From: Bacteroidota bacterium | Lineage (GTDB): Bacteria > Bacteroidota > Bacteroidia > Bacteroidales > WCHB1-69 | Reading direction: 5' to 3' | DNA: 64,000 bases | Assembly: GCA_009786185.1 (NCBI GenBank) | Contig: WQTS01000139.1 | Span: 6,802 to 70,801 of the forward strand | Shown: piece after piece, positions 1 to 64,000 of the stretch | Position numbering within the stretch: the stretch's first letter is position 1 | Layout of the letters: each line of letters begins with the position of its first letter | Position numbers and translations under genes: made by a program | Notes under the pieces: generated by a model | Databases searched by the model: none | The model's input: only the letters and a program-made list of their open reading frames with translations | What the model was told of the DNA's origin: nothing

Positions 1-928
1 ATGTATCAACATCTTTCAATGTTTCTAACGCATAAATCGTAGCCTCCGGCACCGTTGCGATTGAGTCATTGTAAAAACGAATACCGTGTTTTTCTCCCAC
101 AAACTCTTGCCTATGTTCTAAAGGCACAAATGAGGTTAACGCTATTTCAATATCCTTATCGGAAATACCTAATAATTTGCACGTTGTAATGGCAGCGTTA
201 TTTTTATCATGATTCGAAAAAGGATAAAATTCCCGAACAAAATTATGCTGAATGATTTGTTTTGAAATCTGAGCATCATCTTCATTATATATCAAAATAT
301 CATTTTCAGTTTGATACTTGGTAATATTCATCTTAGCATGCACATAACTTGAAAATGAGTTAAAATAGTCTAAATGTTCTTGATATAAATTGAGCATTAT
401 TGCAATATGAGGCGAATAATGCACAAATTCCAACTGATGCGCCGAAAGTTCCGCTACAACAAACGTTTGTTCATCAATTTCATCAATAATATCAAAAAAA
501 GGCGTACCGATATTTCCTGCCAATACTGCTTTTTTATGATTTTGTTTCAGCATATGATAAATTAATGAACTTGTAGTGCTTTTCCCTTTAGTTCCCGTAA
601 TTCCAATGGTTTGTTTGGCATAATATTGCAAAAACAGCGCCGTTTGCGAACTTATTTTTTCCGGCTCAATATAATAGTTTAGGTGCGCAAAACTGATTCC
701 GGGTGTTTTCAAAATAAGGTTGTAATCGTTCAGGTTTTGCAGATAATTTTCTCCAGAAATGATTGTTGTATTAGTGTCATTAAGGTCAATAAAGTTCTTA
801 TCATGAATTGCCAAATGTTTGTCAGGCAAATAGTTTCTAATAAAATTAAAAGAAGATTTTCCTTCCCTTCCAAAGCCAAGGATGGCGATTTTTTTGTCTT
901 TTAAGAAGTCTATAATTTTCATTTTCAT
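1..928 (-). CDS. Mur ligase family protein, MurD-like (UDP-N-acetylmuramoylalanine--D-glutamate ligase-like); C-terminus runs off the window
   Basis: Own translation of the minus strand from ATG at 928; it is absent from the ORF track because there is no stop in the window. Reads MKMKIIDFLKDKKIAILGFGREGKSS..., then the Mur-ligase P-loop AKQTIGITGTKGKSTTSSLI (about nt 560-620). Confidence 0.6.
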   Translation of the reverse strand, partial: MKMKIIDFLKDKKIAILGFGREGKSSFNFIRNYLPDKHLAIHDKNFIDLNDTNTTIISGENYLQNLNDYNLILKTPGISFAHLNYYIEPEKISSQTALFLQYYAKQTIGITGTKGKSTTSSLIYHMLKQNHKKAVLAGNIGTPFFDIIDEIDEQTFVVAELSAHQLEFVHYSPHIAIMLNLYQEHLDYFNSFSSYVHAKMNITKYQTENDILIYNEDDAQISKQIIQHNFVREFYPFSNHDKNNAAITTCKLLGISDKDIEIALTSFVPLEHRQEFVGEKHGIRFYNDSIATVPEATIYALETLKDVDT

Positions 929-1007
929 TTGAGGTTACAAAAGAAGGAAAAAAATAAATAGAAGACATTTTTTTTACTTTTGCCAAAACATTCAAAATGC
1001 CAACATC

Positions 1008-2012
1008 ATGAATTCTTTCGGCACATCATTCATCCTCAGCGATTACGGCGGCACCCACGATCCCCACATCGGCGGCACAATTACCGGCTGCCCTGCCGAC
1101 ATTGAAATTGATTTTGAATTTATACAGAGCGAACTAGCTCGCCGTGCACCTTCTCAACATCCAAATTCCACTCAACGCCGCGAACCGGATCACGTAGAGT
1201 TTTTATCCGGCATAGAAAACGGAAAAACCACAGGCGCTCCTATCGAATTTCGCATTCAAAACGAAGATGTGCAACCCAATAAAGCGATGTTGCACGTCAT
1301 AAAACCCTCACACGCTTCTTATACCTACAAGATAAAATACGGAATTACAGACAATTCAGGTACCGGAAGAGCCTCCGCGCGACAAACCGCGTGCAGAGTC
1401 GTGGGCGGCGCCATCGCCAAATTGTATTTAAAAAAATTTGGGATTGAAATTCATGCTTGGGAAAAGGGAAAAGGAAGAAGGGAGAAGGGAGAAAAATTCC
1501 TTCTCCTCTCTGAGGAGAAGGTGGCAGACGGCGACTTGTCGGCGTCTGACGGAAGAGGTGATGACGGCGATACCTTCGGCGCCTTAGTACATTGCACCAT
1601 CAAAAACCTCCCCGCCGGCTTAGGCGAGCCTGTGTACGATAAATTCGATGCACGTTTGGCATACGCCATGCTTTCCATTAATGCCTGCAAAGGTTTTGAA
1701 ATAGGCAAAGGTTTTGAAGCCGCCAATATGAAAGGCTCTGAATATAACGACATTCAAAATCCGGATTTTTCTTTTCAAAGTAATAACGATGGCGGTGTGC
1801 AAGCCGGAATTACTAATGGACAAGAAGTTTATTTTTCTGTGGCATTCAAACCTGTACCAACGTTGCAGATGAAGCAAAGTACAATTGATTTTGACGGAAA
1901 ATCCACCACTTATATTGGAAATAATCGTAATGATCGATGTGTGGCGCCAAGAGTTTTACCGGTGGTAGAAGCTATGGCAGCGTTAGTGGTGGCGGATTTT
2001 ATGTTGTCTTGA
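1008..2012 (+). CDS. aroC: Chorismate synthase (divergent, carries a repeat-derived internal segment)
   Basis: Motifs TGRASARQTACRVVGGAIA, LPAGLGEPVYDKFDARLAYAMLSINACKGFEIG and RNDRCVAPRVLPVVEAM match chorismate synthase signatures. The N-terminal GESHG-type motif is degenerate (GGTHDPH). Confidence 0.8.
   Translation: MNSFGTSFILSDYGGTHDPHIGGTITGCPADIEIDFEFIQSELARRAPSQHPNSTQRREPDHVEFLSGIENGKTTGAPIEFRIQNEDVQPNKAMLHVIKPSHASYTYKIKYGITDNSGTGRASARQTACRVVGGAIAKLYLKKFGIEIHAWEKGKGRREKGEKFLLLSEEKVADGDLSASDGRGDDGDTFGALVHCTIKNLPAGLGEPVYDKFDARLAYAMLSINACKGFEIGKGFEAANMKGSEYNDIQNPDFSFQSNNDGGVQAGITNGQEVYFSVAFKPVPTLQMKQSTIDFDGKSTTYIGNNRNDRCVAPRVLPVVEAMAALVVADFMLS
1459..1566. repeat. GA-rich tract plus 74-nt double-hairpin module, in frame inside aroC
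   Basis: nt 1491-1564 matches 48295-48368 at about 69/74 positions by eye. It contains the hairpins ccttctcc/ggagaagg and cagacg..cgtctg and is translated as EKFLLLSEEKVADGDLSASDGRGDD. Confidence 0.85.
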
Positions 2013-2055
2013 ACCGAGATTTTAATAAGATTTACAGGATTTACAAGATTTTTTA
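2011..2055. repeat. Short repeat related to the 53476-53569 inverted-repeat element
   Basis: gaaccgagattttaataagatttacaggatttacaagattt resembles the reverse complement of 53521-53569 (ttgaaccatgattttattaagatttacaagattt). It starts at the aroC stop codon. Confidence 0.6.
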
Positions 2056-2089
2056 ATAAAAAGCGTTATCTATATTAAAAATATAATTT

Positions 2090-4582
2090 ATGGTAAAAAA
2101 TCTTCCCAAAACTGCAATCGTTTATCGAGATGTAAAATATTCATATACGCAACTTTTACAATACGCAGAAAAATATTGCCAAACATTTTTATTAAACGGA
2201 AAAACACCTGAAAAGGTGATGATTTTTGCGGATAACGCTCCCGAATACTTTTTTGCAACCTACGGAGCGCTTAAATGCGATGCAAGCGTTGTGCCGGTAG
2301 ATGTGCAGTCAACAGCAAAAGAGATTTCATATATCATGGAGGAGTGTCGTCCGGAAATTATCTTTGTTTCAGAATATTATAAAGAAAAAATTGCTGATAT
2401 TGCCAATGTCATTCCCGATTATTCATACACCATTTTTTCGCCTTCCGACATTGATATTTCAAATATTGAAGAGATGCCCATCAATGAGATTTCGATGAGA
2501 CAAGATGATCACGTGGCGGCAATTATTTACACTTCAGGAACAACCGGATCGCCTAAAGGCGTAATGCTTTCTTATAAGAATTTTTGGTACAATCTTGATG
2601 CGGTTGCTAATCAAATTCCTATCTTTAATTCCAACACTAATATAATGGTTTTGTTGCCGTTGCACCACTCATTTCCTTTTGCCGGCACGATGCTGGCGCC
2701 ACTTTATGCAGGAGGAACCTGCTGGATTACCGATGGTATGAAACCGGAATCTATTTTGCAAACTTTAAGCGATGGAAAAATAACGCTAATCATTGGAGTT
2801 CCAAGATTATATGAAACGTTAGCCAAAAGCATCATGTCGAAAATTAATGCAAGTTTTGCTGCAAAAACGCTTTACAAATTAGCATCGTTGTTAAAATCGC
2901 GCGCTTTTTCAAAAACCATTTTTAAAGCGGTGCATCAAAAGTTTGGCGGACATATTCAACATTTGGTTTCCGGCGGCGCAGCGCTACCGACAGATATTGC
3001 GAAAATATACAGAACCTTAGGATTTTATATTTTAGAAGGGTATGGCATGACCGAATGCGCCCCTATGATTACCTTTACGCGCCCCGGCGAATGGCGCTAC
3101 GGCTATGCCGGTCGTTTGTTGCCCGGCTGTGAAATGAAAATTGCAGAAAACGACGAAATTTTGGTAAGAGGAAACAACGTAATGCAAGGCTATTATAAAA
3201 AGCCTGAAGAAACGGCAGCTATTATTCGCGATGGTTGGTTGCACACGGGAGACACCGGAACCATTGATGAAATAGGCGTTAAAATTACAGGCAGAATTAA
3301 GGAAATAATTGTAACTTCTAACGGAAAAAACATCAATCCTGTAGAAATTGAATTTGAGTTGATGAAAAAAAGCGTTTTTATGAAAGAAATCGCCGCTTTT
3401 CTTCACAACGACCAACTACATTTACTCATTTATCCCGAAATGAGCGCCATACGCCTGCATTCCGATGGCGATTTTGATGAATTGTTGAAAAACGAAATTG
3501 CCGAATACAACAAAAATGCAATGCACTACAAGCGTATTCAGCAGTTTCATGTTGTTTCGGAAGAATTGCCCAAAACCAGATTGGGTAAAATTCAACGTTT
3601 TAAATTGGAAGAATTTATTCAAAAGAAAGAACAAAGACCTGATGAGGAGATAGGACATTTTTCATCTACATATAAAATCTTAAAACAGTTTATTGACAAA
3701 GAATTGAATGTAAAAGCGCATTCCGGAGATCATTTTGAAATAGATTTGGCAATGGATTCATTAAACAAACTTGCGTTGCTCGCTTTTATAGAAAATGCTT
3801 TCTCTATATCAATGAAAGCGCAAGAGTTAGATGAGTTGTGTTGCTTGGAAAAATTGAGTCAATCTATTGAAAAACAGGCACCGGAGTACAATGAAAATGA
3901 AATGTCGTGGAAAGATATTTTGCAAACGGAAAAACCCACGTTAAAATTGCCGCGTTCCGGTTTTATTCATTGGTTTACTGCTAATTTTATTAAGCTCACT
4001 TTTCATTTATATTTTTGTTTAAGAGGAAAAGGGAAAGAAAATATTCCCAACCAACCGGTGATTTTTGTGGCAAACCACCGGAGTGGATTAGATGGCGTTT
4101 TTGTAACGGCGCGTTTGCCGTGGAAAAGGGTAAAAAACACTTTCTTTTTTGCAAAAGACAAGCATTTTCAGTCGGTTTTTGCACGTTTTATGGCACCTCG
4201 AAACAATATTATTCTGATGAATATTAACACTAATCTTCGTGAATCCATTGTGCAGATGAGTGAAGTATTACGACAAGGAAAAAATGTGATCATTTTTCCG
4301 GAAGGAACGCGCGCTAAAGACAAGAAAATGAAAGATTTTAAGGATATGTTTGCTATTTTAAGCCAAGAATTGAATATCCCTATTGTTCCGGTTGCCATTT
4401 CAGGTTCCGAGCGCGCCGCATTTCGTTTTAAACGCATTCCGAGACCTTTTGTGCGCATATTTGTGGAATTTTTACCTCCAGTTTATCCCAATGCTAATGA
4501 AAATGTGCAAGAGTTGAAGGAAAAAGTGCAATTAATAATTGAAAGTGTATTAACACAAGATTCCTCGCTACGCTCGGAATAA
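2090..4582 (+). CDS. Tri-domain enzyme: AMP-dependent acyl ligase, carrier-protein-like domain and PlsC-type acyltransferase (Aas-like, reversed domain order)
   Basis: AMP-binding motifs YTSGTTGSPKGV and GWLHTGD. Phosphopantetheine-site-like DLAMDSLNKLALLAFIE. Acyltransferase motifs NHRSGLDG (HX4D) and FPEGTR. Confidence 0.75.
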   Translation: MVKNLPKTAIVYRDVKYSYTQLLQYAEKYCQTFLLNGKTPEKVMIFADNAPEYFFATYGALKCDASVVPVDVQSTAKEISYIMEECRPEIIFVSEYYKEKIADIANVIPDYSYTIFSPSDIDISNIEEMPINEISMRQDDHVAAIIYTSGTTGSPKGVMLSYKNFWYNLDAVANQIPIFNSNTNIMVLLPLHHSFPFAGTMLAPLYAGGTCWITDGMKPESILQTLSDGKITLIIGVPRLYETLAKSIMSKINASFAAKTLYKLASLLKSRAFSKTIFKAVHQKFGGHIQHLVSGGAALPTDIAKIYRTLGFYILEGYGMTECAPMITFTRPGEWRYGYAGRLLPGCEMKIAENDEILVRGNNVMQGYYKKPEETAAIIRDGWLHTGDTGTIDEIGVKITGRIKEIIVTSNGKNINPVEIEFELMKKSVFMKEIAAFLHNDQLHLLIYPEMSAIRLHSDGDFDELLKNEIAEYNKNAMHYKRIQQFHVVSEELPKTRLGKIQRFKLEEFIQKKEQRPDEEIGHFSSTYKILKQFIDKELNVKAHSGDHFEIDLAMDSLNKLALLAFIENAFSISMKAQELDELCCLEKLSQSIEKQAPEYNENEMSWKDILQTEKPTLKLPRSGFIHWFTANFIKLTFHLYFCLRGKGKENIPNQPVIFVANHRSGLDGVFVTARLPWKRVKNTFFFAKDKHFQSVFARFMAPRNNIILMNINTNLRESIVQMSEVLRQGKNVIIFPEGTRAKDKKMKDFKDMFAILSQELNIPIVPVAISGSERAAFRFKRIPRPFVRIFVEFLPPVYPNANENVQELKEKVQLIIESVLTQDSSLRSE

Positions 4583-4589
4583 CAAAAAA

Positions 4590-4640
4590 CCCCTTCAGAA
4601 TTTGAAGGGGTAGACGACAAAGCCGGACGGAATAGTTTAA
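4590..4640 (-). terminator. Hairpin ccccttcagaatttgaagggg followed by a T-run on the minus strand; also a copy of the CCCCTTCAAAATTTGAAGGGG repeat family
   Basis: 8-bp GC-rich stem at 4590-4597/4603-4610. The minus strand reads hairpin then TTTTTTG, directly downstream of the minus-strand gene ending at 4637. The tail gacggaatagttta matches the family consensus gacggggtagttta. Confidence 0.6.
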
Positions 4641-6148
4641 AACCTAACCCCCATTGTAAGCATAACACGGTGCGTGATAAATTTATTATTTACCGCATTT
4701 ACAAATGCAGGTTCATACAGCCAATATTTTTCTTTAGAAGTAGTAAGTGCATAAGCAAAATCGCTATAAAACACTCTTGTTCTAAAGCCTAAACCAGCTG
4801 ATGCATAATGTTTTGAACCGTCATTAATATTATCTTTGTACGGAGATGAAATATAGTTATATCCGGCTCTGATAGAAAATACTTGAGTTACACTAAATTC
4901 TGCGCCAATACGTGCGATGTGGCTAAGACCATACAAATTTTGGATGTTTTTATTTTCTGTATTGAAATTATAACGAGTCGAATACATCGTTGCCATGCTA
5001 TAATCGGTAATTTCATATTCAGCGCTGATAAAAGCACGTTGTTGAATGAAAAAAGCTACGTTTGCCATGGCGCGCAAAGGTGTAGTAAGCGAATAGTTAA
5101 ATCTATTTGCGTAACTGTCTTCTACACCGTAGTAATCTCTTACCCAGGATCCTGAAACCAAAACATCTTCCCAGGCGTGTGCTTCCATTCGTCTTTCAAA
5201 AAACTCTCTTACATTTCCATAATAAGTAGGAGTATGAAATGCCACACCTACACGTAAAAAATCAAAAGGTTGATAAATAGCACCCAATTTTAAATTAATA
5301 CCGGTAGCGCGAACGCTAAGCCTATCTGTAATGCTTATATTTTGAAAGTTGAAGGATTCAGCATTCTTATCATTTACTTCTTTATATGTCCTATTTTCCG
5401 TAAAATCAATGAATGGTACACCAAGAGTTGCGCCTATAAATACCATATCATCATAATTGGATCCGAATGAAAAGATCATTTCATCATTTCCTCCTGTTCG
5501 TATAACAGTAGAAGATTGGAACATATTAACACCTTCCATTGTAGGTCTATATGTAGTTGGAGTTATGTTGTCAATGAGAAAAGAGTTCCATCCAATCCAA
5601 GCCTCAGCTCCTCCCGGACCTTCAGGCCATCTACGCACATCGTCAGAGTTAAGACCAAGGTTAGTAGCTGTTATAGCAACCTCAGAACCTATAGTACTAC
5701 CTGCATTTCTTCCTTCAATAGAAAAAACGTTATTATAGTTTTTAACACGATTAAAGCCAAAGCCTATTTGAAATTTTTTCCATAATGTGCTTGAAACACC
5801 CGGCAATGCCCATACCATACCGGCGCTTCCTACATTATATTTCACCCCTTGTGCTAATGTGTTGGTTCCGTTGTAGTCGGAGGCATTTTTAAAAATAGAG
5901 AGTGTCATGGGGGTAAAAGTTACTTCATTTCTTTTGTACAACCCAATGGAGGCGGGGTTCGTGTTGAGCGCTGAAAACTCGGCGCCCACAGCGCCAAAGG
6001 CTCTTCCTGCACCCATAAAACGGGCAGTTCCTTGCCAGTCTAATTCTGAAAAGCGAAGCGCATCTATTTCATTTTGAGCGCCAACGTTGATTTGCATTAG
6101 TGAAATTAAACCAATGCAAAGGGCGAATTTTTTTAAAGTTTTTTTCAT
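4637..6148 (-). CDS. Outer-membrane beta-barrel protein, FadL/OmpP1-like (hydrophobic-compound channel family)
   Basis: Signal peptide. N-terminal DALRFSE..GTARFMGAGRAFGAVGAEFSALNTNPASIG motif typical of the FadL-like family. Alternating beta-strand pattern with C-terminal ...MGVRF. Confidence 0.55.
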   Translation of the reverse strand: MKKTLKKFALCIGLISLMQINVGAQNEIDALRFSELDWQGTARFMGAGRAFGAVGAEFSALNTNPASIGLYKRNEVTFTPMTLSIFKNASDYNGTNTLAQGVKYNVGSAGMVWALPGVSSTLWKKFQIGFGFNRVKNYNNVFSIEGRNAGSTIGSEVAITATNLGLNSDDVRRWPEGPGGAEAWIGWNSFLIDNITPTTYRPTMEGVNMFQSSTVIRTGGNDEMIFSFGSNYDDMVFIGATLGVPFIDFTENRTYKEVNDKNAESFNFQNISITDRLSVRATGINLKLGAIYQPFDFLRVGVAFHTPTYYGNVREFFERRMEAHAWEDVLVSGSWVRDYYGVEDSYANRFNYSLTTPLRAMANVAFFIQQRAFISAEYEITDYSMATMYSTRYNFNTENKNIQNLYGLSHIARIGAEFSVTQVFSIRAGYNYISSPYKDNINDGSKHYASAGLGFRTRVFYSDFAYALTTSKEKYWLYEPAFVNAVNNKFITHRVMLTMGVRF

Positions 6149-6164
6149 AATTATTAATTTTGGT

Positions 6165-7679
6165 TTATGATTTTTGATTTCTTTCGTTTATTTCTTCAAT
6201 AAGTTTTCTATCGTTTTGCAAGCGTGGCACTTTATATTGTCCTCCCAATTTATTTTTTCGCGCTAACCATGCTATAAAAGTTTCTTCAGGAACAATGGTA
6301 ATTTCGGGGGCAATCAGCATGAGATCGCCGGTACGTTTTGCCTCATAATCGGAGTTAAGCGATTTTAATGTTTGGTCTAACACTGTTTTAAACTTCTCAA
6401 TATCATCAGGTAGTGTAGAAAACTCAATAAGCCATTGGTGCCCTCCTTTAGTTTTGGTTGCTTCCAAAAAAACGGGTGCTGCGGTATAGTGGGCTAAAAT
6501 AGCGCCGGTTTGCCGGCACGCTTCCGCTAAAGCTTTGTCGGCGTTATCTACCATTAACTCTTCGCCAAAAGCGTTGATATAGTGAGTGGTTCTTCCTGTA
6601 ATTTTAAAGCGATAAGGATGCAATGAAGTGAACATAATGGTATCTCCTATTTCGTAACGCCACAAACCGGCAGGCGTCGTGATTAGCAAGGCGTAATTTT
6701 TGTTTAATTGCACTTCTTGCAAAGGAATAGCTTGTTGCTTTGTACTGCCCATTTCATCTATCTCTAAAAACTCATAGAAAATACCGTTATCGGCGAGTAA
6801 CAACAGGTCATCGCAAAAACGTTGATCTTGAAACCCAAAAAAGCCCTCTGAAGCATTGTACATATTCATGAAGAAAACATCGGGAAGCAGTTTGCTATAT
6901 TCTTCTCTGTAAGGGGCAAATGCTACACCGCCGTGCATAAACAGTTCCAAATTGGGCCATACTTCTTTCAATCTGTTTTTTCCGGAAACTTTTAGTACCT
7001 CTCTCAATACCAACAACATCCATGAAGGAACACCGGAAATAGAAGTGATATTTTCATTAGCAGTATGTTTCGCAATAAGATGGAGTTTTTTATTCCAATC
7101 ATCATTTAGTAAGACTTCCTTATTGGGTGCTTTTAAATACTCTCCAATGGCAGGCATGTTTGCCATAAGCACTGCCGAAATATCTCCGCATTTTACTGTG
7201 GCTTCCGTATCCATTTTTTGCACACTTCCGCCCAAAGTAATTCCTTTTCCGGCAAACATCTCAGTGTCAGGGAATAATGCAATGTAAAATGTTAAGGTGT
7301 CTTTCGCCGACAAGTAATTGTTTAACTTCAACGAATCGTTTGTTACCGGAATGTACTTACTTTTGGCTTGCGTAGTTCCCGATGATTTTGCCACCCATTC
7401 TACTTTCGTGTTCCAAAGCACATTGTCTTCACCTCTAATAATACGTTCAATATAAGGATAAAGCGCATTATAACTTTGAATGGGCACATTGCGCTGATAG
7501 ACTTCGTAGCTCATATCAGATGTAAACCCAAAATCGCCTCCAAACTTGGTTTTCAATCCATTGCGAACCAAGTAGGCAAACCATTTCTCCTGCGTTTCCA
7601 ACGCATGTTCATACAGCGAAATGATTCTTTCGTCGCGATATGAGAAATAGGCGCGAATGGGCACATTCAATAGTTGCAT
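6165..7679 (-). CDS. GH3 (auxin-responsive promoter) family acyl-adenylate-forming protein
   Basis: Motif VAKSSGTTQAKSKYIPVT and the overall bacterial GH3 pattern (YQRNVPIQSYNALYPYIERIIRGEDNVLW). Confidence 0.75.
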   Translation of the reverse strand: MQLLNVPIRAYFSYRDERIISLYEHALETQEKWFAYLVRNGLKTKFGGDFGFTSDMSYEVYQRNVPIQSYNALYPYIERIIRGEDNVLWNTKVEWVAKSSGTTQAKSKYIPVTNDSLKLNNYLSAKDTLTFYIALFPDTEMFAGKGITLGGSVQKMDTEATVKCGDISAVLMANMPAIGEYLKAPNKEVLLNDDWNKKLHLIAKHTANENITSISGVPSWMLLVLREVLKVSGKNRLKEVWPNLELFMHGGVAFAPYREEYSKLLPDVFFMNMYNASEGFFGFQDQRFCDDLLLLADNGIFYEFLEIDEMGSTKQQAIPLQEVQLNKNYALLITTPAGLWRYEIGDTIMFTSLHPYRFKITGRTTHYINAFGEELMVDNADKALAEACRQTGAILAHYTAAPVFLEATKTKGGHQWLIEFSTLPDDIEKFKTVLDQTLKSLNSDYEAKRTGDLMLIAPEITIVPEETFIAWLARKNKLGGQYKVPRLQNDRKLIEEINERNQKS

Positions 7680-7685
7680 CTATCT

Positions 7686-9149
7686 TTATTTTACCGGAAT
7701 ATTTTTCACAGTTTCTACAAGAAAATCCCAGAATTTTCCTACGCTTTCAATATTTACGCGCTCGTCGGGAGAGTGAGGACTTCTAATGGTAGGTCCGCAA
7801 GAAATCATATCCCAATTTGGGTAAGCCAAACTGAAAAGCCCGCATTCCAAGCCTGCGTGAATCGCTTTAATTTCAGGCGTTTTACCATACATGTTTTCAT
7901 ATACTTTCATCATCGTTTTCAAAATAGGAGACTGTAAATTGGGTTTCCAACCCGGATAACCTCCTCTTAGTTCGATTCTTGCGCCGGCTAATTCGGCAAT
8001 AGCACGCATGTCGTCGGCTAAGGCTTCTTTTGCCGATTCCACGCTGCTACGCATTAAATTGGCAACAGAGAGTACGCCGTTTTCGGTTTTTACGATAGCC
8101 AAGTTGGTAGAAGTTTCCACCAAACCTGGCATAGAATCGCTCATGCGCACAACTCCGTTAGGAGTTGCCAACACCAAATTCACCACTTTTTCCTGACATT
8201 TTTTACACATTACTTGCTTGGGCGTTTCTATCGGTTTTAGCTCAACTTTAAAATCGGGCTCCGTACCTGAAAATTCTTTGGCAATATCGGCAATTAAACC
8301 ATTCATTAACTTCTCAAAGTCAGCCGTTTTATTTGCGGGAGCAGCTAATGTAACAAATGCTTCTCTCGGAATGGCGTTGCGCAAACTTCCGCCGTTAATA
8401 TTAGCAATATGAATATCAAAATTTTCTAATCCTTTTTTTAACAAGCGCATAGCTACTTTATTAGCGTTGGCGCGTCCCAAGATAATATCCATGCCGCTGT
8501 GTCCGCCTTTCAAGCCTGTAACGGCAATTTCGTAGCCTTTCATATCTGCCGGGGTGGCTTGCAGATTGTAATCTAATTCAAAATTGGCATCCAATCCGCC
8601 GGCGCAACCCACATAAAGTTCGCCCTCATCTTCCGAATCCAAATTGATTAAAATATTTCCTTTAATAAAGCCGGGTTTCAACCCAAAAGCACCGGTCATT
8701 CCGGTTTCTTCATCTACCGTAACTAAAACTTCAATAGGTCCGTGTTCTATATTTTTATCAATAAGAATTGCCATAGCGGCGGCGCAGCCCATTCCATTGT
8801 CGGCGCCTAAAGTGGTACCGGTGGCACGCACCCAACCGTCATCGCAAATACGCGGTAAAATCGGGTCGGTAACGAAATTGTGCTTAGAATCGCTGTTGGC
8901 TTGCGGCACCATGTCAATGTGCCCTTGAAAAATTATGGGTACGCGATTTTCGTATCCCGGAGTGGCAGGCTTGCGCAAAACCATGTTGCCGGTTTCATCT
9001 TGATCATACGCTATATTATGCTCTTTTGCCCAATCTTTGAGCCATGCCAATATTTTTTCTTCGTGTTTGGAAGGATGCGGAATTGCACAGATGTTTGCAA
9101 ATATTTCCCACATTTTGTGAGGATACAATTTCGATAATTCGTTGTTCAT
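7686..9149 (-). CDS. pepD: Aminoacyl-histidine dipeptidase (M20 family, PepD)
   Basis: N-terminal LSKLYPHKMWEIFANICAIPHPSKHEEKI and metal-binding HIDMVPQ ... DEETGMTGA are typical of PepD. Confidence 0.85.
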   Translation of the reverse strand: MNNELSKLYPHKMWEIFANICAIPHPSKHEEKILAWLKDWAKEHNIAYDQDETGNMVLRKPATPGYENRVPIIFQGHIDMVPQANSDSKHNFVTDPILPRICDDGWVRATGTTLGADNGMGCAAAMAILIDKNIEHGPIEVLVTVDEETGMTGAFGLKPGFIKGNILINLDSEDEGELYVGCAGGLDANFELDYNLQATPADMKGYEIAVTGLKGGHSGMDIILGRANANKVAMRLLKKGLENFDIHIANINGGSLRNAIPREAFVTLAAPANKTADFEKLMNGLIADIAKEFSGTEPDFKVELKPIETPKQVMCKKCQEKVVNLVLATPNGVVRMSDSMPGLVETSTNLAIVKTENGVLSVANLMRSSVESAKEALADDMRAIAELAGARIELRGGYPGWKPNLQSPILKTMMKVYENMYGKTPEIKAIHAGLECGLFSLAYPNWDMISCGPTIRSPHSPDERVNIESVGKFWDFLVETVKNIPVK

Positions 9150-9313
9150 AATGTTTTGTTTTATAGATTAATTATTGCTTGAAACAGACTACTGCTAAAT
9201 GAAGTTGCAAATATTCAATTTTTTTTTGGATTATTGCATATTTGAGGTTTATATATAAAATATATTTTTGCCACTTACTTTTTCAGCATTAATAATGCAC
9301 TAAAATCATCCCT

Positions 9314-10336
9314 ATGAACCCTAAAGTAGAAAAGATAAAACAACAATTAGACCAATTTCGTGTGGAGATTGGGGAGCATTTAGAAGAGTTTCGTTTACAG
9401 TTTTTGAGTAAAAAAAGCGAATTGCAACAGTTGCTTGGCGAGATTAAAAATGTAGAGCCTGATTTACGTAAAGAATTTGGACAAATAGTAAACAATTTGA
9501 AGCAATATGCGCAAGAATTGTTCGATGCGCACAAAGATAGAATAGAAAGCGCCACGCCGGTTCATGCTTCGGAAATTGACGTAACGCGCCCTGCAACGCT
9601 TTATACCGTAGGCGCTTTGCATCCTGTTTCCATTGTAATGAATCAAGTATGTGAAATATTTGAAAAAATAGGATTTGCCTCGGTTTCCGGTCCTGATATT
9701 GAGGATGACTGGCATGTTTTCTCAGCGTTAAATTTCCCGCAAGAACATCCGGCACGCGACATGCAGGATACTTTTTTTGTGAATGTAAATCCTGAGTTCT
9801 TGTTGCGTACGCACACCTCATCGTTGCAGGTGCGCACGATGGAAACTTGCCCGCCGCCCATTCGCGTAATATGCCCGGGCAGGGTATACCGCAATGAAAC
9901 CATCACCGCACGCTCTCATTGTATTTTTCACCAGGTTGAGGGACTGTATATTGCTAAAGAAGTCTCCTTTGCTGAAATGAAACAAGTACTTTTGTTTTTT
10001 GCCAAAGAGATGTTTGGAGAAGAAACCAAGATTCGCCTTCGCCCCTCCTATTTTCCTTTTACGGAACCTTCTGCAGAAATGGACATTGAGTGTAAAATTT
10101 GCGGTGGAAAAGGCTGTAACGTATGTAAATATTCCGGTTGGGTGGAGATTCTCGGCTGTGGAATGATAGATCCTAATGTGCTTGATAACTGCGGCATCAA
10201 CTCGAAAGAATATAGTGGCTATGCTTTCGGTTTGGGCATTGAGCGCATGGCGATGCTCAAATTTAAAATCAACGACATTCGTCTCTATTTTGAAAACGAT
10301 GTGCGGTTTTTATCGCAATTTGCTTATACGCAATAA
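9314..10336 (+). CDS. pheS: Phenylalanine--tRNA ligase alpha subunit
   Basis: Class II aaRS motifs HPARDMQDTFF, RTHTSSLQVR, FPFTEPSAEMDI and GWVEILGCGMIDP. Confidence 0.95.
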   Translation: MNPKVEKIKQQLDQFRVEIGEHLEEFRLQFLSKKSELQQLLGEIKNVEPDLRKEFGQIVNNLKQYAQELFDAHKDRIESATPVHASEIDVTRPATLYTVGALHPVSIVMNQVCEIFEKIGFASVSGPDIEDDWHVFSALNFPQEHPARDMQDTFFVNVNPEFLLRTHTSSLQVRTMETCPPPIRVICPGRVYRNETITARSHCIFHQVEGLYIAKEVSFAEMKQVLLFFAKEMFGEETKIRLRPSYFPFTEPSAEMDIECKICGGKGCNVCKYSGWVEILGCGMIDPNVLDNCGINSKEYSGYAFGLGIERMAMLKFKINDIRLYFENDVRFLSQFAYTQ

Positions 10337-10451
10337 TAATGGTTGAGCATAACCATTAAAATTTTTCTTTTTTAATGCGTAACGAAAAAAATCATTTTTT
10401 GCTTTCCGAATTAGTTTTATTATATTTTCGCGATATCAAAATGATATCAAA

Positions 10452-11333
10452 ATGAAAAAAGAAAAATTTATCTCAGGTCTGAATGGATTCGGTATGTTTA
10501 CCGTTCTGTTTCTTATTATTATTGCCGGCATTTTAACGCCGATACTGATGGAGGTTTATACGCCTCATATTTCCGGTGCCAAATGGTTTATGATAATTAT
10601 TGCTATTGTAGCAGCCATTCTGATGCGAGGCTTTTCAATCATTAAGCCGAACGAGGCTTTGGTGATCACTTTTTTTGGAAAATATCAGGGAACTTGTATT
10701 AACAACGGGTTTTTCTGGTTCAATCCTTTTACCCTTCGTGAGCGTATCTCTGTGCGTGCGCGTAATGTGAATGGCGATCCGATTAAAGTAAACGACAAAA
10801 TGGGAAATCCTATTCTCATTGGCATTGTGTTGGTGTGGAAAGTGGAAGACACCTTTAAAGCTTCTTTCGATGTGGACAATTATGTTATGTTTGTAGATGT
10901 ACAGAGCGAAGCTGCCGTTCGTAACTTGGCAGGTTCTTATCCTTATGATAATCTCGAAGATGAGCATGCTGAAATTACGTTGCGCGGAGGCGGTACAGAA
11001 GTAAATAATATGCTTGAAGCTGCTTTGACGGAGCGTCTTGCTATTGCCGGGATCAAAGTTATAGAAGCGCGTATCAGCAACTTGGCGTATGCTCCGGAGA
11101 TTGCCGGCGCCATGTTGCAACGACAACAAGCTACCGCAATTGTAGCAGCTCGCTATAAAATTGTGGAAGGCGCGGTAAGTATGGTAGAATTGGCGCTAAA
11201 CCAAATGTCGGAAAAGAAAATTATAGAATTAGACGATGAAAAGAAAGCTGCCATGGCGAGTAACTTATTGGTAGTATTGACTTCCGATCGAGCGACAACC
11301 CCAATAGTGAATGCCGGCACACTTTACAATTAA
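10452..11333 (+). CDS. SPFH/band-7 domain membrane protein
   Basis: Two N-terminal transmembrane helices, then an SPFH-like core (IIKPNEALVITFFGKY ... IKVIEARISNLAYAPEIAGAMLQRQQA). Confidence 0.75.
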   Translation: MKKEKFISGLNGFGMFTVLFLIIIAGILTPILMEVYTPHISGAKWFMIIIAIVAAILMRGFSIIKPNEALVITFFGKYQGTCINNGFFWFNPFTLRERISVRARNVNGDPIKVNDKMGNPILIGIVLVWKVEDTFKASFDVDNYVMFVDVQSEAAVRNLAGSYPYDNLEDEHAEITLRGGGTEVNNMLEAALTERLAIAGIKVIEARISNLAYAPEIAGAMLQRQQATAIVAARYKIVEGAVSMVELALNQMSEKKIIELDDEKKAAMASNLLVVLTSDRATTPIVNAGTLYN

Positions 11334-11334
11334 T

Positions 11335-11520
11335 ATGGCAAGCGAAAAAAAATCGTTTATTATAAGAGTTGACGCGGAAACATTAGCTGCTATTGAAAAA
11401 TGGGCTACCGATGAGTTTCGTAGCACAAACGGACAAATTGAGTGGATTCTGTCAGAGGCGCTTAAAAAAGCCAAACGAAGCCCACGTCAACGCCCTGAAA
11501 ATAAAACTCCGGCTCATTAA
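11335..11520 (+). CDS. Small Arc/ribbon-helix-helix-like protein
   Basis: MASEKKSFIIRVDAETLAAIEKWATDEFRSTNGQIEWILSEAL is a typical RHH beta-strand plus two helices. The ATG at 11335 immediately follows the SPFH stop; the TTG/ATG-extended track start at 11311 overlaps that gene. Confidence 0.55.
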   Translation: MASEKKSFIIRVDAETLAAIEKWATDEFRSTNGQIEWILSEALKKAKRSPRQRPENKTPAH

Positions 11521-11552
11521 TCACTAATCATTAACCACTAATCACTAAACTA

Positions 11553-11560
11553 TATCTTTG
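11553..11560 (+). promoter_or_regulatory. Bacteroidota -7 box TAtcTTTG upstream of ruvC
   Basis: Matches TAnnTTTG and ends 4 nt before the ruvC ATG, implying a near-leaderless transcript. Confidence 0.5.
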
Positions 11561-11564
11561 CCAC

Positions 11565-12110
11565 ATGAAAATAATCCTCGGAATTGACCCCGGAACCACC
11601 ATTTTGGGTTTTGCGCTTTTAGATGCCACTTCTTCGCAAGGGGCATTGTTGGATATTGGTACGCTCAGATTAAGCAAAATAAAAGAACATGCCGATAAAT
11701 TGAAATCTATTTTTGAAAGAACGTTGCAAATTATTGAAGATCATCGTCCTCACATATTAGCAATAGAAGCGCCTTTTTATGGAAAGAACCCGCAATCGAT
11801 GCTAAAATTGGGGCGCGCGCAAGGTGTGGTTATTGCCGCCGCTATGTATAAAGGGCTTGAAGTATATGAATATTCTCCCCGCAAAATAAAACAATCCATC
11901 ACAGGAAACGGCAATGCTTCCAAAGAGCAGGTTGCCGCGATGTTAATACATATGAAACTTATCCGGGAAAACGAACATCCGTTTGATGCTACGGATGCGC
12001 TTGCGGTGGCGATTTGTCATCACTTGCAGAATAGAATTACTGCGGTTGGGCAAAAGTTCTCCGGATGGGAGACTTTTTTGACGAAAAATCAAGATAGGAT
12101 AATACATTAA
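11565..12110 (+). CDS. ruvC: Crossover junction endodeoxyribonuclease RuvC
   Basis: ILGIDPGTTILGFAL, ...LAIEAPFYGKNPQSMLKLGRAQGV..., DATDALAVAICH. Confidence 0.9.
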   Translation: MKIILGIDPGTTILGFALLDATSSQGALLDIGTLRLSKIKEHADKLKSIFERTLQIIEDHRPHILAIEAPFYGKNPQSMLKLGRAQGVVIAAAMYKGLEVYEYSPRKIKQSITGNGNASKEQVAAMLIHMKLIRENEHPFDATDALAVAICHHLQNRITAVGQKFSGWETFLTKNQDRIIH

Positions 12111-12135
12111 TGTTAGGTGGCTCAAAAGCATACAG

Positions 12136-12275
12136 ATGACACAGACTGACACAAATTTTCTCTGTGGTTCTCTGTGTCTCCTCTGTGCAACTCTGTGTAT
12201 TTTTGAGGTTTTGTGCGTTTTTTTTATTTCACAGAGAACCACAGAGAAAGCACAGAGAGTTACAGAGGAAGTTTC
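12136..12275. repeat. CTCTGTG-word palindromic element
   Basis: Left arm ctctgtggttctctgtgtctcctctgtgcaactctgtg (about 12160-12200) is an imperfect reverse complement of the right arm cacagagaaccacagagaaagcacagagagttacagagg (about 12229-12270). A related copy lies at 29247-29336. Confidence 0.8.
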
Positions 12276-12624
12276 TGATTTAAAGAAAATTCTATTTCAT
12301 TATTATAGAATTCTATTTTAGTTGAGAATTATGAGGGTTTGACTAAAATGATATTTTTGCGTATATTTATGAGTTGGGCGCAATAGCAAGACGTGTAATT
12401 CATTGGAAAACTCCCACCGGTGGGACAATTTTTTTGAGCGCCTTTTGAAAAATTTTACCGTTTTGACTCTTGAAAAGAGTATTTGCGGAAAAATTACTCT
12501 TGAAGGGTGCGAAATAGGAAAAACCATTGAATTTCACACAAAAAACGCCACAAATGATAAGTAATAATGGATATTGAACATCGTTATTACACACTGTAAA
12601 ATATAAACTTAAATTACTTACATT

Positions 12625-12984
12625 ATGAAAAAAACATTAATTGCAGCAATTATTTTAATTGCTATCTCACTTATGGTGAGCTGTCAAAAAGAAGACAATG
12701 AATCTAAACAGACAGTAACTTTAAAAAACACTGAAAGTTACACTATGAATTTTCTTGCATGGGATTGGGAAGAACAAAGATTGAATATTAAGGTTCAAGC
12801 TGAGTTCTATGAAATAAGTGAAGTTGTACAAAAAGAAAGCGATGGTAGTGAATGGGAATATAATTTCAAACCAGAAGCTGGCTTTGTTGGCAAAGAGAAT
12901 GTCGTTATTGAGATGTATCGAAAATCACCAGATGGAGTTGTGAAAGTTGTTACATATAGAATGGTATTTAAAATCAAAAACTAA
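12625..12984 (+). CDS. Small lipoprotein, function unknown
   Basis: Signal peptide with lipobox (LMVSC). No recognisable catalytic motif. Confidence 0.5.
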   Translation: MKKTLIAAIILIAISLMVSCQKEDNESKQTVTLKNTESYTMNFLAWDWEEQRLNIKVQAEFYEISEVVQKESDGSEWEYNFKPEAGFVGKENVVIEMYRKSPDGVVKVVTYRMVFKIKN

Positions 12985-13040
12985 TCCCCGCACAGAATAG
13001 AGTTTAAGGTAAAAAAATATTTTAAATTCCTATATCTAAA

Positions 13041-13075
13041 ACAGCGTTGAGCAAAATTCAACGCTGTTTTTTTTA
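13041..13075 (+). terminator. Rho-independent terminator
   Basis: Perfect 10-bp stem acagcgttga/tcaacgctgt followed by a run of about 8 T. Confidence 0.8.
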
Positions 13076-13174
13076 TCTGCACGGATATTGCAGATAATTT
13101 TCCAATCAATTGATAATGCTCTAACGTATTGTGAAAACTTTTTCTACATTTGCACCGTCGAAAACTATATCTGT

Positions 13175-13362
13175 TTAAACAAAAACTATAACGACTTAGA
13201 TAATAATTACAGAGACTTAAATAAAGCTATCATAGTTTACACAATAACTACAAAAATTTAGATAATAGCTAAATTAACTTAGACAAAAACTAAAACATTT
13301 TAGATAAAAACTAAAATAATTTAGATAAAAACTACAACAATTTAAACATTAACTAAAATACT
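13175..13362. repeat. Tandem array, about 9 units of 21 bp (consensus TTAGATAAAAACTAAAACAAT)
   Basis: Successive units start at 13175, 13196, 13217, 13237, 13258, 13279, 13300, 13321 and 13342. The three central units are near-identical. Confidence 0.85.
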
Positions 13363-13439
13363 ATACTTAATTATATCAACAAGCAACATTAAAGACCGTA
13401 ATCAATAAAAAATATCTATAAATCCGAAAGTATTTAATT

Positions 13440-14093
13440 ATGGCAACTTCAAAAAAAAATGAAACACAAGACAAAAAGAAAGAAAAACTGATTATTTCAG
13501 AAACCGAATTGAAAAAATTACACGATGAAGTGTATAATTTAACGCAACAGTTTCCTCAGATTTCGCAAGATATTGCCCTGTCGGATGCTGAACGTAAACA
13601 GATGCGCGGCTCCGGTATTCGCCGGTACGGATTCATTGATAAAGTGAGCGATTTGGCTATGGAAAACCCAAAGTTTGTGCCACCATATATGGACGTAAAT
13701 GAATTAAAGAATCTGATACGTCAGATTGAAGTGTTGCGTAATACTGCGGCAAATCTTCAGCAAATGCTCCGAATGGTAAACGATGAATTGCTCACAGACG
13801 GCAATGAAGCATACCGCCTTGCACTCATTTACTACAACTCTGTGAGTAGCGCTTCACGTAGTCGGGTGCCCGGCGCTGAAGCTCTGTTTAATACGTTGAG
13901 ACCGTTCTTTAAATCATCTTCGTCCAAAAGCACGGGCGAGCTTACCGAAAAGAAAGTAATGCACGATGCAAAGAAACTTATCAAGGGTAAGGCTGACGGA
14001 AAAATTATCATCAAAAACGAAAAACCTGCCACTTCCGGAGGCATTCACGAAGTAATTGACGAAGTGCACAGCGGACACACAGCTTTTGAGTAG
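13440..14093 (+). CDS. Hypothetical protein (Lys/Glu-rich, predicted helical)
   Basis: Long ORF with a coding-like composition. I recognise no motif. Confidence 0.5.
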   Translation: MATSKKNETQDKKKEKLIISETELKKLHDEVYNLTQQFPQISQDIALSDAERKQMRGSGIRRYGFIDKVSDLAMENPKFVPPYMDVNELKNLIRQIEVLRNTAANLQQMLRMVNDELLTDGNEAYRLALIYYNSVSSASRSRVPGAEALFNTLRPFFKSSSSKSTGELTEKKVMHDAKKLIKGKADGKIIIKNEKPATSGGIHEVIDEVHSGHTAFE

Positions 14094-14785
14094 CGGGAAA
14101 GCAATTAGTAACTTTTACGCACCTCGAGAAGGTGTTGAAAGTGCAGTGGCGGTCGCTCAGCCAAGTTTGTTTTATCATACTCACAAGTTCGCATCATAAA
14201 ACAAACCGCACACAAGAAAATGTCGGCAAATTTTCCCACCGCACACGCATATTGTACAAGAAAATATACAATATGCCCCGCGCTAAAATTTGCCGTCATT
14301 TACTTGTCTTGCCCACGCAATCGCTCCAGCAACTGTTCCCGCACTTGACAGAGACCGTATAGACAAGTATACTGGGGCATGTTTGGATTTATCTTGCTTC
14401 TATTGACAAATCAGCGGTATTTGACAGGCAAATAAGGTTTTCTTGTTTCATAGGCAAGGTTCGTGGGAAGGCTGCTACTGCGACCCAACGGGCGGTTTGG
14501 CAAGATTGCGGCATTACCACCCGTTGACAATCTTGTGTACTTTTGCACGCTGGTAGCTCGCGTGGAAAGTGTGTTGTGAAGCCGCAACCTCGCCAAGCCG
14601 CGTGGCGTTAAGCGCAAGTTTTTTTCAGCAAATACAGGCAAGATTTATAGAAGTAAATTGGAAAATGCACCTCGAAAATTGATAGATTTTTGTAAATCCC
14701 ATTCGGAAAAATTTGTAGTGATTTTTCAAAAATAGTGTGAGATTGAAAATTATGCTTTCTTTTGCAGCATCTTTTAAAGTTGTTT

Positions 14786-16717
14786 ATGAAAACAATAAAA
14801 TACTTTCTACTAACCGCAACACTGTTTGTTCTAAGCATTTTCTCCCTGCAGGCGCAAAGCACAGAAGGAAAAGAGTTTTGGCTGACGTTCGGACAATTCT
14901 TTACTCAGATACAACCTGCTTCTAATACCAATATAGAAATTCGTATAGTAGGCAGTGACCAACCAACTTCGGGAAGAATATATTTTACCAATTTAGGAAC
15001 TTTTGAAAATTTTTCAATCAATGCAAATGAGGTGTTTACTCATTCCCTAGACTTGGCACAAAAAATTGCCGTCTATAATTCCACAGTAGGAGTATCTAAT
15101 CGTAGTGTTTATATCATTTCTTACAATGCACCAGTAACGGTTTATGCTTTTATACAACACCCGAATGTTGTTGATGAAGTAACATACGTATTGCCTGTAA
15201 CTGCATTAGGAGCAGAATATTATCATATCTCAAATTATACTTTGCCAACGAATTATAAGGATGCCTACGCCATAGTAGCTACCCAAAACAATACGCATCT
15301 GTATCACAACAAAGAGTATATCGCAACTCTTAATGCCGGGCAAGTTTATTATAATACCTCCTCAACCGATATGACCGGCGCTCAAATTACTTCTACTAAT
15401 CCTGTCGCTTATTTTACAGTGCATCAATATTCCCCCGTTCCTTATTTTGGTTTTTCGCATGGGTGTATTTTAGTTGAACAAATGGCTCCTGTAAATACAT
15501 GGGGGAAAAGATTTTTTGTGCCGGTTACCCTATTTGAGAAAGATATTGTGCGTATTGTTGTATCTCAAAACAATACCAATATTGAAATTGAGGGTGGTAC
15601 TTTAAGAAATGATGTACCCGGAGCGCAAACAACCCTTAACAATCTGAAACCGGGAGACTTTGTTGAATTAGATTTTACTAATGATTATAATGGTTGTTAC
15701 ATTCAAGCAAATAATCCTGTTGGAGTTTGTGTATATATTGCAAATACACAATATACAGGATTACACTCATTGCCGGCTATGAGTTGGGTTCCGGGAATAG
15801 AACAATCAATCAGTAAAGCGTTGATTGCGCCCTTTATCCCCGGAACATATACCTATTTGACCCACCATTATGCTTTGGTTACCACGCCCACCGCCACAAG
15901 AGATAAAACAATGGTTTCTATCGGAGGAGCGCTTCCTGTAAGTTTGAATGGAGAAACATGGAAAGAGCATAGTGCCTCGGGTATGTCGTTTTGTAGTGTG
16001 CAACTTACCCAAGGCAACGCATCTTATGTTTTTACAAATCCGAGCGGTGTTATTATTATGGGATACGGAACAGGTCCAAACAATTATCAGTTAGCATCAT
16101 ATTTCTACCTTGCCTATTCCGCCATGCGCGATTTGGATGTAGCGTTCTATGGCAACGAAATCCACTTTCAGGATTTTAAAGAGAATCCTTTCTGCGAAAG
16201 TTTGGTTGAATTTCGTGCAGAAATTGACGGCAAAGGTATTGAGACAGACACTATTAAATGGTTTATTAATGAAACTGAAGAAGTTGCAGAACGTAATAAA
16301 TTGGAATGGGAGAAAACTTTTTCTCTCGGCGAGTATGAGATAAAAATGTGGGTACATTTTGAAAACGGAGACACTCTGGCTAAAACAGGCACACTCGCTA
16401 TAATAAACTGTAATCAAGAGTCGGCGTTTTATGCAAACAATGTGCACCATGAGGCTTTGAAGGATACCACTTTCTGCAACAAAAACGTGAACTTTCTCGC
16501 CGAAATTGAGGGGCTGCATCCCACAGACCCGGAACCAATAAAGTGGTATATTGATGACGTTTTTGAAACTTCGCAAGCAACGTGGAATAAGCCGTTTGAA
16601 AACGGAACTTATGAGATTAAGTTGGTGGTGCACTACGATAACGATACCTATGCAACACTTATCGGCACATTAAAGGTTCAGGCACTGTGGATTAAGATAA
16701 GGAATGTGCGGTATTGA
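14786..16717 (+). CDS. Secreted adhesin-like protein: IgGFc-binding-protein-N-terminal-like domain plus two copies of a C-terminal module ending WIKIRNVRY
   Basis: Signal peptide from ATG 14786; the track start at 14762 is TTG. TEGKEFWLTFGQ is the hallmark start of the IgGFc-binding N-terminal-like fold seen in Bacteroidota surface proteins. The C-terminal modules are homologous to the end of the 18752..21355 product. Confidence 0.65.
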   Translation: MKTIKYFLLTATLFVLSIFSLQAQSTEGKEFWLTFGQFFTQIQPASNTNIEIRIVGSDQPTSGRIYFTNLGTFENFSINANEVFTHSLDLAQKIAVYNSTVGVSNRSVYIISYNAPVTVYAFIQHPNVVDEVTYVLPVTALGAEYYHISNYTLPTNYKDAYAIVATQNNTHLYHNKEYIATLNAGQVYYNTSSTDMTGAQITSTNPVAYFTVHQYSPVPYFGFSHGCILVEQMAPVNTWGKRFFVPVTLFEKDIVRIVVSQNNTNIEIEGGTLRNDVPGAQTTLNNLKPGDFVELDFTNDYNGCYIQANNPVGVCVYIANTQYTGLHSLPAMSWVPGIEQSISKALIAPFIPGTYTYLTHHYALVTTPTATRDKTMVSIGGALPVSLNGETWKEHSASGMSFCSVQLTQGNASYVFTNPSGVIIMGYGTGPNNYQLASYFYLAYSAMRDLDVAFYGNEIHFQDFKENPFCESLVEFRAEIDGKGIETDTIKWFINETEEVAERNKLEWEKTFSLGEYEIKMWVHFENGDTLAKTGTLAIINCNQESAFYANNVHHEALKDTTFCNKNVNFLAEIEGLHPTDPEPIKWYIDDVFETSQATWNKPFENGTYEIKLVVHYDNDTYATLIGTLKVQALWIKIRNVRY

Positions 16718-16926
16718 ATTGGGTGGCGCTTTTCCGAGTTTGGCAGACGCAAGCGCCGGAAAGTCAGTCGGACTTGCACGGAAGGAAGGCTCAATTTGTA
16801 CCGGAAACAAGCCACAAAAATGTCTGTCGTCATTTTTTGCCCACCCACCCCCCTGAAAAGAAACGAAAAATAGAGTGAAAATGAAAATGTTAAGAGTAAA
16901 AATGACAGACTATTACAAACTTGAAA

Positions 16927-17457
16927 ATGAGACCGACCGTAAAAAAACCAGCGCTTAACGAGCATATTGCCAAAATTGCTGCCTTACCACGCGGGATAAA
17001 TATTTTGCTATTTTCGCGGACTGGATCGCGTTTATAAAGTGTTGAGAAGCGGTAACTTCGGCAATATGCCACTACGTATTCTATGGGCACTCTCATTAAT
17101 ATGAAATATTTAATTGAACACCAAGAGAATATAGATTTTTGTATCGCTGATTGACATATTTACTCACCGAATATTATTGCAGAAAGATTAAGCAAAATCT
17201 ACAATGAAGTTATTCCTCTTCCTGAAGCAGACTCTCAATTTTTTAACTGGAAAAATTTTTATGAAAACCTCCAAATACCCGTAATGCTTTTTCATGGTTC
17301 TGAAGATATTGTTTGTACAGAAGAAGATATCAGCAAACTAAAAGAAGAAGTGAAATACCTTACAATTATCCCTTACACTGGAAGACATTTGATGGGCTAT
17401 AATGTTCTACGTGAAGATTATATTCGCAATATTGAAACCTTTCTGAAAAAAGAATAA
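16927..17457 (+). pseudogene. Alpha/beta-hydrolase remnant (several frameshifts or stops)
   Basis: Fragments in different frames: ...GINILLFSRTGS..., VFYGHSH / YSMGTLINMKYL (nucleophile-elbow-like G-H-S-x-G), and a C-terminal piece IPVMLFHGSEDIVCTEEDISKLKEEVKYLTIIPYTGRHLM...FLKKE ending at 17457. There is no intact ORF. Confidence 0.45.
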
Positions 17458-17635
17458 GCATATGCCACTTGTTACCATTCTAAAAAGATTAATCGAACAA
17501 TTTTACCGATGGTATGCACCTTCAGCCATCGATCATATTGCCATAACGTTAAATGCAATGGCGAAAAATGCATCGTGTTCGAAAAATTCCAAAACTAATA
17601 ATTAAAACAGAATTATTAATCAAAAAAAGAAAGAA

Positions 17636-18664
17636 ATGAAAAAAAATACACTATTAAGCCTCGTGCTGATGTTTGCAGGATTTATAGCCACAGCACAAAA
17701 CAATAGAATGATGCCTCATCATTTTTCCTCACAACACCCACAACTGGAATACTCGGATTTTGACTATTCTGATATGAAAAATCCCTATCTTCTATTGCAC
17801 AAAGCCAAATCAGGCAAAGATTGGTGGCAACCAGATACGGTATATGTGTATCCTCCCAATTCTGAACAGCCATCCCATCGAGAAATATTTTCTTATAATG
17901 CACAGGAATTGCTAACAGAATATTTACAGCAAAGCTGGCAAAATAACAATTGGGTGAACGACCGGAAAGATTTCTATACCTACGATACGCAGAATAAGCC
18001 TCTAACACGATTATCCCAAAGCTGGTATGGCACTAACTGGGTAAATAACTTTAGAAATATTTATACTTATGATGCACAGAATAACTTGATAACAGATTTA
18101 TTCCAAGGATGGTATGGCAATTGGGTGAATAGCTGGAGAGATACTTATACCTACGATGCGCAGAATAACTTACTAACAGAATTAGGCGAAACATGGCAAA
18201 CTGACAATTGGATGAATAGCGACAAAGGTATGTGGACTTATGATGAAAATAATAATAGTACCACAGTAGAATATTGGGTTTGGCAAGATGAGGATTGGCA
18301 GCAAGGTACAGTCCCTCTAACCTTATTCTACAACAATATGCAAAGTTATATCCGGGCATACAGTTCAGGGCATAAACGCACCGCCACCTACTTCAAATTA
18401 ATGACAAACATTGCCGAAAACGCCGCCGTCAATATTACGGTTTATCCAAACCCAACGAACGGACAATTACAAGTGAAGAGTTATGAGTTACAAGTTACAA
18501 GTATTTCCTTTTTCGATATTTACGGTAGAAGTATACAGACGCCGTCTATGTCGTTATCGTCTCCCGAAACTGTAATAGACCTTTCACATTTGCTGAGCGG
18601 TCTTTACTTTGTGAGAATATCCACCACTGTAGGAGAAATAGTTAAAAAGATATTGAAAGAGTAG
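17636..18664 (+). CDS. T9SS cargo protein with YD-like repeats
   Basis: Signal peptide. Repeated NWVN..YTYDAQNNLIT units. Type-A T9SS CTD (VYPNPTNGQLQV...FFDIYGRS...LSGLYFVRI...KKILKE). Confidence 0.75.
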   Translation: MKKNTLLSLVLMFAGFIATAQNNRMMPHHFSSQHPQLEYSDFDYSDMKNPYLLLHKAKSGKDWWQPDTVYVYPPNSEQPSHREIFSYNAQELLTEYLQQSWQNNNWVNDRKDFYTYDTQNKPLTRLSQSWYGTNWVNNFRNIYTYDAQNNLITDLFQGWYGNWVNSWRDTYTYDAQNNLLTELGETWQTDNWMNSDKGMWTYDENNNSTTVEYWVWQDEDWQQGTVPLTLFYNNMQSYIRAYSSGHKRTATYFKLMTNIAENAAVNITVYPNPTNGQLQVKSYELQVTSISFFDIYGRSIQTPSMSLSSPETVIDLSHLLSGLYFVRISTTVGEIVKKILKE

Positions 18665-18751
18665 TGGAGGGCGCTTAGCTGCATGAGCAAGGTCGTGTTG
18701 CCAACACGTTGTGTGCAATTGCCGGACAAACAATCTCTAAATTATAACCCC

Positions 18752-21355
18752 ATGATAAAAATAAAAATTTGTGTTAGTGTTTTCTTACTACTGTGTTTCA
18801 TTTTTGAAACAACAAATGCGCAACCAACCGGCAACACAGAACAGGCAACCGTAACCTACAACCTCACAGCAACACAGAACATTGCCGAACATGATATTCT
18901 ACAAATAATTACTTGTTACCCAAGTGCAATTCTTGATGTTTTTGCTAATGATGTGGTGATACCCTGCACCCGCATCGAAATAGAATTGACCATAACAAGC
19001 GGTTCCAAAATAGGCGCAACGACTTCAGTTGATAGCGATAAAAATATTGTCTATACATATCCCGCCGGTTTTACCGGTCGTGATACATTGGAATACGCGA
19101 TAGTATGCAAAAATGTGGTTTATACGGCGAATGTGTTTATTACGGTGGTTGAATGTCCGGATAATATTGATGAGGTAGATTGTTACGGAGATCCGCAACA
19201 AACAACTTGGGGAGTTCGACTTATTCCTCACAGTTTACCAACAAATTACTCTACCACCCACAATGTTTTGGTTGGCGACGTTTATAATGATGGAAAACCG
19301 GCAATAGTAGCGCTTCGTGGAGCAAACGGCAATAACTCTCCAACTACTATATCTATTATAGACGGACAAACGCTTACGGAGAGAACAAGTTTTTCTGCTG
19401 CTAATTCGTTTTCGGGAGACATCCCGTTGGCAGCTATCGGAAGAATAAAATATTCTGCAACTGTTGATACTACGCTGATATTCTTTAAAACGGGTACCAC
19501 TTTATATGCTTATAATGCCTACGGGAATACGGTATATACTGCTTCGGGTTTTATAAACAATGGCACTTCGTTTCAATTAATTGATTTAGACGGGGATGGA
19601 TATTCGGAAATAGTCATAGGAAATCGGGTATATGCAGCAGAAAACGGAGCATTATTGTGTTCTGCAGGGACAAACCAAGGCATTATACGCGGATGGGATG
19701 CCAGAGCTGATTTAGTTCAAACCAGTGCAGGCGATCTTCTGGGTAATGGCAAAAAACAGGTAGCTGTTGGAAACACGATTTACGACGTAACAATCAATAA
19801 CCGTAATGCAGGCGGCGGAACAATGACGATAGCCCGAACTTTTACGCCGCAACTTTGGAACGGGACTATTATTTCAAGCACCGATGGCGCCACGCAATTG
19901 GTAGATATGGATTTAGACGGACATTTAGATGTTGTTGTAAGTGTAAATGTGGGTACAACCTGTTATTTCTATGTTTATTCGCCTTTTAAAAATCAAATCA
20001 TAGCTTCTATCCAGATGCCTCAAGCTGTAGCCAAACGGAGCATGCCATTCATTAGTAATATAGCCGGAAATGAGAGTCCTGAAATTATTTTTATTCATGG
20101 AGCTACTGCCGGCGAAGGTACTACAGGCTTGTTTATTACAGCTTTACAGTATAATCCTAACTCAATAACCGGGCAGTTAGAGATTTTGTGGCAAATACCA
20201 CACGACGATGCCTCAGGATGCACAGGCATTACAGCTTTCGATTTTAATCAAGACGGACTTTCCGAGTTGGTTTATCGTGACGAAAAAAATCTTCGAATTA
20301 TTAACGGCAGCGGTAAAAGCCATATTACAGGTAATGACACTATACCTTTTTATAATTTGTTCATATACGCCTCAACATCTACCACCGGGCGAGAATATCC
20401 GGTAATTGCCGATATAGACGGCGATGGCGAAGCTGAAATAATTATCGCAGGAGGAGATGTGGGTAGACCGACAATGGGACCTTTACAAATATTTAAGTCA
20501 AATAGCTCTCTTTGGGCGCCTGCCCGAAAAGTTTGGAATCAATATGCTTATCAGGCAGTAGGTGTAAACGAAGATTTAACAATTCCCCGCTATCAAATGA
20601 ATCCGGCAACGCAATTCCCAAATGGAAAACAGCCTTTTAATAACTTTTTGCAACAGCAAACACAGTTAAATACAATTGGTAACCTTTATTGGCCCCTGGC
20701 AAATATCGTATTTGCAGAGACTCCCGAAGCCACATCAACGTGCGACTCGATAGTTTTTACCGGCTGTATTACCAACGTGGGCGATGCTGCTTTACAGCAA
20801 CCTATTTATGTAACCTTCTACAAAAACGATACCATTGCAACCCATATCATCGCCATGGATTCTATCCAAAATATTTTGAGAGTTGACAGTACATTATGCT
20901 TCGAACTCACAATTAATAATATAAGCGACCATGCCCCCTTTACGAGTATTTGGATCAGTATCAATGACCGCAACGGCAACTATCCTTATCAAGCGCAATG
21001 TGAGGTTGATGGTAGGCGCGAAATTGCTGTAAAGGCATGTGACTTAACTGCTGAGTTTTACGCAAACGATGTACATCACTTAGTTTTGCAAGATACAACT
21101 TTCTGTGCAAGTTATGTGGGTTTCCGCGCTGAAACAGGGATGCTGCACGAAGAACCGGGCAGATTGATGTGGTATATTGAGGGTACAGAGGAATTTTCAG
21201 CACGAGATCAAACAGAATGGGGTAGGAATTTTCCCAACGGAAATTATCAAGTTAAGATGTGGGTACGTTTTAAGAACGGGGAAACAGAAACTATCATAAG
21301 TACCTTAAAGGTTCATGCCGGTTGGATTAAGATTAGGAATATTCGGCAGGAATGA
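18752..21355 (+). CDS. Secreted FG-GAP/VCBS-repeat protein with C-terminal WIKIRNIRQE module
   Basis: Signal peptide from the internal ATG (MIKIKICVSVFLLLCFIFETTNAQ). Ca-binding FG-GAP-like motifs DLDGDGYSEIVIGN, DMDLDGHLDVVV, DFNQDGLSELVYRD and DIDGDGEAEIIIAG. The last roughly 100 aa are homologous to the end of 14786..16717. Confidence 0.7.
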   Translation: MIKIKICVSVFLLLCFIFETTNAQPTGNTEQATVTYNLTATQNIAEHDILQIITCYPSAILDVFANDVVIPCTRIEIELTITSGSKIGATTSVDSDKNIVYTYPAGFTGRDTLEYAIVCKNVVYTANVFITVVECPDNIDEVDCYGDPQQTTWGVRLIPHSLPTNYSTTHNVLVGDVYNDGKPAIVALRGANGNNSPTTISIIDGQTLTERTSFSAANSFSGDIPLAAIGRIKYSATVDTTLIFFKTGTTLYAYNAYGNTVYTASGFINNGTSFQLIDLDGDGYSEIVIGNRVYAAENGALLCSAGTNQGIIRGWDARADLVQTSAGDLLGNGKKQVAVGNTIYDVTINNRNAGGGTMTIARTFTPQLWNGTIISSTDGATQLVDMDLDGHLDVVVSVNVGTTCYFYVYSPFKNQIIASIQMPQAVAKRSMPFISNIAGNESPEIIFIHGATAGEGTTGLFITALQYNPNSITGQLEILWQIPHDDASGCTGITAFDFNQDGLSELVYRDEKNLRIINGSGKSHITGNDTIPFYNLFIYASTSTTGREYPVIADIDGDGEAEIIIAGGDVGRPTMGPLQIFKSNSSLWAPARKVWNQYAYQAVGVNEDLTIPRYQMNPATQFPNGKQPFNNFLQQQTQLNTIGNLYWPLANIVFAETPEATSTCDSIVFTGCITNVGDAALQQPIYVTFYKNDTIATHIIAMDSIQNILRVDSTLCFELTINNISDHAPFTSIWISINDRNGNYPYQAQCEVDGRREIAVKACDLTAEFYANDVHHLVLQDTTFCASYVGFRAETGMLHEEPGRLMWYIEGTEEFSARDQTEWGRNFPNGNYQVKMWVRFKNGETETIISTLKVHAGWIKIRNIRQE

Positions 21356-21420
21356 AAGAGTAGTGTGAGGGCACAAAACGAACACTTAAATTATTTTTAA
21401 TGTTTATGATTTTCACCTCC

Positions 21421-21460
21421 AATTTAAACCTTAAATTTTAAATCTTTAAATTTTTAAATT
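21421..21460. repeat. AT-rich TAAATCTTTAAATTTTTAAAT-family repeat abutting a start codon
   Basis: nt 21439-21459 are identical to 58191-58211 (21 nt). It ends 1 nt before the ATG at 21461. Confidence 0.8.
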
Positions 21461-21934
21461 ATGAATATCCGTTTCGCCACAAAAGAAGACGTTCCCGCAA
21501 TACTCCACCTCATTAAAGCAATTGCAGATTACGAGAAACTATTACACGAAGTAACTGCCACAGAGGAAATTTTATATGATTCGCTGTTTGTGAAAAAGGC
21601 AGCGGAAGTATTATTGGGGGAATATGACGGAAAGATTATCGGATTTGCGCTTTTTTTCCACAACTTCTCTACATTTACCGGCAAACGCGGACTTTATTTG
21701 GAAGACCTGTTCGTTTTGCCCGAATACAGACATCAAGGATTTGGAAAACAATTCTTCTTCGAACTTATGCAGCTTGCCCAACAACGCGAATGCGGAAGAA
21801 TGGAGTGGATCTGCTTGGACTGGAATGCGCCGGCTATCCGGTTTTATACGGATTATCTCGGTGCAATTCCAATGGATGAATGGACAGTGTACCGGTTATC
21901 GGAGAAAAAAATCGCTGATTTCTTTCTCCGATAA
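21461..21934 (+). CDS. GNAT family N-acetyltransferase (diamine/spermidine acetyltransferase-like)
   Basis: GNAT motif A region LFVLPEYRHQGFGKQFF and the overall SSAT-like pattern. Confidence 0.8.
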   Translation: MNIRFATKEDVPAILHLIKAIADYEKLLHEVTATEEILYDSLFVKKAAEVLLGEYDGKIIGFALFFHNFSTFTGKRGLYLEDLFVLPEYRHQGFGKQFFFELMQLAQQRECGRMEWICLDWNAPAIRFYTDYLGAIPMDEWTVYRLSEKKIADFFLR

Positions 21935-21939
21935 CGGGG

Positions 21940-22329
21940 CTATTTCTCCGGACTTATGAACCTCAATGCTTCATCTAATTGCGCCGTTTCGAAATACTTT
22001 TCTTCAAAAGCTGCGTTTGCCAGATGAAGTGCTTTGTTCTCTAATTTTACAGCATCCTTGATAATGTCGGATTGAGCCACTACGGCGCATCGCCCTATCT
22101 TACTAAAATGCTTAAATCCCCACACTTCACCTTCCATTAAAGCTTTAAACTCCGTATGCTTAAGAATGGACAAATCTTTAACTTTGAGCAAAAGATTGAC
22201 ATGCTCATTGCCTTCGTTCAGCTTTTCTTCAAAAAGTTGCATCATCAATTGCGCATCTGCTTTTGTGAACGTATCGGTGAGTTCTACAGCAAGCGCGTTT
22301 CCTTTAAATGTTTTAATTTGAGTTAACAT
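21940..22329 (-). CDS. STAS/SpoIIAA-like domain protein
   Basis: Size and pattern (..VNLLLKVKDLSILKHTEFKALMEGEVWGFKHFSKIGRCAVV..) are typical of SpoIIAA-like/DUF3478 proteins. Confidence 0.55.
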   Translation of the reverse strand: MLTQIKTFKGNALAVELTDTFTKADAQLMMQLFEEKLNEGNEHVNLLLKVKDLSILKHTEFKALMEGEVWGFKHFSKIGRCAVVAQSDIIKDAVKLENKALHLANAAFEEKYFETAQLDEALRFISPEK

Positions 22330-22469
22330 AATGATAAAATTTAGGTAACTATATATAATTTTATAGAAAGTTTTGCAAAAGTAATATTCTATGTGAAGTT
22401 AGTATGTAGTTCCTTAAATTAATTATTTGAAAAAAACGACCCTATCTCCTGCTAATCCACAAAAATTAC

Positions 22470-22477
22470 TATTTTTG
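22470..22477 (+). promoter_or_regulatory. -7 box TAttTTTG upstream of tRNA-Arg
   Basis: Matches TAnnTTTG and lies 13 nt upstream of the tRNA 5-prime end. Confidence 0.5.
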
Positions 22478-22490
22478 CCGCCTCAAATGC

Positions 22491-22564
22491 GGTTCCGTAG
22501 CTCAACTGAATAGAGTATCTGACTACGGATCAGAAGGTTTCAGGTTTGAATCCTGACGGAATCA
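22491..22564 (+). tRNA. tRNA-Arg (anticodon ACG)
   Basis: Manual cloverleaf fold. Acceptor ggttccg/cggaatc, D stem gctc/gagt, anticodon stem tctga/tcaga with loop CT-ACG-GA, T stem tcagg/cctga with loop tttgaat. No encoded CCA. Confidence 0.9.
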
Positions 22565-22571
22565 CGGAGTT

Positions 22572-22608
22572 GAGGCTGCCTTAAAAACAAAAGCAGCCTC
22601 TTTTTTTT
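22572..22608 (+). terminator. Rho-independent terminator (hairpin gaggctgc/gcagcctc plus T8)
   Basis: 8-bp GC-rich stem followed by TTTTTTTT. It sits between the tRNA and the convergent permease gene. Confidence 0.8.
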
Positions 22609-22611
22609 GAG

Positions 22612-23832
22612 CTATACATCAAATCGTATCGCATCAATGGGCGAGATTCGTTTTGAAATATAATAAGCCGGTATGAGTAATGTAAGTAAACAAGCCGTAA
22701 AAACAAGCAAATTAACCCATAACAGTGTAAACAGATTGATTACTATGGGAATATAAGACACGTAATAGGTAGCAGGATCTAAAGGAATAATATGAAACGT
22801 CATTTGTAAAATGCCTATTCCAAGACCAATAATATTTCCCCAAAGTAAACCGCGCAAGATAAGCTGAGAAGCAATAATCAAAAATAGTTTAACCACCTGT
22901 TTATGATTCAATCCCATCGTTTTTAAAATGCCGATATTTTTTGTTTGCTCCAAAACGATAATAAAAAATGTGGAAATCATAGTAATGATGCAAACAAAAA
23001 TAGTGATGATGAGCAAAACGAGCACATTGGTATCGAAAAGCGCTAACCAATCAAAAATATTGGGATAAAGCTGCTTAATGGTTTCTGCTTTGAGTGAATA
23101 TGGAATGTTATTATGCACTTGTTGCCCTATGGCATCTAATTGATTGTAATCATTAATCAATATTTCGATGCCGCTTACTTGCGAAGGCTCCCAGTCGTTG
23201 AGCCTTTGCACGTGCCGCAAGTCGGTTAAAACAAAGCGTGCATCCATTTCGGGAAGTCCGGTTTCATAAATGCCTTCAACAATAAAACTACGTTGTCGCG
23301 GCGGTTCCTGCACAAAATAAGCACCCACTTTATCGCCTACCTGCAATTGTAATTTCGAAGCCAACGTTTTAGATACAAGGATGTTATTGCTAATAGAGTC
23401 GGATTGATAAACTAACGGATTTCCGGCGATAATATGTGTTTGAAACAGCTCCCACGAAAAAGTGGAATCAATTCCTTTTAATACAATGCCTTCTACTTGG
23501 TCTTGTGCTTTTAAAATCCCCACTTTGGTAGCATAAAACTGCATGTTTTTAATACGCGGATTTTTTGCTAACTCATCTATAAATGATTGGTTTCTATCGA
23601 ACGGCATTAAATCGAAGGAGTAATTTTGCTCTACGCTCGAAATGCGAATGTGTGCGCCGAGACTTACCATTTTGTCGCGTATCACTTTTTTATAACCGGC
23701 GGTGATAAAAAGCGCTAAAAGCATGAGCGTTACTCCTAAAGCTACTCCTGCAATGGTAATTTTCACAATAGGTTTGGAGTAATTGCTTTGCTCTGATTTT
23801 AGGAGTGTTTTAGAAAGAACAAATAGATTCAT
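22612..23832 (-). CDS. ABC transporter permease, LolC/LolE (FtsX-like) family
   Basis: N-terminal transmembrane helix, large periplasmic loop, and three C-terminal transmembrane helices with the FtsX-like pattern (NIGILKTMGLNHKQV...). Confidence 0.8.
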   Translation of the reverse strand: MNLFVLSKTLLKSEQSNYSKPIVKITIAGVALGVTLMLLALFITAGYKKVIRDKMVSLGAHIRISSVEQNYSFDLMPFDRNQSFIDELAKNPRIKNMQFYATKVGILKAQDQVEGIVLKGIDSTFSWELFQTHIIAGNPLVYQSDSISNNILVSKTLASKLQLQVGDKVGAYFVQEPPRQRSFIVEGIYETGLPEMDARFVLTDLRHVQRLNDWEPSQVSGIEILINDYNQLDAIGQQVHNNIPYSLKAETIKQLYPNIFDWLALFDTNVLVLLIITIFVCIITMISTFFIIVLEQTKNIGILKTMGLNHKQVVKLFLIIASQLILRGLLWGNIIGLGIGILQMTFHIIPLDPATYYVSYIPIVINLFTLLWVNLLVFTACLLTLLIPAYYISKRISPIDAIRFDV

Positions 23833-23866
23833 CGGCTTTTTTGCTGCAAATTAAGGATAATTTTTT

Positions 23867-26554
23867 CTAGTTTTTTAAGCTTTTCAACAACAACTCCCCT
23901 GTCCCAATCCGATAGCCCTCTGATTTGAATACAAGTTTTCCTTCTTTATTCACAATAAACACCAACGGATATTCTTCTCTAAATTCCTGATTGGTGGTAT
24001 TTAATACATAATTCATAAACATTGATTCCTTATCAATTTCGAAAATAGAGTTTACAGGTAAATTCCAACGTTTCGGGTTGAAATCGGCGGTATTTTTTTC
24101 GCCGGGAATCATAAATAAAATATTGCCTCCCCATTTATCAAAATCATTTTTTAATGCTGCCATATCGTTGAATAAGTGACGAGTAGGTTCGCGCGCGGGA
24201 TCAATAAAGCAAAGTATCAATTCTTTTTCCTGCATTAAGTCAATGAGCGCTAATGTGTGTTCCTTGCCGGAATACGGTGAGTTCACCTCAATTTCACCGT
24301 AAGTTTTATTTTGAGGAATTAGTTTGCGTAACGTAACGGTTTTGCTCACTGTTTTTCCGGGTTCAATATTGAAAAACTCTAATTGTGAAAGTGTTTCGCC
24401 GTCGCTATAACGATTTCCGGTAGAAAGCATGTAATAACCGGGTTCCAATTCTAATGTGGCAGGGAAAGCTGCTACCCGTGGATCATCTTGGTAATTAAAG
24501 GTTACAAAATCGCCGTCTGCGAATTTTGCGATGGTGTAGTGGGTCCAGTATTCGGGGGTTTTGGCGTTTTTGGGGAGGGTTAGGGTTAAATTTCCATATA
24601 AACTACCCCGTGACACCCCTTCAAAATTTGAAGGGGATTTAGTGCCTGCTACTTTCTCCTTTCTCCCTTCTTCCTCTAAATCCACCACATTCCATTTTTT
24701 ATTTTGCCATACGAATATTTGATTAGTAGCAGCGTCTAAATATGCCGGAATATCTAAGGCTCGGCAGGCTGCCACGAAGAAGATGTTTCGCGAATGTTCG
24801 TCTGTGAGTCTTAAATCGTAAACACCTTTGGGTGAGATGGAGGCACGAAAATAATTGTCGTCGGAGCGCAAACGAATATTTGCATCCATCCAATCCAGAA
24901 GTTGTTGAGAAGTTGCATTCTCTCCTAATTCTGCTTCCAAGTTATCGAGTAAATAATGACGCCACATGCGCAATCCTTCATTAGAAATCCGTGCAGGAAT
25001 TATTCCTTTTACATAAACATCGAAAGGATATTTTTTTGAATCAAATAAAGTAGTATGTTCCTGCAAAATATCAGCAGGTGCATCGCGCAGGTCTTTGTCG
25101 GAAAGTGCGTTTAAAAATTCATACACATATAATCCGGCTCTTTTTTTGCCGTTTTGTTCCACAAACTTTTTAATTTCCGCATAATTTCCTTCGCTTTTTT
25201 GAATGAAATACCATACTTGTTCCGGCGTAAGATTTTCTGTTTTAATGATTTTTGCGTCCTCTTCATTCATAAAAGTAGTCAGATAGGCATTACGCACAGA
25301 ATCATTATATTGTAAACGTCTATTATTGATGTCGTTTTGTTCTTTCGTTGCCACTTTCTTTTTGGTTCCGGCATCGGGCGGGAAAATGTCCAACCACTCC
25401 ACGTATTCTTTACCCTGCTCATTTTCAAGCCTTATGGTTAATTCATCATTTTTACGCACATCGAACTTTTGGTAGCCGTATTTTCTGTTTTTTGTTACCC
25501 ACACGAGCAAATCGCCATAACCGGTACTAAGAGTAGCAACACCGTCTTTATCAGTATTAGTGGAAGCAAGGGAATAATATTCAGCAAAATTATAGAGTTT
25601 GAATTTTACGATGGCATCTTGCACGGGCATATTATTTTTATCTACCACAATGACCTTTATCTTTTTAGTATTCGTATAATTAGAAGTTAGATTTACCACA
25701 GAATATAATTCGGTTTCCAAAGTACGTTCTCCAAAATCTCCGCTTTTCCCAAACACGTTGGTGTGCACCATCATAGCGCGAGTAACGGGAAGGGCAAACC
25801 AACCCATATCTAATTCAGGATCAGGCTCACAAGCACCCAGAAAGTGCCAATTGCCGTTCACCCAAACTTCTACCCAAGCGTGATTGCTATTGGTGTGCGC
25901 CCAACGCGGTGTGTAAATCTGACGTGCCGGAATCCCCATGGCGCGCATGGCAGTAACCGTTAAGGTAGATTCTTCGCCACAACGCCCAAAGCCGGTACGA
26001 ATGGTAGCCAACGGCGACGAAGTTCTCCTATCCGAAGGACGATACGTTACTTTTTCGTGACACCAGTGGTTAATTTCCAATGCAGCATCGTACATGCTCA
26101 TGTCTCTAATTCTGTCTTTTAACTCATTGAAAATCACCATCCGTGCCGTATCCAAATCTTCATTATTTACACGATATACCAGCACAAAATGGCGAAATAT
26201 ATCTTCGGGAATAGCTGCGCCCCAAGGCATTTCATCTTGTGCTTTGAATGCGTAACGTACTTGATCCAAAAAGAATTTGCCGTCATAATCAGCTAAATCG
26301 CTCAACGGCATATACGCATACAAAAATTGCAATGCTTCTTTCTCTTTGTGTGTCAGAGTTTTGTCATTAAAAACAAAAAACAACTCCGTAGTGCGATCTC
26401 CCGCCAGCACTTTTCGTGCCTCAAAATCGGCTTGCACCATTAAGCGATAAGATTTGTCGGTTAGAAAATGAGGATCTTTACCACAAGAAGAAAAAAGAAA
26501 AACGGCGATTGTTATAAAAAGCAACCGGCTCAATATTAGATTGTTTTGCTTCAT
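23867..26554 (-). CDS. Transglutaminase-like domain lipoprotein with thioredoxin-like C-terminal region; carries an in-frame repeat copy
   Basis: Lipobox (FSSC). Transglutaminase core GFGRCGEESTLTVTAMRAMGIPARQIYTPRW...NHAWVEVWVNGNWHFLGACEP (Cys/His/Asp). Confidence 0.75.
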   Translation of the reverse strand: MKQNNLILSRLLFITIAVFLFSSCGKDPHFLTDKSYRLMVQADFEARKVLAGDRTTELFFVFNDKTLTHKEKEALQFLYAYMPLSDLADYDGKFFLDQVRYAFKAQDEMPWGAAIPEDIFRHFVLVYRVNNEDLDTARMVIFNELKDRIRDMSMYDAALEINHWCHEKVTYRPSDRRTSSPLATIRTGFGRCGEESTLTVTAMRAMGIPARQIYTPRWAHTNSNHAWVEVWVNGNWHFLGACEPDPELDMGWFALPVTRAMMVHTNVFGKSGDFGERTLETELYSVVNLTSNYTNTKKIKVIVVDKNNMPVQDAIVKFKLYNFAEYYSLASTNTDKDGVATLSTGYGDLLVWVTKNRKYGYQKFDVRKNDELTIRLENEQGKEYVEWLDIFPPDAGTKKKVATKEQNDINNRRLQYNDSVRNAYLTTFMNEEDAKIIKTENLTPEQVWYFIQKSEGNYAEIKKFVEQNGKKRAGLYVYEFLNALSDKDLRDAPADILQEHTTLFDSKKYPFDVYVKGIIPARISNEGLRMWRHYLLDNLEAELGENATSQQLLDWMDANIRLRSDDNYFRASISPKGVYDLRLTDEHSRNIFFVAACRALDIPAYLDAATNQIFVWQNKKWNVVDLEEEGRKEKVAGTKSPSNFEGVSRGSLYGNLTLTLPKNAKTPEYWTHYTIAKFADGDFVTFNYQDDPRVAAFPATLELEPGYYMLSTGNRYSDGETLSQLEFFNIEPGKTVSKTVTLRKLIPQNKTYGEIEVNSPYSGKEHTLALIDLMQEKELILCFIDPAREPTRHLFNDMAALKNDFDKWGGNILFMIPGEKNTADFNPKRWNLPVNSIFEIDKESMFMNYVLNTTNQEFREEYPLVFIVNKEGKLVFKSEGYRIGTGELLLKSLKN
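24596..24677 (-). repeat. Composite repeat (GA-rich tract, CCCCTTCAAAATTTGAAGGGG hairpin, GGGGTAGTTTATAT) translated inside the transglutaminase-like CDS
   Basis: Its reverse complement aligns with 39536-39640: shared aatccccttcaaattttgaaggggtg ... ggggtagtttatat. Read in frame as ...EEEGRKEKVAGTKSPSNFEGVSRGSLYG... Confidence 0.85.
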
Positions 26555-27417
26555 TATAAGATATTTGACAACTGTTCCTTTATTTTTTCAGCTTCATCTT
26601 TCATCAAAACCACAATTTGCTGGATATTAAAATCATTAGCTTTTGAGCCAATCGTGTTAACTTCTCTACCCATCTCTTGAACGATGAAACTCAGTTTTTT
26701 ACCTGCATTATTTTCTTTCATCGTATCCATAAAATAGTCGCAATGTTTGCGCAAACGCACTTTTTCTTCGGTAATATCCAGTTTTTCAATATAAAAAAAC
26801 AATTCTTGTTCCAAACGATTGGGGTCATATTTAACCGGTAAATTTTCCAAATTTTCAATTAACTTTCTCTTCAATTCTACGATGCGGTTGCTCTCAAAAG
26901 GCGTAATTTTATCTATCATATCAGAAATCAAGCGTGTACGATAAATAAAATCTTCCGACAGAGATGCGCCTTCCTCTTTTCTAAAACGATTTACCGCATG
27001 GCAAGCAGTTTTTATTCCTTCAAAAATGGCATTCCATAAATTTTCGGAAACCTCTTCTTTGGGTGTAGAAACGACATCCGGCATACGCAACATTTGAGAA
27101 AAAATATCAGAATCTTTAGGGTTACTCACACTTTTTGACAACTCCGTCAATTTCTCAAAATAGGCTTTTGCCAAATTTTCATCAATACTAACCACGGGTT
27201 TATCCATTTTTTCAATATAGATATTCACATCTATTTTTCCTCGCTCCAACTCTTTGGTTACCAATGTCCTCATTTCATTCTCTTTTTCCCTTAGCAACGC
27301 CGAAATCCGCGTATTCAAATCTAATTGTTTGCCGTTTAACGATCGTATTTCAATCGCAATTGTTTTCCCTTCGCAGTTTACTGTGGCTTTTCCAAAGCCG
27401 GTCATTGATTTCATCAT
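26554..27417 (-). CDS. yicC: YicC/YloC family stress-induced protein
   Basis: SMTGFGKA start, and C-terminal GKKLSFIVQEMGREVNTIGSKAND typical of the YicC family. Confidence 0.9.
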   Translation of the reverse strand: MMKSMTGFGKATVNCEGKTIAIEIRSLNGKQLDLNTRISALLREKENEMRTLVTKELERGKIDVNIYIEKMDKPVVSIDENLAKAYFEKLTELSKSVSNPKDSDIFSQMLRMPDVVSTPKEEVSENLWNAIFEGIKTACHAVNRFRKEEGASLSEDFIYRTRLISDMIDKITPFESNRIVELKRKLIENLENLPVKYDPNRLEQELFFYIEKLDITEEKVRLRKHCDYFMDTMKENNAGKKLSFIVQEMGREVNTIGSKANDFNIQQIVVLMKDEAEKIKEQLSNIL

Positions 27418-27419
27418 AA

Positions 27420-28025
27420 TTACAAATCTACACCCACGCCAATTCTAAAAAACGGATAATAATTATGAGTGTAATTATTGATGGTGGGTTGGGTTATCGG
27501 AATATTAAAAAGTACTAAAGCTTGAAAAAAGACGCGCGGAGCGATATATTGTTTGTAGCCGCCGCCTACGACAGCAAAATGAAAATTGTAAGCTTGTGAA
27601 GGCGAGCCATCTAACCACCTAAAATGGTTTTGTTCAAATTCATAGCCTGCATGCACTACAATTCTCTTAATAATACATGGTTGCAGCGCCACGCCAAGCC
27701 CCCAAATATGCGAATCATAAAAATTTCTTTGCCACATGTAGGTGTATTGTCCATTTGCTATCACGAGCAACCAAGGCTTAATATAAACGCCCGCTTGCGG
27801 TGATATGCTCACTGCGCTACCAAAGTTTCCGAATTGCACGCCAAAGCCACCGCCAACAACAATTTTCGGTCTGCCTTTTTTTGCCGGTATCTCTTTTTGC
27901 AGGCTTTGCGGGGGCGGAGGGGTGTTTTGAGCGAAACAAGGCACAAAGGAGAAGGGAGAAAGGAGAAAGGAGAAAAAGAGAATTTTGAATTTTGAATTTT
28001 GAATTTTAAATTTTGGATTATTCAT
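27420..28025 (-). CDS. Small beta-barrel-like hypothetical protein; signal peptide encoded by repeat DNA
   Basis: N-terminus MNNPKFKIQNSKFKILFFSFLLSPFSFVPCFAQ, then an alternating aromatic/Gly-rich sequence ending ...FFRIGVGVDL. Confidence 0.5.
   Translation of the reverse strand: MNNPKFKIQNSKFKILFFSFLLSPFSFVPCFAQNTPPPPQSLQKEIPAKKGRPKIVVGGGFGVQFGNFGSAVSISPQAGVYIKPWLLVIANGQYTYMWQRNFYDSHIWGLGVALQPCIIKRIVVHAGYEFEQNHFRWLDGSPSQAYNFHFAVVGGGYKQYIAPRVFFQALVLFNIPITQPTINNYTHNYYPFFRIGVGVDL
27930..28016. repeat. GA-rich GGAGAA(A/G)G tract plus 7-bp tandem GAATTTT x about 5
   Basis: aaggagaagggagaaaggagaaaggagaaaaagag followed by aattttgaattttgaattttgaattttaaattttgg. It overlaps the first roughly 30 codons of the minus-strand ORF. 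Confidence 0.85.
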
Positions 28026-28040
28026 TTTGCAATATTATTT

Positions 28041-28155
28041 TTAAATATAAACTACCTAGTCCAGCTTTGCCGTTCATCCTTTCAAAATTTGAAGAGGATT
28101 TTTTCGTCATTCCGAGTAAAGCAAGGAATCTCCTCCTTTCTCCCTTCTCCTTTCT
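28041..28155 (-). repeat. Degenerate copy of the composite GA-rich / CTTCAAAATTTGAAG / TAGTTTATAT element
   Basis: The reverse complement reads agaaaggagaagggagaaaggagga ... aatcctcttcaaattttgaaaggat gaacggcaaagctggac taggtagtttatattt. Compare 4590-4640 and 39536-39640. Confidence 0.75.
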
Positions 28156-28157
28156 AC

Positions 28158-29156
28158 CTATTTACACGCTTGGCAAGCCGTAATCGCTACCAAACTCACA
28201 ATATCTTCTACAGAGCAGCCGCGCGACAAGTCGTTAATGGGAGCAGCCATCCCTTGCATAATCGGTCCAATTGCTTCTGCACCGGCAATACGTTGTACTA
28301 ATTTGTAAGCAATATTTCCTACTTCTAAGGTTGGGAATATCAATACGTTGGCTCTTCCGGCAATTTCGCTGTCAGGGGCTTTCGATTTTCCTACGCTGGG
28401 CACAATAGCAGCATCGGCTTGCAATTCGCCGTCAATTTTGAATTGGGGCGCCATCTCTTGTGCTATTTTGGTAGCGTTTCGCACTTTATCCACCATTTCG
28501 TGTTTAGCAGAACCTTTCGTGGAGAAGCTCAACAATGCCACACGCGGATCTAACTGTGCGATAGATTTTGCGGTTTGTGCCGTAACTACTGCAATTTCAG
28601 CTAATTCACGTTCGTTCGGATTCGGATGTGCTGCACAATCCGCCCACACCATCACGCCATTGTCGCCCCACTGCGGATCTTTAAACACCATAATGAAAGC
28701 ACCGGAAACCACGGAAACACCGGGTAATGTTTTCACCACTTGAAACGCCGGACGAAGCACGTCGCCGGTAGCGTTTAATGCGCCGGCAACTTCGCCATCC
28801 ACTTCTTTGTTTTTAATCAACAGCGTTGCCAAATACAACGGATCTTCTACCAAACGCAAGGCTTCTTCCGGTTGCATACCTTTGCTTTTGCGAATTTCGC
28901 AAAGCATTTCAGCATAAAATTCTTTCTTCGGATTATTTTTCGGGTCAATAATTTGTGCTTCTTTAACGTGAGTTAGGCCCCACTCTTTTGCTTGCGTTTC
29001 AATTTTCTCTTTGTTGCCCAACAGTACAATCTTTGCAAAGTCTTCTTTTATGATAATATCGGCGGCTTTCAACGTTCTTTCTTCTTCACCCTCAGGAAGT
29101 ACAATGGTTTTGTTTGCCGATTTGGCGGTTGCTTTAATTTGATCGATTAAATTCAT
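28158..29156 (-). CDS. pta: Phosphate acetyltransferase
   Basis: KTIVLPEGEEERTLKAA..., C-terminal ...PINDLSRGCSVEDIV..., about 330 aa, class I Pta pattern. Confidence 0.9.
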   Translation of the reverse strand: MNLIDQIKATAKSANKTIVLPEGEEERTLKAADIIIKEDFAKIVLLGNKEKIETQAKEWGLTHVKEAQIIDPKNNPKKEFYAEMLCEIRKSKGMQPEEALRLVEDPLYLATLLIKNKEVDGEVAGALNATGDVLRPAFQVVKTLPGVSVVSGAFIMVFKDPQWGDNGVMVWADCAAHPNPNERELAEIAVVTAQTAKSIAQLDPRVALLSFSTKGSAKHEMVDKVRNATKIAQEMAPQFKIDGELQADAAIVPSVGKSKAPDSEIAGRANVLIFPTLEVGNIAYKLVQRIAGAEAIGPIMQGMAAPINDLSRGCSVEDIVSLVAITACQACK

Positions 29157-29246
29157 AGTATGTTTTTTTATTGTTTTAAAAAATGTTTGGCAAAAATAAT
29201 TTTTTTAGTGATACGCGGCAAGTGACAGGTAAGCGTATTATTTTTT

Positions 29247-29336
29247 TACACAGAGAGCCACAGAGAAGGCACAGAGAATCACGGAGGGTTTTCATCTCTG
29301 TGGTTCTCTGCGTCTTCTTCGTGTAACTCCGTGAAA
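29247..29336. repeat. CTCTGTG-word palindromic element (second copy, arms in opposite order)
   Basis: cacagagagccacagagaaggcacagagaatcacggagg ... ctctgtggttctctgcgtcttcttcgtgtaactccgtg. It lies in the divergent intergenic region between pta and the TPR gene. Confidence 0.8.
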
Positions 29337-29409
29337 TAATTATCACGACTATCCATCACTAAAATAATCTCTCCCCTTGCCACGTTATCTAAAATCGAAA
29401 CTTAAATTA

Positions 29410-31284
29410 ATGAACCGACTATTTCTTTTTCTAATCATCACATTTCACGTTTTTTTTGCTGTTGCGCAACGCTCACAAGAAGAGCAATTAGCTGTTCAAC
29501 ACTATCAAAAAGGAGAATACGACAAAGTCAAAGCGATTTTGAAGCCTATTTTCGATAGAAAACCGGATGTTTACATTTATTCTTATTACTATCCAACTTT
29601 GTTACAATTAGAAGATTATAAAGAATTGGAGAAAGTAGTGAAAGCGCAACAAAAAGCATTTCCTACTGTGCGAAGGTATGACATTGATTTGGGGTATGTG
29701 TATGAACGTCAGGGAGATTTGAACAAGGCTTTGAAAGAATACGATGCCGCTATTAAAAATTTGCCGGCGCAAGAAAACGCATACCGAGAGTTGCATTATG
29801 CTTTTTTAAGCAGAGGCAAAAGAGATTATGCCATTGATGTTTTGTTGAAAGGAAGAAAAGCGCTGCAAAACCCCAAATTGCACTCCAAAGAATTGGTACA
29901 AGTTTATACTTCATTAAAAAACACGGATAAAATTATTGAAGAAGCGTTTAATTTGGTAAAAGACGGCAATGAGGCGCAACGTGCAGAAGCACAGGCTATT
30001 CTCCAAAACTTAATTGTGGAAGACGAAGAGCAAATCAACTATTTATTGCTGAAAACCGCTTTGCAAAAAGAGATTCAAAAAGATCCGAATAATTTAGAAC
30101 TTGTACATTTGTTATTTTGGGCGTATCAGCTAAATAAAGATTTTTCAGACGCCTTGTTAATTGCAAAATCGTTGGACAGAAGAACTAAAGGCGACGGCGA
30201 AATTATCATGAATTTGGCAAACAATGCTACGCTAAACAGAGATTACGAAACCGCAAAAGAAGCCTTGGAGTTTATCATTGCCAAAGGAGAAACTACGCCT
30301 CATTTTACCACAGCCAAATTTCAATTATTGAATGTAAAATATCTTCAACTAACCTCTGTTTCTCCGGTAAAAATATTAGAAGCAAAGATGTTAGAACAAG
30401 AGTTTAAAAAATTGATAGAAGAGTACGGTATACACAATAGCACTTCCGAGTGGATTCGAAAATATGCGCATTTATTAGCCTTTTATGTAAACAAACCTAC
30501 CGAAGCGGTTGAAGTTTTGAATACGGCAATTGCCGGTGTCAACATCCGTGATCCTAAGCAACAAGCGTTGTATAAAGTTGACTTGGCGGATATTTTATTG
30601 TATTCGGGAAATGTTTGGGACGCCACGCTTTTGTATTCACAAGTGGATAAGGACTTTCCCAACGATACCATCGGGCAAAATGCAAAATTTAAAAATGCCA
30701 AGCTTTCTTTCTATATAGGAGAGTTTACGTGGGCTAAAAGTCAGTTGGATATTTTGCGCGCCGCCACTTCAAAACTTATTGCCAACGATGCCATGCAGTT
30801 TTCGCTTCTAATTTCCGATAACGAAGACGATGAAGACGATGAGGATGAAAATGAGGATACGGAATTTTTTGGTTTGTTTGGCAACGACTTGGAAAAAAAC
30901 AAAGCGCTCCGCTATTTTGCCAAAGCCGATTTCATGTTGTTTCAAAACAACGATGAACAGGCACTTAAATATTTAGATTCCATTGCAATAGTGGCGCCGC
31001 TCTCGAAAATAGCGCCTCACGTGCTTTTCACAAAAGCGAAAATTTTCACTCGCCAAAAAAATTATTTGGAAGCCGAAAAATTATACCAACGTATATGTAA
31101 TATTTACTCAGATGGCTTGCTGGGCGATGATGCTCTTTACTATCTGGGCGAACTTTATGAATACCATTTGAAAGATATACCCCGCGCCATGGAGTGCTAT
31201 CAAAAACTGATGAGAGAGTATCCGGGCAGCCTTTTTGTGGTGGATGCGCGGAAGAGGTTTAGAACCTTACGGGGGGATTTTTGA
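29410..31284 (+). CDS. Tetratricopeptide-repeat protein (secreted or periplasmic)
   Basis: Signal peptide from ATG 29410; the track start at 29377 is TTG. Multiple TPR-like helical repeats and an acidic DNEDDEDDEDENED stretch. Confidence 0.65.
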   Translation: MNRLFLFLIITFHVFFAVAQRSQEEQLAVQHYQKGEYDKVKAILKPIFDRKPDVYIYSYYYPTLLQLEDYKELEKVVKAQQKAFPTVRRYDIDLGYVYERQGDLNKALKEYDAAIKNLPAQENAYRELHYAFLSRGKRDYAIDVLLKGRKALQNPKLHSKELVQVYTSLKNTDKIIEEAFNLVKDGNEAQRAEAQAILQNLIVEDEEQINYLLLKTALQKEIQKDPNNLELVHLLFWAYQLNKDFSDALLIAKSLDRRTKGDGEIIMNLANNATLNRDYETAKEALEFIIAKGETTPHFTTAKFQLLNVKYLQLTSVSPVKILEAKMLEQEFKKLIEEYGIHNSTSEWIRKYAHLLAFYVNKPTEAVEVLNTAIAGVNIRDPKQQALYKVDLADILLYSGNVWDATLLYSQVDKDFPNDTIGQNAKFKNAKLSFYIGEFTWAKSQLDILRAATSKLIANDAMQFSLLISDNEDDEDDEDENEDTEFFGLFGNDLEKNKALRYFAKADFMLFQNNDEQALKYLDSIAIVAPLSKIAPHVLFTKAKIFTRQKNYLEAEKLYQRICNIYSDGLLGDDALYYLGELYEYHLKDIPRAMECYQKLMREYPGSLFVVDARKRFRTLRGDF

Positions 31285-31312
31285 ATTTAAAAATTTAAGA
31301 TTTAAGGTTAGA
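31285..31312. repeat. AT-rich TAAATCTTAAATTTTTAAAT-family copy directly after a stop codon
   Basis: The reverse complement taaatcttaaatttttaaatt matches the family at 21439-21459 and 58191-58211 with one indel. Confidence 0.6.
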
Positions 31313-31319
31313 GATCATT

Positions 31320-32189
31320 CTAAAATCTCCATCCCAAACGAATCATCGGATTACATTTGAAACCAAGATGTCCGCCGGTTATTTTATCGTTAAATTTTTT
31401 ATCTATCTCTTCAGTATCAATGGATGTTGAATAGGAAGATGTTGCATGAGTAAAAATTTCACCTTTTACAGTACCTTTCAAAGCAAATGAATAATTATAT
31501 CCCAAACCTAATTCTGCACCTACATAAAGACCTTTGTAAATATAAAAATCGAAGCCTGCAAATGCTTTAAGTCCAAAAAACATATTTCCATTTTGCCTGT
31601 AAGTGTAATCGCATCCCCATGGATCACAAATATATGCACTTGTACAGTTCTTGGTTGTTAAACGAGAGTTGGTGGTCACGGTACTTATCAAGTCCCAACT
31701 TCCGTATTGGCGAGTCGTTACTGTTTGGTCAATATCAATTGTGCCGTTAGTCATGTAAAATCCAACAGGTATTTCGCCGCCGACATAAATTGACAAGCGC
31801 TCCCATTTGCCAAAATGGTATTCAGCTCCGGGGGCAATGGAAAATTTGATATAGTTATTTTTTTCAATTCTCTCTCCCGTTGTAATCACTCTACCCCAAT
31901 AATTTTCAGTTTCATTATCAAGATTTTTTTTGATTTTATTATGACCAAAATCTATTCCTAAATTGACACGCAAAGCCCATTTATTACTCAATCCAACACG
32001 TAAACGAAGTTCGGGCATAGTAAAGGGACCTGTTGAGTTGAAAAAAGAAAAATTTAATTCTGTAGCCACACTGCCTTTATAAAATTTGTAAGGAGGCGTG
32101 GTAACTTCTTCTGTTGCAGAAGAATTTTGTTGGGCATTAGCTCCAAAAGTACATGCTATGGCAAGCATTAGGATAAAAAGTTTTTTCAT
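31320..32189 (-). CDS. Outer-membrane beta-barrel (porin-like) protein
   Basis: Signal peptide from MKKLFILMLAIACTFGANAQ, alternating beta-strand pattern, C-terminal ...IRLGWRF. Confidence 0.6.
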   Translation of the reverse strand: MKKLFILMLAIACTFGANAQQNSSATEEVTTPPYKFYKGSVATELNFSFFNSTGPFTMPELRLRVGLSNKWALRVNLGIDFGHNKIKKNLDNETENYWGRVITTGERIEKNNYIKFSIAPGAEYHFGKWERLSIYVGGEIPVGFYMTNGTIDIDQTVTTRQYGSWDLISTVTTNSRLTTKNCTSAYICDPWGCDYTYRQNGNMFFGLKAFAGFDFYIYKGLYVGAELGLGYNYSFALKGTVKGEIFTHATSSYSTSIDTEEIDKKFNDKITGGHLGFKCNPMIRLGWRF

Positions 32190-32256
32190 GTTATAAAATT
32201 TTAGGTTAAACATTCTTAAATCGGGTGCAAATATCAAAAAAAGATTGAATTAAAGC

Positions 32257-33681
32257 TTACTGTTTAATCATCTTAACACTCACCGGAGCCTTATTCTCCC
32301 GTAATACTTTCACAATATAACATCCCGCTTGCAAATGAGAAACATTTATTCTCCCATCAATGGGTAAAACACGTTTTGCTCCTACATTTCTGCCATAAAT
32401 GTCATAAACTTCAATCGTACAATCATTTAAAAGTTCATTCTTTGCCGATTTTATAGTAATGTAATCGCTTGCCGGATTGGGATAAATGGAAAAAATCATC
32501 TCTTTTTCGTACTCTACAACCGGTAAATTGAATGGGGTGCCTACTTCTGTATCTCCTTTTTTGTAATAAACCAGCTCGTAGCAATATTTAGAACCCCACA
32601 TATCACAACATTCATAATATGGTCCACCTAAACCGGGATAATAGTCAGCTGCTGAAAAACAACCGTCAGCAGTAAGAAACTCTAAACACGGTTCATCGGA
32701 ATATATAATAACAAGACTTTCATTCAAATAATCATGAATATACATTTTCGGCAGTGGGCTATTCTTAATCATTACTTTAGCAATAGCTCCATCAAAATAA
32801 TTTTCATCCACATAAGGTTCATTGGGTTCAGTAGTAAAGAAAACACCTTTGGTAATGACTTGCTTCACCGTATCTTTTGGGGTTGCGGTATTGATTTTTC
32901 GTTCATAATAATATTCAATTCTGTCTTCGTAATCTGTGCGAGAAAGATAACGATGAATTGTTTTATATTCATAAAGAGGATATGGAATTCCTAACTTGAA
33001 AGCATAGTAGATATGAAACTCATCTCCAGCTTGAAAATCAAAGTAATCTTCTTTTAAGTTAATGGGCTTGAAACCGAGTTGCGGCTCGTTAATGCCTATC
33101 AAGTCAAATTCTTCTGTCCAATATTGGTACTCAAAATTGTAAAAGCTAACTGTTTTTATTAAACCAAAATGTTTACTGATTTCAAGAGAACGTTGGTTTA
33201 GAATATGATTTATTGGCGCAGCATTCATGTCGAAAACAGAAAACTTAACGGTCTTCACCAAATCTTCTACACCCAAAATTGATTTCGAAGCAATAGAAGT
33301 GATCTCACCTATAACTTTTATATCATCGTTTGCAAACACTTCCCAAATTTCATGTAGAGCAGCTTGGCTCTTAATAAAAATAAGTTGATTTTTACCATTG
33401 ACAAAAAAAGTATTCCCCTCATCATCAATAACAATATATTTCGACAACCACGAACCGGAAGTAACAGAATAACAATCCCAATCAATTTGATGCAGATCGG
33501 AAAATGGATAAAGAATAGTGTTGTCATTAAAAGTAGAATCAATTCGAATACAATAAACCAAATTGTTTCTGTCTTCAAAATAAACTTTTTTATCGGAGTA
33601 AACACATAGCCAATCTTCTTGGGCTTTCCCTTGAAAAATGAAGATGGCAATTAAGCATGTAAATAGTAATGTTTTTTTCAT
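32257..33681 (-). CDS. T9SS cargo protein, function unknown
   Basis: Signal peptide and type-A CTD (IYPNPASDYITI...EVYDIYGRNV...LQAGCYIVKV). Confidence 0.7.
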   Translation of the reverse strand: MKKTLLFTCLIAIFIFQGKAQEDWLCVYSDKKVYFEDRNNLVYCIRIDSTFNDNTILYPFSDLHQIDWDCYSVTSGSWLSKYIVIDDEGNTFFVNGKNQLIFIKSQAALHEIWEVFANDDIKVIGEITSIASKSILGVEDLVKTVKFSVFDMNAAPINHILNQRSLEISKHFGLIKTVSFYNFEYQYWTEEFDLIGINEPQLGFKPINLKEDYFDFQAGDEFHIYYAFKLGIPYPLYEYKTIHRYLSRTDYEDRIEYYYERKINTATPKDTVKQVITKGVFFTTEPNEPYVDENYFDGAIAKVMIKNSPLPKMYIHDYLNESLVIIYSDEPCLEFLTADGCFSAADYYPGLGGPYYECCDMWGSKYCYELVYYKKGDTEVGTPFNLPVVEYEKEMIFSIYPNPASDYITIKSAKNELLNDCTIEVYDIYGRNVGAKRVLPIDGRINVSHLQAGCYIVKVLRENKAPVSVKMIKQ

Positions 33682-33696
33682 GGTTTTTATTTTTAG

Positions 33697-33921
33697 TTAA
33701 ACAAATTTTGCTTTTCTCATAAAACCTCTATAACTCAAATCTTCGTCTAAATCTTTCCAATGAATTCCAATATTATCATATTCAAAATTAGCGAGTTGCG
33801 AAGGAGATGCAGCGCGCAAGCGAGGGTAATCTGCAAATAATTCGTTATATATATCTCCCTTGATCGTTTGGATATATACAGCCTCGCTGTCTATCCATAC
33901 TTTGACAATTGTAGTTTTCAT
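33697..33921 (-). CDS. DUF2442 domain protein
   Basis: Size and pattern (...VWIDSEAVYIQTIKGDIY...NIGIHWKDLDEDLS) are typical of DUF2442. It overlaps the upstream DUF4160 gene by 4 nt. Confidence 0.65.
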   Translation of the reverse strand: MKTTIVKVWIDSEAVYIQTIKGDIYNELFADYPRLRAASPSQLANFEYDNIGIHWKDLDEDLSYRGFMRKAKFV

Positions 33922-34178
33922 GATTTTATAATATTACTAAAGAAACGATTCCAATTTTCTATAATAATTTCTTTGTTTTCTTCAATAACCATTTCTGCCA
34001 TTTTCAACTCATTCGATTTCAAACCTTTATTTTCCAAAAGAATAATATCCGGAACTACCTGATAAATAGCATATTCTTTTATTTTTCCTTTACCTTTAAT
34101 AACATGAATATGGACAGGTTCATGATCATTACTGAAAAACATAAATCTCAAGCCGAAAAATACAAATACTGTTGGCAT
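33918..34178 (-). CDS. DUF4160 domain protein
   Basis: FFGLRFMFFSNDHEPVHIHV is the DUF4160 hallmark. Start taken at the internal ATG (MPTVFVFF...). Confidence 0.65.
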   Translation of the reverse strand: MPTVFVFFGLRFMFFSNDHEPVHIHVIKGKGKIKEYAIYQVVPDIILLENKGLKSNELKMAEMVIEENKEIIIENWNRFFSNIIKS

Positions 34179-34313
34179 ACCATATTTTTTTGAATTTACA
34201 AAGCAAATTAACATATTTTTTTTTGAATTGCGCATTGGATGAACAAAAAATTCATGCACTTTTGCAAAAAATTATAATGAACAACAATTTGTTGTAATAA
34301 AACTAAAGTCCCG

Positions 34314-37217
34314 ATGTTCACCCTCTATAAAGCCTCCGCCGGCTCCGGCAAAACCTCACGTTTAGTAGTAGAATATTTGGCGTTGTGCCTGCCACAGCCC
34401 GAAAAATTCAAACACGTACTTGCCATCACATTTACCAATAACGCTACCGCCGAAATGAAATCACGTATCGTGGATACGCTTTCTGAATTTGCTTTTGAAC
34501 CTGAAATTACTTCCAAGTTTCCCATTTATCATACATATAATCAAGTTATCGCAAAGATCGCATTGCATCTGCCTGAAAATGAGAAATTTCCTTACATAAA
34601 AAAACAATCGAAATTACTATTAGAGAAGATTTTATATGAATACGACCGCTTTTCCATCAGCACGATAGATAGTTTTTTTCAACGCATTTTGCGCGCTTTT
34701 GCTTTGGAGTTTGGGCTTTCTTCACAATTTAATTTAGAAATAGAATTGGACGATTTTTTCCGGGAAACGACCGCCGTTTTATTGCATCGCATTTCTAAAA
34801 ACAACGAACATCTTACCCAACGCGTGTTAGATTTAGTTGAAAATATGATGTTGGAAAAAGGGAAATGGAAAATTGAAAAAGAAATTCTCAAATTGTTGAA
34901 AATTAGTTTGGAAGAGGAGGTTTATCTTCCATTAAAAGAACTACAAGAATCTGAAAATACAGATTTTGAACAAGCGAAGAAAAAAATTAACCAAGAGATT
35001 TATCGTTTGAGAAATCAATTGAAAAACTTTACAACGAAAGAAGAGAAGAAGTCAGAGGCTTGCCTAATGCTCAAAGAACAATTGTTAGAGTATGAATTTT
35101 TTGGCAAAAATCTGTTTCAATTAGCATTGTTATTTGATTTAAAGATGATTATGGATGAAATTAAAATGCAAGACAATCTCTTTTATCTTTCGGAAACCAA
35201 TACCAAAATAAAGGAAAAATTGGGCAACGATGACGTTCCTTTTATCTACGAAAAAATTGGGAATCAATACTCTTATTTTTTTATTGATGAGTTTCAGGAC
35301 ACATCTAAGTTACAGTGGCAAAACATGATACCGCTACTAAGAGAAGCATTGGCAGGTACAAACAGATTTTACGAGCAGGGAAAAGTTTTTCTTTTCGGCG
35401 ATGTGAAACAGGCGATTTACCGTTTTCGCAACGGCGATGCAGATATTTTACAACAACTTTCTAACATTGAAGGTTACAAATCTGCCGTTTTGCCCTATTC
35501 AAAGCCGGAAGAAGATTATCGCGTGGAGTTATTGGATACTAATTTTCGCTCTTCAAAAAAAGTAATAGAATTTAATAATGCATTTTTTGATTTTTTAACT
35601 GCTGAAAACGGACCTTTTCACGAAGCGAAAGACTTTTACGAAGATGTGAAGCAAAAAACAAAACCCACCGCCGAAGAAGGCTTGGTAACGGTGCGTTTTC
35701 AAGAAGAGGAAGATAACCGCAAGTTTCAGGAATTTATGCCGGAACATGTCTTGGAAACTGTTTTAGACGCACTTCAACGCGGATACGCCTACAAAAATAT
35801 TGCCGTATTAGTGAGCAACAATGATTCGGCGAGCGCCATAGGCACATTTTTAATTGCCAACAACATCCCGATTATTTCTGCCGAATCGTTGCAACTGTCC
35901 GCATCCTCCGAAATTAATCTGTTGATCGCCACTTTGCAATATTTGGTTTCTGAAGAAGACAAATTGGCAAAATTGACAATGATTCATTATTTGGCGCAAC
36001 AAAATAACCTCCTATTAGAAAATTACATGCCTTGCATGCAAAATGAGCATGCCTTCCAACAGTTTTTAACAAATATTAATATCAACATTAGCAGAAAAAA
36101 ATTAAATTCACTTCCTTTATTCACCTTAATAGTCGAACTAAGTCGAATTATGTCGCTCTCCGTATGCAACCCATTTCTAATAAGATTATTAGACGAAACC
36201 GAAAAATTCGCCACAAAACGCAACGGTTCTACTCCCTTATTTTTAGAGTGGTGGGAAGAAAAAGGGCAAACCCTGGCGCTTTCTACTCCTCCGGGCATTG
36301 ATGCCGTAACAATTTCTACCATTCACAAATCCAAAGGATTAGAATATCCTGTTGTAATTTTTCCATTTAGCCGCTACAGCAATTTTAAAACCAAACCCGA
36401 TATATTTGTGAAAGATGAAAATCGCGTTACCGGTTTAGAATACGATTGGGTAACTTTATCCGATAAAAAAACGCCCGCGCGCTACCGGCACAAATACGCC
36501 GAAGAATCAAAGAAAACGCTGATTGATCAGTTAAACAAGTTGTATGTTGCCCACACCCGCGCGAGAACCGAGTTGCACATCATTACCGAAAAACCAAATG
36601 CGAGGGCGGGGAATTATAGTAAGTTTTTGGCAGCGTTCGGTGCGAGATATGAGGTTGGAGGTATGCGGTACGAGGTGTGCGGTGAGCGGTATGCGGTGGA
36701 CGGTGAATGGGAAATAAAAGGCAGAAAACAGAAAACAAAAAGCAATACACCACTTTGCGAACCATCTCTTCTGCCCTCTGCTCATCACCTCGCACCTCAC
36801 ACCTCATACCGCATACCGCATACCACCCAGCAACTCCGCGGCATCTTCATCCACAATTTCTTATCTTCTTTAACAACGTTTCCTCAAAACGAAAAAGAGA
36901 TAGACTGGGTGGTACAAAACGTAGAGGAAGCGTACAAAAAAGATCTTGCAAATATTTTTTATAAAATTCTGAATGACAAATCACTATCTCCATACTTTGT
37001 TTCGGAAGTAAAGGTGTTGAATGAAACTTCCATTTTGTTCCCAAACGGCAATTTATTGCGCCCCGACCGTGTAGTTTTTTTAGAAGACCGAACAGCGGTC
37101 ATTGACTATAAAACAGGCGAACCCAATGCTTCGCACAAAGAGCAGTTAGAACAATATTGTGAGGCTATTCGTGCGATGGGGTATGGAAATGTAGAGGGGC
37201 ATATTTTGTATGTATAA
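34314..37217 (+). CDS. UvrD-type helicase with C-terminal PD-(D/E)XK nuclease (AddA/RecB-like); carries an in-frame palindromic insertion
   Basis: Walker A ASAGSGKT, FIDEFQDTS, helicase motif VI-like LYVAHTRART, C-terminal nuclease motif RPDRVVF...IDYKTGE. Confidence 0.75.
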   Translation: MFTLYKASAGSGKTSRLVVEYLALCLPQPEKFKHVLAITFTNNATAEMKSRIVDTLSEFAFEPEITSKFPIYHTYNQVIAKIALHLPENEKFPYIKKQSKLLLEKILYEYDRFSISTIDSFFQRILRAFALEFGLSSQFNLEIELDDFFRETTAVLLHRISKNNEHLTQRVLDLVENMMLEKGKWKIEKEILKLLKISLEEEVYLPLKELQESENTDFEQAKKKINQEIYRLRNQLKNFTTKEEKKSEACLMLKEQLLEYEFFGKNLFQLALLFDLKMIMDEIKMQDNLFYLSETNTKIKEKLGNDDVPFIYEKIGNQYSYFFIDEFQDTSKLQWQNMIPLLREALAGTNRFYEQGKVFLFGDVKQAIYRFRNGDADILQQLSNIEGYKSAVLPYSKPEEDYRVELLDTNFRSSKKVIEFNNAFFDFLTAENGPFHEAKDFYEDVKQKTKPTAEEGLVTVRFQEEEDNRKFQEFMPEHVLETVLDALQRGYAYKNIAVLVSNNDSASAIGTFLIANNIPIISAESLQLSASSEINLLIATLQYLVSEEDKLAKLTMIHYLAQQNNLLLENYMPCMQNEHAFQQFLTNININISRKKLNSLPLFTLIVELSRIMSLSVCNPFLIRLLDETEKFATKRNGSTPLFLEWWEEKGQTLALSTPPGIDAVTISTIHKSKGLEYPVVIFPFSRYSNFKTKPDIFVKDENRVTGLEYDWVTLSDKKTPARYRHKYAEESKKTLIDQLNKLYVAHTRARTELHIITEKPNARAGNYSKFLAAFGARYEVGGMRYEVCGERYAVDGEWEIKGRKQKTKSNTPLCEPSLLPSAHHLAPHTSYRIPHTTQQLRGIFIHNFLSSLTTFPQNEKEIDWVVQNVEEAYKKDLANIFYKILNDKSLSPYFVSEVKVLNETSILFPNGNLLRPDRVVFLEDRTAVIDYKTGEPNASHKEQLEQYCEAIRAMGYGNVEGHILYV
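36636..36832. repeat. Palindromic element with GGTATGCGGT/GAGGTGTG-word arms, inside the helicase-nuclease CDS
   Basis: Left arm gaggtatgcggtacgaggtgtgcggtgagcggtatgcggtgg is an imperfect reverse complement of the right arm cacctcgcacctcacacctcataccgcataccgcataccaccc. They flank an A-rich core and are translated as ...GARYEVGGMRYEVCGERYAVDGEWEIKGRKQKTK...HLAPHTSYRIPHTT... Confidence 0.85.
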
Positions 37218-37228
37218 CAACATTTCCC

Positions 37229-37540
37229 TCATTCCTTTATCATTTTTGAAGGAGTAATTTTTATCACCTTTACAAATTCATCCTCTACATAGAAAATAAC
37301 CGTCCATTTTCCATTTTTAGTAATTATTCTCTTGGCTTGTGGGTGTAATTCAAGTATATTTACATAAGAAGTGGTAGGAATAAATTCCGCTAAATAAGAT
37401 AACATCTCAATCTCTTCTAAAATACGTTTTACATAAGCTTGAGCTGTTTTTTTAGTGTGAATATTTGAAACAAAGTCGGAAATATTTTTAAAATCCTCAT
37501 CAAATACTCTTTGGGCAATGAGAATCCGGTAGTTTTTCAT
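37229..37540 (-). CDS. ParE/RelE-family type II toxin (putative)
   Basis: About 100 aa. The pattern YRILIAQRVFDEDFKNISDFV...AQAYVKRILEEIEML...WTVIFYVEDEFVKVIKI resembles ParE-like toxins. Confidence 0.55.
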   Translation of the reverse strand: MKNYRILIAQRVFDEDFKNISDFVSNIHTKKTAQAYVKRILEEIEMLSYLAEFIPTTSYVNILELHPQAKRIITKNGKWTVIFYVEDEFVKVIKITPSKMIKE

Positions 37541-37679
37541 AGTGAGCAGCAATTTTATCATCTAACATCTTTGAGAAATCTTCGAGTACCATAAAACCTT
37601 GAGGAATAGGCTTATTGGAATTTGCGAAAAAATTTTTTTTATTTTGTTGCTTTCGTAAAGGTATAATGGGGACTTTCAT
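37500..37679 (-). CDS. Possible cognate antitoxin (small ORF overlapping the toxin start)
   Basis: MKVPIIPLRKQQ...FMVLEDFSKMLDDKIAAHYEKL..., about 60 aa, immediately upstream. The 41-nt overlap with the toxin ORF is longer than usual. Confidence 0.3.
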   Translation of the reverse strand: MKVPIIPLRKQQNKKNFFANSNKPIPQGFMVLEDFSKMLDDKIAAHYEKLPDSHCPKSI

Positions 37680-37803
37680 CTGTGAAAATTTTTGGCAAAT
37701 ATACATAATTGGATAAATAATTGCATTGATAAAAATTTTCTCCTTTGCTCCTTTACTAACCCCATAAGACAAAAAACATACTTTTGCCGCAAATTAACAA
37801 AAA

Positions 37804-38880
37804 GTGTCGCGCTACATTTTAAAACGCTTAGGTTACGGGTTGTTGGTAATGTTTGGAGTTATCACGCTGGTGTTCTTTTTGTTCACGGTGTTGCCTTCCG
37901 ATCCGGCGCGCATGATGCTGGGGCAGCGCACCGACCTGGCAACCGAAAATGCCATTCGCAAAGAGTTGGGGCTTGAACTGCCGGTCGGCATTCAATATTT
38001 AGGATATTTGAACGACTTATCACCGCTTTCGTGGTATAAAACCAAAGACACGGAATCGTTTTTCTATTTGAATCCGAATAATTATCAATTCGTAAAAATT
38101 GCTTCTTTTTCAAATTCGGCATTGGTGCTTAAAAAACCATATCTGCGCCGGTCGTTTCAGAGCAAACGGTTAGTAAGTGAAATGATTGGGGAGGCATTTC
38201 CCAAAACTGTATTGTTAGCATTTGTAGCCATTTTCATTGCAATGATTATTGGAATTTTTATCGGGGTGCTGTGCGCGGTTTACAAAGACACATGGTTCGA
38301 CAAAACTGCGCTCTTTTTCTCCGTGCTGGGCATGTCGCTGCCCTCTTTCTTTGCCGCTATTCTGTTTGCTTGGCTATTTGCCTTTGTGCTTGCAGATTAC
38401 ACCGGTTTAAACATGATCGGAAGCCTATATGCCGTTGATGATTACGGCACCGGCGTACATCTAGAATTGAAAAATTTAATTCTCCCTGCAATAACATTAG
38501 GAATCAGACCCTTAGCAGTGGTAGTAGAGCTTACAAAAAACTCTGTTTTAGAGGTGCTCTCGCAAGATTATATTCGAACTGCCAAAGCCAAAGGTCTCCC
38601 CTATCGCACAATTTTAATAAAACACGTCTTGAAAAACGCACTCAATCCGGTAGTTACCGCCATCTCCGGATGGTTAGCCGCACTATTGGCAGGCGCCGTA
38701 TTTGTAGAGTACATTTTCGATTGGAAAGGCATCGGCGTTTTAATGGTAGATGGTTTGGAAAAATACGACTTCCCCGTTGTTATGGGAACGCTACTGTATA
38801 TCTCTATCATTTTAGTGGTTATTAATATTTTATGTGATATTATTTATGGGTGGTTAGATCCGCGGATAAAACTTTCGTAA
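37804..38880 (+). CDS. ABC transporter permease, DppB/OppB (peptide/nickel) family
   Basis: N-terminus YILKRLGYGLLVMFGVITLVFFLF and the EAA-loop region DYIRTAKAKGLPYRTILIKHVLKNAL. GTG start. Confidence 0.85.
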   Translation: MSRYILKRLGYGLLVMFGVITLVFFLFTVLPSDPARMMLGQRTDLATENAIRKELGLELPVGIQYLGYLNDLSPLSWYKTKDTESFFYLNPNNYQFVKIASFSNSALVLKKPYLRRSFQSKRLVSEMIGEAFPKTVLLAFVAIFIAMIIGIFIGVLCAVYKDTWFDKTALFFSVLGMSLPSFFAAILFAWLFAFVLADYTGLNMIGSLYAVDDYGTGVHLELKNLILPAITLGIRPLAVVVELTKNSVLEVLSQDYIRTAKAKGLPYRTILIKHVLKNALNPVVTAISGWLAALLAGAVFVEYIFDWKGIGVLMVDGLEKYDFPVVMGTLLYISIILVVINILCDIIYGWLDPRIKLS

Positions 38881-38937
38881 AGATTGCTAAAAGGCAAATA
38901 TTAAGCAGATATGAGAAATTTTAATGCGTTTTTTCTA

Positions 38938-38979
38938 CTTTTTTATACAAATGTTGTCATTAATGTTATTTTTGGCAAC
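38938..38979 (+). promoter_or_regulatory. Conserved promoter-proximal block containing a TAttTTTG -7 box (copy 1, upstream of grpE)
   Basis: cttttttatacaaatgttgtcattaatgttatttttggcaac matches 46767-46809 at about 37 of 42 positions by eye. Confidence 0.55.
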
Positions 38980-39042
38980 ATTTTTGCTAATAAAAAGCGC
39001 GAAAAAATATGAAGATAAAATTATTCAAAAAGAAAAAAAAGA

Positions 39043-39537
39043 ATGTTTATGAGTAAAAAAAAGAACAACAAAGAGATCGAGCTTAATGAGCAAGTTGAAA
39101 TTCTAAATGCAGAAAAAGCAGAATTAAATGATCGCTTTTTGCGCCTTTATTCAGAATTTGAAAATTATAAAAAACGAACCAACAAGGAAAAATTAGACCT
39201 TATAGCCACCGCTTCAGAAAGAGTTATCTTAGGACTGCTCCCTATTGTGGATGATTACGAAAGAGCCATTAAACACAACCAAAACACAGAAGATATTGCC
39301 ACTTTAAAAGAAGGATTTACGCTTATTTACAGCAAATTATTAACATTATTAAAACGTTTTGAAGTAGAAGAAATCATCGCTTTAGGCGAAATCTTTGATA
39401 CCGATTTGCACGAAGCAGTTACGCATCTTCCCGCACAATGCGAAGAAGATAAAGGAAAAATAATGGACGTTACCGAAAAAGGATACAAGCTGAAAGACAA
39501 GGTGATACGGTTCTCGAAAGTGGTAGTGGCAAATTAG
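39043..39537 (+). CDS. grpE: Nucleotide exchange factor GrpE
   Basis: RLYSEFENYKKRTNKE ... GLLPIVDDYERA ... pattern, directly upstream of dnaJ. Confidence 0.9.
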   Translation: MFMSKKKNNKEIELNEQVEILNAEKAELNDRFLRLYSEFENYKKRTNKEKLDLIATASERVILGLLPIVDDYERAIKHNQNTEDIATLKEGFTLIYSKLLTLLKRFEVEEIIALGEIFDTDLHEAVTHLPAQCEEDKGKIMDVTEKGYKLKDKVIRFSKVVVAN

Positions 39538-39640
39538 GAGAAAGGGAGAAGGGAGAAAATGGGAGAAAGAAGGGAAACGGAAGAATAATCCCCTTCAAAT
39601 TTTGAAGGGGTGGCTCGCGAAGCGAGACGGGGTAGTTTAT
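39536..39640 (+). repeat. Composite repeat (GA-rich tract, CCCCTTCAAATTTTGAAGGGG hairpin, ctcgcgaagcgag hairpin, GGGGTAGTTTATAT) filling the grpE-dnaJ spacer
   Basis: Best-preserved copy of the family also seen at 4590-4640, 24596-24677 and 28041-28155. It ends 16 nt before the dnaJ ATG. Confidence 0.85.
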
Positions 39641-39655
39641 ATTAAAAAAAGTTAA

Positions 39656-40837
39656 ATGAAAAAAGATTATTACGAAATTCTTGGTGTAGAAAAAACTGCA
39701 TCGGCAGATGAACTGAAGAAAGCCTACCGGAAAAAAGCGATGGATTTTCATCCGGATAGAAATCCGGGGAACAAGGAGGCGGAAGAAAAGTTTAAAGAAG
39801 CTGCCGAGGCTTACGATGTGTTAAGCACGCCGGAGAAACGCGCACGCTATGACCAATTTGGGCATGCAGGCATGAGTGGAGCTGCAGGCGGTGGCGGTGG
39901 TGCAGGCTATAATGTTGATTTCGATATGGAAACCATTTTTGAACGTTTTGGCGACCTATTCGGCGGACACTTCGGCGGCGGATTCAGCGGATTTTCGGGC
40001 GGTTTCGGCGGAGGTGGCGGCAGAAGGCAGCAACGCCCTCGCGTGAGAAAAGGTTCTAATCTACGTGTTACCGTAAAATTAACACTGGAAGAGATTGCTA
40101 CCAATACGGAAAAAAAACTGAAAATAAAGAAACAGGTGCCCTGTTCGCAATGCAATGGGCAAGGCACTAAAAATAAAGCCGATGTGGTTACTTGCCCAAA
40201 ATGTAACGGCTCGGGTCATGTAATTCATCAACAACAAAGCATGTTCGGCATCATGCAACAAGCTGTGATGTGTGACCAATGCCACGGAGAAGGAACCATC
40301 ATCAAAAATCCATGTTCAACTTGTCATGGAACAGGAACCGTAAAAGGCGAAGAGGTGGTTGCGATTCAGATTCCGGCAGGTGTGCAAGACGGCATGCAGC
40401 TGTCCATGCGCGAAAAAGGGAATGCAGCACCCAGAGGCGGCATCAACGGCGATTTGGTTGTAGCAATAGAAGAGATTCCGCACGAAACATTTGAGCGCGA
40501 CGGAAATAACTTGTACCTAAATTATTACATCTCATTTCCGCAAGCAGCGTTGGGTGGTAGTGTAGACATTCCTACTTTAGACGGAAAAGCGCGTGTAAAA
40601 TTGGCTGCCGGAACCCAAGGCGGACAAGTGCTCCGCTTACAAGGGAAAGGATTACCCGAGTTGCATTCTAACCGAAAAGGTGATTTAATTGTAAATGTGA
40701 ATGTTTGGACACCCAAAAATCTTTCAAAAGAAGAACGTGAAGCTATCGAAAAGTTCTTAAAATCAGATAACTTTACTCCAAAACCCGGAAAAAACGAAAA
40801 ATCGTTTTTCAATAGGGTGCGGCAATTTTTTACGTAA
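39656..40837 (+). CDS. dnaJ: Molecular chaperone DnaJ
   Basis: J domain (DYYEILGV...HPDRNPGN), G/F-rich region, four CxxCxGxG zinc-finger repeats. Confidence 0.95.
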
Positions 40838-40956
40838 ATTGTTGTATGGTTCAAATGTTGGCTGCAATGGCGTAAAGTCCATATTTAATTCTTTCAAATA
40901 ATTTTCTATTTGTTTTTTTATACTTTCGCACGTGGTTCCTAAACATAAAAACCTTA

Positions 40957-42498
40957 ATGAGAAAAATATTACTTTTCTTTACCATTTTAATAACTACAAC
41001 TACCATCTCGCTTGCCCAAGAGCGCTTAGTAACCCGTGGCGCAAACTCCGGCGAATTATATTTAACCACTGATTGGTACGGAATATATCAACCTATGGGA
41101 CCTCCATTTTATGACACCCTGTATAGATCCGTTTTCCGGTTGACCGAAAATGGTAAGAAATTAACCATACCATATTCCTTAAATCTTATAGGTAGCTATC
41201 CCATACATGAAGTAATGTATCCCAGTATTATCCTTGCAGATGCCACACCCGGAGTAGTATATAACAAGTATTCCTATATAAGTGGTAGTAACCGTACGCA
41301 ACTTTGGGTAAGTTTCGATTATGGGAAAAATTGGTTGCTTAGAGAAGACAGTATAGGAAGAAGAAGATTTCATGTAGCAAATGTTGAAGGTTTTATATAT
41401 AGAGCAGGAAGTGATGGAACATACAAAAGCGAAAATTATGGTGATTTTTTCTCTAAAATAGATATTGTGTCCGCAGGGTCTGAACCTGGCTTGCTTAGTG
41501 GGGAAGCTTTTAGTATAGGTACTTACAACTCTTACCAAGGTAGATTTTTACATACATATAATTTTTATGAAACTTATACAGAAGTTCCTTTAGACAGCCA
41601 ATTTGTCTTTGGCAACGTGATGGGTATATTCCCTGATGTTTACCGGGGAGGTAAAGAAGGCGAGGTGTATGTGAGCTCTGCATTTCCGGACGGAACATAC
41701 AGAGTATCTTTTAGCGCAGATATCGGGCAAACTTTTCGTCATGTGCATATTTGTTATGGTTTTGATTGTTTTCTCATAACAGGTAACGGGGTTGAAATAG
41801 CAACCACTTTTATGTCAGACCGCGAGCCGGGCGTTTTTTATATCATCAAAACCTATTGGGTAGAAGATCTAAATCCTTGGGGTTTCCACAAAAAAATTTG
41901 TATTATGTATTACCGGGACTACGGAGAAACATTGGAAGCTACTTTTTGCCACAATATTACTAAAAACTATGAATATAAGGAAGTAAATTGTGATTATGCT
42001 ACCTTGTTAGAATCAAATGTTAATCAAAATTCAATTCAATTACAATGGAACTGTTCGGCAAATAATTCGTACATTCGTGGTTATCATATTTACAGAAACA
42101 ACATGCGCATAACCACCCAATTACTAATGGAATCTACCTACTTAGATGAAAACTTACCTAATGGTAATTATGAGTATTATGTGAGAACGTATTATGTTGA
42201 AGGCTGTGTATCAGACAGTTCAAATCATGTAAGAGAAACTATTGAACTTGGAGTTAAGGAAATTAAGGAATTAGAAGGAGTTATTTTATTACCAAATCCA
42301 ACCACAGGTAAGTTACAAGTTCAAAGTTCAAAGTTTAAAGTGACAAGTGTAGAGGTTTTTGATGTATATGGAAGAAAGCAGAAGGCAGAAAGCAGAAAGC
42401 AGAATGAAATAGATATTTCAGAATTGCAAACAGGTATCTATTTTGTAAGACTTCAAACTGAAAAAGGAATTACAACAAAAAAAATAGTAAAACATTAA
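40957..42498 (+). CDS. T9SS cargo protein with Fn3-like domain
   Basis: Signal peptide, IQLQWNCSANNSYIRGYHIYRNN (Fn3-like), type-A CTD (LLPNPTTGKLQV...VFDVYGRK...TGIYFVRL). Confidence 0.7.
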   Translation: MRKILLFFTILITTTTISLAQERLVTRGANSGELYLTTDWYGIYQPMGPPFYDTLYRSVFRLTENGKKLTIPYSLNLIGSYPIHEVMYPSIILADATPGVVYNKYSYISGSNRTQLWVSFDYGKNWLLREDSIGRRRFHVANVEGFIYRAGSDGTYKSENYGDFFSKIDIVSAGSEPGLLSGEAFSIGTYNSYQGRFLHTYNFYETYTEVPLDSQFVFGNVMGIFPDVYRGGKEGEVYVSSAFPDGTYRVSFSADIGQTFRHVHICYGFDCFLITGNGVEIATTFMSDREPGVFYIIKTYWVEDLNPWGFHKKICIMYYRDYGETLEATFCHNITKNYEYKEVNCDYATLLESNVNQNSIQLQWNCSANNSYIRGYHIYRNNMRITTQLLMESTYLDENLPNGNYEYYVRTYYVEGCVSDSSNHVRETIELGVKEIKELEGVILLPNPTTGKLQVQSSKFKVTSVEVFDVYGRKQKAESRKQNEIDISELQTGIYFVRLQTEKGITTKKIVKH

Positions 42499-42503
42499 CC
42501 ATT

Positions 42504-42911
42504 ATGAAAAAATTATTTATCATTTTAGTATTAATAGGGTTGTTTGTGTCTTTATCTAAAGCACAGCAATGGGTAGGTTTTGCCTCTTCTACTCCAGGAG
42601 TTCCCGAAGTAAATATTCTCAGTTCTAATGCTCAAGGCGTAAGTCTTGAATTATCCATCTCGGGTATTTACACTGTGGATACCATAGTAAACGGAACCGC
42701 TTTTACCCGCTTGGTTTTACCCGGGGGAAACGTTATTAATCCCGCAGGATATCCGGAGTTGCCCGTGTTGAAATATAAAATAGCTATACCAGCGTGTTCC
42801 GGAACAGAAATAGTATATAATGTAGTGTCGCGCACTGCCATGAACTCTTGTTGGGTGATGCCGGTACCCAAAATTATTCCCACTATAATTCAGAGGGTAT
42901 GGAGTATGTGA
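42504..42911 (+). pseudogene. N-terminal fragment (signal peptide plus first half of the C25 propeptide domain) of a frameshifted C25-like gene
   Basis: MKKLFIILVLIGLFVSLSKAQ ... GVSLELSISGIYTVDT..NGTAFTRLVLPGG..GYPELPVLKYKIAIP is the propeptide_C25 pattern. The domain continues in another frame in 42848..46759. Confidence 0.6.
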
Positions 42912-45900
42912 AAGAGTTTGCATTCGACTCTACCGCCTACAATCAGTTCCGTTTGGTTGAGCCGGTTGCCTCGGTTAGATCAAGTGGCTTTTTTCGTTCA
43001 CAGGGCTACATTGAGATCGTGGTAAAACCGATCGAATTTTGTCCTGTTAGCCGACAATTGTCTGTTATTGACAAAGTTGAAATAAACATTAGCTTCACAA
43101 ACCCGCAGGGTGAAATAAGGCAAAATGTTGGTATTTTTAACGGCGTGGCATCTAATACTTTCATTAACTATGAAGACGATGGATTGCGCGCCGGTGCAAA
43201 CGATAAAGCTTTTCTCCAAAAAAACGCTACTCCCGGTAAGGTAAAATGGATTAATCTTTCGGCTCCCGAGCAGGCTGATACTATTGTTGCAGACTACTTG
43301 ATTATTTGCGCCGAGCCATTCTACAATTCTTCCGATACTTCACAAGTAAGTCGTTTGGCAAGACACAGAGCATATTACAATGGATTCGACGTAGCTGTCC
43401 TCAACGTCGAAAATATTATGTCCGACTTATTGGGTTTTGAGTATGAAGGAAATCCAAATGATCCTGATCCTAATAATTGGGATATTTACAAGAAAGAACA
43501 GCGTATCCGCACGTGTATTCGCCGGATTTACGAGGGGCAAAATGCACAGAACATGGGAGATGGTTATTTGGGTTATGTAGTGTTAATTGGCGATGTTCTT
43601 GAAAACAACACTCTTATGCCCACATCGTATGATCATGATTTTCCGCCTTTTGATGGACATATATATAGACCATCAGACTACTATTTTACGTGCATTACTA
43701 AAGATTCTAATGATCAGTACGACAATATGGGTGATTTATTTATTGGTAGAATAAGTGTTGAGAATCATACTCATTTATTTAACATGATTGAAAAGACAAT
43801 ATATTATGAATCCGAGTTTGACCCAAGAAATTGGCGTAAGGCGGCAGGGTTTTCTAATCGTTATGCGGGTTATCCATCCACTCATGAGCTTTTTAACAGC
43901 TATGTGAGAGATATATTAGACGAAATTGGATGGGATTATTATTTTGTAAATAGTTGGGAACAGCCGGGAGGGTTAATTAGGGATTCAACGATTCATTACT
44001 TTAACAAAGGAGTAGCATTTGTTCAATACACGGGCGTAGCGTCACATAGCATAAATTGGGCGGATTTACTTCATTTAGATTTTGAGATGCGGCTAAATAA
44101 TGATTACCAAACTCCCTTTGTTAATACCTACGCCCCCAATACCGGTTCGTTTACCAATTCATATTGGACAACGTTAGGATGCCTAGCTGAGTTTTTAACG
44201 CGCTATTCTCCAACAAAAGGGGCTGTTGGTTATATTGGAGCTTTTGGCGGCTGGGCAGATAGTTTTTTTGAAATCATTGATACTACGGATCTGTATTACA
44301 AAGATATTTATCCATATTTTCTTTGGAAAAAGAAACTTCCCATTGCCGGAGAACTTCTATTAGCTGCAAAAACTCAATGTAAATCTATGCCCAGGTGGTT
44401 TACTTTTGAGGGCAATATACTAGAAGAATCAGGTCCACATATTTTCAATCTTTTCGGTGACCCTGCTCTTAACATCTTAGCTGAGGGATATGAAATAACA
44501 CGCAATGCAACCGCTGACTGTCAAACCACATTATTCGGCACCGTACATATACGTAACGGCGCAACTTTGACAGTTTTATGCGATTTTTATTGTGCCGAAA
44601 ATGCCAATATCGTAGTTCATCCCGGCGGCAAATTAATAGTAAATGGAGGAACTTTAACAAATATACCTAATGGCGACATGTGGCAAGGCATTACCGTCTT
44701 AGGCGACGGCACTTCCAACGTGGCAACACAAGGTTTAGTACAAATAATAAACGGCGGCAAAATCGAAAACACCATCACCGGCATTCACGCCATAGGTGGC
44801 GGAAAGATAGATGCAAACGAGGCACAATTTGTAAACAATAGCATCGCCGTGCAAATAGACCCTGTGGCAGCCACCCTATTGAGAACCTCGGCAAGTTTTA
44901 CAAAGACGCAATTTCTCCTCAACGATAATTATTTAGGAAATTTTTTAGATTTTGAAACCCATTTAAAGCTATCCGACTGCAAACAGGTTACGCTTACAGC
45001 ATGTACACTCTCCAATGAAGCCACCATAAAAAGTTATGCTACAGGAAAAAACACAGGAATTTGGGCGTTCAACGCTCCTTTAACCGTACGGGAAAATTGT
45101 CCATGGTGGTCTCCAATACATTACCCAAGCGGCGAGTGTATGTATCCGGAACGATCTACATTCTCAGGGTTTAACGTTGCCATCTTTGCAACCAATTCGG
45201 GCAAAACGCCATTTGTATCTATCCTGTATAGTGAATTTTCAAACAATCTATACAGTGTAAGACTGAATACCGTAGATTATACAAGATTAATTAAAAATGA
45301 TTTTCAACTCACTCAACACAACTCCTACGGGAGTTATGTAATCAATTCTACAGGGTATGCGATAGAAGAAAACCATTTTAGAGATATTCTGCCTGCCCCA
45401 GGCAAAGTAACCGTAGGATTAACGGTTTCCAATAGTGGCAGCGCTGAAAACGAGGTGTATAAAAATACATTTAGTAATTTGTATGTTGGTCAACAGTTCT
45501 TATGTCAAAACGCTGCACTGATTGGTTTCGATGGTTTAACGTTTCCCGGACTACAAACCTTATGCAATACTTTTAACAATAGCCAATACAGAGATATACT
45601 TGTGGGGGATTTTGGTTTTGGTTCCATATCATCCTGTAGGGATAATACCATTAGGTCATCCCAAGGGAGTTTGCAAAGACCTGCGGGCAATTCATTTAGC
45701 CAAACATTTGCTACTCACTTTGAAAGTCAATCCTCGTATTCCATTACGTATTATTATGGCATAGGTTCAAATGAAAATCCCAATATTTCAGGACTTATTA
45801 CTACATCCTCAACAGGTAGGCAAAGCTCGTGTCCTTCACGTATCGGAGCGCCTCACAGAGGAGAAGGCTTGGAGCATGCTTTAGCCCAATACAATGAATG

Positions 45901-46759
45901 GAATGCCGAATATGAATATTGGCTTGCTAAACTCCTTGCATTTGTAGGCGATAATGAAGAAGGGTATCATGAGGTTTTGCAAATGGTTTCTTATTACAGC
46001 GCATTGAAAGATAATTACTTTAATTCAATTATTGTGGCGGTGATAAATGAGAAGAAAGGAGAAAAGGAGGAAGGAGAAGGAAATTTATATGAAAAATTAA
46101 GATTTCTTTTCGGCTATCGCGGGCATTACACTGATTATCTTTCTATTACAGAAACTTTCTTAGCTGAAAATAATTTTGATGAAACATTAGCAACATTAGC
46201 GAAAATGTATAAACAATTTGAAGTTTCAAAAGAACAAATTTTTGAATTAAAGGGTTTGGAATCTTACGCTCTATGGTTACAACAATTAGAAAAAGAACAA
46301 AAGAGTATCTATAAGTTGTTTGAAAAAGAATTGAATTATTTGATAAATTATGTTGAAACCAACACCGGACGAGGCACAGTATTTGCAAAAAATATTTTGT
46401 GCGAATTATACAATATTTGTATTGAAAATGGAGAAGGCGCGAAAGCGGAAAGCGGTGATGATGAAATGATTGATCTGTGTAAATCTGTTACATCTGTGCC
46501 ATCTGTGTGCGAAAAAAACGCCCTCGAAAATATCACCATTCATCCCAATCCCACTACAGGAGAATTAACAATTTCGAGTACCGGACATCAGATATCGGAT
46601 ATCGAAATTTTTGATGTTTACGGAAGAAAAATATCATCTCACCATCTCTCCTCATCATCTCATCAAAAAATTGACATCTCGCATCTCAATTCCGGCATTT
46701 ATTTTATTAAAGTAATTACAAAACAAGGAAATATAGTTAAGAAAGTGGTGAAACAGTAA
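42848..46759 (+). CDS. C25 (gingipain)-like T9SS protein body with beta-helix-like region and type-A CTD
   Basis: Rest of the propeptide domain (FAFDSTAYNQ...IEIVVKPIEFCPVSRQLSV). C25-like core (ADYLIICAEPFY, VVLIGDV, GAVGYIGAFGG). CTD IHPNPTTGELTI..IFDVYGRK..SGIYFIKV. Only a TTG start, consistent with being the downstream part of a frameshifted gene. Confidence 0.65.
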   Translation: MLGDAGTQNYSHYNSEGMEYVKEFAFDSTAYNQFRLVEPVASVRSSGFFRSQGYIEIVVKPIEFCPVSRQLSVIDKVEINISFTNPQGEIRQNVGIFNGVASNTFINYEDDGLRAGANDKAFLQKNATPGKVKWINLSAPEQADTIVADYLIICAEPFYNSSDTSQVSRLARHRAYYNGFDVAVLNVENIMSDLLGFEYEGNPNDPDPNNWDIYKKEQRIRTCIRRIYEGQNAQNMGDGYLGYVVLIGDVLENNTLMPTSYDHDFPPFDGHIYRPSDYYFTCITKDSNDQYDNMGDLFIGRISVENHTHLFNMIEKTIYYESEFDPRNWRKAAGFSNRYAGYPSTHELFNSYVRDILDEIGWDYYFVNSWEQPGGLIRDSTIHYFNKGVAFVQYTGVASHSINWADLLHLDFEMRLNNDYQTPFVNTYAPNTGSFTNSYWTTLGCLAEFLTRYSPTKGAVGYIGAFGGWADSFFEIIDTTDLYYKDIYPYFLWKKKLPIAGELLLAAKTQCKSMPRWFTFEGNILEESGPHIFNLFGDPALNILAEGYEITRNATADCQTTLFGTVHIRNGATLTVLCDFYCAENANIVVHPGGKLIVNGGTLTNIPNGDMWQGITVLGDGTSNVATQGLVQIINGGKIENTITGIHAIGGGKIDANEAQFVNNSIAVQIDPVAATLLRTSASFTKTQFLLNDNYLGNFLDFETHLKLSDCKQVTLTACTLSNEATIKSYATGKNTGIWAFNAPLTVRENCPWWSPIHYPSGECMYPERSTFSGFNVAIFATNSGKTPFVSILYSEFSNNLYSVRLNTVDYTRLIKNDFQLTQHNSYGSYVINSTGYAIEENHFRDILPAPGKVTVGLTVSNSGSAENEVYKNTFSNLYVGQQFLCQNAALIGFDGLTFPGLQTLCNTFNNSQYRDILVGDFGFGSISSCRDNTIRSSQGSLQRPAGNSFSQTFATHFESQSSYSITYYYGIGSNENPNISGLITTSSTGRQSSCPSRIGAPHRGEGLEHALAQYNEWNAEYEYWLAKLLAFVGDNEEGYHEVLQMVSYYSALKDNYFNSIIVAVINEKKGEKEEGEGNLYEKLRFLFGYRGHYTDYLSITETFLAENNFDETLATLAKMYKQFEVSKEQIFELKGLESYALWLQQLEKEQKSIYKLFEKELNYLINYVETNTGRGTVFAKNILCELYNICIENGEGAKAESGDDEMIDLCKSVTSVPSVCEKNALENITIHPNPTTGELTISSTGHQISDIEIFDVYGRKISSHHLSSSSHQKIDISHLNSGIYFIKVITKQGNIVKKVVKQ
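46474..46511. repeat. TCTGTG-word repeat translated inside the C25-like CDS
   Basis: tctgtgtaaatctgttacatctgtgccatctgtgtgcg is related to 12133-12160. It is read as DLCKSVTSVPSVCEK. A GA-rich tract (gagaagaaaggagaaaaggaggaaggagaagg, about 46050-46082) lies about 400 nt upstream in the same ORF. Confidence 0.6.
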
Positions 46760-46766
46760 AAATTTT

Positions 46767-46809
46767 CACTTTTTTATACAAGTATTGCCATTAATGCTAT
46801 TTTTGCAAC
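46767..46809 (+). promoter_or_regulatory. Conserved promoter-proximal block with TAttTTTG -7 box (copy 2, upstream of dnaX)
   Basis: cacttttttatacaagtattgccattaatgctatttttgcaac; see 38938-38979. Confidence 0.55.
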
Positions 46810-46868
46810 CCACTGTAGGGATGTTGCGCGAAATGTCTCTACAGTAGTGATTATTAAATTGTTACCCC

Positions 46869-48002
46869 ATGGATAATTTCATTGTTTCCGCCCGTAAATA
46901 CCGCCCATCCACATTTAACACAGTGGTAGGGCAAGATTCTATCGTTTCTACTCTCAAAAACGCAATCAAAACACAACAAGTAGCACAAGCATTTCTGTTT
47001 TGCGGTCCGCGGGGAGTGGGCAAAACCACCTGCGCCCGTATATTTGCAAAAGCACTTAACTGCCACCATCTTACTCCGGATTTTGAACCTTGCAACGAGT
47101 GTGAATCCTGCAAATCGTTCAACGCATCGGCATCTTTCAATGTGTATGAATTGGATGCCGCTTCCAATAATTCCGTAGAAGATATTCGTTCGTTAGTAGA
47201 ACAGGTGCGTATCAGTCCGCAGGGAGCCAAATTTAAAGTGTATATCATTGATGAGGTTCACATGCTTTCTAATCAAGCATTTAATGCTTTTTTAAAAACG
47301 CTGGAAGAACCTCCTGCGTATGCTAAATTTATCTTGGCAACTACGGAAAAACATAAAATTATTCCCACTATTTTATCACGTTGTCAAGTATATGATTTTA
47401 AGCGCATTGGAGATAACGACATTATGAAGCATTTGGCTTACGTAGCAAGCAATGAAGCCGTGCAAGCCGAAGAAGAAGCATTGCGCGTGGTAGCCTCAAA
47501 AGCCGACGGCGCGCTAAGGGATGCACTCTCCATTTTCGACCAGTTGGTAAGCTTCTCCGGAAAAAATATTACCTACCAAACCACCATTCAACATCTGAAT
47601 GTGTTAGATGTAGATAACTATTTTAAAATGACCGACTTTTTATTTAGCGAAGATAGCTCCGATGCACTTTTACTTTTTGATGAAATTTTAAACCGCGGTT
47701 TCGACGGACAACACTTTATTTCCGGATTGGCCGCACATTTTCGCCAGTTGTTAATGGCGCAAAACCCTGCTACCATCAAATTAATGGAGGTCTCCGATAC
47801 CGTAAAACAACGTTTTTTCGAACAAGCCAAAAAAGCCGATAAACAGTTGTTACTCCGTGGATTAGAATTAGCCAACCAGTGCGATTTTAATTACAAACTA
47901 TCTCAAAACAAACGTCTTAGCGTAGAAATCTGTTTGATGCAAATCAATGGAAATTACGTATATAAGCTAAACGCAGGCGTCAGGCAATCACGGGAGAAAT
48001 AG
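46869..48002 (+). CDS. dnaX: DNA polymerase III subunit gamma/tau, N-terminal (domains I-III, gamma-like) ORF
   Basis: AAA+ clamp-loader motifs FLFCGPRGVGKTT, Zn module CHHLTPDFEPCNECESC, YIIDEVHML, SRC motif (ILSRCQVYDF). Confidence 0.9.
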   Translation: MDNFIVSARKYRPSTFNTVVGQDSIVSTLKNAIKTQQVAQAFLFCGPRGVGKTTCARIFAKALNCHHLTPDFEPCNECESCKSFNASASFNVYELDAASNNSVEDIRSLVEQVRISPQGAKFKVYIIDEVHMLSNQAFNAFLKTLEEPPAYAKFILATTEKHKIIPTILSRCQVYDFKRIGDNDIMKHLAYVASNEAVQAEEEALRVVASKADGALRDALSIFDQLVSFSGKNITYQTTIQHLNVLDVDNYFKMTDFLFSEDSSDALLLFDEILNRGFDGQHFISGLAAHFRQLLMAQNPATIKLMEVSDTVKQRFFEQAKKADKQLLLRGLELANQCDFNYKLSQNKRLSVEICLMQINGNYVYKLNAGVRQSREK

Positions 48003-48033
48003 TGTAGAGCCCTCGCCCACCGGAGTAGGCAAT

Positions 48034-48825
48034 TTGGTGCCCTCCACCAGCCCACAGCAATCCACACGCGGATTCGTGGCGCCATCCTCCATGCCCGTAA
48101 AGAAAACACCGGATATTACCGATATTATCGGAGAGAAAGAGGTGAGCGGTAAGAGGTATAAGGTGAGCGGTGAAGAAGTAGAAAGCGAACCGATTGTAGG
48201 GGCGCAAAATCTTGCGCCCAGTGCCAAAGAAAAAGAAGGAGAGAGAAAAGATGAGAGAGAAAAGGAGAAAGAGGAAGCAAGAAGAGAAACGGAAGAAAAA
48301 TTCCTTCTCCTTTCTGAGGAGAAGGTGGCAGACGACGGCTTGCCGGCGGCTGACGGAAGAGGTGATGAAGAACAAAGTGATAAATCAACTGAAACACAAC
48401 CTCAATCGAAAGAAGAACCATTACATACCACGAACCTCGCACCGCATACCGCAACCCACACACCGCAACCCGCACCCGATTTCCCCACCCACTGGCGCAC
48501 CATGTTCAACCACGTCTTCGCATCCGTGCCCACCATCTATTTCTCATTAAAAGAAACATTACCCGAAATAGAAAACAACATCATCAAAGTCGTCGTCAAA
48601 AATGATATTCAAAAAGAACATTTTGAAGCTAAAATAAGAGACGTTTTAGAATTTTTACGCACGAATTTCAATGAACAAGTAGAAGAGATAATTGTAGAGG
48701 CTAACGAACAATTGGAAACCAAGAAAATTATTTACGATGTAAAAGACAAATTGCAAAATTTCAAAGAGCAAAACTCTGAATTTGACGATTTTATACAAAT
48801 ATTAGAACTAAAAATAAAAGACTAA
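48034..48825 (+). CDS. DnaX C-terminal (tau-specific-like) region as a separate ORF in the +1 frame
   Basis: The C-terminal roughly 110 aa (WRTMFNHVF..IYFSLKETLPEIENNIIKVVVKNDIQKEHFEAKIRDVLEFLRTNF...) resemble the conserved C-terminus of full-length Bacteroidota DnaX. The N-terminal two-thirds is repeat-derived low complexity. This frame is open from 47971. Confidence 0.6.
   Translation: MVPSTSPQQSTRGFVAPSSMPVKKTPDITDIIGEKEVSGKRYKVSGEEVESEPIVGAQNLAPSAKEKEGERKDEREKEKEEARRETEEKFLLLSEEKVADDGLPAADGRGDEEQSDKSTETQPQSKEEPLHTTNLAPHTATHTPQPAPDFPTHWRTMFNHVFASVPTIYFSLKETLPEIENNIIKVVVKNDIQKEHFEAKIRDVLEFLRTNFNEQVEEIIVEANEQLETKKIIYDVKDKLQNFKEQNSEFDDFIQILELKIKD
48128..48480. repeat. Nested composite repeat block in the dnaX linker
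   Basis: Outer GGTGAGCGGT/GGTATGCGGT-word arms (48135-48178 and 48421-48478) enclose the hairpin ggggcgcaaaatcttgcgccc, a GA-rich tract (48225-48295) and the 74-nt double-hairpin module (48295-48368). Confidence 0.8.
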
Positions 48826-51072
48826 ATGGAGATTTATTTACCTAATCCGATTTTAGAAAGGAAGACCATTTTAAGGAAATACAGAGAGTTGTGCCGTTTG
48901 CTTCCGCCGCATGCCACCAAGCAACAACGCAAACTGTTCCACAAAGCGTTTGCCTTAGCAGTTGATGCACACAAAGATATGCGCCGAAAAGGAGGAGAGC
49001 CTTACATTTATCATCCCATCGCCGTAACACAAATTGTGGCAAAGGAAATCAATTTGGGGGTTACTTCCATGATTGCTGCACTGCTTCATGATGTGGTGGA
49101 AGATACTGATTATAAGTTGAAAGACGTAGAAGCCATGTTCGGAGAAACCGTAGCTAAACTCGTAGACGGATTGACCAAAATTGAGGATATTGTCGTGGAT
49201 GTGGATCAATCAGTGCAAGCGGAAAATTTTAAGAAGATTTTGCTTTCTACTGTAGAAGATGTACGCGTTATTTTGATTAAGTTGGCAGACAGATTACATA
49301 ACATGCGAACATTGAGTGCATTACCACAAGAAAAACAATGGAAAATTTCTTCCGAAACTTCGTTCTTTTTTGTGCCCATTGCCCATCGTCTGGGACTTTA
49401 TTCCATTAAAAGTGAGCTGGAAGATTTGTCGATGAAATATAACGATCCGACAGAGTATAACAAGATTCAATACGCCCTTGAATCAACGGCTGAAGAAAGA
49501 AATACTTTGATTGAGGATTTTACCAAGCCTATTATTGAGAAGCTAAAAGAAGCGGGCATTGATGCCAATGTTACCAGCAGAACCAAATCTGTTTATTCCA
49601 TTCATCAAAAAATGATTCGGCAAAAAATCAATTTTGAAGATATTTACGACATTTTTGCGGTGCGCTTTGTATTTGATTCACCTCCTGAAGAAGAAAAAAA
49701 TATTTGTTGGCGCATTCATACTGTAGTTACAGAACTTTACAAAACCAATCAATCGCGGGAAAGGAATTTTCTTACGAATCCCAAACCAAACGGGTATCAA
49801 TCATTGCATATTACTGCCATGAGTAAAACCGGAAAATGGGTGGAAGTACAAATTCGCTCGCAACGTATGGATGAAATTGCGGAAAAAGGACTTGCGGCAC
49901 ACTTCAAATACAAAGAAGAAAATAAAAGCCCGCAAGAATACGAAAACCGTGTGGAAGAGTGGCTTACAAAAATTCGAAGCATGTTAAAAAGTGAAGACAC
50001 CACCGCTTTGGAATTTTTAAACGAAGTAAAGTTGAATCTCAATCTGAAAGAAGTGATCGTATTTACGCCCACAGGAGAAAGAAAAGTATTGCCTGCCGGG
50101 GCAACCGTGCTCGATTTTGCTTACGATCTGCACACCAATCTCGGGAACCATTGCATTGGCGCAAAAGTAAATTATAACATTGTGCCCATTGACTATGTGC
50201 TTCGCAATGGCGACCAGCTTCAAATTATTACATCAAAAAAACAAATCCCTAAACCGGAATGGATTACTTATGTAAAAACGGTGCATGCCCGTGAAAAAAT
50301 TAAGGAAGCTTTTCGCGAAGAGCATAAAAAGAAAGAGGTGAAAGGAAAAAAAATATTAGCCGAAATTTTTGCTTCATTAAACATTGAAAATAATGCTTCT
50401 AATATAGGGCGCGTGCAAGCCGATGCCAGAATTTTATCGCCTTACGAATTTTGGAATTGCATCGCAGAAGGAACCATTACCAAAGATCGTATCCGCAAAA
50501 TTTTTAGAAAAAAATCTTCCAATACAAGCGCCATTGACGATTTCAGAAAGAAAATCACCAATCATTTGCAAGACAAAAAGATTGACACACTTATAGAAGA
50601 ACAGTTGGAGAAAAAACCGGAAGTTTTTTTGTTAGATGAAACCTCCGATGTGATTCGTTACGTGCTTGCCGAATGCTGCAGCCCCATTCCGGGCGACCAA
50701 GTGATGGGCTTTCAAATTACAAACGATACGATAGAAGTGCACCAAACCAAATGTCCGCATGCAATTGAGCAAATGTCAAAATTTGGAAACCGTATCATTA
50801 AAGCAAAGTGGCGCGAGGGATTAAACTTGGCATTCTTATCCGGTATCCGGGTTTCCGGCTTCGATAGAAAAGGAATGCTCAAAGAGATTATCGATGTTGT
50901 ATATTCTCAAATGGATTTGAACATCAGATCGTTCGACTTTTGGTCGAAGAGTAATACTTTTACGGGAAAATTAATGCTGTATATTCAAAACGTGAAGGCA
51001 TTGAATGAGTTAATTGAAAATTTATCCAAAATAGATCAAGTAGAAAAAGTAGAGCGCATTGCGCCTGAATAA
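48826..51072 (+). CDS. spoT: Bifunctional (p)ppGpp synthetase/hydrolase, RelA/SpoT family
   Basis: HD hydrolase motif (LLHDVVEDT), synthetase domain (..[16 protein letters not shown]), TGS and ACT-like C-terminus. Confidence 0.9.
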
Positions 51073-51082
51073 AGAAAAGAAT

Positions 51083-52162
51083 ATGAACATATTAGAAAAA
51101 TTAGAAGCCATTTACCAACGCTGGTTGTCTATCGGCGAAGAAATTACACAACCCGATGTGATGTCGGATATGAAGCGGTACATTAAATTGAATAAAGATT
51201 ATAAAGATTTAACCTCCGTTGTGGAAGCCTACAAAGAGTATAAAAATGTGCTCGAAAATATTGATAATACGAAAGATGTCATCGCTAACGAGAAAGATGA
51301 AGAGTTTCGTGAAATGGCAAAATTGGAGCTTGATGCCTTTTTAACGCGCCGCGACGAGTTGGAAGAAGAGATCCGGCTATTGCTGCTTCCGTCTGACCCG
51401 CAAGACAGCAAAAGTGCGCAAGTAGAAATCCGTGCGGGAACCGGCGGCGACGAAGCCAGCATTTTTGCCGGAGATTTGTTCCGCATGTACCAACATTATT
51501 GCGATAAAAAAGGTTGGAAATTAGAAGTAATCTCCATGACCGAAGGTACCGTAGGCGGCTTTAAAGAGGTTGTATTTGAAGTGCTTGGAGAAGGGGTTTA
51601 CGGATTAATGAAGTACGAATCGGGCGTGCACCGCGTGCAGCGTGTACCTCAAACCGAATCGCAAGGACGCGTGCATACCTCTGCCGCTTCTGTGGTTGTA
51701 CTTCCCGAAGCCGACGAGTTTGATGTGGAATTGAAGCAGAGCGACATCCGGAAAGATACGTATTGTTCTTCCGGTCCGGGAGGACAATCTGTAAATACTA
51801 CCTATTCCGCGGTGCGCCTCACCCACGTTCCTACCGGCATTGTAGTAGCTATTCAAGACGAAAAATCGCAATTGAAAAACTTGGAAAAAGCGATGCGTGT
51901 ACTGCGTAACCGACTGTTTGAACGTGAATACCAAAAGTGGCTGGATGAGGTGGCATCAAAACGCAAAACGATGGTCTCTACCGGCGACCGTTCTGCAAAA
52001 ATCAGAACTTACAATTATCCGCAAAACCGTCTTACCGATCACCGCATAAATCTAACAATGTACAATTTAGCAGGTTTTATGGATGGTGACATTCAAGATA
52101 CCATTGAGGCGTTGCAAGTGGCGGAAAATGCGGAACGGCTAAAGGAGGCGGTAGAGGTTTAA
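51083..52162 (+). CDS. prfA: Peptide chain release factor 1
   Basis: GGQ motif ([11 protein letters not shown]), PxT-type motif ([14 protein letters not shown]). ATG at 51083; the track start at 51059 is a TTG overlapping the upstream gene. Confidence 0.9.
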
Positions 52163-53272
52163 TATTGTATCCGTCATTTTTTCCCAATCGTATTTTTCTT
52201 TCTCTATTTTGCAATTTTCAATGAATGAGGATTCATTGTTTTGGTCGTAAAAATCAACTAAAGCATCAGCAATTTCCTTTTCATCGGGATTAACAACGTA
52301 GCCTACTTTTCCGTGAGGCACGATTTCTGCCAAGCCGCCCACATCGGTTACTAACATCGGTTTTTCAAAATGATAAGCAATTTGCGTCACGCCGCTTTGC
52401 GTAGCGGTTTTGTAAGGTTGCGCTACCAAATCGCAGGCGCTGAAATACAGATTTACTTTGCTGTCGGGAATGAAGTCATTGAATAACAAAATTTTATCTT
52501 CCAGACTATTATCATTGATAATTTCTAAATATGTTTTTTCATCTTCATAAAATTCGCCGGCTATTAAAAGTTTTAGAGGAAGTTTTTTTACTCTTTCATC
52601 TGAAAAAGCTTTCAATAACAAATCCAATCCTTTGTAAGCGCGAATAAATCCGAAGAAAAGTACATAATGCATTTGTGCATCTAAATTTAAAATCTGTTTG
52701 GCTTCATTTTTAGGCAGTAATGTTCCGTAATGATCGTAAATGGGATGTGGCGAAAAGGCTTTCGGTTTGTTTTTTTTATCAAATTTATCAATATCTTTTA
52801 AAACAGACTCAGATAGAGAAACAAAGGCGTCTGTATTTTTTACATAACATCCGGGAAAAATTTTGTCTAACAGAGAAGGCTCATGAGGTACCATATTGTG
52901 CACCAACCCAACTATTTTCGTTTTTTTATTTTTTCTTATTAACGATGCAATAGTACCTAAACATGGCGCCATGAACGACATCCAATAAGGAATAATTACT
53001 AGTTCGGGCGCTTTTCTACGGATCTCCCTTCCTATTTTCAGCCAATTTAACGGATTGATGGAGTTTATCTTTTGAAAAATTTTAAGTCCTTCGGACGCAG
53101 GATCGTTAGAGTATTGTGTTCTTCCCGGAAACAAAAACGATGGGTATTGTAACGTAAACGTATAAATCTCAACTTCGTGTCCCTCTTTAATAAATTGTTG
53201 TGCCAAACGTTCATTAAACGCGGCAATACCACCGCGATAAGGATATGCCGTACCGATAATGATGATTTTCAC
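52139..53272 (-). CDS. Glycosyltransferase family 4 (GT-B fold)
   Basis: N-terminal [17 protein letters not shown] and C-terminal E-x7-E-like region (..[34 protein letters not shown]..). Confidence 0.8.
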
Positions 53273-53475
53273 TTTGTAAAAGTTTTGGGCAAAAGTAATG
53301 AAAATATTAAATAAGATATTCCCATTTTTCTTCGAAATTCTTCAAAATTCATTTGTCTCAAAATTTGTATTTTTTCAAAAACTGCATTTTTGGGCAACTT
53401 TTCTGCTTCAAAATCGGTTTTTTGTACAATTTCAAAGTTCTGAATGTAAGGAAATTAATATTACATTTGCCCACA

Positions 53476-53569
53476 TTGAACCATGATTTTAACAAGATGA
53501 TTAAAATGCGCAAGATTATGAGTTCTTAATCATGGAAATCTTGTAAATCTTAATAAAATCATGGTTCAA
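53476..53569. mobile_element. 94-bp MITE-like element with perfect 16-bp terminal inverted repeats
   Basis: ttgaaccatgatttta (53476-53491) is the exact reverse complement of taaaatcatggttcaa (53554-53569). There is an inner imperfect palindrome acaagatgattaa/ttaatcat..atcttgt. A relative lies at 2011-2055. Confidence 0.6.
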
Positions 53570-53599
53570 ACTTAATTACTAACCTTAAATCAAAGAAAC

Positions 53600-54223
53600 A
53601 TGAACGAAAATGAAAAACTCACATGGGACGACATTAAAGCAATGTTCGCCGAAACAGCCAAACGGTCTAAAGAAACTGACAAACAACTTGACAAAGTCAA
53701 AAAATTAGTTAGCGAGACCACTCGACAGATGAAAGAAACAGACAAAAAAATAGTGAAAATGAACGAAGATTCAAAGCAAAAAATTGACGAACTTAATCGT
53801 CAATTGGGAGGAATATCAAAAAGTAACGGTGATATGGCAGAAGATTTTTTCTTCAATGCCTTTAGAAAAGATAAAATTTTTATGGGCGAAAAGTATGATC
53901 GAATTCACAAAGGGTATTTTAGTTCTGTTGACCCTTATCGAAATGAATATGATATTGTTTTTTTTAATGGGAAAAACATTGCCATAATTGAAGTAAAATA
54001 TAAAGCCAAACCAAGTAACATTGATGTTGAACATCTTAAGTCGAGGATTGAACATTTTAAAAAATACGCTAAGGAGTACAAAAATCATAACATTATTTTG
54101 GGGGTTGCTGCCATGTCGTTTAAAAGCGGATTTGCGACAAAGTTGCATGAAGAGGGTATCGTTACGATACATCCCGTGGGTAAGAAAATGGTGATATATG
54201 ATAAGGAGGCGAAGAGGTTTTAA
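53600..54223 (+). CDS. Coiled-coil protein with C-terminal PD-(D/E)XK-nuclease-like motif
   Basis: The N-terminal roughly 70 aa are Lys/Glu-rich heptad-like. C-terminal YDIVFFNGKNIAIIEVKYKAK fits D..(E/Q)xK of the restriction-endonuclease fold. Confidence 0.45.
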   Translation: MNENEKLTWDDIKAMFAETAKRSKETDKQLDKVKKLVSETTRQMKETDKKIVKMNEDSKQKIDELNRQLGGISKSNGDMAEDFFFNAFRKDKIFMGEKYDRIHKGYFSSVDPYRNEYDIVFFNGKNIAIIEVKYKAKPSNIDVEHLKSRIEHFKKYAKEYKNHNIILGVAAMSFKSGFATKLHEEGIVTIHPVGKKMVIYDKEAKRF

Positions 54224-54273
54224 TTTTGTAATACGAAAAAAACTATTTTTACAAATTCAAAACAAGATAAAAA

Positions 54274-54708
54274 ATGAAACCCTGTAACATTGTAAACCAA
54301 TCGAATAACCCACTGCCTTTTTACAGTACCGAACATTCTGCCGGAATGGATTTGCGCGCCTTTTTACCGGAACCGGTAGTTTTGCAGCCCATGGCACGCG
54401 CCTTAATTCCTACCGGATTGTTTATTGAAGTGCCCGAAGGTTACGAAGCGCAAGTGCGTCCCAGAAGTGGGTTGGCTATAAAAAACGGCATTACCGTTCT
54501 AAATTCTCCCGGAACTATTGATGCCGACTACCGCGGCGAAGTAAAAGTAGTCCTCATTAATTTTTCTAATGAGCCATTTACCATACAAAACGGCGATCGT
54601 ATTGCACAAATGGTGATTGCCAAATATGAAGAAATTGTATGGTATCAGGTAGAACAACTATCAGAAACGGAACGCGGAGCCGGAGGTTTTGGTAGTAGCG
54701 GTATCTAA
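54274..54708 (+). CDS. dut: dUTP diphosphatase
   Basis: Motifs [25 protein letters not shown] and [11 protein letters not shown]. Confidence 0.95.
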
Positions 54709-55629
54709 TATCAACATCATCTCTTTTGCTGCCAAGCCACACCAAACACCCAAGCATTTTTCACCGGTACTGCTTGTAATATTGGAAATGATTGGAGTAG
54801 GTGACATGAACGGATTTTGTCCAAAAGTAAGCTCCCCGTTGGCGCTGTGCCAAAAGCGATATGCACCGTGATCCAAGCGTGCATACTTCAAGTACACTGT
54901 ATCGCCCATCCGGTAGTTGCCTCTTAAATAGCGACGTAGTTCCCGTTCGGTCATTTCCGGCATGAAAATAGTAGAAGGTGCGCCTCTAACAATTTCATAA
55001 TTAAAAGTTTGCCCTCTAAAAGGCGAGTTGTCAAAGACGGCGGGAAGTGTAGTAATCCACAACCGGTCTTGGAATTGTTCGCAATGGATTTTTACTTTAA
55101 ATTGGTAATAGTTATCGCTTTGCCCATCATCAGTCATCTGAATGCGCAAATTAGCAACCGAATCAATTTCCGTGCGTCCAAAACGCGGCACAAAACCCAC
55201 ACTGTCCAAATCAAAAGTCTCTAATATAGAGGTTTCCGAAGTGTAAATTTTTTCGCCCCATTCAATTCTCAATGTGTATGAAGTATTTAATTCGCCTCTA
55301 AAAGACCCGCTCATAAATCGATTTGTCGTATAGGCAAAAAACAAAGGCGCTTCAGGAGAAGATATGAAATAAAGTTCCTGCGTTTGCCCTTTACTTGAAG
55401 TAACAAAAACCTTAGCATCTCTAATAACTACGTGATCAAGCAAATAATCCAACGACATAGTAGAAAAATAAGGAACACTTCTATACAAAGAAACCATAGG
55501 ATATTGGTCATTTTCAATATAGCCTTCCACCACAAGTTTATTGTAATAGGTAGGAATATTTACCTCTATCTCCGTTTGGCATGAAAAGAATAAGATAATC
55601 GTAAGTAATAGAAAACAAATCCTTTTCAT
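54661..55629 (-). CDS. DUF4249 family lipoprotein
   Basis: Lipobox FFSCQ, ...[20 protein letters not shown]..., C-terminal ...[10 protein letters not shown] pattern of DUF4249. Confidence 0.65.
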
Positions 55630-55630
55630 A

Positions 55631-56824
55631 TTATAATTTTATCAATTTTTCGGTGTGAATAATTTGATTGCCGCTGGTTAAACGTACAAAATAGATGCCT
55701 GCAGGTAGATGGAAAATATTGATGGTATTTTGTAGAGACAAAAGATTTTTCGCTCCTACATTTTTGCCGTAAACATCAAATATCTCTACATTTTCAATCT
55801 GTAATCCGCAATTTTTAATTCGTAATTCTCCCGTGGTGGGATTCGGATAAATCAAAATCTCATCCTTTTCATAATTCTTAACCTCCACGCCGAAACTGAA
55901 AGGCGTATAAGAATAATTTGCCGATTCCACAAAACGAATATCTCCTCCGCAATCAGAAATCCAATATTCATCCCGAACTAATTTCTCATTGGGCTGAAAC
56001 CAATTAAAATTAAGTCTGTCGAATTGGTAGACATTTGGAAATAATATAGTTTCGCTCTCTTTTGTAACTTCAAGATGATACAAATATTTATCTACGGGGA
56101 TTGAATTCCATTCATAATATCCGAGATAGTAAGCACGCTCTGTTAATTCTTGACTATCATTGTAAGTAAAAACGTAGCGCCAATCTTTCATAAAATCTTC
56201 GCCATGTAATTTTTCATTTGAATAGGTCAAAAGATTACCAAAATCATCATATTCAAATTCAAAAGTTTCTGAGTGTAACCACGAACTACTACCTACTATC
56301 CAAGCATGTTGTTTAATTTGGAAAAGCTGATGTTCTTTATCATAAAAGAAATCTTGTTTGATATTATTAAATTCCTGTCCACCACTGGAAATGAGCTGTA
56401 CGAGAATGGTTTCTAAAAACGTATCTTGATAAGTATAAAATAATTGCTCAACAGGCCTAAACCCCGCACCATAATCTTCATAAGTTTTCTTTACAATTAT
56501 TTGGTTATTATCGTTATACTCATTTTCTTCATAGTATGAAAAATTCCAAACACTAAGATTTTTACTATACTTTTTAAGCAAAGTAAGGTTGTCGCTCTCA
56601 TCATATTCGTATTCAAATTTATAACTCAAATAGTCATTACTAGGGACCACTTTCGTTTCGGAGATTACATATCCGTATTCATTGTACTCAAAATGAATTA
56701 CAAAAGAGGGAGTTTCTATTTGGGTTAATGCCAAAACATCTTCTGAAACAATTTTACTTTGCGAAATAGCACCGAGATGGTTAATAAACAAAAAAACAGA
56801 CAATAGAAAAATTCTATAATTCAT
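55631..56824 (-). CDS. T9SS cargo protein with YD-like repeats (paralog-like of 17636..18664)
   Basis: Repeats YEYDESDNLTLL and FEYDDFGNLLTY. Type-A CTD IYPNPTTGELRI..IFDVYGKN..AGIYFVRL. Confidence 0.7.
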   Translation of the reverse strand: MNYRIFLLSVFLFINHLGAISQSKIVSEDVLALTQIETPSFVIHFEYNEYGYVISETKVVPSNDYLSYKFEYEYDESDNLTLLKKYSKNLSVWNFSYYEENEYNDNNQIIVKKTYEDYGAGFRPVEQLFYTYQDTFLETILVQLISSGGQEFNNIKQDFFYDKEHQLFQIKQHAWIVGSSSWLHSETFEFEYDDFGNLLTYSNEKLHGEDFMKDWRYVFTYNDSQELTERAYYLGYYEWNSIPVDKYLYHLEVTKESETILFPNVYQFDRLNFNWFQPNEKLVRDEYWISDCGGDIRFVESANYSYTPFSFGVEVKNYEKDEILIYPNPTTGELRIKNCGLQIENVEIFDVYGKNVGAKNLLSLQNTINIFHLPAGIYFVRLTSGNQIIHTEKLIKL

Positions 56825-56916
56825 ACAGAGCAGGTTTAAATATTAAAAAATTGACGCGAAAATAAACAACATTCTTTAACATCAAAAGAATTATCTATTT
56901 TTTCTATTTTTGTGCC

Positions 56917-57285
56917 ATGAACAAAACGCGTTTTTTTAAATGGATTTTCTTGTTTTTAATAGGATGTTGCGCTTGCAGCAATCTTACAAAAAACAAGGCT
57001 TCAAACATACTTCCCATGGATTCGGTAGCGGTTATGATTGCCGAATGCTTTTTATTAGAAAGTGAAATTTATGTTTATCAATGGACATATAATGTAACAG
57101 ACTATTCATTAGCAAAATATGATTCATTTTTTAAAAAACACGAAATTACGCCGGAGATATTTATGCAAAATGTTAGATATTATCTTACCAGTAACAAATA
57201 CGCCGATAAAATGATGGGTAAAGTGGAAGAAATTGTTGATCAACAGGCTGTTGCTATGAGAGATTCTTTAAATATAGAACTATAA
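56917..57285 (+). CDS. DUF4296 family lipoprotein
   Basis: Lipobox (LIGCCAC). MDSVAVMIAECFLLESEI... pattern of DUF4296. Confidence 0.6.
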   Translation: MNKTRFFKWIFLFLIGCCACSNLTKNKASNILPMDSVAVMIAECFLLESEIYVYQWTYNVTDYSLAKYDSFFKKHEITPEIFMQNVRYYLTSNKYADKMMGKVEEIVDQQAVAMRDSLNIEL

Positions 57286-58154
57286 TGGCGCTACGCTTTG
57301 TGTTTTTCTTGCTCCTTCTTCTGTCTTATTTGCCTTTAAGTGTGTTATATATCATCTTTTACCCATTTTACTTGTTTATTGCCTATATCATCAAATATCG
57401 AAAAAAAATTACGTTAGAAAACCTGACACTTTCCTTTCCGGAAAAATCACAAACAGAGATTTTTTTGCTTTACAAGCTGTATCAAAGGCATTTAGCCGAC
57501 TTGGGCGCAGAAATGATAAAAATGTTATCTATTTCAAAAAGACATGTAGCCAAACGATATATGTGCACAAATCCTGAGGTCGTGAACCAATTTTATCATC
57601 AAGGAAAAAGCGTGATTTTAATGTCGAGCCATTACAACAATTGGGAATGGATGGTGCTACGGTTAAACGACATGTTTCTGCCTCATGGTATTGGAGTTGG
57701 GAAAGCCAATACCAGTAAGGTTTTTGAAAAGTGGATTAATAAAAGGCGAACGCGCTTTGGCACGGAAGTAGTTTTTGCCGATGCAATTAGAGATACATTT
57801 GAGCAAAATTTCCGGCAAAACAAACTTTGCACTTACATGATGTTGAGCGATCAATCGCCGGGCAACCTTAAGAAAAGCTATGTTACCACTTTTTTAAATC
57901 AAGAATCTTGCATGATTTACGGATCGGAATATTTCGCCAAAAAATATGATTTTCCGGTGGTTTATTACGAAGTTATAAAAGTAAAACGTGGTTTTTATAA
58001 AATTGGATTAGAATTAATTACAGAAAAACCTAACGAAACTGCAACCGGAGAAATTATTGAAAAATATGTACAATTATTAGAAAAAACGATAAAAAAAGCT
58101 CCGCAGTATTGGTTGTGGAGTCATAAACGCTGGAAGAACAGATTTAGGGTTTAA
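57285..58154 (+). CDS. Lysophospholipid/lipid A late acyltransferase (LpxL/HtrB family)
   Basis: N-terminal transmembrane helix, HX4E-type motif SSHYNNWEW, C-terminal PQYWLWSHKRWK typical of the LpxL family. Confidence 0.75.
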   Translation: MALRFVFFLLLLLSYLPLSVLYIIFYPFYLFIAYIIKYRKKITLENLTLSFPEKSQTEIFLLYKLYQRHLADLGAEMIKMLSISKRHVAKRYMCTNPEVVNQFYHQGKSVILMSSHYNNWEWMVLRLNDMFLPHGIGVGKANTSKVFEKWINKRRTRFGTEVVFADAIRDTFEQNFRQNKLCTYMMLSDQSPGNLKKSYVTTFLNQESCMIYGSEYFAKKYDFPVVYYEVIKVKRGFYKIGLELITEKPNETATGEIIEKYVQLLEKTIKKAPQYWLWSHKRWKNRFRV

Positions 58155-58219
58155 AGATTTAAAAATTTAAAACTTAACCTGAGTAGCCATTAAATCTTTA
58201 AATTTTTAAATCTTAAATA
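58147..58219. repeat. AT-rich inverted-repeat element (TAAATCTTTAAATTTTTAAAT family) filling the intergenic gap
   Basis: Perfect 18-nt inverted repeat aagatttaaaaatttaaa (58154-58171) / tttaaatttttaaatctt (58197-58214). It contains the stop codon of the upstream gene and ends at the rsmI ATG. Confidence 0.8.
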
Positions 58220-58891
58220 ATGAAACTCTATATTGTCCCCACGCCCATCGGCAACCTCGAAGACATCACCCTTCGAGCATTGCGTATTTTAAAAGAGGTG
58301 GATGTTATTTTTTGTGAAGACACCCGAACGACGAAAAATCTATTGAAGCATTATGAAATAGATAAAAAATGTTATGCTTATCATATTAATAATGAGCATC
58401 AACAGGTAAAAAGTTACGTACAGTGGATACAAAACGGACAAACGGCGGCGTTGGTTTCCGATGCCGGCACTCCGGGCATTTCCGATCCTGGGTATCTTTT
58501 TATACGAGAATGTTTGGCGGCAGATATTAAAATTGAATGTTTACCCGGAGCCACTGCATTAATTCCGGCGCTTATTTCTTCGGGGTTTCCCTGCGACAAA
58601 TTTTATTTTCACGGTTTTTTACCACATAAAAAAGGAAAAGAAACCGCATTGAAAATGCTCAGCGAGAGAAAAGAAACGGTGGTTTTCTACGAGTCGCCAC
58701 ACCGTCTTGTAAAAACATTAACGATGATGCAAAATTATTTTGCTCCGGAAAGGAAAATCTGCGTTTCGCGAGAAATTAGCAAGGTTTTTGAGGAGCATTT
58801 TAGAGGGAGCGTACAAGAAGCCTTAGTGCATTTTTCTGCAAAAGAGGTGAAGGGGGAGATTGTGGTAACGGTGGCAGGGTATGGCGATTGA
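58220..58891 (+). CDS. rsmI: 16S rRNA (cytidine1402-2'-O)-methyltransferase
   Basis: LYIVPTPIGNLEDITLRALRILKEVD..., SDAGTPGISDPG, VFYESPHRL. Confidence 0.9.
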   Translation: MKLYIVPTPIGNLEDITLRALRILKEVDVIFCEDTRTTKNLLKHYEIDKKCYAYHINNEHQQVKSYVQWIQNGQTAALVSDAGTPGISDPGYLFIRECLAADIKIECLPGATALIPALISSGFPCDKFYFHGFLPHKKGKETALKMLSERKETVVFYESPHRLVKTLTMMQNYFAPERKICVSREISKVFEEHFRGSVQEALVHFSAKEVKGEIVVTVAGYGD

Positions 58892-58962
58892 AGTAAGGGG
58901 CACGATGTTTTGGGATATAAGCCGAATAAGATAGAGTTGACTATTAACCTATTTAAAATTAT

Positions 58963-60090
58963 ATGCAGATGAAAAAAATATTTTTTATTATTATTTTCTT
59001 TACAGCACATTTTGTACATGCACAAGATTCTCTTAATTTTATTATTAGCAACCGAGTAGTATGGAAAGATGACGCTGATAAAAAAGAGGTATTTGAACTC
59101 TATAAAAACTACCTCTATTCTCGACCTGATTCCATTTATGACAATCCGTTTTGGAATGACGCAGAAAAAAAACAATATTATTTGTTCGATTTTAGTAAAT
59201 CGTCAATTTTCAATGGTATCAATGATGATATTTTGAGGGAGTATATGGATCTTTATATTTTAAGTATTGAAAAATATGATACCGATAAATTTACTATACG
59301 TGTATTAATGCAATGGAAGGGTGGTTTACAAAACGGATCCAGTGTATGGTGTATTCATGTCGTTTCTGCAATTAAAGAAGATAACAACTGGCGTTTACAA
59401 AACAATTTTGTCAAAGAAACAGCAAATTGGAGAAAATACAATTATGGCGCCATTACGTATCATGCTTCACCAGACTATAGTATTAACGAAACCAATGCCA
59501 AACAAGCTAACGATTTTATTAATGAAATAATACTATTATTTGATTTAGATAAGGGAGTACATATAGATTATTATTTACCTAAAGACGTGGATGAGTTGGG
59601 ACGATTACAAGGATTCGACTATTATTTTACAGGAATTGCTACAGGTAGAAGGATGAATGATTACATTTTTTCTACTACAGGAGAGTTTCATGCGCATGAA
59701 TTGATTCATATACTTTTAGATTCAGATTACAAAAGAAATTTTATAATTGAAGAGGGGTTAGCTGAATTTTTAGGTACGAAAAAACAGCTTCCTGAGCGGT
59801 ATTTTAATTATATAAAAAGCTTGATTGCTGATATTTTTTCTTATCCTGAAGATTATTCAATAGAAAATTTGTTGAAACATAAAGCAACTTGGAGAGGCTA
59901 TCCTTACAGATACCCATTTGGCGCCTTAATCTGCGAAATTATTTATGAAACAAAAGGAATTGATGGAATTAAAGTGCTTGCCTTTTCAAACACTGAAGAG
60001 AACCTTATTGAAGTGGTATCAAACATTTTAGAAATAAATCAAGATAAATTTGAAAAGTTCTTTTGGGATTATCTTAAAGAAAAATGGTAA
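58963..60090 (+). CDS. Secreted hypothetical protein with HExxH motif (possible zinc metallopeptidase)
   Basis: Signal peptide. FHAHELIHILLD contains HExxH. No other motif recognised. Confidence 0.4.
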   Translation: MQMKKIFFIIIFFTAHFVHAQDSLNFIISNRVVWKDDADKKEVFELYKNYLYSRPDSIYDNPFWNDAEKKQYYLFDFSKSSIFNGINDDILREYMDLYILSIEKYDTDKFTIRVLMQWKGGLQNGSSVWCIHVVSAIKEDNNWRLQNNFVKETANWRKYNYGAITYHASPDYSINETNAKQANDFINEIILLFDLDKGVHIDYYLPKDVDELGRLQGFDYYFTGIATGRRMNDYIFSTTGEFHAHELIHILLDSDYKRNFIIEEGLAEFLGTKKQLPERYFNYIKSLIADIFSYPEDYSIENLLKHKATWRGYPYRYPFGALICEIIYETKGIDGIKVLAFSNTEENLIEVVSNILEINQDKFEKFFWDYLKEKW

Positions 60091-60200
60091 TTTGGTCATG
60101 CCAATTTGCAAAAAAACATGACGTGTTTAAACATTACTCTTGTTGTAGGAAGACAGACAATCGAATAAAACGGAATAAACAGAGTTCTACGTTTTGTAGA

Positions 60201-61739
60201 TTAATGTCTAAAGTGCCTCTTCCCCGTAAATACCATACTAATTCCCAGCTCATTACAAGCCTTTATAGAATCTTCGTCGCGCATGGAACCTCCGGGCTGA
60301 ATAATGGCAGTTACCCCATATTGATGCGCCATTTTTACCACATCGTCGAATGGGAAAAACGCATCGCTGGCAAGTGCAATACCTTTGGTGAAACCGGCAG
60401 CTTTTGCTTGCTCCAACGCAATACGTGCAGCGCCTACTCGATTCATTTGTCCGGCGCCTACGCCTACGGTACGCATTGCCGCAACTAAAGTTATTGCATT
60501 CGATTTTACGTGTTTGCACACTTTCATGGCAAACAATAAATCATTCATCTCTGCATCGGTTGGCATTTTTTCGGTAACTACATCGTATTCGTAATCTTGC
60601 ACGGTAATATGGTCGGCTTCTTGTATCAGCAATCCACCGTTTACGCTGAGGAATACGTTTTCATCTTCGTTTGTACGAGATACTTCGAAAGTCATTAAGC
60701 GAATATTTTTCTTGGCGGTTAAAATTTCCAATGCTTTTTCGGTAAATTTCGGCGCTAAAATAATCTCCAAGAAAACGTTTTTCATGGATTCTGCGGTAAC
60801 TTCATCAATAACTTGATTGGTTGCTACAATTCCTCCGAAAATAGAAACCGGATCGGCATCGTAGCAACGTAGCCATGCTTCTTCTACATTTTGTCCCATT
60901 CCTACACCGCACGGATTTTTGTGCTTAACTGCCACCATAACAGGCTCATCCATAAACTCTTTTACAATATTTAATGCGGCATCGCCATCTTGTATATTGT
61001 TGTATGACAGTTCTTTGCCATGCAACTGTTTCGCATAAGCCATAGAAAATCCTTGCGGTTTTCCGGCATAAAAACAAGCTTTTTGGTGTGGATTTTCACC
61101 ATAGCGCAATGATTGTTTTTTTGTAAAAGTCAGCGTTAAATTCTCCGGCTCGGTTTCGCCCAATTTGCCGGTTAAATAGCCGGCAATGGTCGCATCGTAA
61201 GCCGCTGTATGCCGGAATACCTTTGCCGCCAATTGTTGGCGTGTTTCAAAAGTAGTATCACCGTGGGTTTTAATCTCTTCAATTACTTTTGAATAATCGT
61301 TTGCATCACAAACCACTGTTACAAAAAGATGGTTTTTTGCGGCGCTGCGCAACATGCTCGGACCACCAATATCAATATTTTCAATCGCCTCTGCTAAGGA
61401 AACATTTTCTTTTGCAATTGTTTCTTTAAAAGGGTAGAGATTTACTACCACTAAATCAATCATATCAATTTGATTTTCTTTGGCTTGGGCAATGTGGTGT
61501 TCGTTATCTCGCAAGCATAATAAACCGCCGTGCACTTTAGGATGTAAGGTTTTTACACGCCCATCCATAATTTCCGGAAATCCGGTTACCTCATCAATCA
61601 TTTTCACGGAAAATCCGTTTTCATGTAAAAGTTTATAAGTACCTCCGGTAGAGATGATTTCATAGCCAAAAATGGTAAGTTGTTTTACAAAATCCAACAA
61701 ACCTGTTTTATTACTAACGCTAATCAGGGCTTTTTTCAT
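60201..61739 (-). CDS. purH: Bifunctional AICAR transformylase / IMP cyclohydrolase
   Basis: MKKALISVSNKTGL..., GGTYKLL, VKTLHPKVHGG, C-terminal ...QPGGSMRDEDSI...VFTGKRHFRH. Confidence 0.95.
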   Translation of the reverse strand: MKKALISVSNKTGLLDFVKQLTIFGYEIISTGGTYKLLHENGFSVKMIDEVTGFPEIMDGRVKTLHPKVHGGLLCLRDNEHHIAQAKENQIDMIDLVVVNLYPFKETIAKENVSLAEAIENIDIGGPSMLRSAAKNHLFVTVVCDANDYSKVIEEIKTHGDTTFETRQQLAAKVFRHTAAYDATIAGYLTGKLGETEPENLTLTFTKKQSLRYGENPHQKACFYAGKPQGFSMAYAKQLHGKELSYNNIQDGDAALNIVKEFMDEPVMVAVKHKNPCGVGMGQNVEEAWLRCYDADPVSIFGGIVATNQVIDEVTAESMKNVFLEIILAPKFTEKALEILTAKKNIRLMTFEVSRTNEDENVFLSVNGGLLIQEADHITVQDYEYDVVTEKMPTDAEMNDLLFAMKVCKHVKSNAITLVAAMRTVGVGAGQMNRVGAARIALEQAKAAGFTKGIALASDAFFPFDDVVKMAHQYGVTAIIQPGGSMRDEDSIKACNELGISMVFTGKRHFRH

Positions 61740-61742
61740 AAT

Positions 61743-63863
61743 CTATTTTTCAAATCCGCTTCTAATCATTAAAGCATCTACTTTAGGTTCTCTGCCTCGG
61801 AAACCTACAAAAAGTTCCATCGGTTTTTTTGAACCGCCTTTTGAAAGAATGTTTTCTACAAACGAATCGGCAATCTCTTTGTTAAAAACGCCTTTTTCTC
61901 TGAATAGCGAGAATGCATCGGCTTCTAAAACTTCCGCCCATTTATAACTGTAGTAACCTGCTGCATAACCTCCGGAAAAAATATGGCTGAACGATGTGCT
62001 GAAGCAAGTTCCGGGCGCTTCAGGAAGCAAATTAACATGTTGTACAGCTTTGCTTTCCAACGTGGCAATATCATCCACCTTTGCCGGATCTATGGTATGC
62101 CACATCATATCGGAAAAACCAAACATTAGTTGACGAGAAAAGGAGTAACCTGCCAAAAAGTTTTCCGAATCTTTCAATTTTTGAATCAAGTCTTGTGGAA
62201 TTAATTCTCCGGTTTCATAGTGATAGGCAAACATTTTCAAAAAACCGGGTTCGGTTGCCCAGTTTTCCATAATATGCGAAGGCACTTCTACGAAATCGCG
62301 CGGCACGCTGGTTCCGGAGAGTGAACCATAATTAACATCGGAAAGCAAGCCGTGCAATGCGTGACCAAATTCGTGTAAAAAAGTGGTTACTTCGTAAAAG
62401 GTTAATAAAGAAGGATTGGTTTCCGTAGATGGCGTAAAGTTCATGTTTAGCGTAACAATCGGACGAATATCACGATCGCCGTCTCTGCGTTGCTGGCGGT
62501 AAGAGTTCATCCATGCGCCGGCGCGTTTCGACTCGCGTGGGTGAAAATCCAAATACAAAACGCCCATAAATCTGTTACCTCTAAACACTTCGTAAACAGT
62601 AACATCAGGGTGATACACCTGAATTTCATCGCTTTTTTTGTAAGTTAAGCCAAATAAATCTTCCGTTAATTGGAATACGCCGTCAATTACTTTTTCCAAT
62701 TTGAAATAAGGCTTTAACAATTCATCATTTAAACTGTATTTATTATCTTTCAATTTTTCGGCATAGTAGCTGAAATCCCAGCGTTGAATAGGTTCGTTAA
62801 AGCCTAATGTTGCAGCAAAATCTTGAATTTCTCGTACTTCTGCTTTCCCTGCCGGTATAGCAACTGCTGCCAAGTTATTCAATAAATTATACACATTATC
62901 AGGATTTTCTGCCATTCTGGTTTCCAATGCGTAATATGCAAAATTCTCATAGCCTAAAAGTTGCGACATATCATATCGAGTTCGCAAAATCTCTTTAATG
63001 ACCTCCGTATTGTTATGTTCTCCTCCGAAAGCACGTGCATTATATGCCATAAAAATCTCTTTTCTTAAATCCCTGTCGTCTGCATACGTCATAATGGCTT
63101 GGTAGCTGGGTTGGCTCAAATCGAACAAGTAACCCTCCAATCCTTTATTTTTTGCTTTGCTTTTTGCAATTTCCAAAGCGGTTTGCGGCAACCCTTTTAA
63201 GCGGGCGTCATCTTCTAGAAGTAAGGAGAAAGCATTGGTGTGGTTCAACACATTTTCGCTAAATTGGAGTGAAAGTTTTGACGCTTTCATTGAAAGTTCG
63301 CGGTACCTTTCTTTCTGTTCTTCGTTTAATTTTGCGCCACTGCGGATAAAGTTTTGATATACTTTCTCCAGCAACATCAAATCCTCTTCGTTAGCGAGTC
63401 TATTTTTTTCAGAGTAAACACGTTGTATCTTCGCAAACAAATCTTTATTAAGAGAAATTTTGTTTGAATATTCTGTCATTATCGGACTAATTTCTCTTGC
63501 CAGCGCTTGCAATTCGGGTGAAGTATTTGAGGAAAGCAAGTTGTAAAACACGCCTGCCACGCGCGACAATAATTCTCCCGAGTTTTCTAACGGAATAATT
63601 ACGCTTTCGAAAGTAGGTTGAATTCGAGCGTTCACAATAGCATCTACTTCTTTTTCAGCTATTTCGATAGCAAATTTGAAAGCCGGCATAAAATCTTCCG
63701 TTTTAATATCATTGAACGGCGGCGTTTGATGCGGTGTTTCCCAATTTTTGATAAGTGGGTTGTTTTTAAGGTCGTCCGGAATATTCATCATATTTAAGCG
63801 GGGTTGCGCATTAAGGCTTAAAGCAAAACATAATGCAAAGGTAAAGAACGTAACTTTTTTCAT
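61743..63863 (-). CDS. dcp: M3 family peptidyl-dipeptidase (Dcp-like)
   Basis: Signal peptide. Zinc site FLHEFGHALHGLL. About 700 aa with the M3 pattern. Confidence 0.85.
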   Translation of the reverse strand: MKKVTFFTFALCFALSLNAQPRLNMMNIPDDLKNNPLIKNWETPHQTPPFNDIKTEDFMPAFKFAIEIAEKEVDAIVNARIQPTFESVIIPLENSGELLSRVAGVFYNLLSSNTSPELQALAREISPIMTEYSNKISLNKDLFAKIQRVYSEKNRLANEEDLMLLEKVYQNFIRSGAKLNEEQKERYRELSMKASKLSLQFSENVLNHTNAFSLLLEDDARLKGLPQTALEIAKSKAKNKGLEGYLFDLSQPSYQAIMTYADDRDLRKEIFMAYNARAFGGEHNNTEVIKEILRTRYDMSQLLGYENFAYYALETRMAENPDNVYNLLNNLAAVAIPAGKAEVREIQDFAATLGFNEPIQRWDFSYYAEKLKDNKYSLNDELLKPYFKLEKVIDGVFQLTEDLFGLTYKKSDEIQVYHPDVTVYEVFRGNRFMGVLYLDFHPRESKRAGAWMNSYRQQRRDGDRDIRPIVTLNMNFTPSTETNPSLLTFYEVTTFLHEFGHALHGLLSDVNYGSLSGTSVPRDFVEVPSHIMENWATEPGFLKMFAYHYETGELIPQDLIQKLKDSENFLAGYSFSRQLMFGFSDMMWHTIDPAKVDDIATLESKAVQHVNLLPEAPGTCFSTSFSHIFSGGYAAGYYSYKWAEVLEADAFSLFREKGVFNKEIADSFVENILSKGGSKKPMELFVGFRGREPKVDALMIRSGFEK

Positions 63864-63870
63864 AAGCTTA

Positions 63871-63900
63871 TTGATTTAAAGATTTAATAATTTAAAGATT
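63871..63900. repeat. AT-rich TTTAAAGATTTAA-family copy overlapping the ispF stop
   Basis: ttgatttaaagatttaataatttaaagatt encodes the last five codons (KSLNY) and the stop of the minus-strand ispF. Confidence 0.6.
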
Positions 63901-64000
63901 TAACAACCAACACCACCGCTTGCACCGCAATCGCTTCCCCCCTACCAATGGCATCTAATTGCTCATTGGTTTTAGCTTTAATAGATATTTTCGTTTTATC
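63884..64000 (-). CDS. ispF: 2-C-methyl-D-erythritol 2,4-cyclodiphosphate synthase, C-terminal end (N-terminus off window)
   Basis: Own translation of the minus strand gives DKTKISIKAKTNEQLDAIGRGEAIAVQAVVLVVKSLNY*, which matches the IspF C-terminal pattern (..KAtT.E.LG..GRGEGIA..AV.L.). Confidence 0.6.
   Translation of the reverse strand, partial: DKTKISIKAKTNEQLDAIGRGEAIAVQAVVLVVKSLNY

Follow-up and report, generated by a model that had tools for sequence, protein, structure and literature searches.

In-frame palindromic repeats in essential genes are best known from Rickettsia and are usually tied to obligate intracellular genomes and relaxed selection. In-frame RPEs in Rickettsia and REPs inside the ORFs of several phyla are documented in the accounts drawn on here (PMC10969869; PMC3733652). 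Rickettsia RPEs (Ogata et al., 2000, as cited in PMC10969869 and PMC3733652) are portrayed there as short, dispersed and palindromic elements, which are read in a constant frame with a conserved peptide inside unrelated housekeeping genes that stay functional, and which are placed where the protein fold tolerates an insert. The CGTC- and GTAG-tagged REP superfamilies include RPE-4 and RPE-6 of R. conorii, and members have been found within ORFs, in O. terrae and Thauera among others; the CGTC repeats, for which a dedicated transposase is lacking, are also reported from Bacteroidetes (Di Nocera et al., 2013; PMC3733652). MITEs with ORFs and in-frame fusions, such as ERIC and BOX, are small, non-autonomous and readable through in frame (PMC10969869).

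The window analysed here, a whole stretch of 64,000 nucleotides, carries two copies of a double-hairpin module, type A, that shares with RPEs, as they are summarized in those accounts, the traits listed above, its placement where the fold tolerates an insert being a prediction. Type A is multi-copy, palindromic and read in a constant frame, and its host ORFs appear intact, their function being judged from dN/dS and Pfam. The two systems differ in the host, which is an obligate intracellular alphaproteobacterium for the RPEs and gut Bacteroidota for type A, and in core length, about 70 nt against the approximately 150 bp given for RPE-1. Unlike RPEs, type A is composite, consisting of a 7-8-nt tandem tract and two hairpins, forms mosaics with other hairpin types, and shares with different types one loop that has been occupied repeatedly. 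Because the host belongs to another phylum, membership in RPE-1 to RPE-10 is not claimed, and the likeness is one of functional class. Type A also resembles the MITEs in the properties named above but is much shorter. The most probable reading, to which a probability of about three in four is assigned, is that type A belongs to a set of lineage-specific REP/RPE-like palindromic repeats, selfish or neutral DNA tolerated in loops and linkers. This intragenic repeat family is new, and its kind is already known. The same phenomenon as in Rickettsia is thus met at high density in gut Bacteroidota, in genes under strong purifying selection.

Two copies of the module in the window

The two modules and the tracts in front of them are as follows.

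1459..1495, + strand: purine-rich tract of GGGAAAAG / GGGAGAAG-type units, encoding EKGKGRREKGE, directly 5′ of the aroC module
1491..1564, + strand: type A double-hairpin module, aroC copy, encoding KFLLLSEEKVADGDLSASDGRGD; covariance model score 98.6 bits
48227..48300, + strand: purine-rich tract 5′ of the second module, encoding KEKEGERKDEREKEKEEARRETEE
48295..48368, + strand: type A module, second copy, encoding KFLLLSEEKVADDGLPAADGRGD; covariance model score 97.8 bits

An initial, sequence-only reading had described a 74-nt pair of about 93% identity, with both members read in the same frame and preceded by a GA-rich tract, and all three statements were borne out. Positions 1491-1564 and 48295-48368 are identical at 69/74 bases, and the extended repeat (1460-1564 against 48264-48368) at 90/105. 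With up to three mismatches, the 37-nt core occurs at only two sites in the window and at none in 100 dinucleotide shuffles, the chance expectation being zero. The shared frame yields EKFLLLSEEKVADGDLSASDGRGDD in the aroC ORF and EKFLLLSEEKVADDGLPAADGRGDE in ORF 48034-48825. Both tracts are purine-rich and encode an E/K/G/R-rich peptide; the one at 1459..1495 shows partial complementarity to the left arm of hairpin 1, and tracts with differing 7-8-nt units precede most family members.

Two adjacent hairpins had been proposed for each copy, and this applies in full only to the aroC copy. Here hairpin 1 (arms 1499-1508 and 1512-1521) comprises 10 bp with 100% complementarity, and hairpin 2 (arms 1525-1535 and 1538-1548) has 11-nt arms that are 91% complementary. 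The dnaX-side copy keeps hairpin 1 (48303-48311 and 48317-48325, 9 bp), and its hairpin 2 is eroded. In single-sequence folding against shuffles, the + strand was only weakly better (z −1.7 and −0.6 for the two copies) and the − strand was better (z −3.6 and −2.0); the real support for the hairpins comes from the family alignment. At gathering thresholds, Rfam reported tRNA alone in the whole window, and the two module regions gave sub-threshold noise at E ≤ 1 and matched no family.

Both window copies have a GATGA tail and, at column 56 of the alignment, a G, and neither feature occurs in any of the 35 other aligned copies; these two derived states, common only to the window copies, are counted as support for intragenomic exchange. 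The contig is metagenome-derived, and the pair could be read as an assembly artefact or chimera, but this is hardly credible and has been rejected, because an identical AroC protein recurs on five contigs from two samples, and in independent assemblies the module is found at matching positions in orthologues of aroC and of the dnaX-side ORF, with the ORFs in frame. Predicted tryptic peptides encoded by the aroC copy include FLLLSEEK and VADGDLSASDGR.

The AroC loop as a permissive site

The host gene of the first copy is the following.

1008..2012, + strand: aroC, chorismate synthase of a short subfamily, 334 aa; full-length PF01264 match, E 6.8e-105; dN/dS 0.04-0.07 against 7 orthologues

The PF01264 alignment covers positions 3-327 of the 327-position profile, and the protein matches PDB entries with E values down to 1e-73. 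The best Foldseek matches of an AF2 model of moderate confidence (mean pLDDT 72) are all chorismate synthases, with query TM-scores of 0.51-0.71. Residues 155-186 lie between two strands and are predicted with pLDDT below 50 and no secondary structure; the repeat segment is accordingly modelled as a disordered loop with the fold retained, low pLDDT being no proof of surface exposure.

The sequence-only reading had noted GGTHD in place of GESHG and RNDRC in place of RHDPC, which are present as described, and had suggested that aroC may be decaying and that the repeat replaced a native segment. Neither suggestion stands. A decaying pseudogene in which junk took the place of the native segment would account for the unusual motifs and for the missing canonical segment of about 40 residues, but GGTHD and RNDxC are conserved throughout the short subfamily, including large clusters from complete genomes, and the deletion is common to the whole subfamily as well. 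Moreover, dN/dS outside the loop is 0.04-0.13 at dS of 0.4-2, the ORF is intact, the Pfam match is full-length and the predicted model retains the fold. Decay is therefore very improbable, and aroC, a host gene under purifying selection, is on these data intact.

As for replacement, the canonical segment ranges from about 40 residues in P. aeruginosa (5z9a) to 44-55 in yeast (1r52), and repeat-free orthologues of the present AroC have just 8-12 residues there. Since the subfamily is without the canonical segment even in its repeat-free members, the module is an insertion and not a replacement; the orthologue alignment places it in an already short, hypervariable loop, whose length varies from 8 to about 75 residues. 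In close relatives, this loop is in some cases empty; in others it holds a tandem heptamer or one of the repeat types, of which at least four occur there. The AroC copy would thus occupy what an ancient loss of about 40 residues left of this loop, a site that may be permissive and filled by different repeat types in different lineages. As such, the loop provides a natural experiment on repeat movement, on single-frame use and on the origin of disordered loops and linkers.

A dispersed family read in one frame

Type A is dispersed in multiple copies. In related genomes, at least 42 distinct copies at about 24 independent sites were found in metagenome contigs of termite-gut Lentimicrobiaceae-like Bacteroidota. 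The exact 19-mer scan behind this count also covered 185,579 species genomes, where the four true copies all fall in a single MAG, of a termite-gut Lentimicrobiaceae, and other taxa gave none; the module is accordingly absent from the unrelated genomes scanned. A covariance model built on 37 type A copies, when applied to the window and to 341 kb of related loci, revealed no more type A; its extra matches were one variant (at locus L012) and one weak match that proved to be type B. A search with a tandem 46-aa consensus peptide returned just 11 candidates under a word prefilter and was uninformative. In viral contigs, type B had no match, and the two matches of the type A word, whose flanks showed no similarity, are attributed to chance; no sign of phage carriage was seen there.

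Type A is genic at about 23/24 sites. The element is open in five of its six frames, and yet a single frame is used within long ORFs by 37/42 copies, corresponding to 21 of the approximately 24 independent sites, and gives the peptide ..KFLLLxEEKVADGGxPPDDGRG... Antisense copies are read in other frames. The one copy outside any ORF (locus L067) is also the only one with a stop codon in the hairpin-1 loop. The flanking tracts are free of stop codons in all frames. Excision or ribosomal bypassing of the segment is unlikely, as tract length varies and yet no intragenic copy closes the ORF or throws it out of frame.

The hosts span at least nine different Pfam families and include FtsK, Mur ligase, trigger factor, ABC ATPase, EPSP synthase, UDP-GlcNAc 2-epimerase, LpxK, a HemN-like protein and a DUF2520 protein, with the insertions mostly between Pfam domains or at domain edges. 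Orthologues are polymorphic for presence and absence of the module. Those of the C25 peptidase have it at either of two sites or not at all, and the window itself retains a partial element in such a gene.

46049..46096, + strand: tract and tail without hairpins (EKKGEKEEGEGNLYEK), in a C25-peptidase/T9SS ORF; the orthologue at locus L022 has a full type A module there

With respect to mobility, apart from the internal hairpins no TIR was seen in the flanks of the 37 aligned copies, nor any consistent target-site duplication, a further difference from MITEs at the module ends. A Pfam scan covering 22 window ORFs, out of 45 that reach 120 aa, detected no transposase. These negative results count against the main reading. 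The initial proposal of an RPE-like in-frame repeat tolerated in a loop is upheld as to a dispersed, multi-copy and in-frame element, and is abandoned as to replacement and decay. For annotation, the family is a warning that repeat-derived peptides inflate spurious protein similarities and spurious 'hypothetical' ORFs in metagenomes.

Type B modules and the relation to CGTC-tagged REPs

A second type of module, type B, is found at three places in the window.

4578..4644, + strand: type B module (ccccttcagaatttgaagggg + hairpin 2 + ..aatagttta), intergenic between convergent genes; weak cmsearch match, 20.7 bits
24590..24672, − strand: type B and purine-rich tract, in-frame (..EEEGRKEKVAGTKSPSNFEGVSRGSLYG..), inside the transglutaminase-like ORF 23867-26554 (PF01841)
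39526..39643, + strand: type B and purine-rich tract, intergenic, in the grpE-dnaJ spacer (GrpE and DnaJ by Pfam)

The copy at 4578..4644 has a counterpart at the orthologous position in locus L069 and forms part of the type B alignment. About 15 copies of type B were found, 10 within long ORFs and 5 intergenic, and the intergenic ones sit just 3′ of genes, like REPs. Its hairpin 2 shows compensatory changes at 4/6 pairs, with a covariation score that was reached by 0/500 shuffles. Type B ends in GGGGTAG, which counts among the likenesses to the tagged REP superfamilies.

On the reverse strand, hairpin 2 of type A has the form CCGTC-stem-loop-stem-GCCACC, which, compared by published description, fits the CGTC head and may fit the CCA tail of the tagged REPs. 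Across the 37 copies of type A, GACGG (reverse CCGTC) is invariant or nearly so on the 3′ side of hairpin 2, ACGG is found in 11/14 aligned type B copies, and in the GGAT subfamily 2-3 unpaired bases lie between CGTC and the stem. GGTGGC (reverse GCCACC) precedes hairpin 2 of type A, but it lies inside the search word and its invariance in type A is therefore by construction; in type B the GGTGG tail occurs in about 5/14 aligned copies, and most others have GTGT or GTGC (CAC on the reverse strand). CGTC-tagged REPs are described as having an AT-starting 8-9-bp stem and a 4-5-nt loop (PMC3733652), and the hairpin 2 stem of type A comprises 6-7 bp in the GGAT and 10-11 bp in the GTCT subfamily, with loops of 2-4 nt. 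A separate GIAGQARNDG-coding repeat in the same loops (..ATTGCGGGTCAAGCCCGCAATGACG..) fits the description, with CGTC, an AT-starting 8-9-bp stem and a 4-5-nt loop. Unlike a CGTC REP, hairpin 2 of type A stands together with another hairpin and with a tandem tract. In location, CGTC REPs are mostly intergenic and near gene 3′ ends, type B is mixed, and type A departs from them: its almost wholly intragenic distribution counts against the main reading, since classical REPs are mostly intergenic.

Constraint on the nucleic acid

The hairpins are conserved across the family and covary. Hairpin 1 (10 bp) is paired in 100% of the 37 copies, with variable loops, and hairpin 2 is paired in 84% of cells. 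One covarying pair in hairpin 2 is GC in 26 copies and AU in 7, and this change alters the peptide from G to D and from P to S. Variation is 0.035 at third codon positions against 0.09 at the first and second, so that the third positions are the least variable. The codon in the hairpin-1 loop is free (S, F, K, T, C or R), and in variants whose loop has 2 nt the frame upstream is shifted, which yields IPSPLEEKV. With the search word excluded, module cores are on average 88.5% identical in pairwise comparison; in the host genes, 31-75% of synonymous sites differ. Taken together, stems that are kept, loops that vary, compensatory changes that alter residues and third positions that are the most conserved indicate that the constraint acts on the nucleic acid.

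These data bear directly on a protein-level alternative, in which selection favours the encoded peptide as a functional module (a short linear motif or linker, for instance) and recombination between genes has distributed it. The striking constancy of FLLLxEEKVADGGxPPDDGRG, in one frame at 21 of about 24 sites, speaks for this idea. It does not explain the low variation at third positions, the residue-altering stem changes, the free loop codon, the IPSPLEEKV variants or the antisense copies in other frames, and orthologues have unrelated repeat peptides or nothing at the same places; a peptide-level function is accordingly quite improbable.

A role of the hairpins as RNA is a more serious competitor, albeit still an unlikely one. 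Here the hairpins would work in mRNAs, by slowing ribosomes where domains meet, stabilising transcripts or serving as processing sites; selection for that role would maintain them, and the peptide would be a by-product. The conserved and covarying stems, the many copies at domain junctions and the intergenic type B copies just 3′ of genes agree with such a role, as does the sense-strand count of non-Watson-Crick pairs, G.U 12 against A.C 2. However, the search word dictated the right arm of hairpin 1 as well as some of hairpin 2; with few positions left free to vary, transition bias could be enough to explain the wobble count. Further, orthologues without the module at the same sites exist, single-sequence folding sets the + strand no better than shuffles, and no Rfam family was matched. 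The G.U excess also counts against the main reading, in that it is suggestive of a role in RNA, for which purely selfish DNA has no need. An RNA function is compatible with the main reading, and the two are not mutually exclusive.

Spread and tolerance of the repeat

According to the main reading, type A would be one member of a family confined to Lentimicrobiaceae-like Bacteroidota of higher-termite guts, made of two adjacent hairpins usually behind a tract of 7-8-nt purine-rich tandem units. The element would have been copied into many unrelated places, with its hairpins maintained at the nucleic-acid level. Copying may proceed by transposition and/or gene conversion between copies, and the tandem tracts may arise via slippage beside the hairpins. 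Within coding regions, copies would be retained only if the protein can accommodate about 25-35 additional hydrophilic, disordered residues, as surface loops and inter-domain linkers can, and would be read nearly always in one frame to give an acidic, flexible peptide. The segment is presumably translated and harmless. For the strict single-frame usage, the main reading has only a putative selection after insertion to offer, and this counts against it.

A bolder reading takes the module to be a structure-constrained cassette specialised for coding regions, which has a function at the mRNA or translation level or is a new kind of mobile element with frame-aware insertion. Sense-strand hairpins would then lie at domain boundaries and loops, with one frame strongly enforced, the copies of a genome homogenised by gene conversion, and a function such as programmed pausing or transcript stabilisation. 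There is a small chance that this is so, and tolerated selfish or neutral DNA is preferred.

The ORF downstream of dnaX

The second copy of the window lies next to dnaX.

46869..48002, + strand: dnaX N-terminal ORF, 377 aa, with clamp-loader ATPase domains (PF13177, PF22608, PF12169); ends ...VRQSREK*
48034..48825, + strand: host ORF of the second copy, 263 aa, with a low-complexity linker and a conserved C-terminal domain; frame open from 47971

The sequence-only reading had placed this copy in the linker of dnaX. The copy lies not in dnaX proper but in a separate ORF, which follows dnaX and is shifted to the +1 frame. The homologues detected for the C-terminal domain are all short stand-alone ORFs. 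In the region before the dnaX stop codon, 20 nt are identical in six orthologous loci, and the junction between GTCAGGCAATCACGGGAGAA and the stop codon may represent either +1 recoding or two separate genes.

Type A copies and their family

The 74-nt double-hairpin module referred to as type A occurs at 1491-1564, within aroC (ORF 1008-2012), and at 48295-48368, within an ORF downstream of dnaX (48034-48825). As the sequence-only reading had claimed, 69 of 74 positions match between the two copies, both are translated with the module in the same frame, and each is preceded by a purine-rich tract, with which the repeat extends to 105 nt (90/105 identical). Its 37-nt core, with up to three mismatches allowed, recovered only these two sites in the window and none in 100 dinucleotide-preserving shuffles. 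The double hairpin described for both is intact in the aroC copy (a perfect 10-bp stem and an 11-nt one at 91%), but the second copy has a 9-bp hairpin 1 and an eroded hairpin 2. Since single-sequence folding of the window modules gave only modest z-scores, the structural case rests on the family alignment. Among its 37 copies, G at column 56 and a GATGA tail are common to the window copies and absent from the other 35, which points to exchange between copies inside the window's genome.

When one genome per species (185,579 species) was scanned with an exact 19-mer taken from the module's conserved centre, nine matches came up. Four of them, the true copies, belong to a single MAG, Lentimicrobiaceae isolate Emb289P3bin108; the other five have unrelated flanks and are chance matches. 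Emb289 refers to the humus-feeding higher termite Embiratermes neotenicus (PMC7024585). In JGI metagenome contigs the same 19-mer found 57 loci with about 42 distinct true type A copies; the module belongs to a multi-copy family. The window itself derives from JGI metagenome 3300002127, and NCBI assigns its AroC protein to a Bacteroidetes MAG. With a covariance model of 37 copies, neither the window nor 341 kb of related DNA yielded additional type A copies.

Thirty-seven of the 42 copies lie inside a long open frame and share one frame, reading ..KFLLLxEEKVADGGxPPDDGRG..; when orthologous positions are grouped, about 24 independent sites remain, 21 of them in this frame. The element is stop-free in five of six frames, and therefore the frame bias is not imposed by stop codons. 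Besides AroC and the ORF downstream of dnaX, the hosts assigned by Pfam are:

FtsK, in the linker from the 4TM to the alpha domain
Mur ligase
Trigger factor, in the C-terminal tail
Double ABC ATPase, between its two ATPase domains
EPSP synthase
UDP-GlcNAc 2-epimerase
LpxK
HemN-like radical-SAM protein
DUF2520 protein

Four copies are exceptions to the shared frame. One, with TGA as its hairpin-1 loop, lies outside any ORF, and three are antisense at the extreme N-termini of metagenome ORFs of 308-392 codons:

L029:877-1812, + strand
L047:301-1224, - strand
L049:243-1418, - strand

The antisense tract in these three loci encodes a hydrophobic, signal-peptide-like stretch followed by SASAQ or GFAQ. 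The copies could be repeat-derived signal sequences, or else the start codons could be mis-called.

Constraint on nucleic acid versus peptide

Hairpin 1 is paired in all sequences of the 37-copy alignment, and its loop is freely variable (TCT, TTT, AAA, ACA, AGT, TGT, TGA, or two bases only). Hairpin 2 covaries, one pair being G-C in 26 copies and A-U in seven and a second G-C, G-U or U-A, and its compensatory changes recode the peptide from Gly-Pro to Asp-Ser. When the search word is left out, variability is lowest at third codon positions (0.035 versus 0.09 for positions 1 and 2), which is the reverse of what peptide-level selection would be expected to produce. A functional peptide is contradicted by these third positions together with the residue-altering stem compensation; judged from the aligned copies, the constraint on type A is on nucleic acid and not on peptide.

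The module core without the search word has a mean pairwise identity of 88.5%, whereas 31-75% of synonymous sites differ between the host aroC genes, so the modules are either of recent origin, homogenised, or under selection as DNA or RNA. The main rival to a repeat copied around the genome is that the hairpins act as mRNA structure. Non-canonical pairs on the sense strand comprise 12 G.U and two A.C, in stems of which the search word had fixed parts, and this excess is a weak hint of pairing at the RNA level.

Type B and the wider superfamily

A second repeat, type B, is organised like type A, with stems that differ entirely: tract, CCCCTTCAAA/TTTGAAGGGG, GTG, a second hairpin and ACGGGGTAGTTTATAT. 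Its occurrences in the window are:

4578-4644, intergenic
24590-24672, minus strand, in frame within a transglutaminase-like ORF
39526-39643, intergenic, grpE-dnaJ spacer
46049-46096, remnant without hairpins, in a C25-peptidase ORF

Hairpin 2 of type B shows compensatory double changes at four of six pairs (14 aligned copies), with a covariation score reached by none of 500 shuffles. Ten of the roughly 15 copies lie in long ORFs, nine in the same frame (SPSNFEGV..RGSLY) and one in a different frame.

In-frame palindromic repeats are well established in Rickettsia, and for several phyla REPs within ORFs have been catalogued (PMC10969869, PMC3733652). The CGTC-tagged REP superfamily, which includes Rickettsia RPE-4 and RPE-6, has been reported in Bacteroidetes, occurs inside ORFs of several phyla and lacks a dedicated transposase (PMC3733652). 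Its head is CGTC and its tail CCA (PMC3733652); type A hairpin 2, on the reverse strand, reads CCGTC-[hairpin]-GCCACC and fits, whereas type B fits at the head, and at the tail only in GGTGG variants (about 5/14 copies; most others have CAC). Because stem and loop lengths fit only partly, and the comparison is with the published description, the relation is taken as resemblance and not as membership.

The AroC loop

The sequence-only reading held that the repeat had replaced a native aroC segment and that the gene might be decaying. Among 36 AroC orthologues (66-89% identical to the window protein), between 8 and about 75 residues separate GIEIxA from GDTFGA. The same position has 8 residues in a no-insert orthologue, 40 in Pseudomonas aeruginosa AroC (5z9a) and 44 in yeast AroC, and 32 unaligned residues of the window protein stand opposite yeast's 55. 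With only 8 residues in that orthologue, the repeat is an insertion and not a replacement: the canonical segment was lost in the ancestor of a short subfamily, and the repeat was inserted later in the remaining short loop. Members of this subfamily have about 310-316 aa without inserts and are missing the canonical stretch, about 40 residues long, that separates the GIEI strand from GDxxGA. The motifs taken as degenerate, GGTHD (for GESHG) and RNDxC (for RHDPC), are indeed present, but they are subfamily-wide and (near-)invariant. This conservation and dN/dS of 0.04-0.13 outside the loop, in 27/27 pairs with estimable dS (28 pairs in total), indicate strong purifying selection and contradict decay.

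In the orthologues the loop either has no recognisable content or carries (GCAGAAT)3 in tandem, type A (in one case duplicated), type B, a CGTC REP of canonical appearance that is read in two different frames (IAGQARNDG or LRVKPAMT), or other low-complexity repeats. The closest syntenic relative (88% identity, orthologue alignment A2) has type B exactly at the window's type A position. In one metagenome locus (L068:744-812), the loop of a module-less orthologue is filled by the (GCAGAAT)x3 heptamer (AWEDAECRMQNADGDTFG), so that this site gathers short tandem repeats even without hairpins.

In an AlphaFold2 model (mean pLDDT 72), the window AroC keeps the chorismate synthase fold, with query TM-scores of 0.51-0.71 against solved AroC structures in Foldseek. 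Residues 155-186, placed between two strands, are modelled at low confidence as a loop without structure. Upstream of aroC, window 1-934 (- strand) encodes a fused Mur ligase/MurB-like protein of about 750 aa (Mur_ligase_M + FAD_binding_4 + MurB_C), which is syntenic in a related contig (L001/L069).

The split dnaX region

The second type A copy had been placed in the dnaX linker. It does lie in a low-complexity linker, but the dnaX ORF ends at 48002 and the copy is in a separate +1-frame ORF:

46869-48825, split dnaX region, ATPase ORF followed by linker and C-terminal domain in the +1 frame
47971-48034, junction

The same split occurs in five orthologous loci from independent assemblies (L003, L036, L040, L043, L066), and a 20-nt stretch just 5′ of the dnaX stop, GTCAGGCAATCACGGGAGAA, is identical in six, the window included. 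Homologues of the C-terminal domain, 61/61 close and 96/96 representative, are short stand-alone ORFs (65-337 aa), with no fusion to a clamp-loader ATPase among them. Known two-ORF dnaX genes recoded for tau have poly-A slippery runs (PMC3711429), whereas the window junction has no poly-A run. The split may represent a candidate +1 recoding site that would yield tau, or two separate genes; recoded or not, ORF 48034-48825 is conserved, with the module in its linker, where as many as three different repeat types are stacked in orthologues.

Origin of the repeats

The evidence best supports a family of palindromic repeats, similar to REPs and RPEs, that is copied around the genome and would survive in coding regions only at places where a hydrophilic, disordered insertion does no harm. 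At permissive sites, the AroC loop among them, repeats would be turned over and homogenised, and the tracts of 7-8-nt tandem units beside the hairpins plausibly arose by replication slippage. Orthologues differ in whether they carry the module, and in the C25-peptidase gene it is inserted at two different sites, which shows that the family has been mobile on the timescale of species divergence. No transposase was found among the 22 window ORFs scanned, and no target-site duplication or terminal inverted repeats were found for the module. An assembly artefact, considered earlier, is contradicted by the data. Some traits of the family are unusual, namely the almost exclusively intragenic location of type A, its single frame, the mosaic architecture and the repeated occupation of one loop; no published report of the family or its behaviour in Lentimicrobiaceae or termite-gut Bacteroidota was found in the part of the literature covered.

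Other repeats in the window

Several further repeats were observed:

4556-4582 (+), small hairpin repeat gattcctcgctacgctcggaat coding the end (..DSSLRSE*) of an 830-aa AMP-binding/acyltransferase ORF, with type B directly after it; a near-identical unit lies downstream of trigger factor in metagenome locus L013
12150-12277 (just downstream of ruvC) and 29243-29339, long intergenic hairpins of CACAGAGA-type 8-nt units, arms 44-48 nt, one including a 20-nt perfect stretch
13168-13370, AT-rich tandem array in which a unit of about 21 nt (..TTTAGATAAAAACTAAAA..) is repeated seven times, located upstream of ORF 13440-14093 (no Pfam match); position 60021 has an eighth related copy
36641-36829 (+), long imperfect inverted repeat, in frame within ORF 34314-37217 (UvrD-like helicase), with two 45-nt arms (complementarity 73-82%, separation 99 nt) composed of GGTATGCGGT- and ACCGCATACC-type low-complexity units; type A in the dnaX-side ORF has similar units on either side (48140-48175, 48427-48476)

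Follow-up and report, generated by a model that had tools for sequence, protein, structure and literature searches.

A two-hairpin repeat dispersed across termite-gut Lentimicrobiaceae genomes and read in frame within unrelated genes

Results

Four copies of a short repeat in the window

The stretch of DNA analysed here, a 64-kb segment of a Bacteroidota contig referred to below as the window, carries four copies of a short repeat, lying between genes or, in one case, inside a transglutaminase-like gene (Table 1). The core of the repeat spans about 55-60 nt and consists, in this order, of AWWAT, a first hairpin (CCCCTTCAAATTTTGAAGGGG), TG, a second hairpin and the tail GGGGTAGTTTATAT. Hairpin 1 has a stem of 8-9 bp and an invariant sequence, an invariance that comes partly from sampling, since the scans that collected the copies were keyed on this hairpin. 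Hairpin 2 has a stem of 4-8 bp that is free in sequence and keeps its pairing, with loops that are mostly GAA or GCA. Across 148 distinct copies, the information content drops steeply at position -6 and again at +5 beyond TATAT.

A covariance model built from 62 related cores (R1) and run unfiltered across the whole window returned four full-length matches and no more, the next best full-length match scoring 13 bits; these are the same four copies, in the same places, that had been listed in the first-pass annotation, which was made from the letters of the window only. Against a chance expectation of 0.01 matches, CCCCTTCAAATTTTGAAGGGG was found once in each copy, with 3 mismatches at 28077-28097, and GGTAGTTTATAT occurs exactly at 24596, 28045 and 39631.

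Table 1. Copies of the repeat and accompanying modules in the window
Feature	Position	Strand	Description
Hairpin module GATTCCTCGCTACGCTCGGAATAAC	4559..4583	+	Directly 5' of core
Degenerate core between convergent genes	4584..4643	+	R1 56.6 bits; hairpin 1 4590-4610; tail GGAATAGTTTAAAAC
Core in transglutaminase-like ORF 23867-26554	24595..24642	-	R1 62.9 bits; hairpin 1 24616-24636; tail 24596-24609
GA 7-nt array	24643..24676	-	5' of in-gene core; translated as EEEGRKEKVAGT
GA 7-nt array, opposite strand	27945..27975	+	Inverted complement of 28133-28159
Degenerate core	28044..28103	-	R1 48.9 bits; hairpin 1 (CCTCTTCAAATTTTGAAAGGA) 28077-28097
GATTCCTTGCTTTACTCGGAATGAC module (28106-28130) and GA 7-nt array (28133-28159)	28106..28159	-	Both 5' of degenerate core
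GA-rich 7-nt tandem array (GGAGAAA/GGGAGAA)	39537..39583	+	5' of core; TRF period 7 at 39537-39569
Best-preserved core	39584..39643	+	R1 84.7 bits; intergenic, between grpE stop (39537) and dnaJ ATG (39656)
Parts of 39584 core		+	Hairpin 1 39590-39610; hairpin 2 (GCTCGC GAA GCGAGA) 39613-39627; tail GGGGTAGTTTATAT 39629-39642

The products of the genes flanking the best-preserved copy are GrpE and DnaJ by Pfam, and an orthologous copy of the core is likewise found between grpE and dnaJ in the metagenome-assembled genome (MAG) Emb289P3bin108 (locus L073). In the 4584 copy, the tail read on the opposite strand provides the TAA that terminates the ORF at 4637-6148 (-), and at the 28044 copy the ATG at 28025 follows the end of the tail GGTAGTTTATAT at a distance of 19 nt.

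Accompanying arrays and hairpin modules

All four copies had previously been described as sharing one order of parts, beginning with a GA tract. The GA tract is present at three of the four window copies, the one at 4590 being preceded by GATTCCTCGCTACGCTCGGAATAAC instead, and the in-gene copy has no second hairpin. Rather than a constant component, GA proved to be one among many 7-nt arrays that adjoin the core: such arrays, built of many different units, lie within 100 nt upstream in 44 of 67 family copies, and GA tracts without a core occur in the window at 1459-1493, 27945-27975 and 46051-46078. The GATTCCTCGCTACGCTCGGAATAAC module, with 27 matches across 21 related loci, specifies in the window the C-terminal residues ...DSSLRSE of the ORF at 2090-4582, together with its TAA stop. 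Cores often form mosaics with 7-nt arrays and other small hairpin modules of this kind.

At the 28044 copy, a second GA array of opposite orientation (27945-27975) lies 79-105 nt past the tail, within the N-terminal part of the ORF at 27420-28025. A larger inverted-repeat element, in which the upstream GA array would pair with its downstream complement, holds for this copy alone: in an inverted-flank test it scored 22, 4 of 64 copies were above the 95th percentile of the controls, and the scores of the family were the same as those of the controls.

Size and distribution of the family

The two-hairpin repeat is dispersed across termite-gut Lentimicrobiaceae genomes, at many unrelated sites. 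In the termite-gut sequence collected, 148 different copies have a perfect hairpin 1. About 70 full-length copies were identified in loci of three termite-gut MAGs, approximately 55 of these in Emb289P3bin108, and a metagenome scan contributed at least 119 further loci, nearly all of them on JGI metagenome contigs by contig name and several sharing an assembly with the termite-gut MAGs. The repeat family proposed in the first-pass annotation, which had been made to depend on the existence of copies elsewhere, is thus real, with about 150 distinct copies found. Single related copies were detected in one Francisella genome (Francisella sp. SYW-9) and one Chitinophagales MAG, and hairpin 1 and the tail are identical between the Bacteroidota copies and Francisella; a purely selfish repeat confined to one lineage would not be expected to show such identity across phyla, which could point to a conserved function. 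The plasmid and phage collections searched gave no relevant match, and a 48-aa query of concatenated repeat peptides matched only 6 short proteins in the database, too little to be informative as a census.

Covariation in hairpin 2

In hairpin 2, six of the seven pairs vary on both sides. The number of compensatory cells is 70, compared with 22.9 +/- 4.9 in shuffled alignments, where 0 of 500 shuffles reach 70, and with 1-26 in slid controls. Stem variants include GCCC/GGGC, TCTCGC/GCGAGA, TCCGGC/GCCGGA, ATTTTGC/GCAAAAT and TCGCC/GGCGA, and the length of the hairpin differs among copies by at least 8 nt. Single-strand folding, whether of DNA or of RNA, probably maintains the pairing; intrastrand template switching without selection can also yield complementary changes in a palindrome.

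Copies inside genes

Approximately 27 of the 72 copies from MAG loci and the window, and 32 of 101 assessable metagenome copies, are located in long ORFs. One strand and phase is used by 29 of the 32 intragenic metagenome copies (binomial p = 7.5e-15 against 1 in 4), and this favoured frame encodes SPSNFEGV...GRGSLY. The hosts include FtsK, MurF, FolC, LpxK, fumarase, a UvrD-type helicase and ABC ATPases, among which Pfam, with matches to either side of the copy, confirms four (the UvrD helicase, FtsK, MurF and fumarase) as real proteins. By Pfam, the copy is situated between the 4TM and alpha domains of FtsK and inside Mur_ligase_M of MurF, in fumarase it splits Lyase_1, and in one ABC ATPase host ABC_tran was matched in two stretches. 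Two copies were found in one protein at L050, L064 and L066. The frame bias can be accounted for by the stop codons that two of the six frames contain and the hydrophobic or Cys-containing peptides that the others encode; it probably reflects selection on the peptide and not the mechanism of insertion. Ribosomal bypass or removal of the intragenic copies at the RNA level was set aside: bypass would need neither an open frame nor a fixed phase, and both are strictly kept.

The copy in the transglutaminase-like gene had been reported to be translated without breaking the frame, and this reading is correct: EEEGRKEKVAGTKSPSNFEGVSRGSLYG comprises residues 627-654 of the 895-aa ORF (window 24593-24676), with the core encoding ...KSPSNFEGVSRGSLYG. 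The absence of hairpin 2 from this copy corresponds, in a four-way DNA alignment, to a 12-nt in-frame deletion relative to the orthologues. The insert is common to three orthologues that are 79-82% identical (P0002, P0003 and P0004). In seven orthologues at 64-74% identity this site is occupied by E/K/G-rich inserts of another sequence, and decay has advanced to different degrees among the orthologous DNA copies. The possibility raised earlier, that the peptide is conserved in orthologues from genomes lacking the repeat, was not borne out, the peptide being absent, as is any other such insert, from 17 more distant orthologues (53-60% identity) in the alignment. Residues 627-654, that is, array and core together, coincide with a segment of pLDDT<50 (628-650) in the predicted structure, where the insert peptide is the lowest-confidence loop, between two beta strands. 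The insertion would predate the divergence of the window genome, Emb289P3bin108 and two metagenome lineages, and would have decayed slowly since.

Presence, absence and doublets

Two sites carry a core in related loci and none in the window, namely a helicase site (core in L059) and a 48-kb site (core in L004), and the linker of a nucleotidyltransferase-like/peptidase-like fusion protein, identified by eye, has a core in L050 and not in L017. In comparisons of orthologues at about 80% identity, a given permissive site held arrays of different kinds and was not cleanly empty, and a joined-flank megablast for filled and empty alleles over 196 loci and the window returned identical duplicates only.

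Most copies are single and inverted pairs are few (L044, L087, L120, L140, L154 and L071). At L087, L140 and L120, two cores form the inverted ends of a doublet of about 240 nt, their tails pointing outward, and the Francisella locus L071 has the same layout. The arms of the doublets carry different hairpin 2 variants, which is unusual for terminal inverted repeats recognised by a protein. The termini are themselves palindromic, and a TA or TATA target duplication is indistinguishable here from the palindromic TATA end. The copies probably arose by transposition; a tblastn search of about 1.2 Mb of flanking sequence for a RAYT/Y1 transposase, with approximate IS200 TnpA and YafM queries, a weak test, returned nothing below E = 1.

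Discussion

Nature of the repeat

We consider it likely that the family consists of selfish palindromic repeats of the REP/BIME/MITE type, which are short, non-autonomous and dispersed and are tolerated in frame in the way that Rickettsia palindromic elements (RPEs) and intragenic REPs are. Copies would have spread to many unrelated sites of the genome, and those inside genes would survive only where the protein is unharmed, in permissive loops and linkers, and where strand and phase offer no stop codon and a hydrophilic peptide (the E/K/G-rich tract followed by SPSNFEGV...GRGSLY). The transglutaminase copy would be one such survivor. Large-scale records of palindromic repeats colonising housekeeping genes in frame come so far mainly from Rickettsia, intragenic REPs being scattered in other organisms. 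The termite-gut repeat represents an independent many-copy case, from a different phylum and lifestyle and with a simple, defined structure. With its orthologous copies at several stages of decay, it provides a second system for the study of repeat spread, of tolerant protein sites and of the role of repeats in protein evolution.

Comparison with known repeat systems

Both RPEs and intragenic GTAG/CGTC REPs have been described (PMC10969869, PMC3733652). Like the RPEs (Ogata et al. 2000 and 2002, summarised in PMC10969869 and PMC3733652), which measure about 100-150 bp and occur in intracellular Alphaproteobacteria, the termite-gut repeats are short, dispersed and palindromic, with many copies in frame in unrelated housekeeping genes and a conserved peptide; copies are thought to occupy permissive surface positions, and no transposase is known for either. 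The termite-gut repeat differs from RPEs in its core of about 57 nt, its two separate hairpins, its GTAG-containing tail and its gut Bacteroidota host, as well as in the 7-nt tandem arrays that usually accompany the core. Similarity to RPEs in sequence is not apparent, and the CGTC tag of the RPEs (PMC3733652) is missing from the end of the core; the likeness is one of behaviour, not of membership.

With GTAG REPs, BIMEs and REPINs the repeat shares short stem-loops, complementary stem variants and an invariant GTAG near the stem, and, as is typical of REPs, which are imperfect palindromes of 20-40 bp, it is a short palindrome (4-8 bp stem) in many copies (about 150) whose stems vary in a complementary manner. 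It also resembles REPs in occurring as single units and inverted dimers, in forming mosaics with small motifs, in having ends that supply stop codons to neighbouring ORFs and in some intragenic copies, UvrD-type helicases included. The classical REP has its GTAG (or GTGG) on the 5' side of the stem, as read along the same strand, whereas the nearly invariant GTAG of the termite-gut unit is found 3' of hairpin 2, after GGG, an apparently opposite polarity, and the unit has in addition a second, invariant hairpin and a TTTATAT tail. REPs are mostly extragenic with frequent inverted dimers, a trait that the termite-gut family does not display; its intragenic fraction of about one third is far above the usual. 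GTAG REPs, BIMEs and REPINs are mobilised by RAYT tyrosine transposases (PMC3733652, PMC3116915), and no GTAG REPs are reported from Bacteroidetes in PMC3733652.

Similarity to MITEs such as pneumococcal BOX and the Correia elements of Neisseria (PMC10969869) lies in the small, non-coding, structured and modular make-up with a variable number of internal units, in the in-frame fusion with host ORFs and in the long inverted termini that the core forms in the doublets of about 240 nt. Unlike BOX and Correia elements, most termite-gut copies are single-ended, the interior of the doublet is not conserved and its termini are not alike in hairpin 2; the analysis revealed no parent insertion sequence for the termite-gut repeat. 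Cyanobacterial genomes with short tandemly repeated (STRR) heptamers and small dispersed repeats are rich in tandem 7-nt arrays of few unit types, and the association of such arrays, of limited unit types, with other small mobile repeats is a feature in common, although the phylum and the units differ and the termite-gut arrays are also located inside coding regions and immediately 5' of the core. An excess of heptamers in bacteria has been noted (PMC4692102).

Alternative explanations

A hairpin followed by an invariant GTAG leads us to guess at a single-strand transposase of the HUH/RAYT type as the mobiliser. A fuller, and rather doubtful, proposal is that the core represents the recognition end of an HUH/RAYT-type single-strand DNA mobilisation system, with the hairpin upstream of GTAG, common to Bacteroidota and Francisella, and that the 7-nt arrays are made or recruited at insertion. 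Since the frame moves by one with each 7-nt unit, and no frame of the GA units contains a stop codon, slippage of the array may find an open frame and could thereby settle an insertion into it; if true, this would explain the colonisation of essential genes at such a scale.

It is improbable that the element is a structured RNA motif with its own role, for example in mRNA stability, as a processing site or as part of an sRNA. The covariation in hairpin 2 can be read as selection on RNA folding, some loops fit stable RNA types (e.g., GCAA and CTTG), the sequences of hairpin 1 and the tail are kept across phyla, and the two-hairpin RNA has a predicted fold of -19 to -20 kcal/mol (z about -2.3). 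The DNA fold, however, has the better z-score (-5.2), and C-GAA-G and C-GCA-G, the commonest loops of hairpin 2, form the classic, very stable DNA mini-hairpin, which counts against a structured RNA. A search of Rfam 15 returned tRNA alone at the gathering threshold and only noise at E up to 10, with zero family matches; both orientations relative to transcription occur; and orthologous in-gene copies decay, the one at L077 being devoid of hairpin 1 pairing and the window copy of hairpin 2.

Similarly small is the chance that the repeat is a regulatory cassette, in which hairpin 1 would end upstream transcription while the gene downstream would use the TAGTTTATAT tail as a promoter element, a dual role that the first-pass annotation had suggested. 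Hairpin 1 and a T-rich run do look like a terminator on the minus strand at 4611-4589 and 39610-39590, the T-run previously seen at 4590 being present (TTTTTTG after hairpin 1), and the same palindrome with A and T runs constitutes a plain terminator in unrelated bacteria (L015, L018, L026, L033, L045 and L061). This likeness is confined to the strand opposite the tail; read in the direction of the element, hairpin 1 gives way to TG and the second hairpin, with no T run. The features of an intrinsic terminator are displayed by some copies only, on the antisense strand only, and not by intragenic copies. At grpE-dnaJ an antisense terminator is irrelevant, both genes being on the plus strand.

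As to the promoter part, about 11 intergenic copies, those at dnaJ and the ORF at 28025 among them, have a same-strand ATG 11-39 nt downstream of the tail, but an element that fills short intergenic gaps will in any case be close to start codons. The invariant tail TAGTTTAT departs from TAnnTTTG, the consensus of the Bacteroidetes -7 box. The spacing between the TTTG of hairpin 1 and the tail ranges from 22 to 30 nt, and, with hairpin 2 variable in length, any -33/-7 spacing is not conserved; a scan for sigma-70-type promoters gave nothing specific at the tails. Given this mismatch, the third of the copies inside ORFs and the mixed orientations of the intergenic ones (about 15 co-directional, at least 9 antiparallel, 5 convergent and 2 divergent), a terminator-plus-promoter role is unsupported as a general function.

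Very unlikely, finally, is a protein-level module in which SPSNFEGV...GRGSLY and its E/K/G-rich leader are selected as a linker, tag or recognition site: the extreme one-frame bias (29/32), the retention of the transglutaminase insert across four lineages and the proteins with two copies would agree with it, but two thirds of the copies are intergenic, the hosts are functionally unrelated, the peptide of the transglutaminase copy falls in a predicted disordered loop and drifts in sequence among orthologues, conservation is at the nucleotide level and includes the pairing of hairpin 2, which alters the peptide (SGEAG, PEG, DGEAG), and the frame bias is explicable by the stop codons and unfavourable peptides of the other frames. 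Gene callers and homology searches applied to these MAGs will repeatedly meet peptides like SPSNFEGV..GRGSLY, GEKEKGE.., ..ARNDG.. and FLLLSEEKVADGG.., which are derived from the repeat and uninformative on protein ancestry.

A two-hairpin core at four places in the window

The same order of motifs, namely a short A/T stretch, CCCCTTCAAATTTTGAAGGGG, TG, another short palindrome and GGGGTAGTTTATAT, is found at all four places in the window and makes up a core of about 55-60 nt (AWWAT, hairpin 1, TG, hairpin 2 and a GTAG-containing tail ending in TATAT). Hairpin 1 has 4 matches at up to 3 mismatches versus 0.01 expected, and exact GGTAGTTTATAT is present at three of the four sites. R1, a covariance model derived from 62 related cores (alignment A2) and applied to the window without filters, produced exactly 4 full-length matches (84.7, 62.9, 56.6 and 48.9 bits, with 13 bits for the best remaining full-length match), in agreement with the number and positions of copies in the first-pass annotation. 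Across 148 copies, positions from -5 (AWWAT) through the final TATAT have high information content, which falls on both sides, with a weaker NAAA preference 3' of the tail.

The sequence of hairpin 1 is essentially invariant. Its exact 5' arm, left free in the scan, is found in 82 of the 129 metagenome copies among the matches listed, and the variants in metagenome copies are single uncompensated mismatches. Only the left arm of a Francisella doublet (two cores as inverted termini), CCTCTTCGAGTGTCGAAGGG, departs clearly from this, with CGA/TCG in place of CAAA/TTTG. Hairpin 2 shows the reverse pattern, its sequence varying between copies while the pairing is kept (GCCC-GAA-GGGC, GTCTCGC-GAA-GCGAGAC, GTCCGGC-GAA-GCCGGAC, GATTTTGC-GAA-GCAAAATC and GTCGCC-GCAA-GGCGAC). 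Both sides change in 6 of the 7 pairs, and there are 70 compensatory cells, compared with 22.9 +/- 4.9 in shuffles (0 of 500 reach 70) and 1-26 in slid-partner controls. Both hairpins are predicted as RNA (-19.3 kcal/mol, z -2.3) and as DNA (-14.4 kcal/mol, z -5.2).

Distribution of the core

A scan of species-representative genomes for hairpin 1 yielded 74 loci, approximately 55 of them in a single termite-gut metagenome-assembled genome (MAG), Lentimicrobiaceae Emb289P3bin108, about 9 in Th196P4bin9 and 2 in Nc150P4bin20. The full architecture also occurs as single copies in a Chitinophagales MAG (L002), a Bacteroidales MAG (L014), a Prevotellaceae MAG (L035) and Francisella sp. SYW-9 (L071), the last being a head-to-head doublet between housekeeping genes. 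The other matches (Bacillus, Chryseobacterium, Niabella and others) are bare palindromes flanked by A and T runs, that is, ordinary terminators. The existence of further copies beyond the window is borne out by approximately 70 full-length copies detected by R1 in the MAG loci and by at least 119 loci in a scan of metagenomes for the 3' half of hairpin 1 and the tail; altogether, the fetched sequences contain at least 148 distinct copies with exact hairpin 1. Nearly all of the metagenome loci listed are JGI metagenome contigs by name, several from assemblies that gave termite-gut MAGs. The transglutaminase-like protein of the window is identical to one in a Bacteroidetes MAG, and its closest relatives are labelled Lentimicrobiaceae.

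Copies inside genes

Each copy was checked for any reading frame open throughout, and in a large group of copies such frames stay open over hundreds up to thousands of bases in both directions. These intragenic copies are nearly always read on the element's own strand in one phase, giving the peptide SPSNFEGV(SGEA/PE/DGEA)GRGSLY. In Emb289P3bin108, the hosts recognized by eye include a UvrD/AddA-type helicase, FtsK, an AroA-like enzyme, LpxK, FolC, MurF, a class II fumarase, a double ABC ATPase (two copies), a GH2 beta-mannosidase, a nucleotidyltransferase-like/peptidase-like fusion protein (two copies) and a set of T9SS-tailed paralogues (two copies each). Among five of these proteins subjected to Pfam analysis, the helicase was confirmed, as were FtsK, whose copy occupies the linker that joins the 4TM and alpha domains, MurF, with the copy within the middle domain, and the fumarase, in which the copy splits Lyase_1; the ABC_tran match of the ABC ATPase falls into two stretches. 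In the independent metagenome set, 32 of 101 assessable copies among the matches listed fall within ORFs that stay open for 200 nt or more to either side, and 29 of these 32 share strand and phase (p = 7.5e-15 versus one in four).

Two of the six frames of the core contain stop codons (TGA in hairpin 1; TAA in the reverse complement of the tail), the peptides of the other three open frames are more hydrophobic or contain Cys, and the reverse strand of the GA array encodes F/L/S/P runs; we infer from this that selection on the encoded peptide suffices to explain the frame bias. The intragenic copies strictly keep to an open frame and one phase, which favors their translation and speaks against ribosomal bypass or RNA-level removal.

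In the window, the copy inside the Transglut_core plus Big_1 protein is read through in frame as EEEGRKEKVAGTKSPSNFEGVSRGSLYG (residues 627-654), as had been proposed. Comparison with orthologues, suggested at the same time, was performed on an alignment of 28 sequences: the insert SPSNFE...GRGSLYG is common to P0002, P0003 and P0004 (79-82% identity), seven orthologues (64-74%) carry other E/K/G/S-rich inserts at that site, and seventeen distant ones (53-60%) have no insert there. The P0006 insert LCALCEKSLRLCG looks like a translation of a CACAGAGAAAC-type repeat. At the DNA level, the four genes with the insert can be aligned through the element. The core is intact in L063 (Emb289P3bin108), has one hairpin 1 mismatch in L075, has lost most hairpin 1 G-C pairs and 3 nt of the tail in L077, and lacks hairpin 2 in the window due to a 12-nt in-frame deletion. 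The insertion is thus older than the four lineages and is drifting, as expected of a tolerated passenger. In the structure that AlphaFold2 predicts from this alignment (mean pLDDT 77.8), the longest segment with pLDDT below 50 is the element peptide (residues 628-650), located between predicted beta strands 620-624 and 654-659.

Regulatory role and relationship to known repeats

A combined terminator and promoter function, originally suggested for the element, fails as a general role because hairpin 1 is terminator-like on the antisense strand only, the orientation of copies relative to neighboring genes is mixed, about one third of the copies are intragenic, the tail has no match to the Bacteroidetes -7 box, and the variable length of hairpin 2 would shift any promoter spacing. 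Individual genes are in some cases affected as far as the sequence goes: the reverse complement of the tail provides the TAA stop of convergent genes, for example one in the window and those in L009, L024, L028, L030 and L072.

The behavior of the element matches that of the Rickettsia RPEs and the intragenic REPs of Di Nocera et al., which are short palindromes, some GTAG-tagged and some intragenic, including in UvrD-type helicases, with ends that supply stop codons (PMC3733652, PMC10969869). By sequence, the element is not an RPE, and an assignment to the GTAG REP family would be premature: GTAG is 3' of the stem, after GGG, the unit includes an extra invariant hairpin and tail, there is no known RAYT gene, and the intragenic share is unusually high. 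No GTAG REPs were reported in Bacteroidetes in a 2013 survey (PMC3733652).

Differing sites, doublets and possible mobility

Orthologous sites differ between related genomes. At the helicase site, L059 carries GA arrays and the core, and the window has other 7-nt arrays with their inverted complement and no core; a core in L004 corresponds to a different hairpin in the window; in the linker of the fusion protein, L050 contains a GA array and the core, and a GTCACTY x4 array takes their place in L017. Such sites resemble permissive hot spots hit repeatedly, not cleanly empty sites, and the comparison of near-identical contigs revealed no filled/empty pair. In a T9SS-tailed ORF of the window, a GA array runs straight into GGAAATTTATAT, without hairpins between, and the related genes in L041, L066 and L067 have a complete core at the matching position (a 51-nt difference); the window could represent a copy that lost the core or a state predating it.

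Doublets of about 240 nt, with tails outward, occur at the unrelated loci L087, L140 and L120/L192, and the layout recurs in the Francisella copy, whose spacer is shorter. Their outer ends read TATATAAAC...GTTTATATA and, as these are themselves palindromic, a TA or TATA duplication would be indistinguishable from the terminus. The neighborhoods of the copies yielded no transposase (Pfam on the Francisella and Chitinophagales neighbors; a weak tblastn test of flanks with IS200 TnpA and YafM), and nothing similar to the element was found in plasmid or phage collections. A single-strand mobilization system, with the 7-nt arrays buffering the reading frame, is a conceivable though unsupported possibility. 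Separately, the contigs L076 and L075, which come from different samples and are near-identical, differ upstream of position 7183, where L076 encodes a phage-type integrase and unannotated genes, so one population alone has an integrated element.

Tandem arrays and neighboring repeats

The GA tract, initially described as a fixed part of the element, is not a constant component. It adjoins three of the four window copies, array units differ from copy to copy, and GA tracts also stand without a core. Tandem arrays lie 5' of the core in 44 of 67 copies (31 with period 7, 14 or 21) and 3' in 15 of 67 (Fisher p = 7e-7), with units such as GGAGAAA, GATGAGG, GGTTAGT, AATTAAG, GATTTAA and others, and other small hairpin modules can stand between array and core. 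One such module, GATTCCTCGCTACGCTCGGAATGAC, has 27 matches in 21 related loci, encodes ..IPRYARND.. or ..DSSLRSE* and provides the stop codon of an 830-aa AMP-binding/acyltransferase; peptides of this type occur in many hypothetical proteins from MAGs. Across the window, 7-nt-unit arrays of many sequences are unusually dense, both intergenic and within ORFs. A second two-hairpin family follows a GA array in frame within chorismate synthase as ..EKGKGRREKGEKFLLLSEEKVADGDLSASDGRG.., is read again in another ORF, and its peptide is also found in three Emb289P3bin108 proteins, including FtsK.

Coordinates of repeats and associated features (in the window unless a locus is named)
Feature	Position	Remark
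GA tracts without core	1459-1493; 27945-27975; 46051-46078	
Second family, CCTTCTCCTYTCTGAGGAGAAGG-TG-GCAGACGGCGGCTCGCCGCCGGATGACGG..	1459-1565; 48303-48369	second copy read in ORF 48034-48825
GATTCCTCGCTACGCTCGGAATGAC module	4559-4583 (+); 28106-28130 (-)	
AMP-binding/acyltransferase ORF	2090-4582	
Convergent ORF with TAA from tail	4637-6148	
Example 7-nt arrays	11514-11548; 18463-18502; 21423-21460; 27980-28019; 42310-42404	
10-11-nt repeats, CACAGAGAAAC and complement	12132-12258; 29249-29310	
16-bp-stem hairpin in 10-11-nt repeats	29272-29310	flagged terminator-like
Transglutaminase-like ORF	23867-26554 (-)	
ORF with array-built N-terminus	27420-28025	AAAATTC x5.7 plus TC array, so called start may not be real
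Helicase insert	36638-36824	UvrD-type ORF 34314-37217; in-frame GGTGCGA/GGTATGC-type arrays, reverse-complement arrays (CACCTCG/ACCGCAT) ~90 nt after, forming a long inverted repeat; very site of GA arrays and core in Emb289P3bin108 orthologue
GA array directly joined to GGAAATTTATAT	46051-46090	T9SS-tailed ORF 42848-46759
Site with a different hairpin	48134-48478	core at this site in L004
Classical-looking REP	48196-48219	GTAG then directly palindrome GGGCGCAA-AATC-TTGCGCCC; core site of L004
Hairpin 1, TG, hairpin 2, CGGGGTAGTTT	L071 5154-5290; L002 3030-3096	outside Lentimicrobiaceae
Integrase region	L076 5655-6860

What the first reader, a model, noticed from the sequence alone, without database searches (positions are those of the whole stretch)
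36636..36832. About 200-bp palindromic element with GGTATGCGGT-word arms inserted in frame in the linker of an AddA-like helicase-nuclease
Imperfect arms of about 40 nt (36650-36700 versus 36785-36830) are built from the words GGTATGCGGT and GAGGTGTG. They flank an A-rich core. The whole element is translated as GARYEVGGMRYEVCGERYAVDGEWEIKGRKQKTKSNTPLCEPSLLPSAHHLAPHTSYRIPHTT. It sits between the last helicase motif (LYVAHTRART) and the C-terminal PD-(D/E)XK domain, an interdomain position where an insertion would be tolerated. The same word family forms the outer arms of the dnaX repeat block (48135-48178 and 48421-48478). Both strands of the element are open, which is why the track shows three shadow ORFs here.
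Basis: seen in the sequence. Interest (0 to 1): 0.7.

Follow-up and report, generated by a model that had tools for sequence, protein, structure and literature searches.

The report
Hypervariable heptamer-repeat linker in a helicase-nuclease
The 200-base palindrome is real, but it is one version of a fast-changing, disordered protein linker that this group of Bacteroidales fills with 7-base tandem repeats and tiny hairpin elements. It is not a single mobile element that once jumped into the gene.

Summary
Window 36632-36825 is an imperfect palindrome translated in frame between helicase motif VI and the PD-(D/E)XK domain of a UvrD/AddA-like protein. Its arms are tandem heptanucleotide arrays (GGTATGC/GGTGAGC/GAGGTGT, 21-nt = 7-aa superperiod). 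They enclose a weaker inverted pair of GCAGAAA-type arrays. The same arm family flanks the block at 48135-48478, which lies in a DUF8439 ORF downstream of dnaX, not in dnaX itself.

The reading "one discrete element inserted" is not supported. No ortholog shows an empty site and there is no target-site duplication. In all 39 close homologues this linker is hypervariable and made from a shared pool of modules. The pool holds several heptamer families, E1/E2 mini-hairpin cores and CGTC-tagged REP-like hairpins. All 88 homologues of the DUF8439 protein show the same pattern. Genomes 94-95% identical in the flanks carry unrelated linkers. Near-identical alleles differ by an exact 21-nt array step or by an 81-nt REPIN-like insertion.

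Only 6 of 11 linkers with DNA in hand are palindromic, so the hairpin is not a conserved function. AlphaFold2 predicts the segment to be disordered. The best reading is selfish or neutral repeat DNA turning over in a permissive linker, filtered only for an open reading frame. It resembles Rickettsia RPEs and cyanobacterial STRRs but is not a member of either family.

The parts
34314..37217 (+). Host gene: a 967-aa UvrD/AddA-like SF1 helicase with a C-terminal PD-(D/E)XK nuclease motif
   Evidence: ORF list, translation, Pfam. It is identical to the NCBI MAG protein P0001.
36632..36825 (+). Hypervariable linker segment, which is the element of the finding. It is bounded by the points where homology to the syntenic relative L002 stops and resumes.
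   Evidence: blastn of window against L002, protein alignment, AF2 disorder at residues 780-835, equal to nt 36651-36818.
36641..36706 (+). Left outer arm: about 9 tandem heptamers of family a (GGTATGC/GGTGAGC/GAGGTGT). The 21-nt superperiod is read as (A/M/E)RYEV(G/C)G.
36718..36745 (+). Inner left array of GCAGAAA type (family c), read as GRKQKTKS
   Evidence: The same family sits at the aligned position in many homologues as AESRKQKAE.
36746..36769 (+). Non-repetitive centre (loop) of the palindrome
   Evidence: It partly matches the centre of L005 (ATACCACTT).
36770..36784 (+). Inner right arm, a weak complement of the GCAGAAA array (TCTCTTCTGCCCTCTGC)
   Evidence: Base pairs in the MFE structures.
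36785..36829 (+). Right outer arm: about 6 tandem heptamers complementary to family a (TCACCTC/ACACCTC/ATACCGC), read as HLAPHTSYRIPHT
48034..48825 (+). Second host gene: a DUF8439-family ORF just downstream of dnaX. Its N-terminal linker is built from the same modules.
48135..48178 (+). Left outer arm of the second block (family a heptamers)
48421..48478 (+). Right outer arm of the second block (complement of family a)
   Evidence: (D5).
48226..48368 (+). Inner modules of the second block: a GGAGAAA-type array (48226-48298) followed by the two-hairpin E2 core (48297-48368)
   Evidence: (D4).
1459..1565 (+). Second copy of the GGGAGAA array plus E2 core (86% identical over 105 nt). It lies in frame inside chorismate synthase.
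   Evidence: (D4).
39537..39642 (+). Intergenic copy of a GGAGAAA array plus the E1 core (AAT-CCCCTTCAAATTTTGAAGGGG-TG-hairpin-ACGGGGTAGTTTATAT). Other E1 cores are at 4587-4642(+), 24596-24639(-) and 28045-28100(-).
27945..28155 (.). Third locus with inverted heptamer arms: AAAGGAG arrays at 27945-27977 against CTCCTTT at 28133-28155. They enclose a GAATTTT array, an E1 core and a REP-like hairpin.
   Evidence: z = -6.4.

Best explanation
The segment is one allele of a repeat-built, intrinsically disordered interdomain linker. It is not a functional unit and not a single transposon.

In this Lentimicrobiaceae-like Bacteroidales clade, a small repertoire of short DNA modules accumulates wherever sequence is unconstrained. 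The repertoire holds heptanucleotide tandem arrays of a few recurrent families, E1/E2 two-hairpin cores and CGTC-tagged REP-like hairpins. The modules occur in intergenic spacers and in the disordered linkers of at least two housekeeping proteins.

In the window allele, two family-a arrays in opposite orientation enclose two weaker GCAGAAA-type arrays. Together they form a nested quasi-palindrome.

Steps that are shown:
(i) Arrays change by slippage in 21-nt steps (3 units = 7 codons).
(ii) Discrete hairpin modules are present or absent between near-identical alleles.
(iii) Whole linkers are replaced between genomes that are 94-95% identical in the flanks.
(iv) The frame stays open in every homologue, and TGA-containing units are kept out of phase.

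Steps that are inferred:
- The inverted copy arose by fold-back or intrastrand template switching during replication. That process can create and re-homogenise hairpin arms.
- The same unit families spread between loci by an unidentified copying process, for example microhomology-guided ectopic template switching or recombination.

The protein only needs a flexible spacer of about 60-90 residues. Selection therefore filters for an open frame and nothing else.
For: Hypervariability: in 39 homologues of 61-82% identity, the linker between ...GNYSKFLA.F and QQ.RGIFIHNFL is built from 7-aa repeat peptides and module peptides. The DUF8439 linker between KKTPDITDIIGE and DFP shows the same pattern with the same modules in 88 homologues.

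Turnover:
- Window against L002: the flanks are about 85% identical and the segment is unrelated.
- L086 against L087: the flanks are 94% identical, and 200 nt against 157 nt are unrelated.
- L092 against L091: an exact 21-nt indel lies inside a family-a array. L090 against L091: an 81-nt insertion of two inverted CGTC-tagged hairpins. These alleles are 94-98% identical.
- E1 and E2 cores occupy the same nested slot in L002 and the window respectively.

Lineage trait: period-7 arrays number 1.6-3.0 per 10 kb in the window and close relatives, against 0.24 in 844 kb of distant Bacteroidota loci. The unit families recur across different genes.

The hairpin is not conserved: only 6 of 11 linkers have z at or below -3, and the + and - strands fold about equally well.

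Disorder: AF2 pLDDT is below 50 for residues 780-835.

Not a protein domain: phmmer against 1.84 billion representatives gave 14 hits, all generic heptad-repeat ORFs.

Frame filter: 1608 of 2340 cyclic heptamer classes are stop-free. Units with TGA (GGTGAGC, GAGGTGA) are interleaved or mutated so that TGA falls out of frame (sequences).

Literature:
- Template switching creates and maintains hairpin arms (PMC8794818, PMC7202029, PMC8604942).
- Heptanucleotides are the commonest long SSR unit in bacteria. Dispersed arrays of a single heptamer occur in some Bacteroidetes with no known spreading mechanism (PMC4679880).
Against: - Slippage alone predicts locus-specific units, yet about 5 families recur in unrelated genes and genomes although roughly 1600 stop-free units are possible. 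Some copying between loci must therefore exist, and I did not identify it.
- Family a is the outermost layer in both genes. That pattern is what terminal inverted repeats of a mobile element would give.
- The test for concerted evolution of the two arms was inconclusive. An arm is not consistently more similar to its own partner than to arrays in other genomes, so the fold-back or template-switch origin is unproven.
- Complete replacement between 94-95% identical genomes could also come from recombination with divergent alleles rather than in-situ turnover.
- All relatives are metagenome assemblies, and short-read assembly of repeats can distort copy numbers.
Confidence: 0.6

Rival explanations
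1. A discrete non-autonomous mobile element of MITE or RPE type. Its terminal inverted repeats are tandem heptamer arrays serving as multiple binding sites for a transposase. It inserted in frame into the helicase linker and, independently, into the DUF8439 linker. Inner layers are later nested insertions, and one-armed copies are decayed remnants.
For: Arms of the same family form the outermost layer in two unrelated genes and abut the conserved flanks. The structure is nested, with discrete cores inside. Arm peptides are patchily distributed over the homologue tree. Other modules at the same sites behave as insertions.
Against: No empty site exists in any of 39 plus 88 homologues. There is no target-site duplication. 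Arm length and unit composition vary freely, and one arm can change by 21 nt without the other. L088 carries about 160 nt of one-orientation array with no partner. Only two loci occur in 64 kb, and their interiors are unrelated. None of the 39 window ORFs is a transposase.
Confidence: 0.2
2. A dedicated enzymatic system of this clade actively writes or copies these modules into single-stranded or hairpin DNA. Candidates are a RAYT/IS200-605-type ssDNA transposase or a reverse-transcriptase-like activity. Hairpin loops would be the preferred target, so that palindromes grow from the centre outwards.
For: CGTC-tagged REP-like hairpins occur as an inverted doublet (REPIN-like) that is present or absent between 98% identical alleles. 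The second hairpin of E1 varies by compensatory changes around GAA/AAA/GAAA loops. E1 and E2 share the scaffold AAT-hp1-TGG-hp2-ACGG and the same slot. The layer order is nested, with the most widely shared family outermost.
Against: No such enzyme gene lies in the window, and I could not examine the rest of the genome. Most heptamer arrays in the window have no inverted partner. Array changes look like simple slippage.
Confidence: 0.15
3. A selected nucleic-acid structure: an mRNA or DNA hairpin between the two domain-coding regions. It might pause translation for co-translational folding, stabilise the mRNA or act as a regulatory site.
For: The predicted hairpin is strong. Similarly strong hairpins occur in L004, L005 and L089.
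Against: Five of 11 orthologous linkers have no excess structure, including L006, L007, L087 and L088 with z near 0. The closest relative, L002, has only small unrelated hairpins. Both strands fold equally well. Rfam gives no match.
Confidence: 0.04

Closest known systems
Rickettsia palindromic elements (RPEs; Ogata et al. 2000 and 2002, as summarised in PMC10969869)
   Same: Palindromic DNA of about 100-200 bp lying in frame inside housekeeping genes. It is translated as extra peptide at positions compatible with protein function. Several families exist per genome.
   Different: RPEs are discrete elements of fixed length, each family with a conserved peptide, and they show clear insertion against empty orthologues. 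Here the arms are variable tandem heptamer arrays, no empty site exists, and the whole linker turns over. The host is Bacteroidales, not Rickettsia. I expect no sequence relation and did not test for one.
Long simple-sequence repeats with heptanucleotide units: cyanobacterial STRRs, and TAACTGA arrays in Beggiatoaceae, Cyanobacteria and some Bacteroidetes (PMC4679880; Mrazek 2007 as cited there; Mazel 1990 and Vioque 1997 from memory, with Vioque's title seen in the reference list of PMC2858038)
   Same: Tandem 7-nt units. A few unit families are dispersed over many loci of one lineage. Copy number changes stepwise. Stop-codon content governs where arrays can sit. From memory, STRRs also sit as opposed arrays that lengthen a helix of RNase P RNA in heterocystous cyanobacteria.
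   Different: The known arrays are overwhelmingly intergenic. Here they build the coding sequence of linkers in essential genes, with a 21-nt superperiod. They are paired as inverted arrays and mixed with hairpin modules. The unit sequences also differ.
REP/REPIN elements mobilised by RAYT transposases (PMC3116915; GTAG- and CGTC-tagged REPs, PMC3733652)
   Same: Short tagged hairpins (cGTCATTCCGAGCG.AGCGAGGAATc) occur in the same linkers and spacers. In L090 they form an inverted doublet that is absent from a 98% identical allele.
   Different: The arms of the finding itself are tandem arrays without a tag, not REPs. REPs are by definition extragenic, whereas here they are translated. No RAYT was seen in the window.
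Small dispersed repeats (SDR) of Nostoc (Elhai et al. 2008, Genome Res 18:1484). The paper is not held in the library, so the comparison is from memory plus the mentions in PMC5861425 and PMC3116915.
   Same: Very small elements (under 100 nt) that occur nested inside one another and within hairpin-forming contexts. Their transposition mechanism is unknown.
   Different: A different phylum and different sequences. I could not check that paper's details on flanking heptamers or coding insertions.
Quasipalindrome-associated template-switch mutagenesis (PMC7202029, PMC8794818, PMC8604942)
   Same: It provides a known route to create an inverted copy in one event and to keep imperfect arms complementary, including inside coding sequence.
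   Different: This is a mutational mechanism, not an element family. Its action here is inferred and not demonstrated (one search was inconclusive).

Membership tests
MITE (miniature inverted-repeat transposable element) | Terminal inverted repeats | tested here: met
   Arms are 38-45 nt and 73-82% complementary. However, they are tandem arrays of variable length rather than fixed termini.
MITE (miniature inverted-repeat transposable element) | Target-site duplication flanking the element | tested here: not met
   No direct repeat is seen at the boundaries 36632/36825 or 48135/48478.
MITE (miniature inverted-repeat transposable element) | Multiple copies of one conserved sequence and length in the genome | tested here: not met
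   There are only two loci in 64 kb. They share the unit family but not the interior or the length.
MITE (miniature inverted-repeat transposable element) | Empty site in orthologues or close relatives | tested here: not met
   L002 and all 39 homologues have the site filled with other sequence.
MITE (miniature inverted-repeat transposable element) | Cognate autonomous element or transposase with the same ends | not testable with these tools
   No transposase is found among the 39 window ORFs. The rest of the genome is not available.
Rickettsia palindromic element (RPE) | In-frame location in protein-coding genes with translation of the palindrome | tested here: met
   The ORF is continuous. 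The frame is kept open in all homologues.
Rickettsia palindromic element (RPE) | Discrete element with a conserved family peptide and clear presence or absence between orthologues | tested here: not met
   Only the 7-aa repeat motifs recur, and there is no fixed element.
Rickettsia palindromic element (RPE) | Sequence homology to the RPE families of Rickettsia | not tested
   No RPE reference sequences were available. The host is a Bacteroidales MAG.
Heptanucleotide LSSR / STRR-type tandem repeats | At least 3 tandem copies of a 7-nt unit | tested here: met
   TRF period 7 with 5.4 copies (left arm) and 3.4-4.1 copies (right arm); periodicity scan.
Heptanucleotide LSSR / STRR-type tandem repeats | The same unit family dispersed over many loci of a lineage, enriched over related lineages | tested here: met
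   The families recur across genes and genomes. Density is 1.6-3.0 arrays per 10 kb against 0.24.
Heptanucleotide LSSR / STRR-type tandem repeats | Stepwise copy-number variation between close alleles | tested here: met
   An exact 21-nt (3-unit) indel lies in a family-a array between alleles 95.6% identical (L092 vs L091).
Heptanucleotide LSSR / STRR-type tandem repeats | Identity with the described units (STRR1-3, TAACTGA) | tested here: not met
   The units here are GGTATGC, GGAGAAA, GCAGAAA, AAGTTCA and GAGTTAC. None equals TAACTGA (PMC4679880) or, from memory, the STRR units.
REP / REPIN | A 20-40 nt imperfect palindrome with a GTAG or CGTC tag, often as inverted doublets | tested here: not met
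   The arms of the finding are untagged tandem arrays. Neighbouring modules do meet the feature: window 4560-4583 and the L090 doublet.
Structured functional RNA or regulatory hairpin | Structure conserved among orthologues with compensatory change | tested here: not met
   Five of 11 orthologous linkers have z above -2. Rfam gives no match.

The most novel reading that the evidence does not exclude
This Bacteroidales clade harbours a previously undescribed system of ultra-small mobile modules: heptamer arrays of fixed families plus E1/E2 and REP-like mini-hairpins. An unidentified mechanism acting on ssDNA or hairpins copies them between loci. They nest into one another's loops. They rewrite the disordered linkers of essential proteins (a helicase-nuclease, the DUF8439 protein next to dnaX, chorismate synthase, T9SS sorting domains) much faster than point substitution. 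This would be a bacterial counterpart of RPEs and cyanobacterial SDRs with a new mechanism.
Probability: 0.25. Interest if true: 0.75.

Novelty: new variant of a known kind. Interest (0 to 1): 0.5.

Why it matters
The locus shows that a disordered linker in core replication and repair proteins can be built almost entirely from selfish or slippage-prone repeat DNA. The linker is completely replaced between genomes that differ by only 5-6% elsewhere.

Three consequences follow:
- It is a clean natural example of de novo coding sequence derived from repeats.
- It warns against treating such segments as domains or as single insertions during annotation and alignment.
- It gives a set of loci (this linker and the DUF8439 linker) where the unexplained spread of fixed heptamer families could be studied. 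That spread has been noted before in Cyanobacteria, Beggiatoaceae and some Bacteroidetes.

Tried and rejected
- Genome-contig scan with the protein: it returned only a 29%-identical Shiella locus and no close genome.
- Metagenome-contig scan with alignment A1: the tool chose very general helicase motifs. Only 3 of the 80 loci were close relatives. The rest served as a distant control set.
- The search for homologous proteins with a synthetic family-a peptide: no hit passed E <= 0.001, so I could not measure how many other proteins carry family-a arrays.
- phmmer of the 64-aa segment: 14 hits, all unrelated heptad-repeat ORFs.
- Rfam: only a tRNA.
- Strand asymmetry of folding, used to tell an RNA-level from a DNA-level hairpin: none found.
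- Test of whether each arm is closest to its own partner (concerted evolution): inconclusive. Long arrays in other genomes score as high or higher. My first impression of co-evolving arms from window against L002 is therefore not claimed.
- Programmed frameshift joining dnaX to the downstream ORF: considered because a conserved peptide overlaps the dnaX stop. Homologues have their own ATG there, so I did not pursue it.
- Elhai 2008 and Vioque 1997 could not be read because they are not held.
Full report
OBSERVATION

The repeat finder gives arms at 36653-36690 and 36787-36824 (38 nt, 82% complementary), and a longer pair at 36641-36685 and 36785-36829 (73%). The 199-nt stretch folds better than all 200 dinucleotide shuffles: as RNA on either strand z = -3.8 and -4.2, and as DNA z = -3.1. 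Thirteen control 200-nt tiles of the same gene average z = -0.28.

The translation, the LYVAHTRART motif and the position upstream of a PD-(D/E)XK-like C-terminus are correct. The three overlapping ORFs exist.

In a strict scan, 7 is the only period between 4 and 12 that gives periodic runs anywhere in the window. The 21-nt superperiod explains the 7-aa peptide repeat (RYEVGG/RYEVCG/RYAVDG). Inside the outer arms lies a weaker inverted pair of GCAGAAA-type arrays around a 24-nt centre.

WHAT THE RELATIVES SHOW

The protein is identical to one from an NCBI MAG named 'Bacteroidetes bacterium'. The closest named relatives are Lentimicrobiaceae and Bacteroidales MAGs.

I aligned 39 homologues of 61-82% identity plus distant ones. 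The flanks (...GNYSKFLA.F and QQ.RGIFIHNFLSSLT.FPQNEK) are conserved. The 57-93 residues between them differ in every close homologue. They consist of 7-aa repeats and a few recurring peptides: RYEVCG.../...PHTSY, EKGEGRKGE, AESRKQKAE, ELRVTSY, RLDDEMM/SSNHLI, SPSNFEGV..GRGSLY and RHSE.SEES. Homologues at 38-44% identity have a non-repetitive linker of similar length.

A syntenic contig from a relative (L002, about 85% nt identity) aligns up to window 36631 and again from 36826. Between those points the window has 194 nt and L002 has 248 unrelated nt. So there is no empty site, and the boundaries mark where protein constraint ends, not the ends of an element.

A still closer pair, L086 and L087, has flanks 94% identical at the nucleotide level. 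It carries 200 and 157 nt of unrelated linker.

On an NJ tree built without the linker, the family-a arm peptides are scattered through nearly all subclades, and sister sequences differ in having them.

Of 11 linkers for which I obtained DNA, six are strongly palindromic: window, L002, L004, L005, L008 and L089, with z from -3.1 to -8.6. Five are not: L006, L007, L086, L087 and L088. L088 has about 160 nt of family-a array in one orientation only.

THE SECOND LOCUS

It lies in ORF 48034..48825, not in dnaX (46869..48002). Homologues of that ORF carry Pfam DUF8439.

In all 88 homologues the N-terminal linker, between KKTPDITDIIGE and DFP, is again hypervariable and built from the same modules. 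Window and L002 share the nested layout: a-array, a GGGGCGCAAAATCTTGCGCCC hairpin, a GGAGAAA array, a core, then the complementary a-array. The core differs. The window has E2 (two hairpins plus AAGAGGTGATGA) and L002 has E1 (CCCCTTCAAAATTTGAAGGGG-TG-hairpin-ACGGGGTAGTTTATAT).

E2 with its GGGAGAA array also sits in frame in chorismate synthase (1459-1565). That copy is 86% identical over 105 nt to the copy at 48264-48368. E1 occurs four times in the window, and it is translated inside the helicase linker of other homologues.

DIRECT EVIDENCE OF THE PROCESSES

Three DUF8439 alleles that are 94-98% identical (L090, L091, L092) differ in two ways:
- An exact 21-nt indel lies inside the family-a array, equal to three units or seven codons.
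- L090 has an 81-nt insertion made of two inverted CGTC-tagged hairpins (GTCATTCCGCGCTTGACGCGGAAT and the complement of GTCATTGCGGGCTTGACCCGCAAT). This is REPIN-like, and it is read through in frame.

Similar REP-like hairpins occur at window 4560-4583 and near 28104-28131, and inside the helicase linkers of L006 and L002.

Period-7 arrays number 1.6 per 10 kb in the window and 3.0 in close relatives, against 0.24 in 844 kb of distant Bacteroidota loci. The unit families (GGTATGC-like, GGAGAAA, GCAGAAA, AAGTTCA, GAGTTAC) recur in unrelated genes, including T9SS sorting domains.

Arrays inside ORFs are stop-free in the frame used, and intergenic ones (TCACTAA, GAATTTT) are not. Units that contain TGA (GGTGAGC, GAGGTGA) are interleaved or point-mutated so that TGA is out of frame. 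The stop filter is weak, since 1608 of 2340 unit classes pass it. It therefore does not explain why so few families recur.

PROTEIN LEVEL

AlphaFold2 with the 39-sequence alignment gave a moderate model (mean pLDDT 67). It shows residues 780-835 at pLDDT below 50 with no secondary structure, between confident helices. phmmer of the 64-aa segment against 1.84 billion representatives found 14 hits, all generic heptad-repeat ORFs. The segment is therefore a disordered spacer and not a domain.

INTERPRETATION

The best-supported reading (confidence about 0.6) is that this is selfish or neutral repeat DNA turning over in a permissive linker.

Shown:
- slippage in 21-nt steps;
- gain or loss of discrete hairpin modules;
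- wholesale replacement between close genomes;
- preservation of the reading frame.

Inferred:
- The inverted arrays arose by fold-back or template switching, a known route to create and maintain hairpin arms (PMC8794818, PMC7202029, PMC8604942).
- Unit families spread between loci by some copying process.

My test for concerted evolution of the two arms was inconclusive.

Three rivals remain:
- A MITE/RPE-like element with heptamer-array termini (about 0.2). The outermost position of family a in two genes favours it. The lack of an empty site, of a target-site duplication, of fixed ends and of partnered arms in several alleles argues against it.
- A dedicated hairpin-targeting enzyme system (about 0.15). 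The REPIN-like doublet, the compensatory variation of the second E1 hairpin and the shared E1/E2 slot suggest it. No enzyme gene lies among the 39 window ORFs.
- A selected hairpin function (about 0.04). It is contradicted by the lack of conservation.

COMPARISON WITH KNOWN SYSTEMS

The locus works like Rickettsia RPEs, which are palindromic DNA translated in frame in housekeeping genes (PMC10969869). It fails the RPE and MITE membership features that I could test.

Its arms meet the definition of heptanucleotide long SSRs or STRR-type repeats. The literature notes that heptamers are the commonest long SSR unit and that single heptamers can be dispersed in some Bacteroidetes with 'no mechanism evident' (PMC4679880). 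Those arrays are mostly intergenic, use other units and are not paired.

I found no description of repeat-built coding linkers of this kind in the held literature. The most relevant paper, Elhai 2008, could not be read.

VERDICT

I rate this a new variant of a known kind. Interest is moderate (0.5). The element itself is ordinary junk-like DNA. The clade-wide phenomenon, and the unexplained recurrence of a few unit families in essential genes, are worth a follow-up.

Noticed in passing
window 46869-48825: The dnaX-like ORF (377 aa, clamp-loader ATPase) stops at 48000-48002. The next ORF (DUF8439 family) overlaps that stop in another frame in homologues, which start MQASGNHGR... In the window that ATG is ACG (47971-47973), so the true start here is unclear.
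   Followed up: partly
window 1459-1565: A GGGAGAA array plus the E2 two-hairpin core lies in frame in chorismate synthase (residues about 152-183, read as EKGKGRREKGEKFLLLSEEKVADGDLSASDGRGD). This region does not align to the best PDB hit (yeast chorismate synthase 1r52), where the match splits in two.
   Followed up: partly
window 4587-4642, 24596-24639(-), 28045-28100(-), 39587-39642; L002 17517-17572; L008 5422-5476 and 5598-5653; L086 6417-6466: E1 module: AAT-CCCCTTCAAATTTTGAAGGGG-TG-[short GC hairpin]-ACGGGGTAGTTTATAT. The second hairpin varies by compensatory changes around GAA/AAA/GAAA loops (GCGAAGC-type mini-hairpins). In the reverse orientation, the first hairpin followed by a T-run looks like an intrinsic terminator, for example downstream of the gene ending at 4637. 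E1 was found only in the close clade.
   Followed up: partly
window 42310-42408 and 46584-46665: Heptamer arrays (AAGTTCA, AGAAAGC, others) are translated inside the T9SS C-terminal sorting domains of two secreted proteins (ORFs 40957..42498 and 42848..46759). They replace the variable loops of the domain.
   Followed up: no
window 12150-12275 and 29240-29335: Intergenic palindromes built from 10-11-nt tandem units (TCTCTGTGG.. against ..CCACAGAGA). Their predicted hairpins are very strong (z = -6.8 and -8.2). This is another class of inverted tandem arrays in this genome.
   Followed up: partly
window 11514-11548: Five tandem TCACTAA/TCATTAA heptamers end 16 nt upstream of the ruvC start codon (11565). 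The placement recalls the TAACTGA arrays just upstream of start codons described in Beggiatoaceae and Flexibacter (PMC4679880).
   Followed up: no
window 4560-4583(-), about 28104-28131(+); L090 1221-1291; L006 8375-8398: CGTC-tagged REP-like hairpins (cGTCATTCCGAGCG.AGCGAGGAATc). In L090 an inverted doublet (REPIN-like, 81 nt) is inserted in frame in the DUF8439 linker and is absent from a 98% identical allele.
   Followed up: partly
window 13161-13370: An AT-rich 21-nt tandem repeat (about 6 copies, with 42- and 62-nt higher-order periods) lies in the intergenic region upstream of ORF 13440..14093, which has no Pfam match.
   Followed up: no
window 40957-46759 against L002: Two T9SS-secreted protein genes, one a C25 peptidase, lie between dnaJ and dnaX in the window. 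They are absent from the otherwise syntenic L002 contig.
   Followed up: no
window 17946-18196: Coding tandem repeats of 84-87 nt (about 2.8 copies) occur in the T9SS-tailed protein ORF 17636..18664.
   Followed up: no
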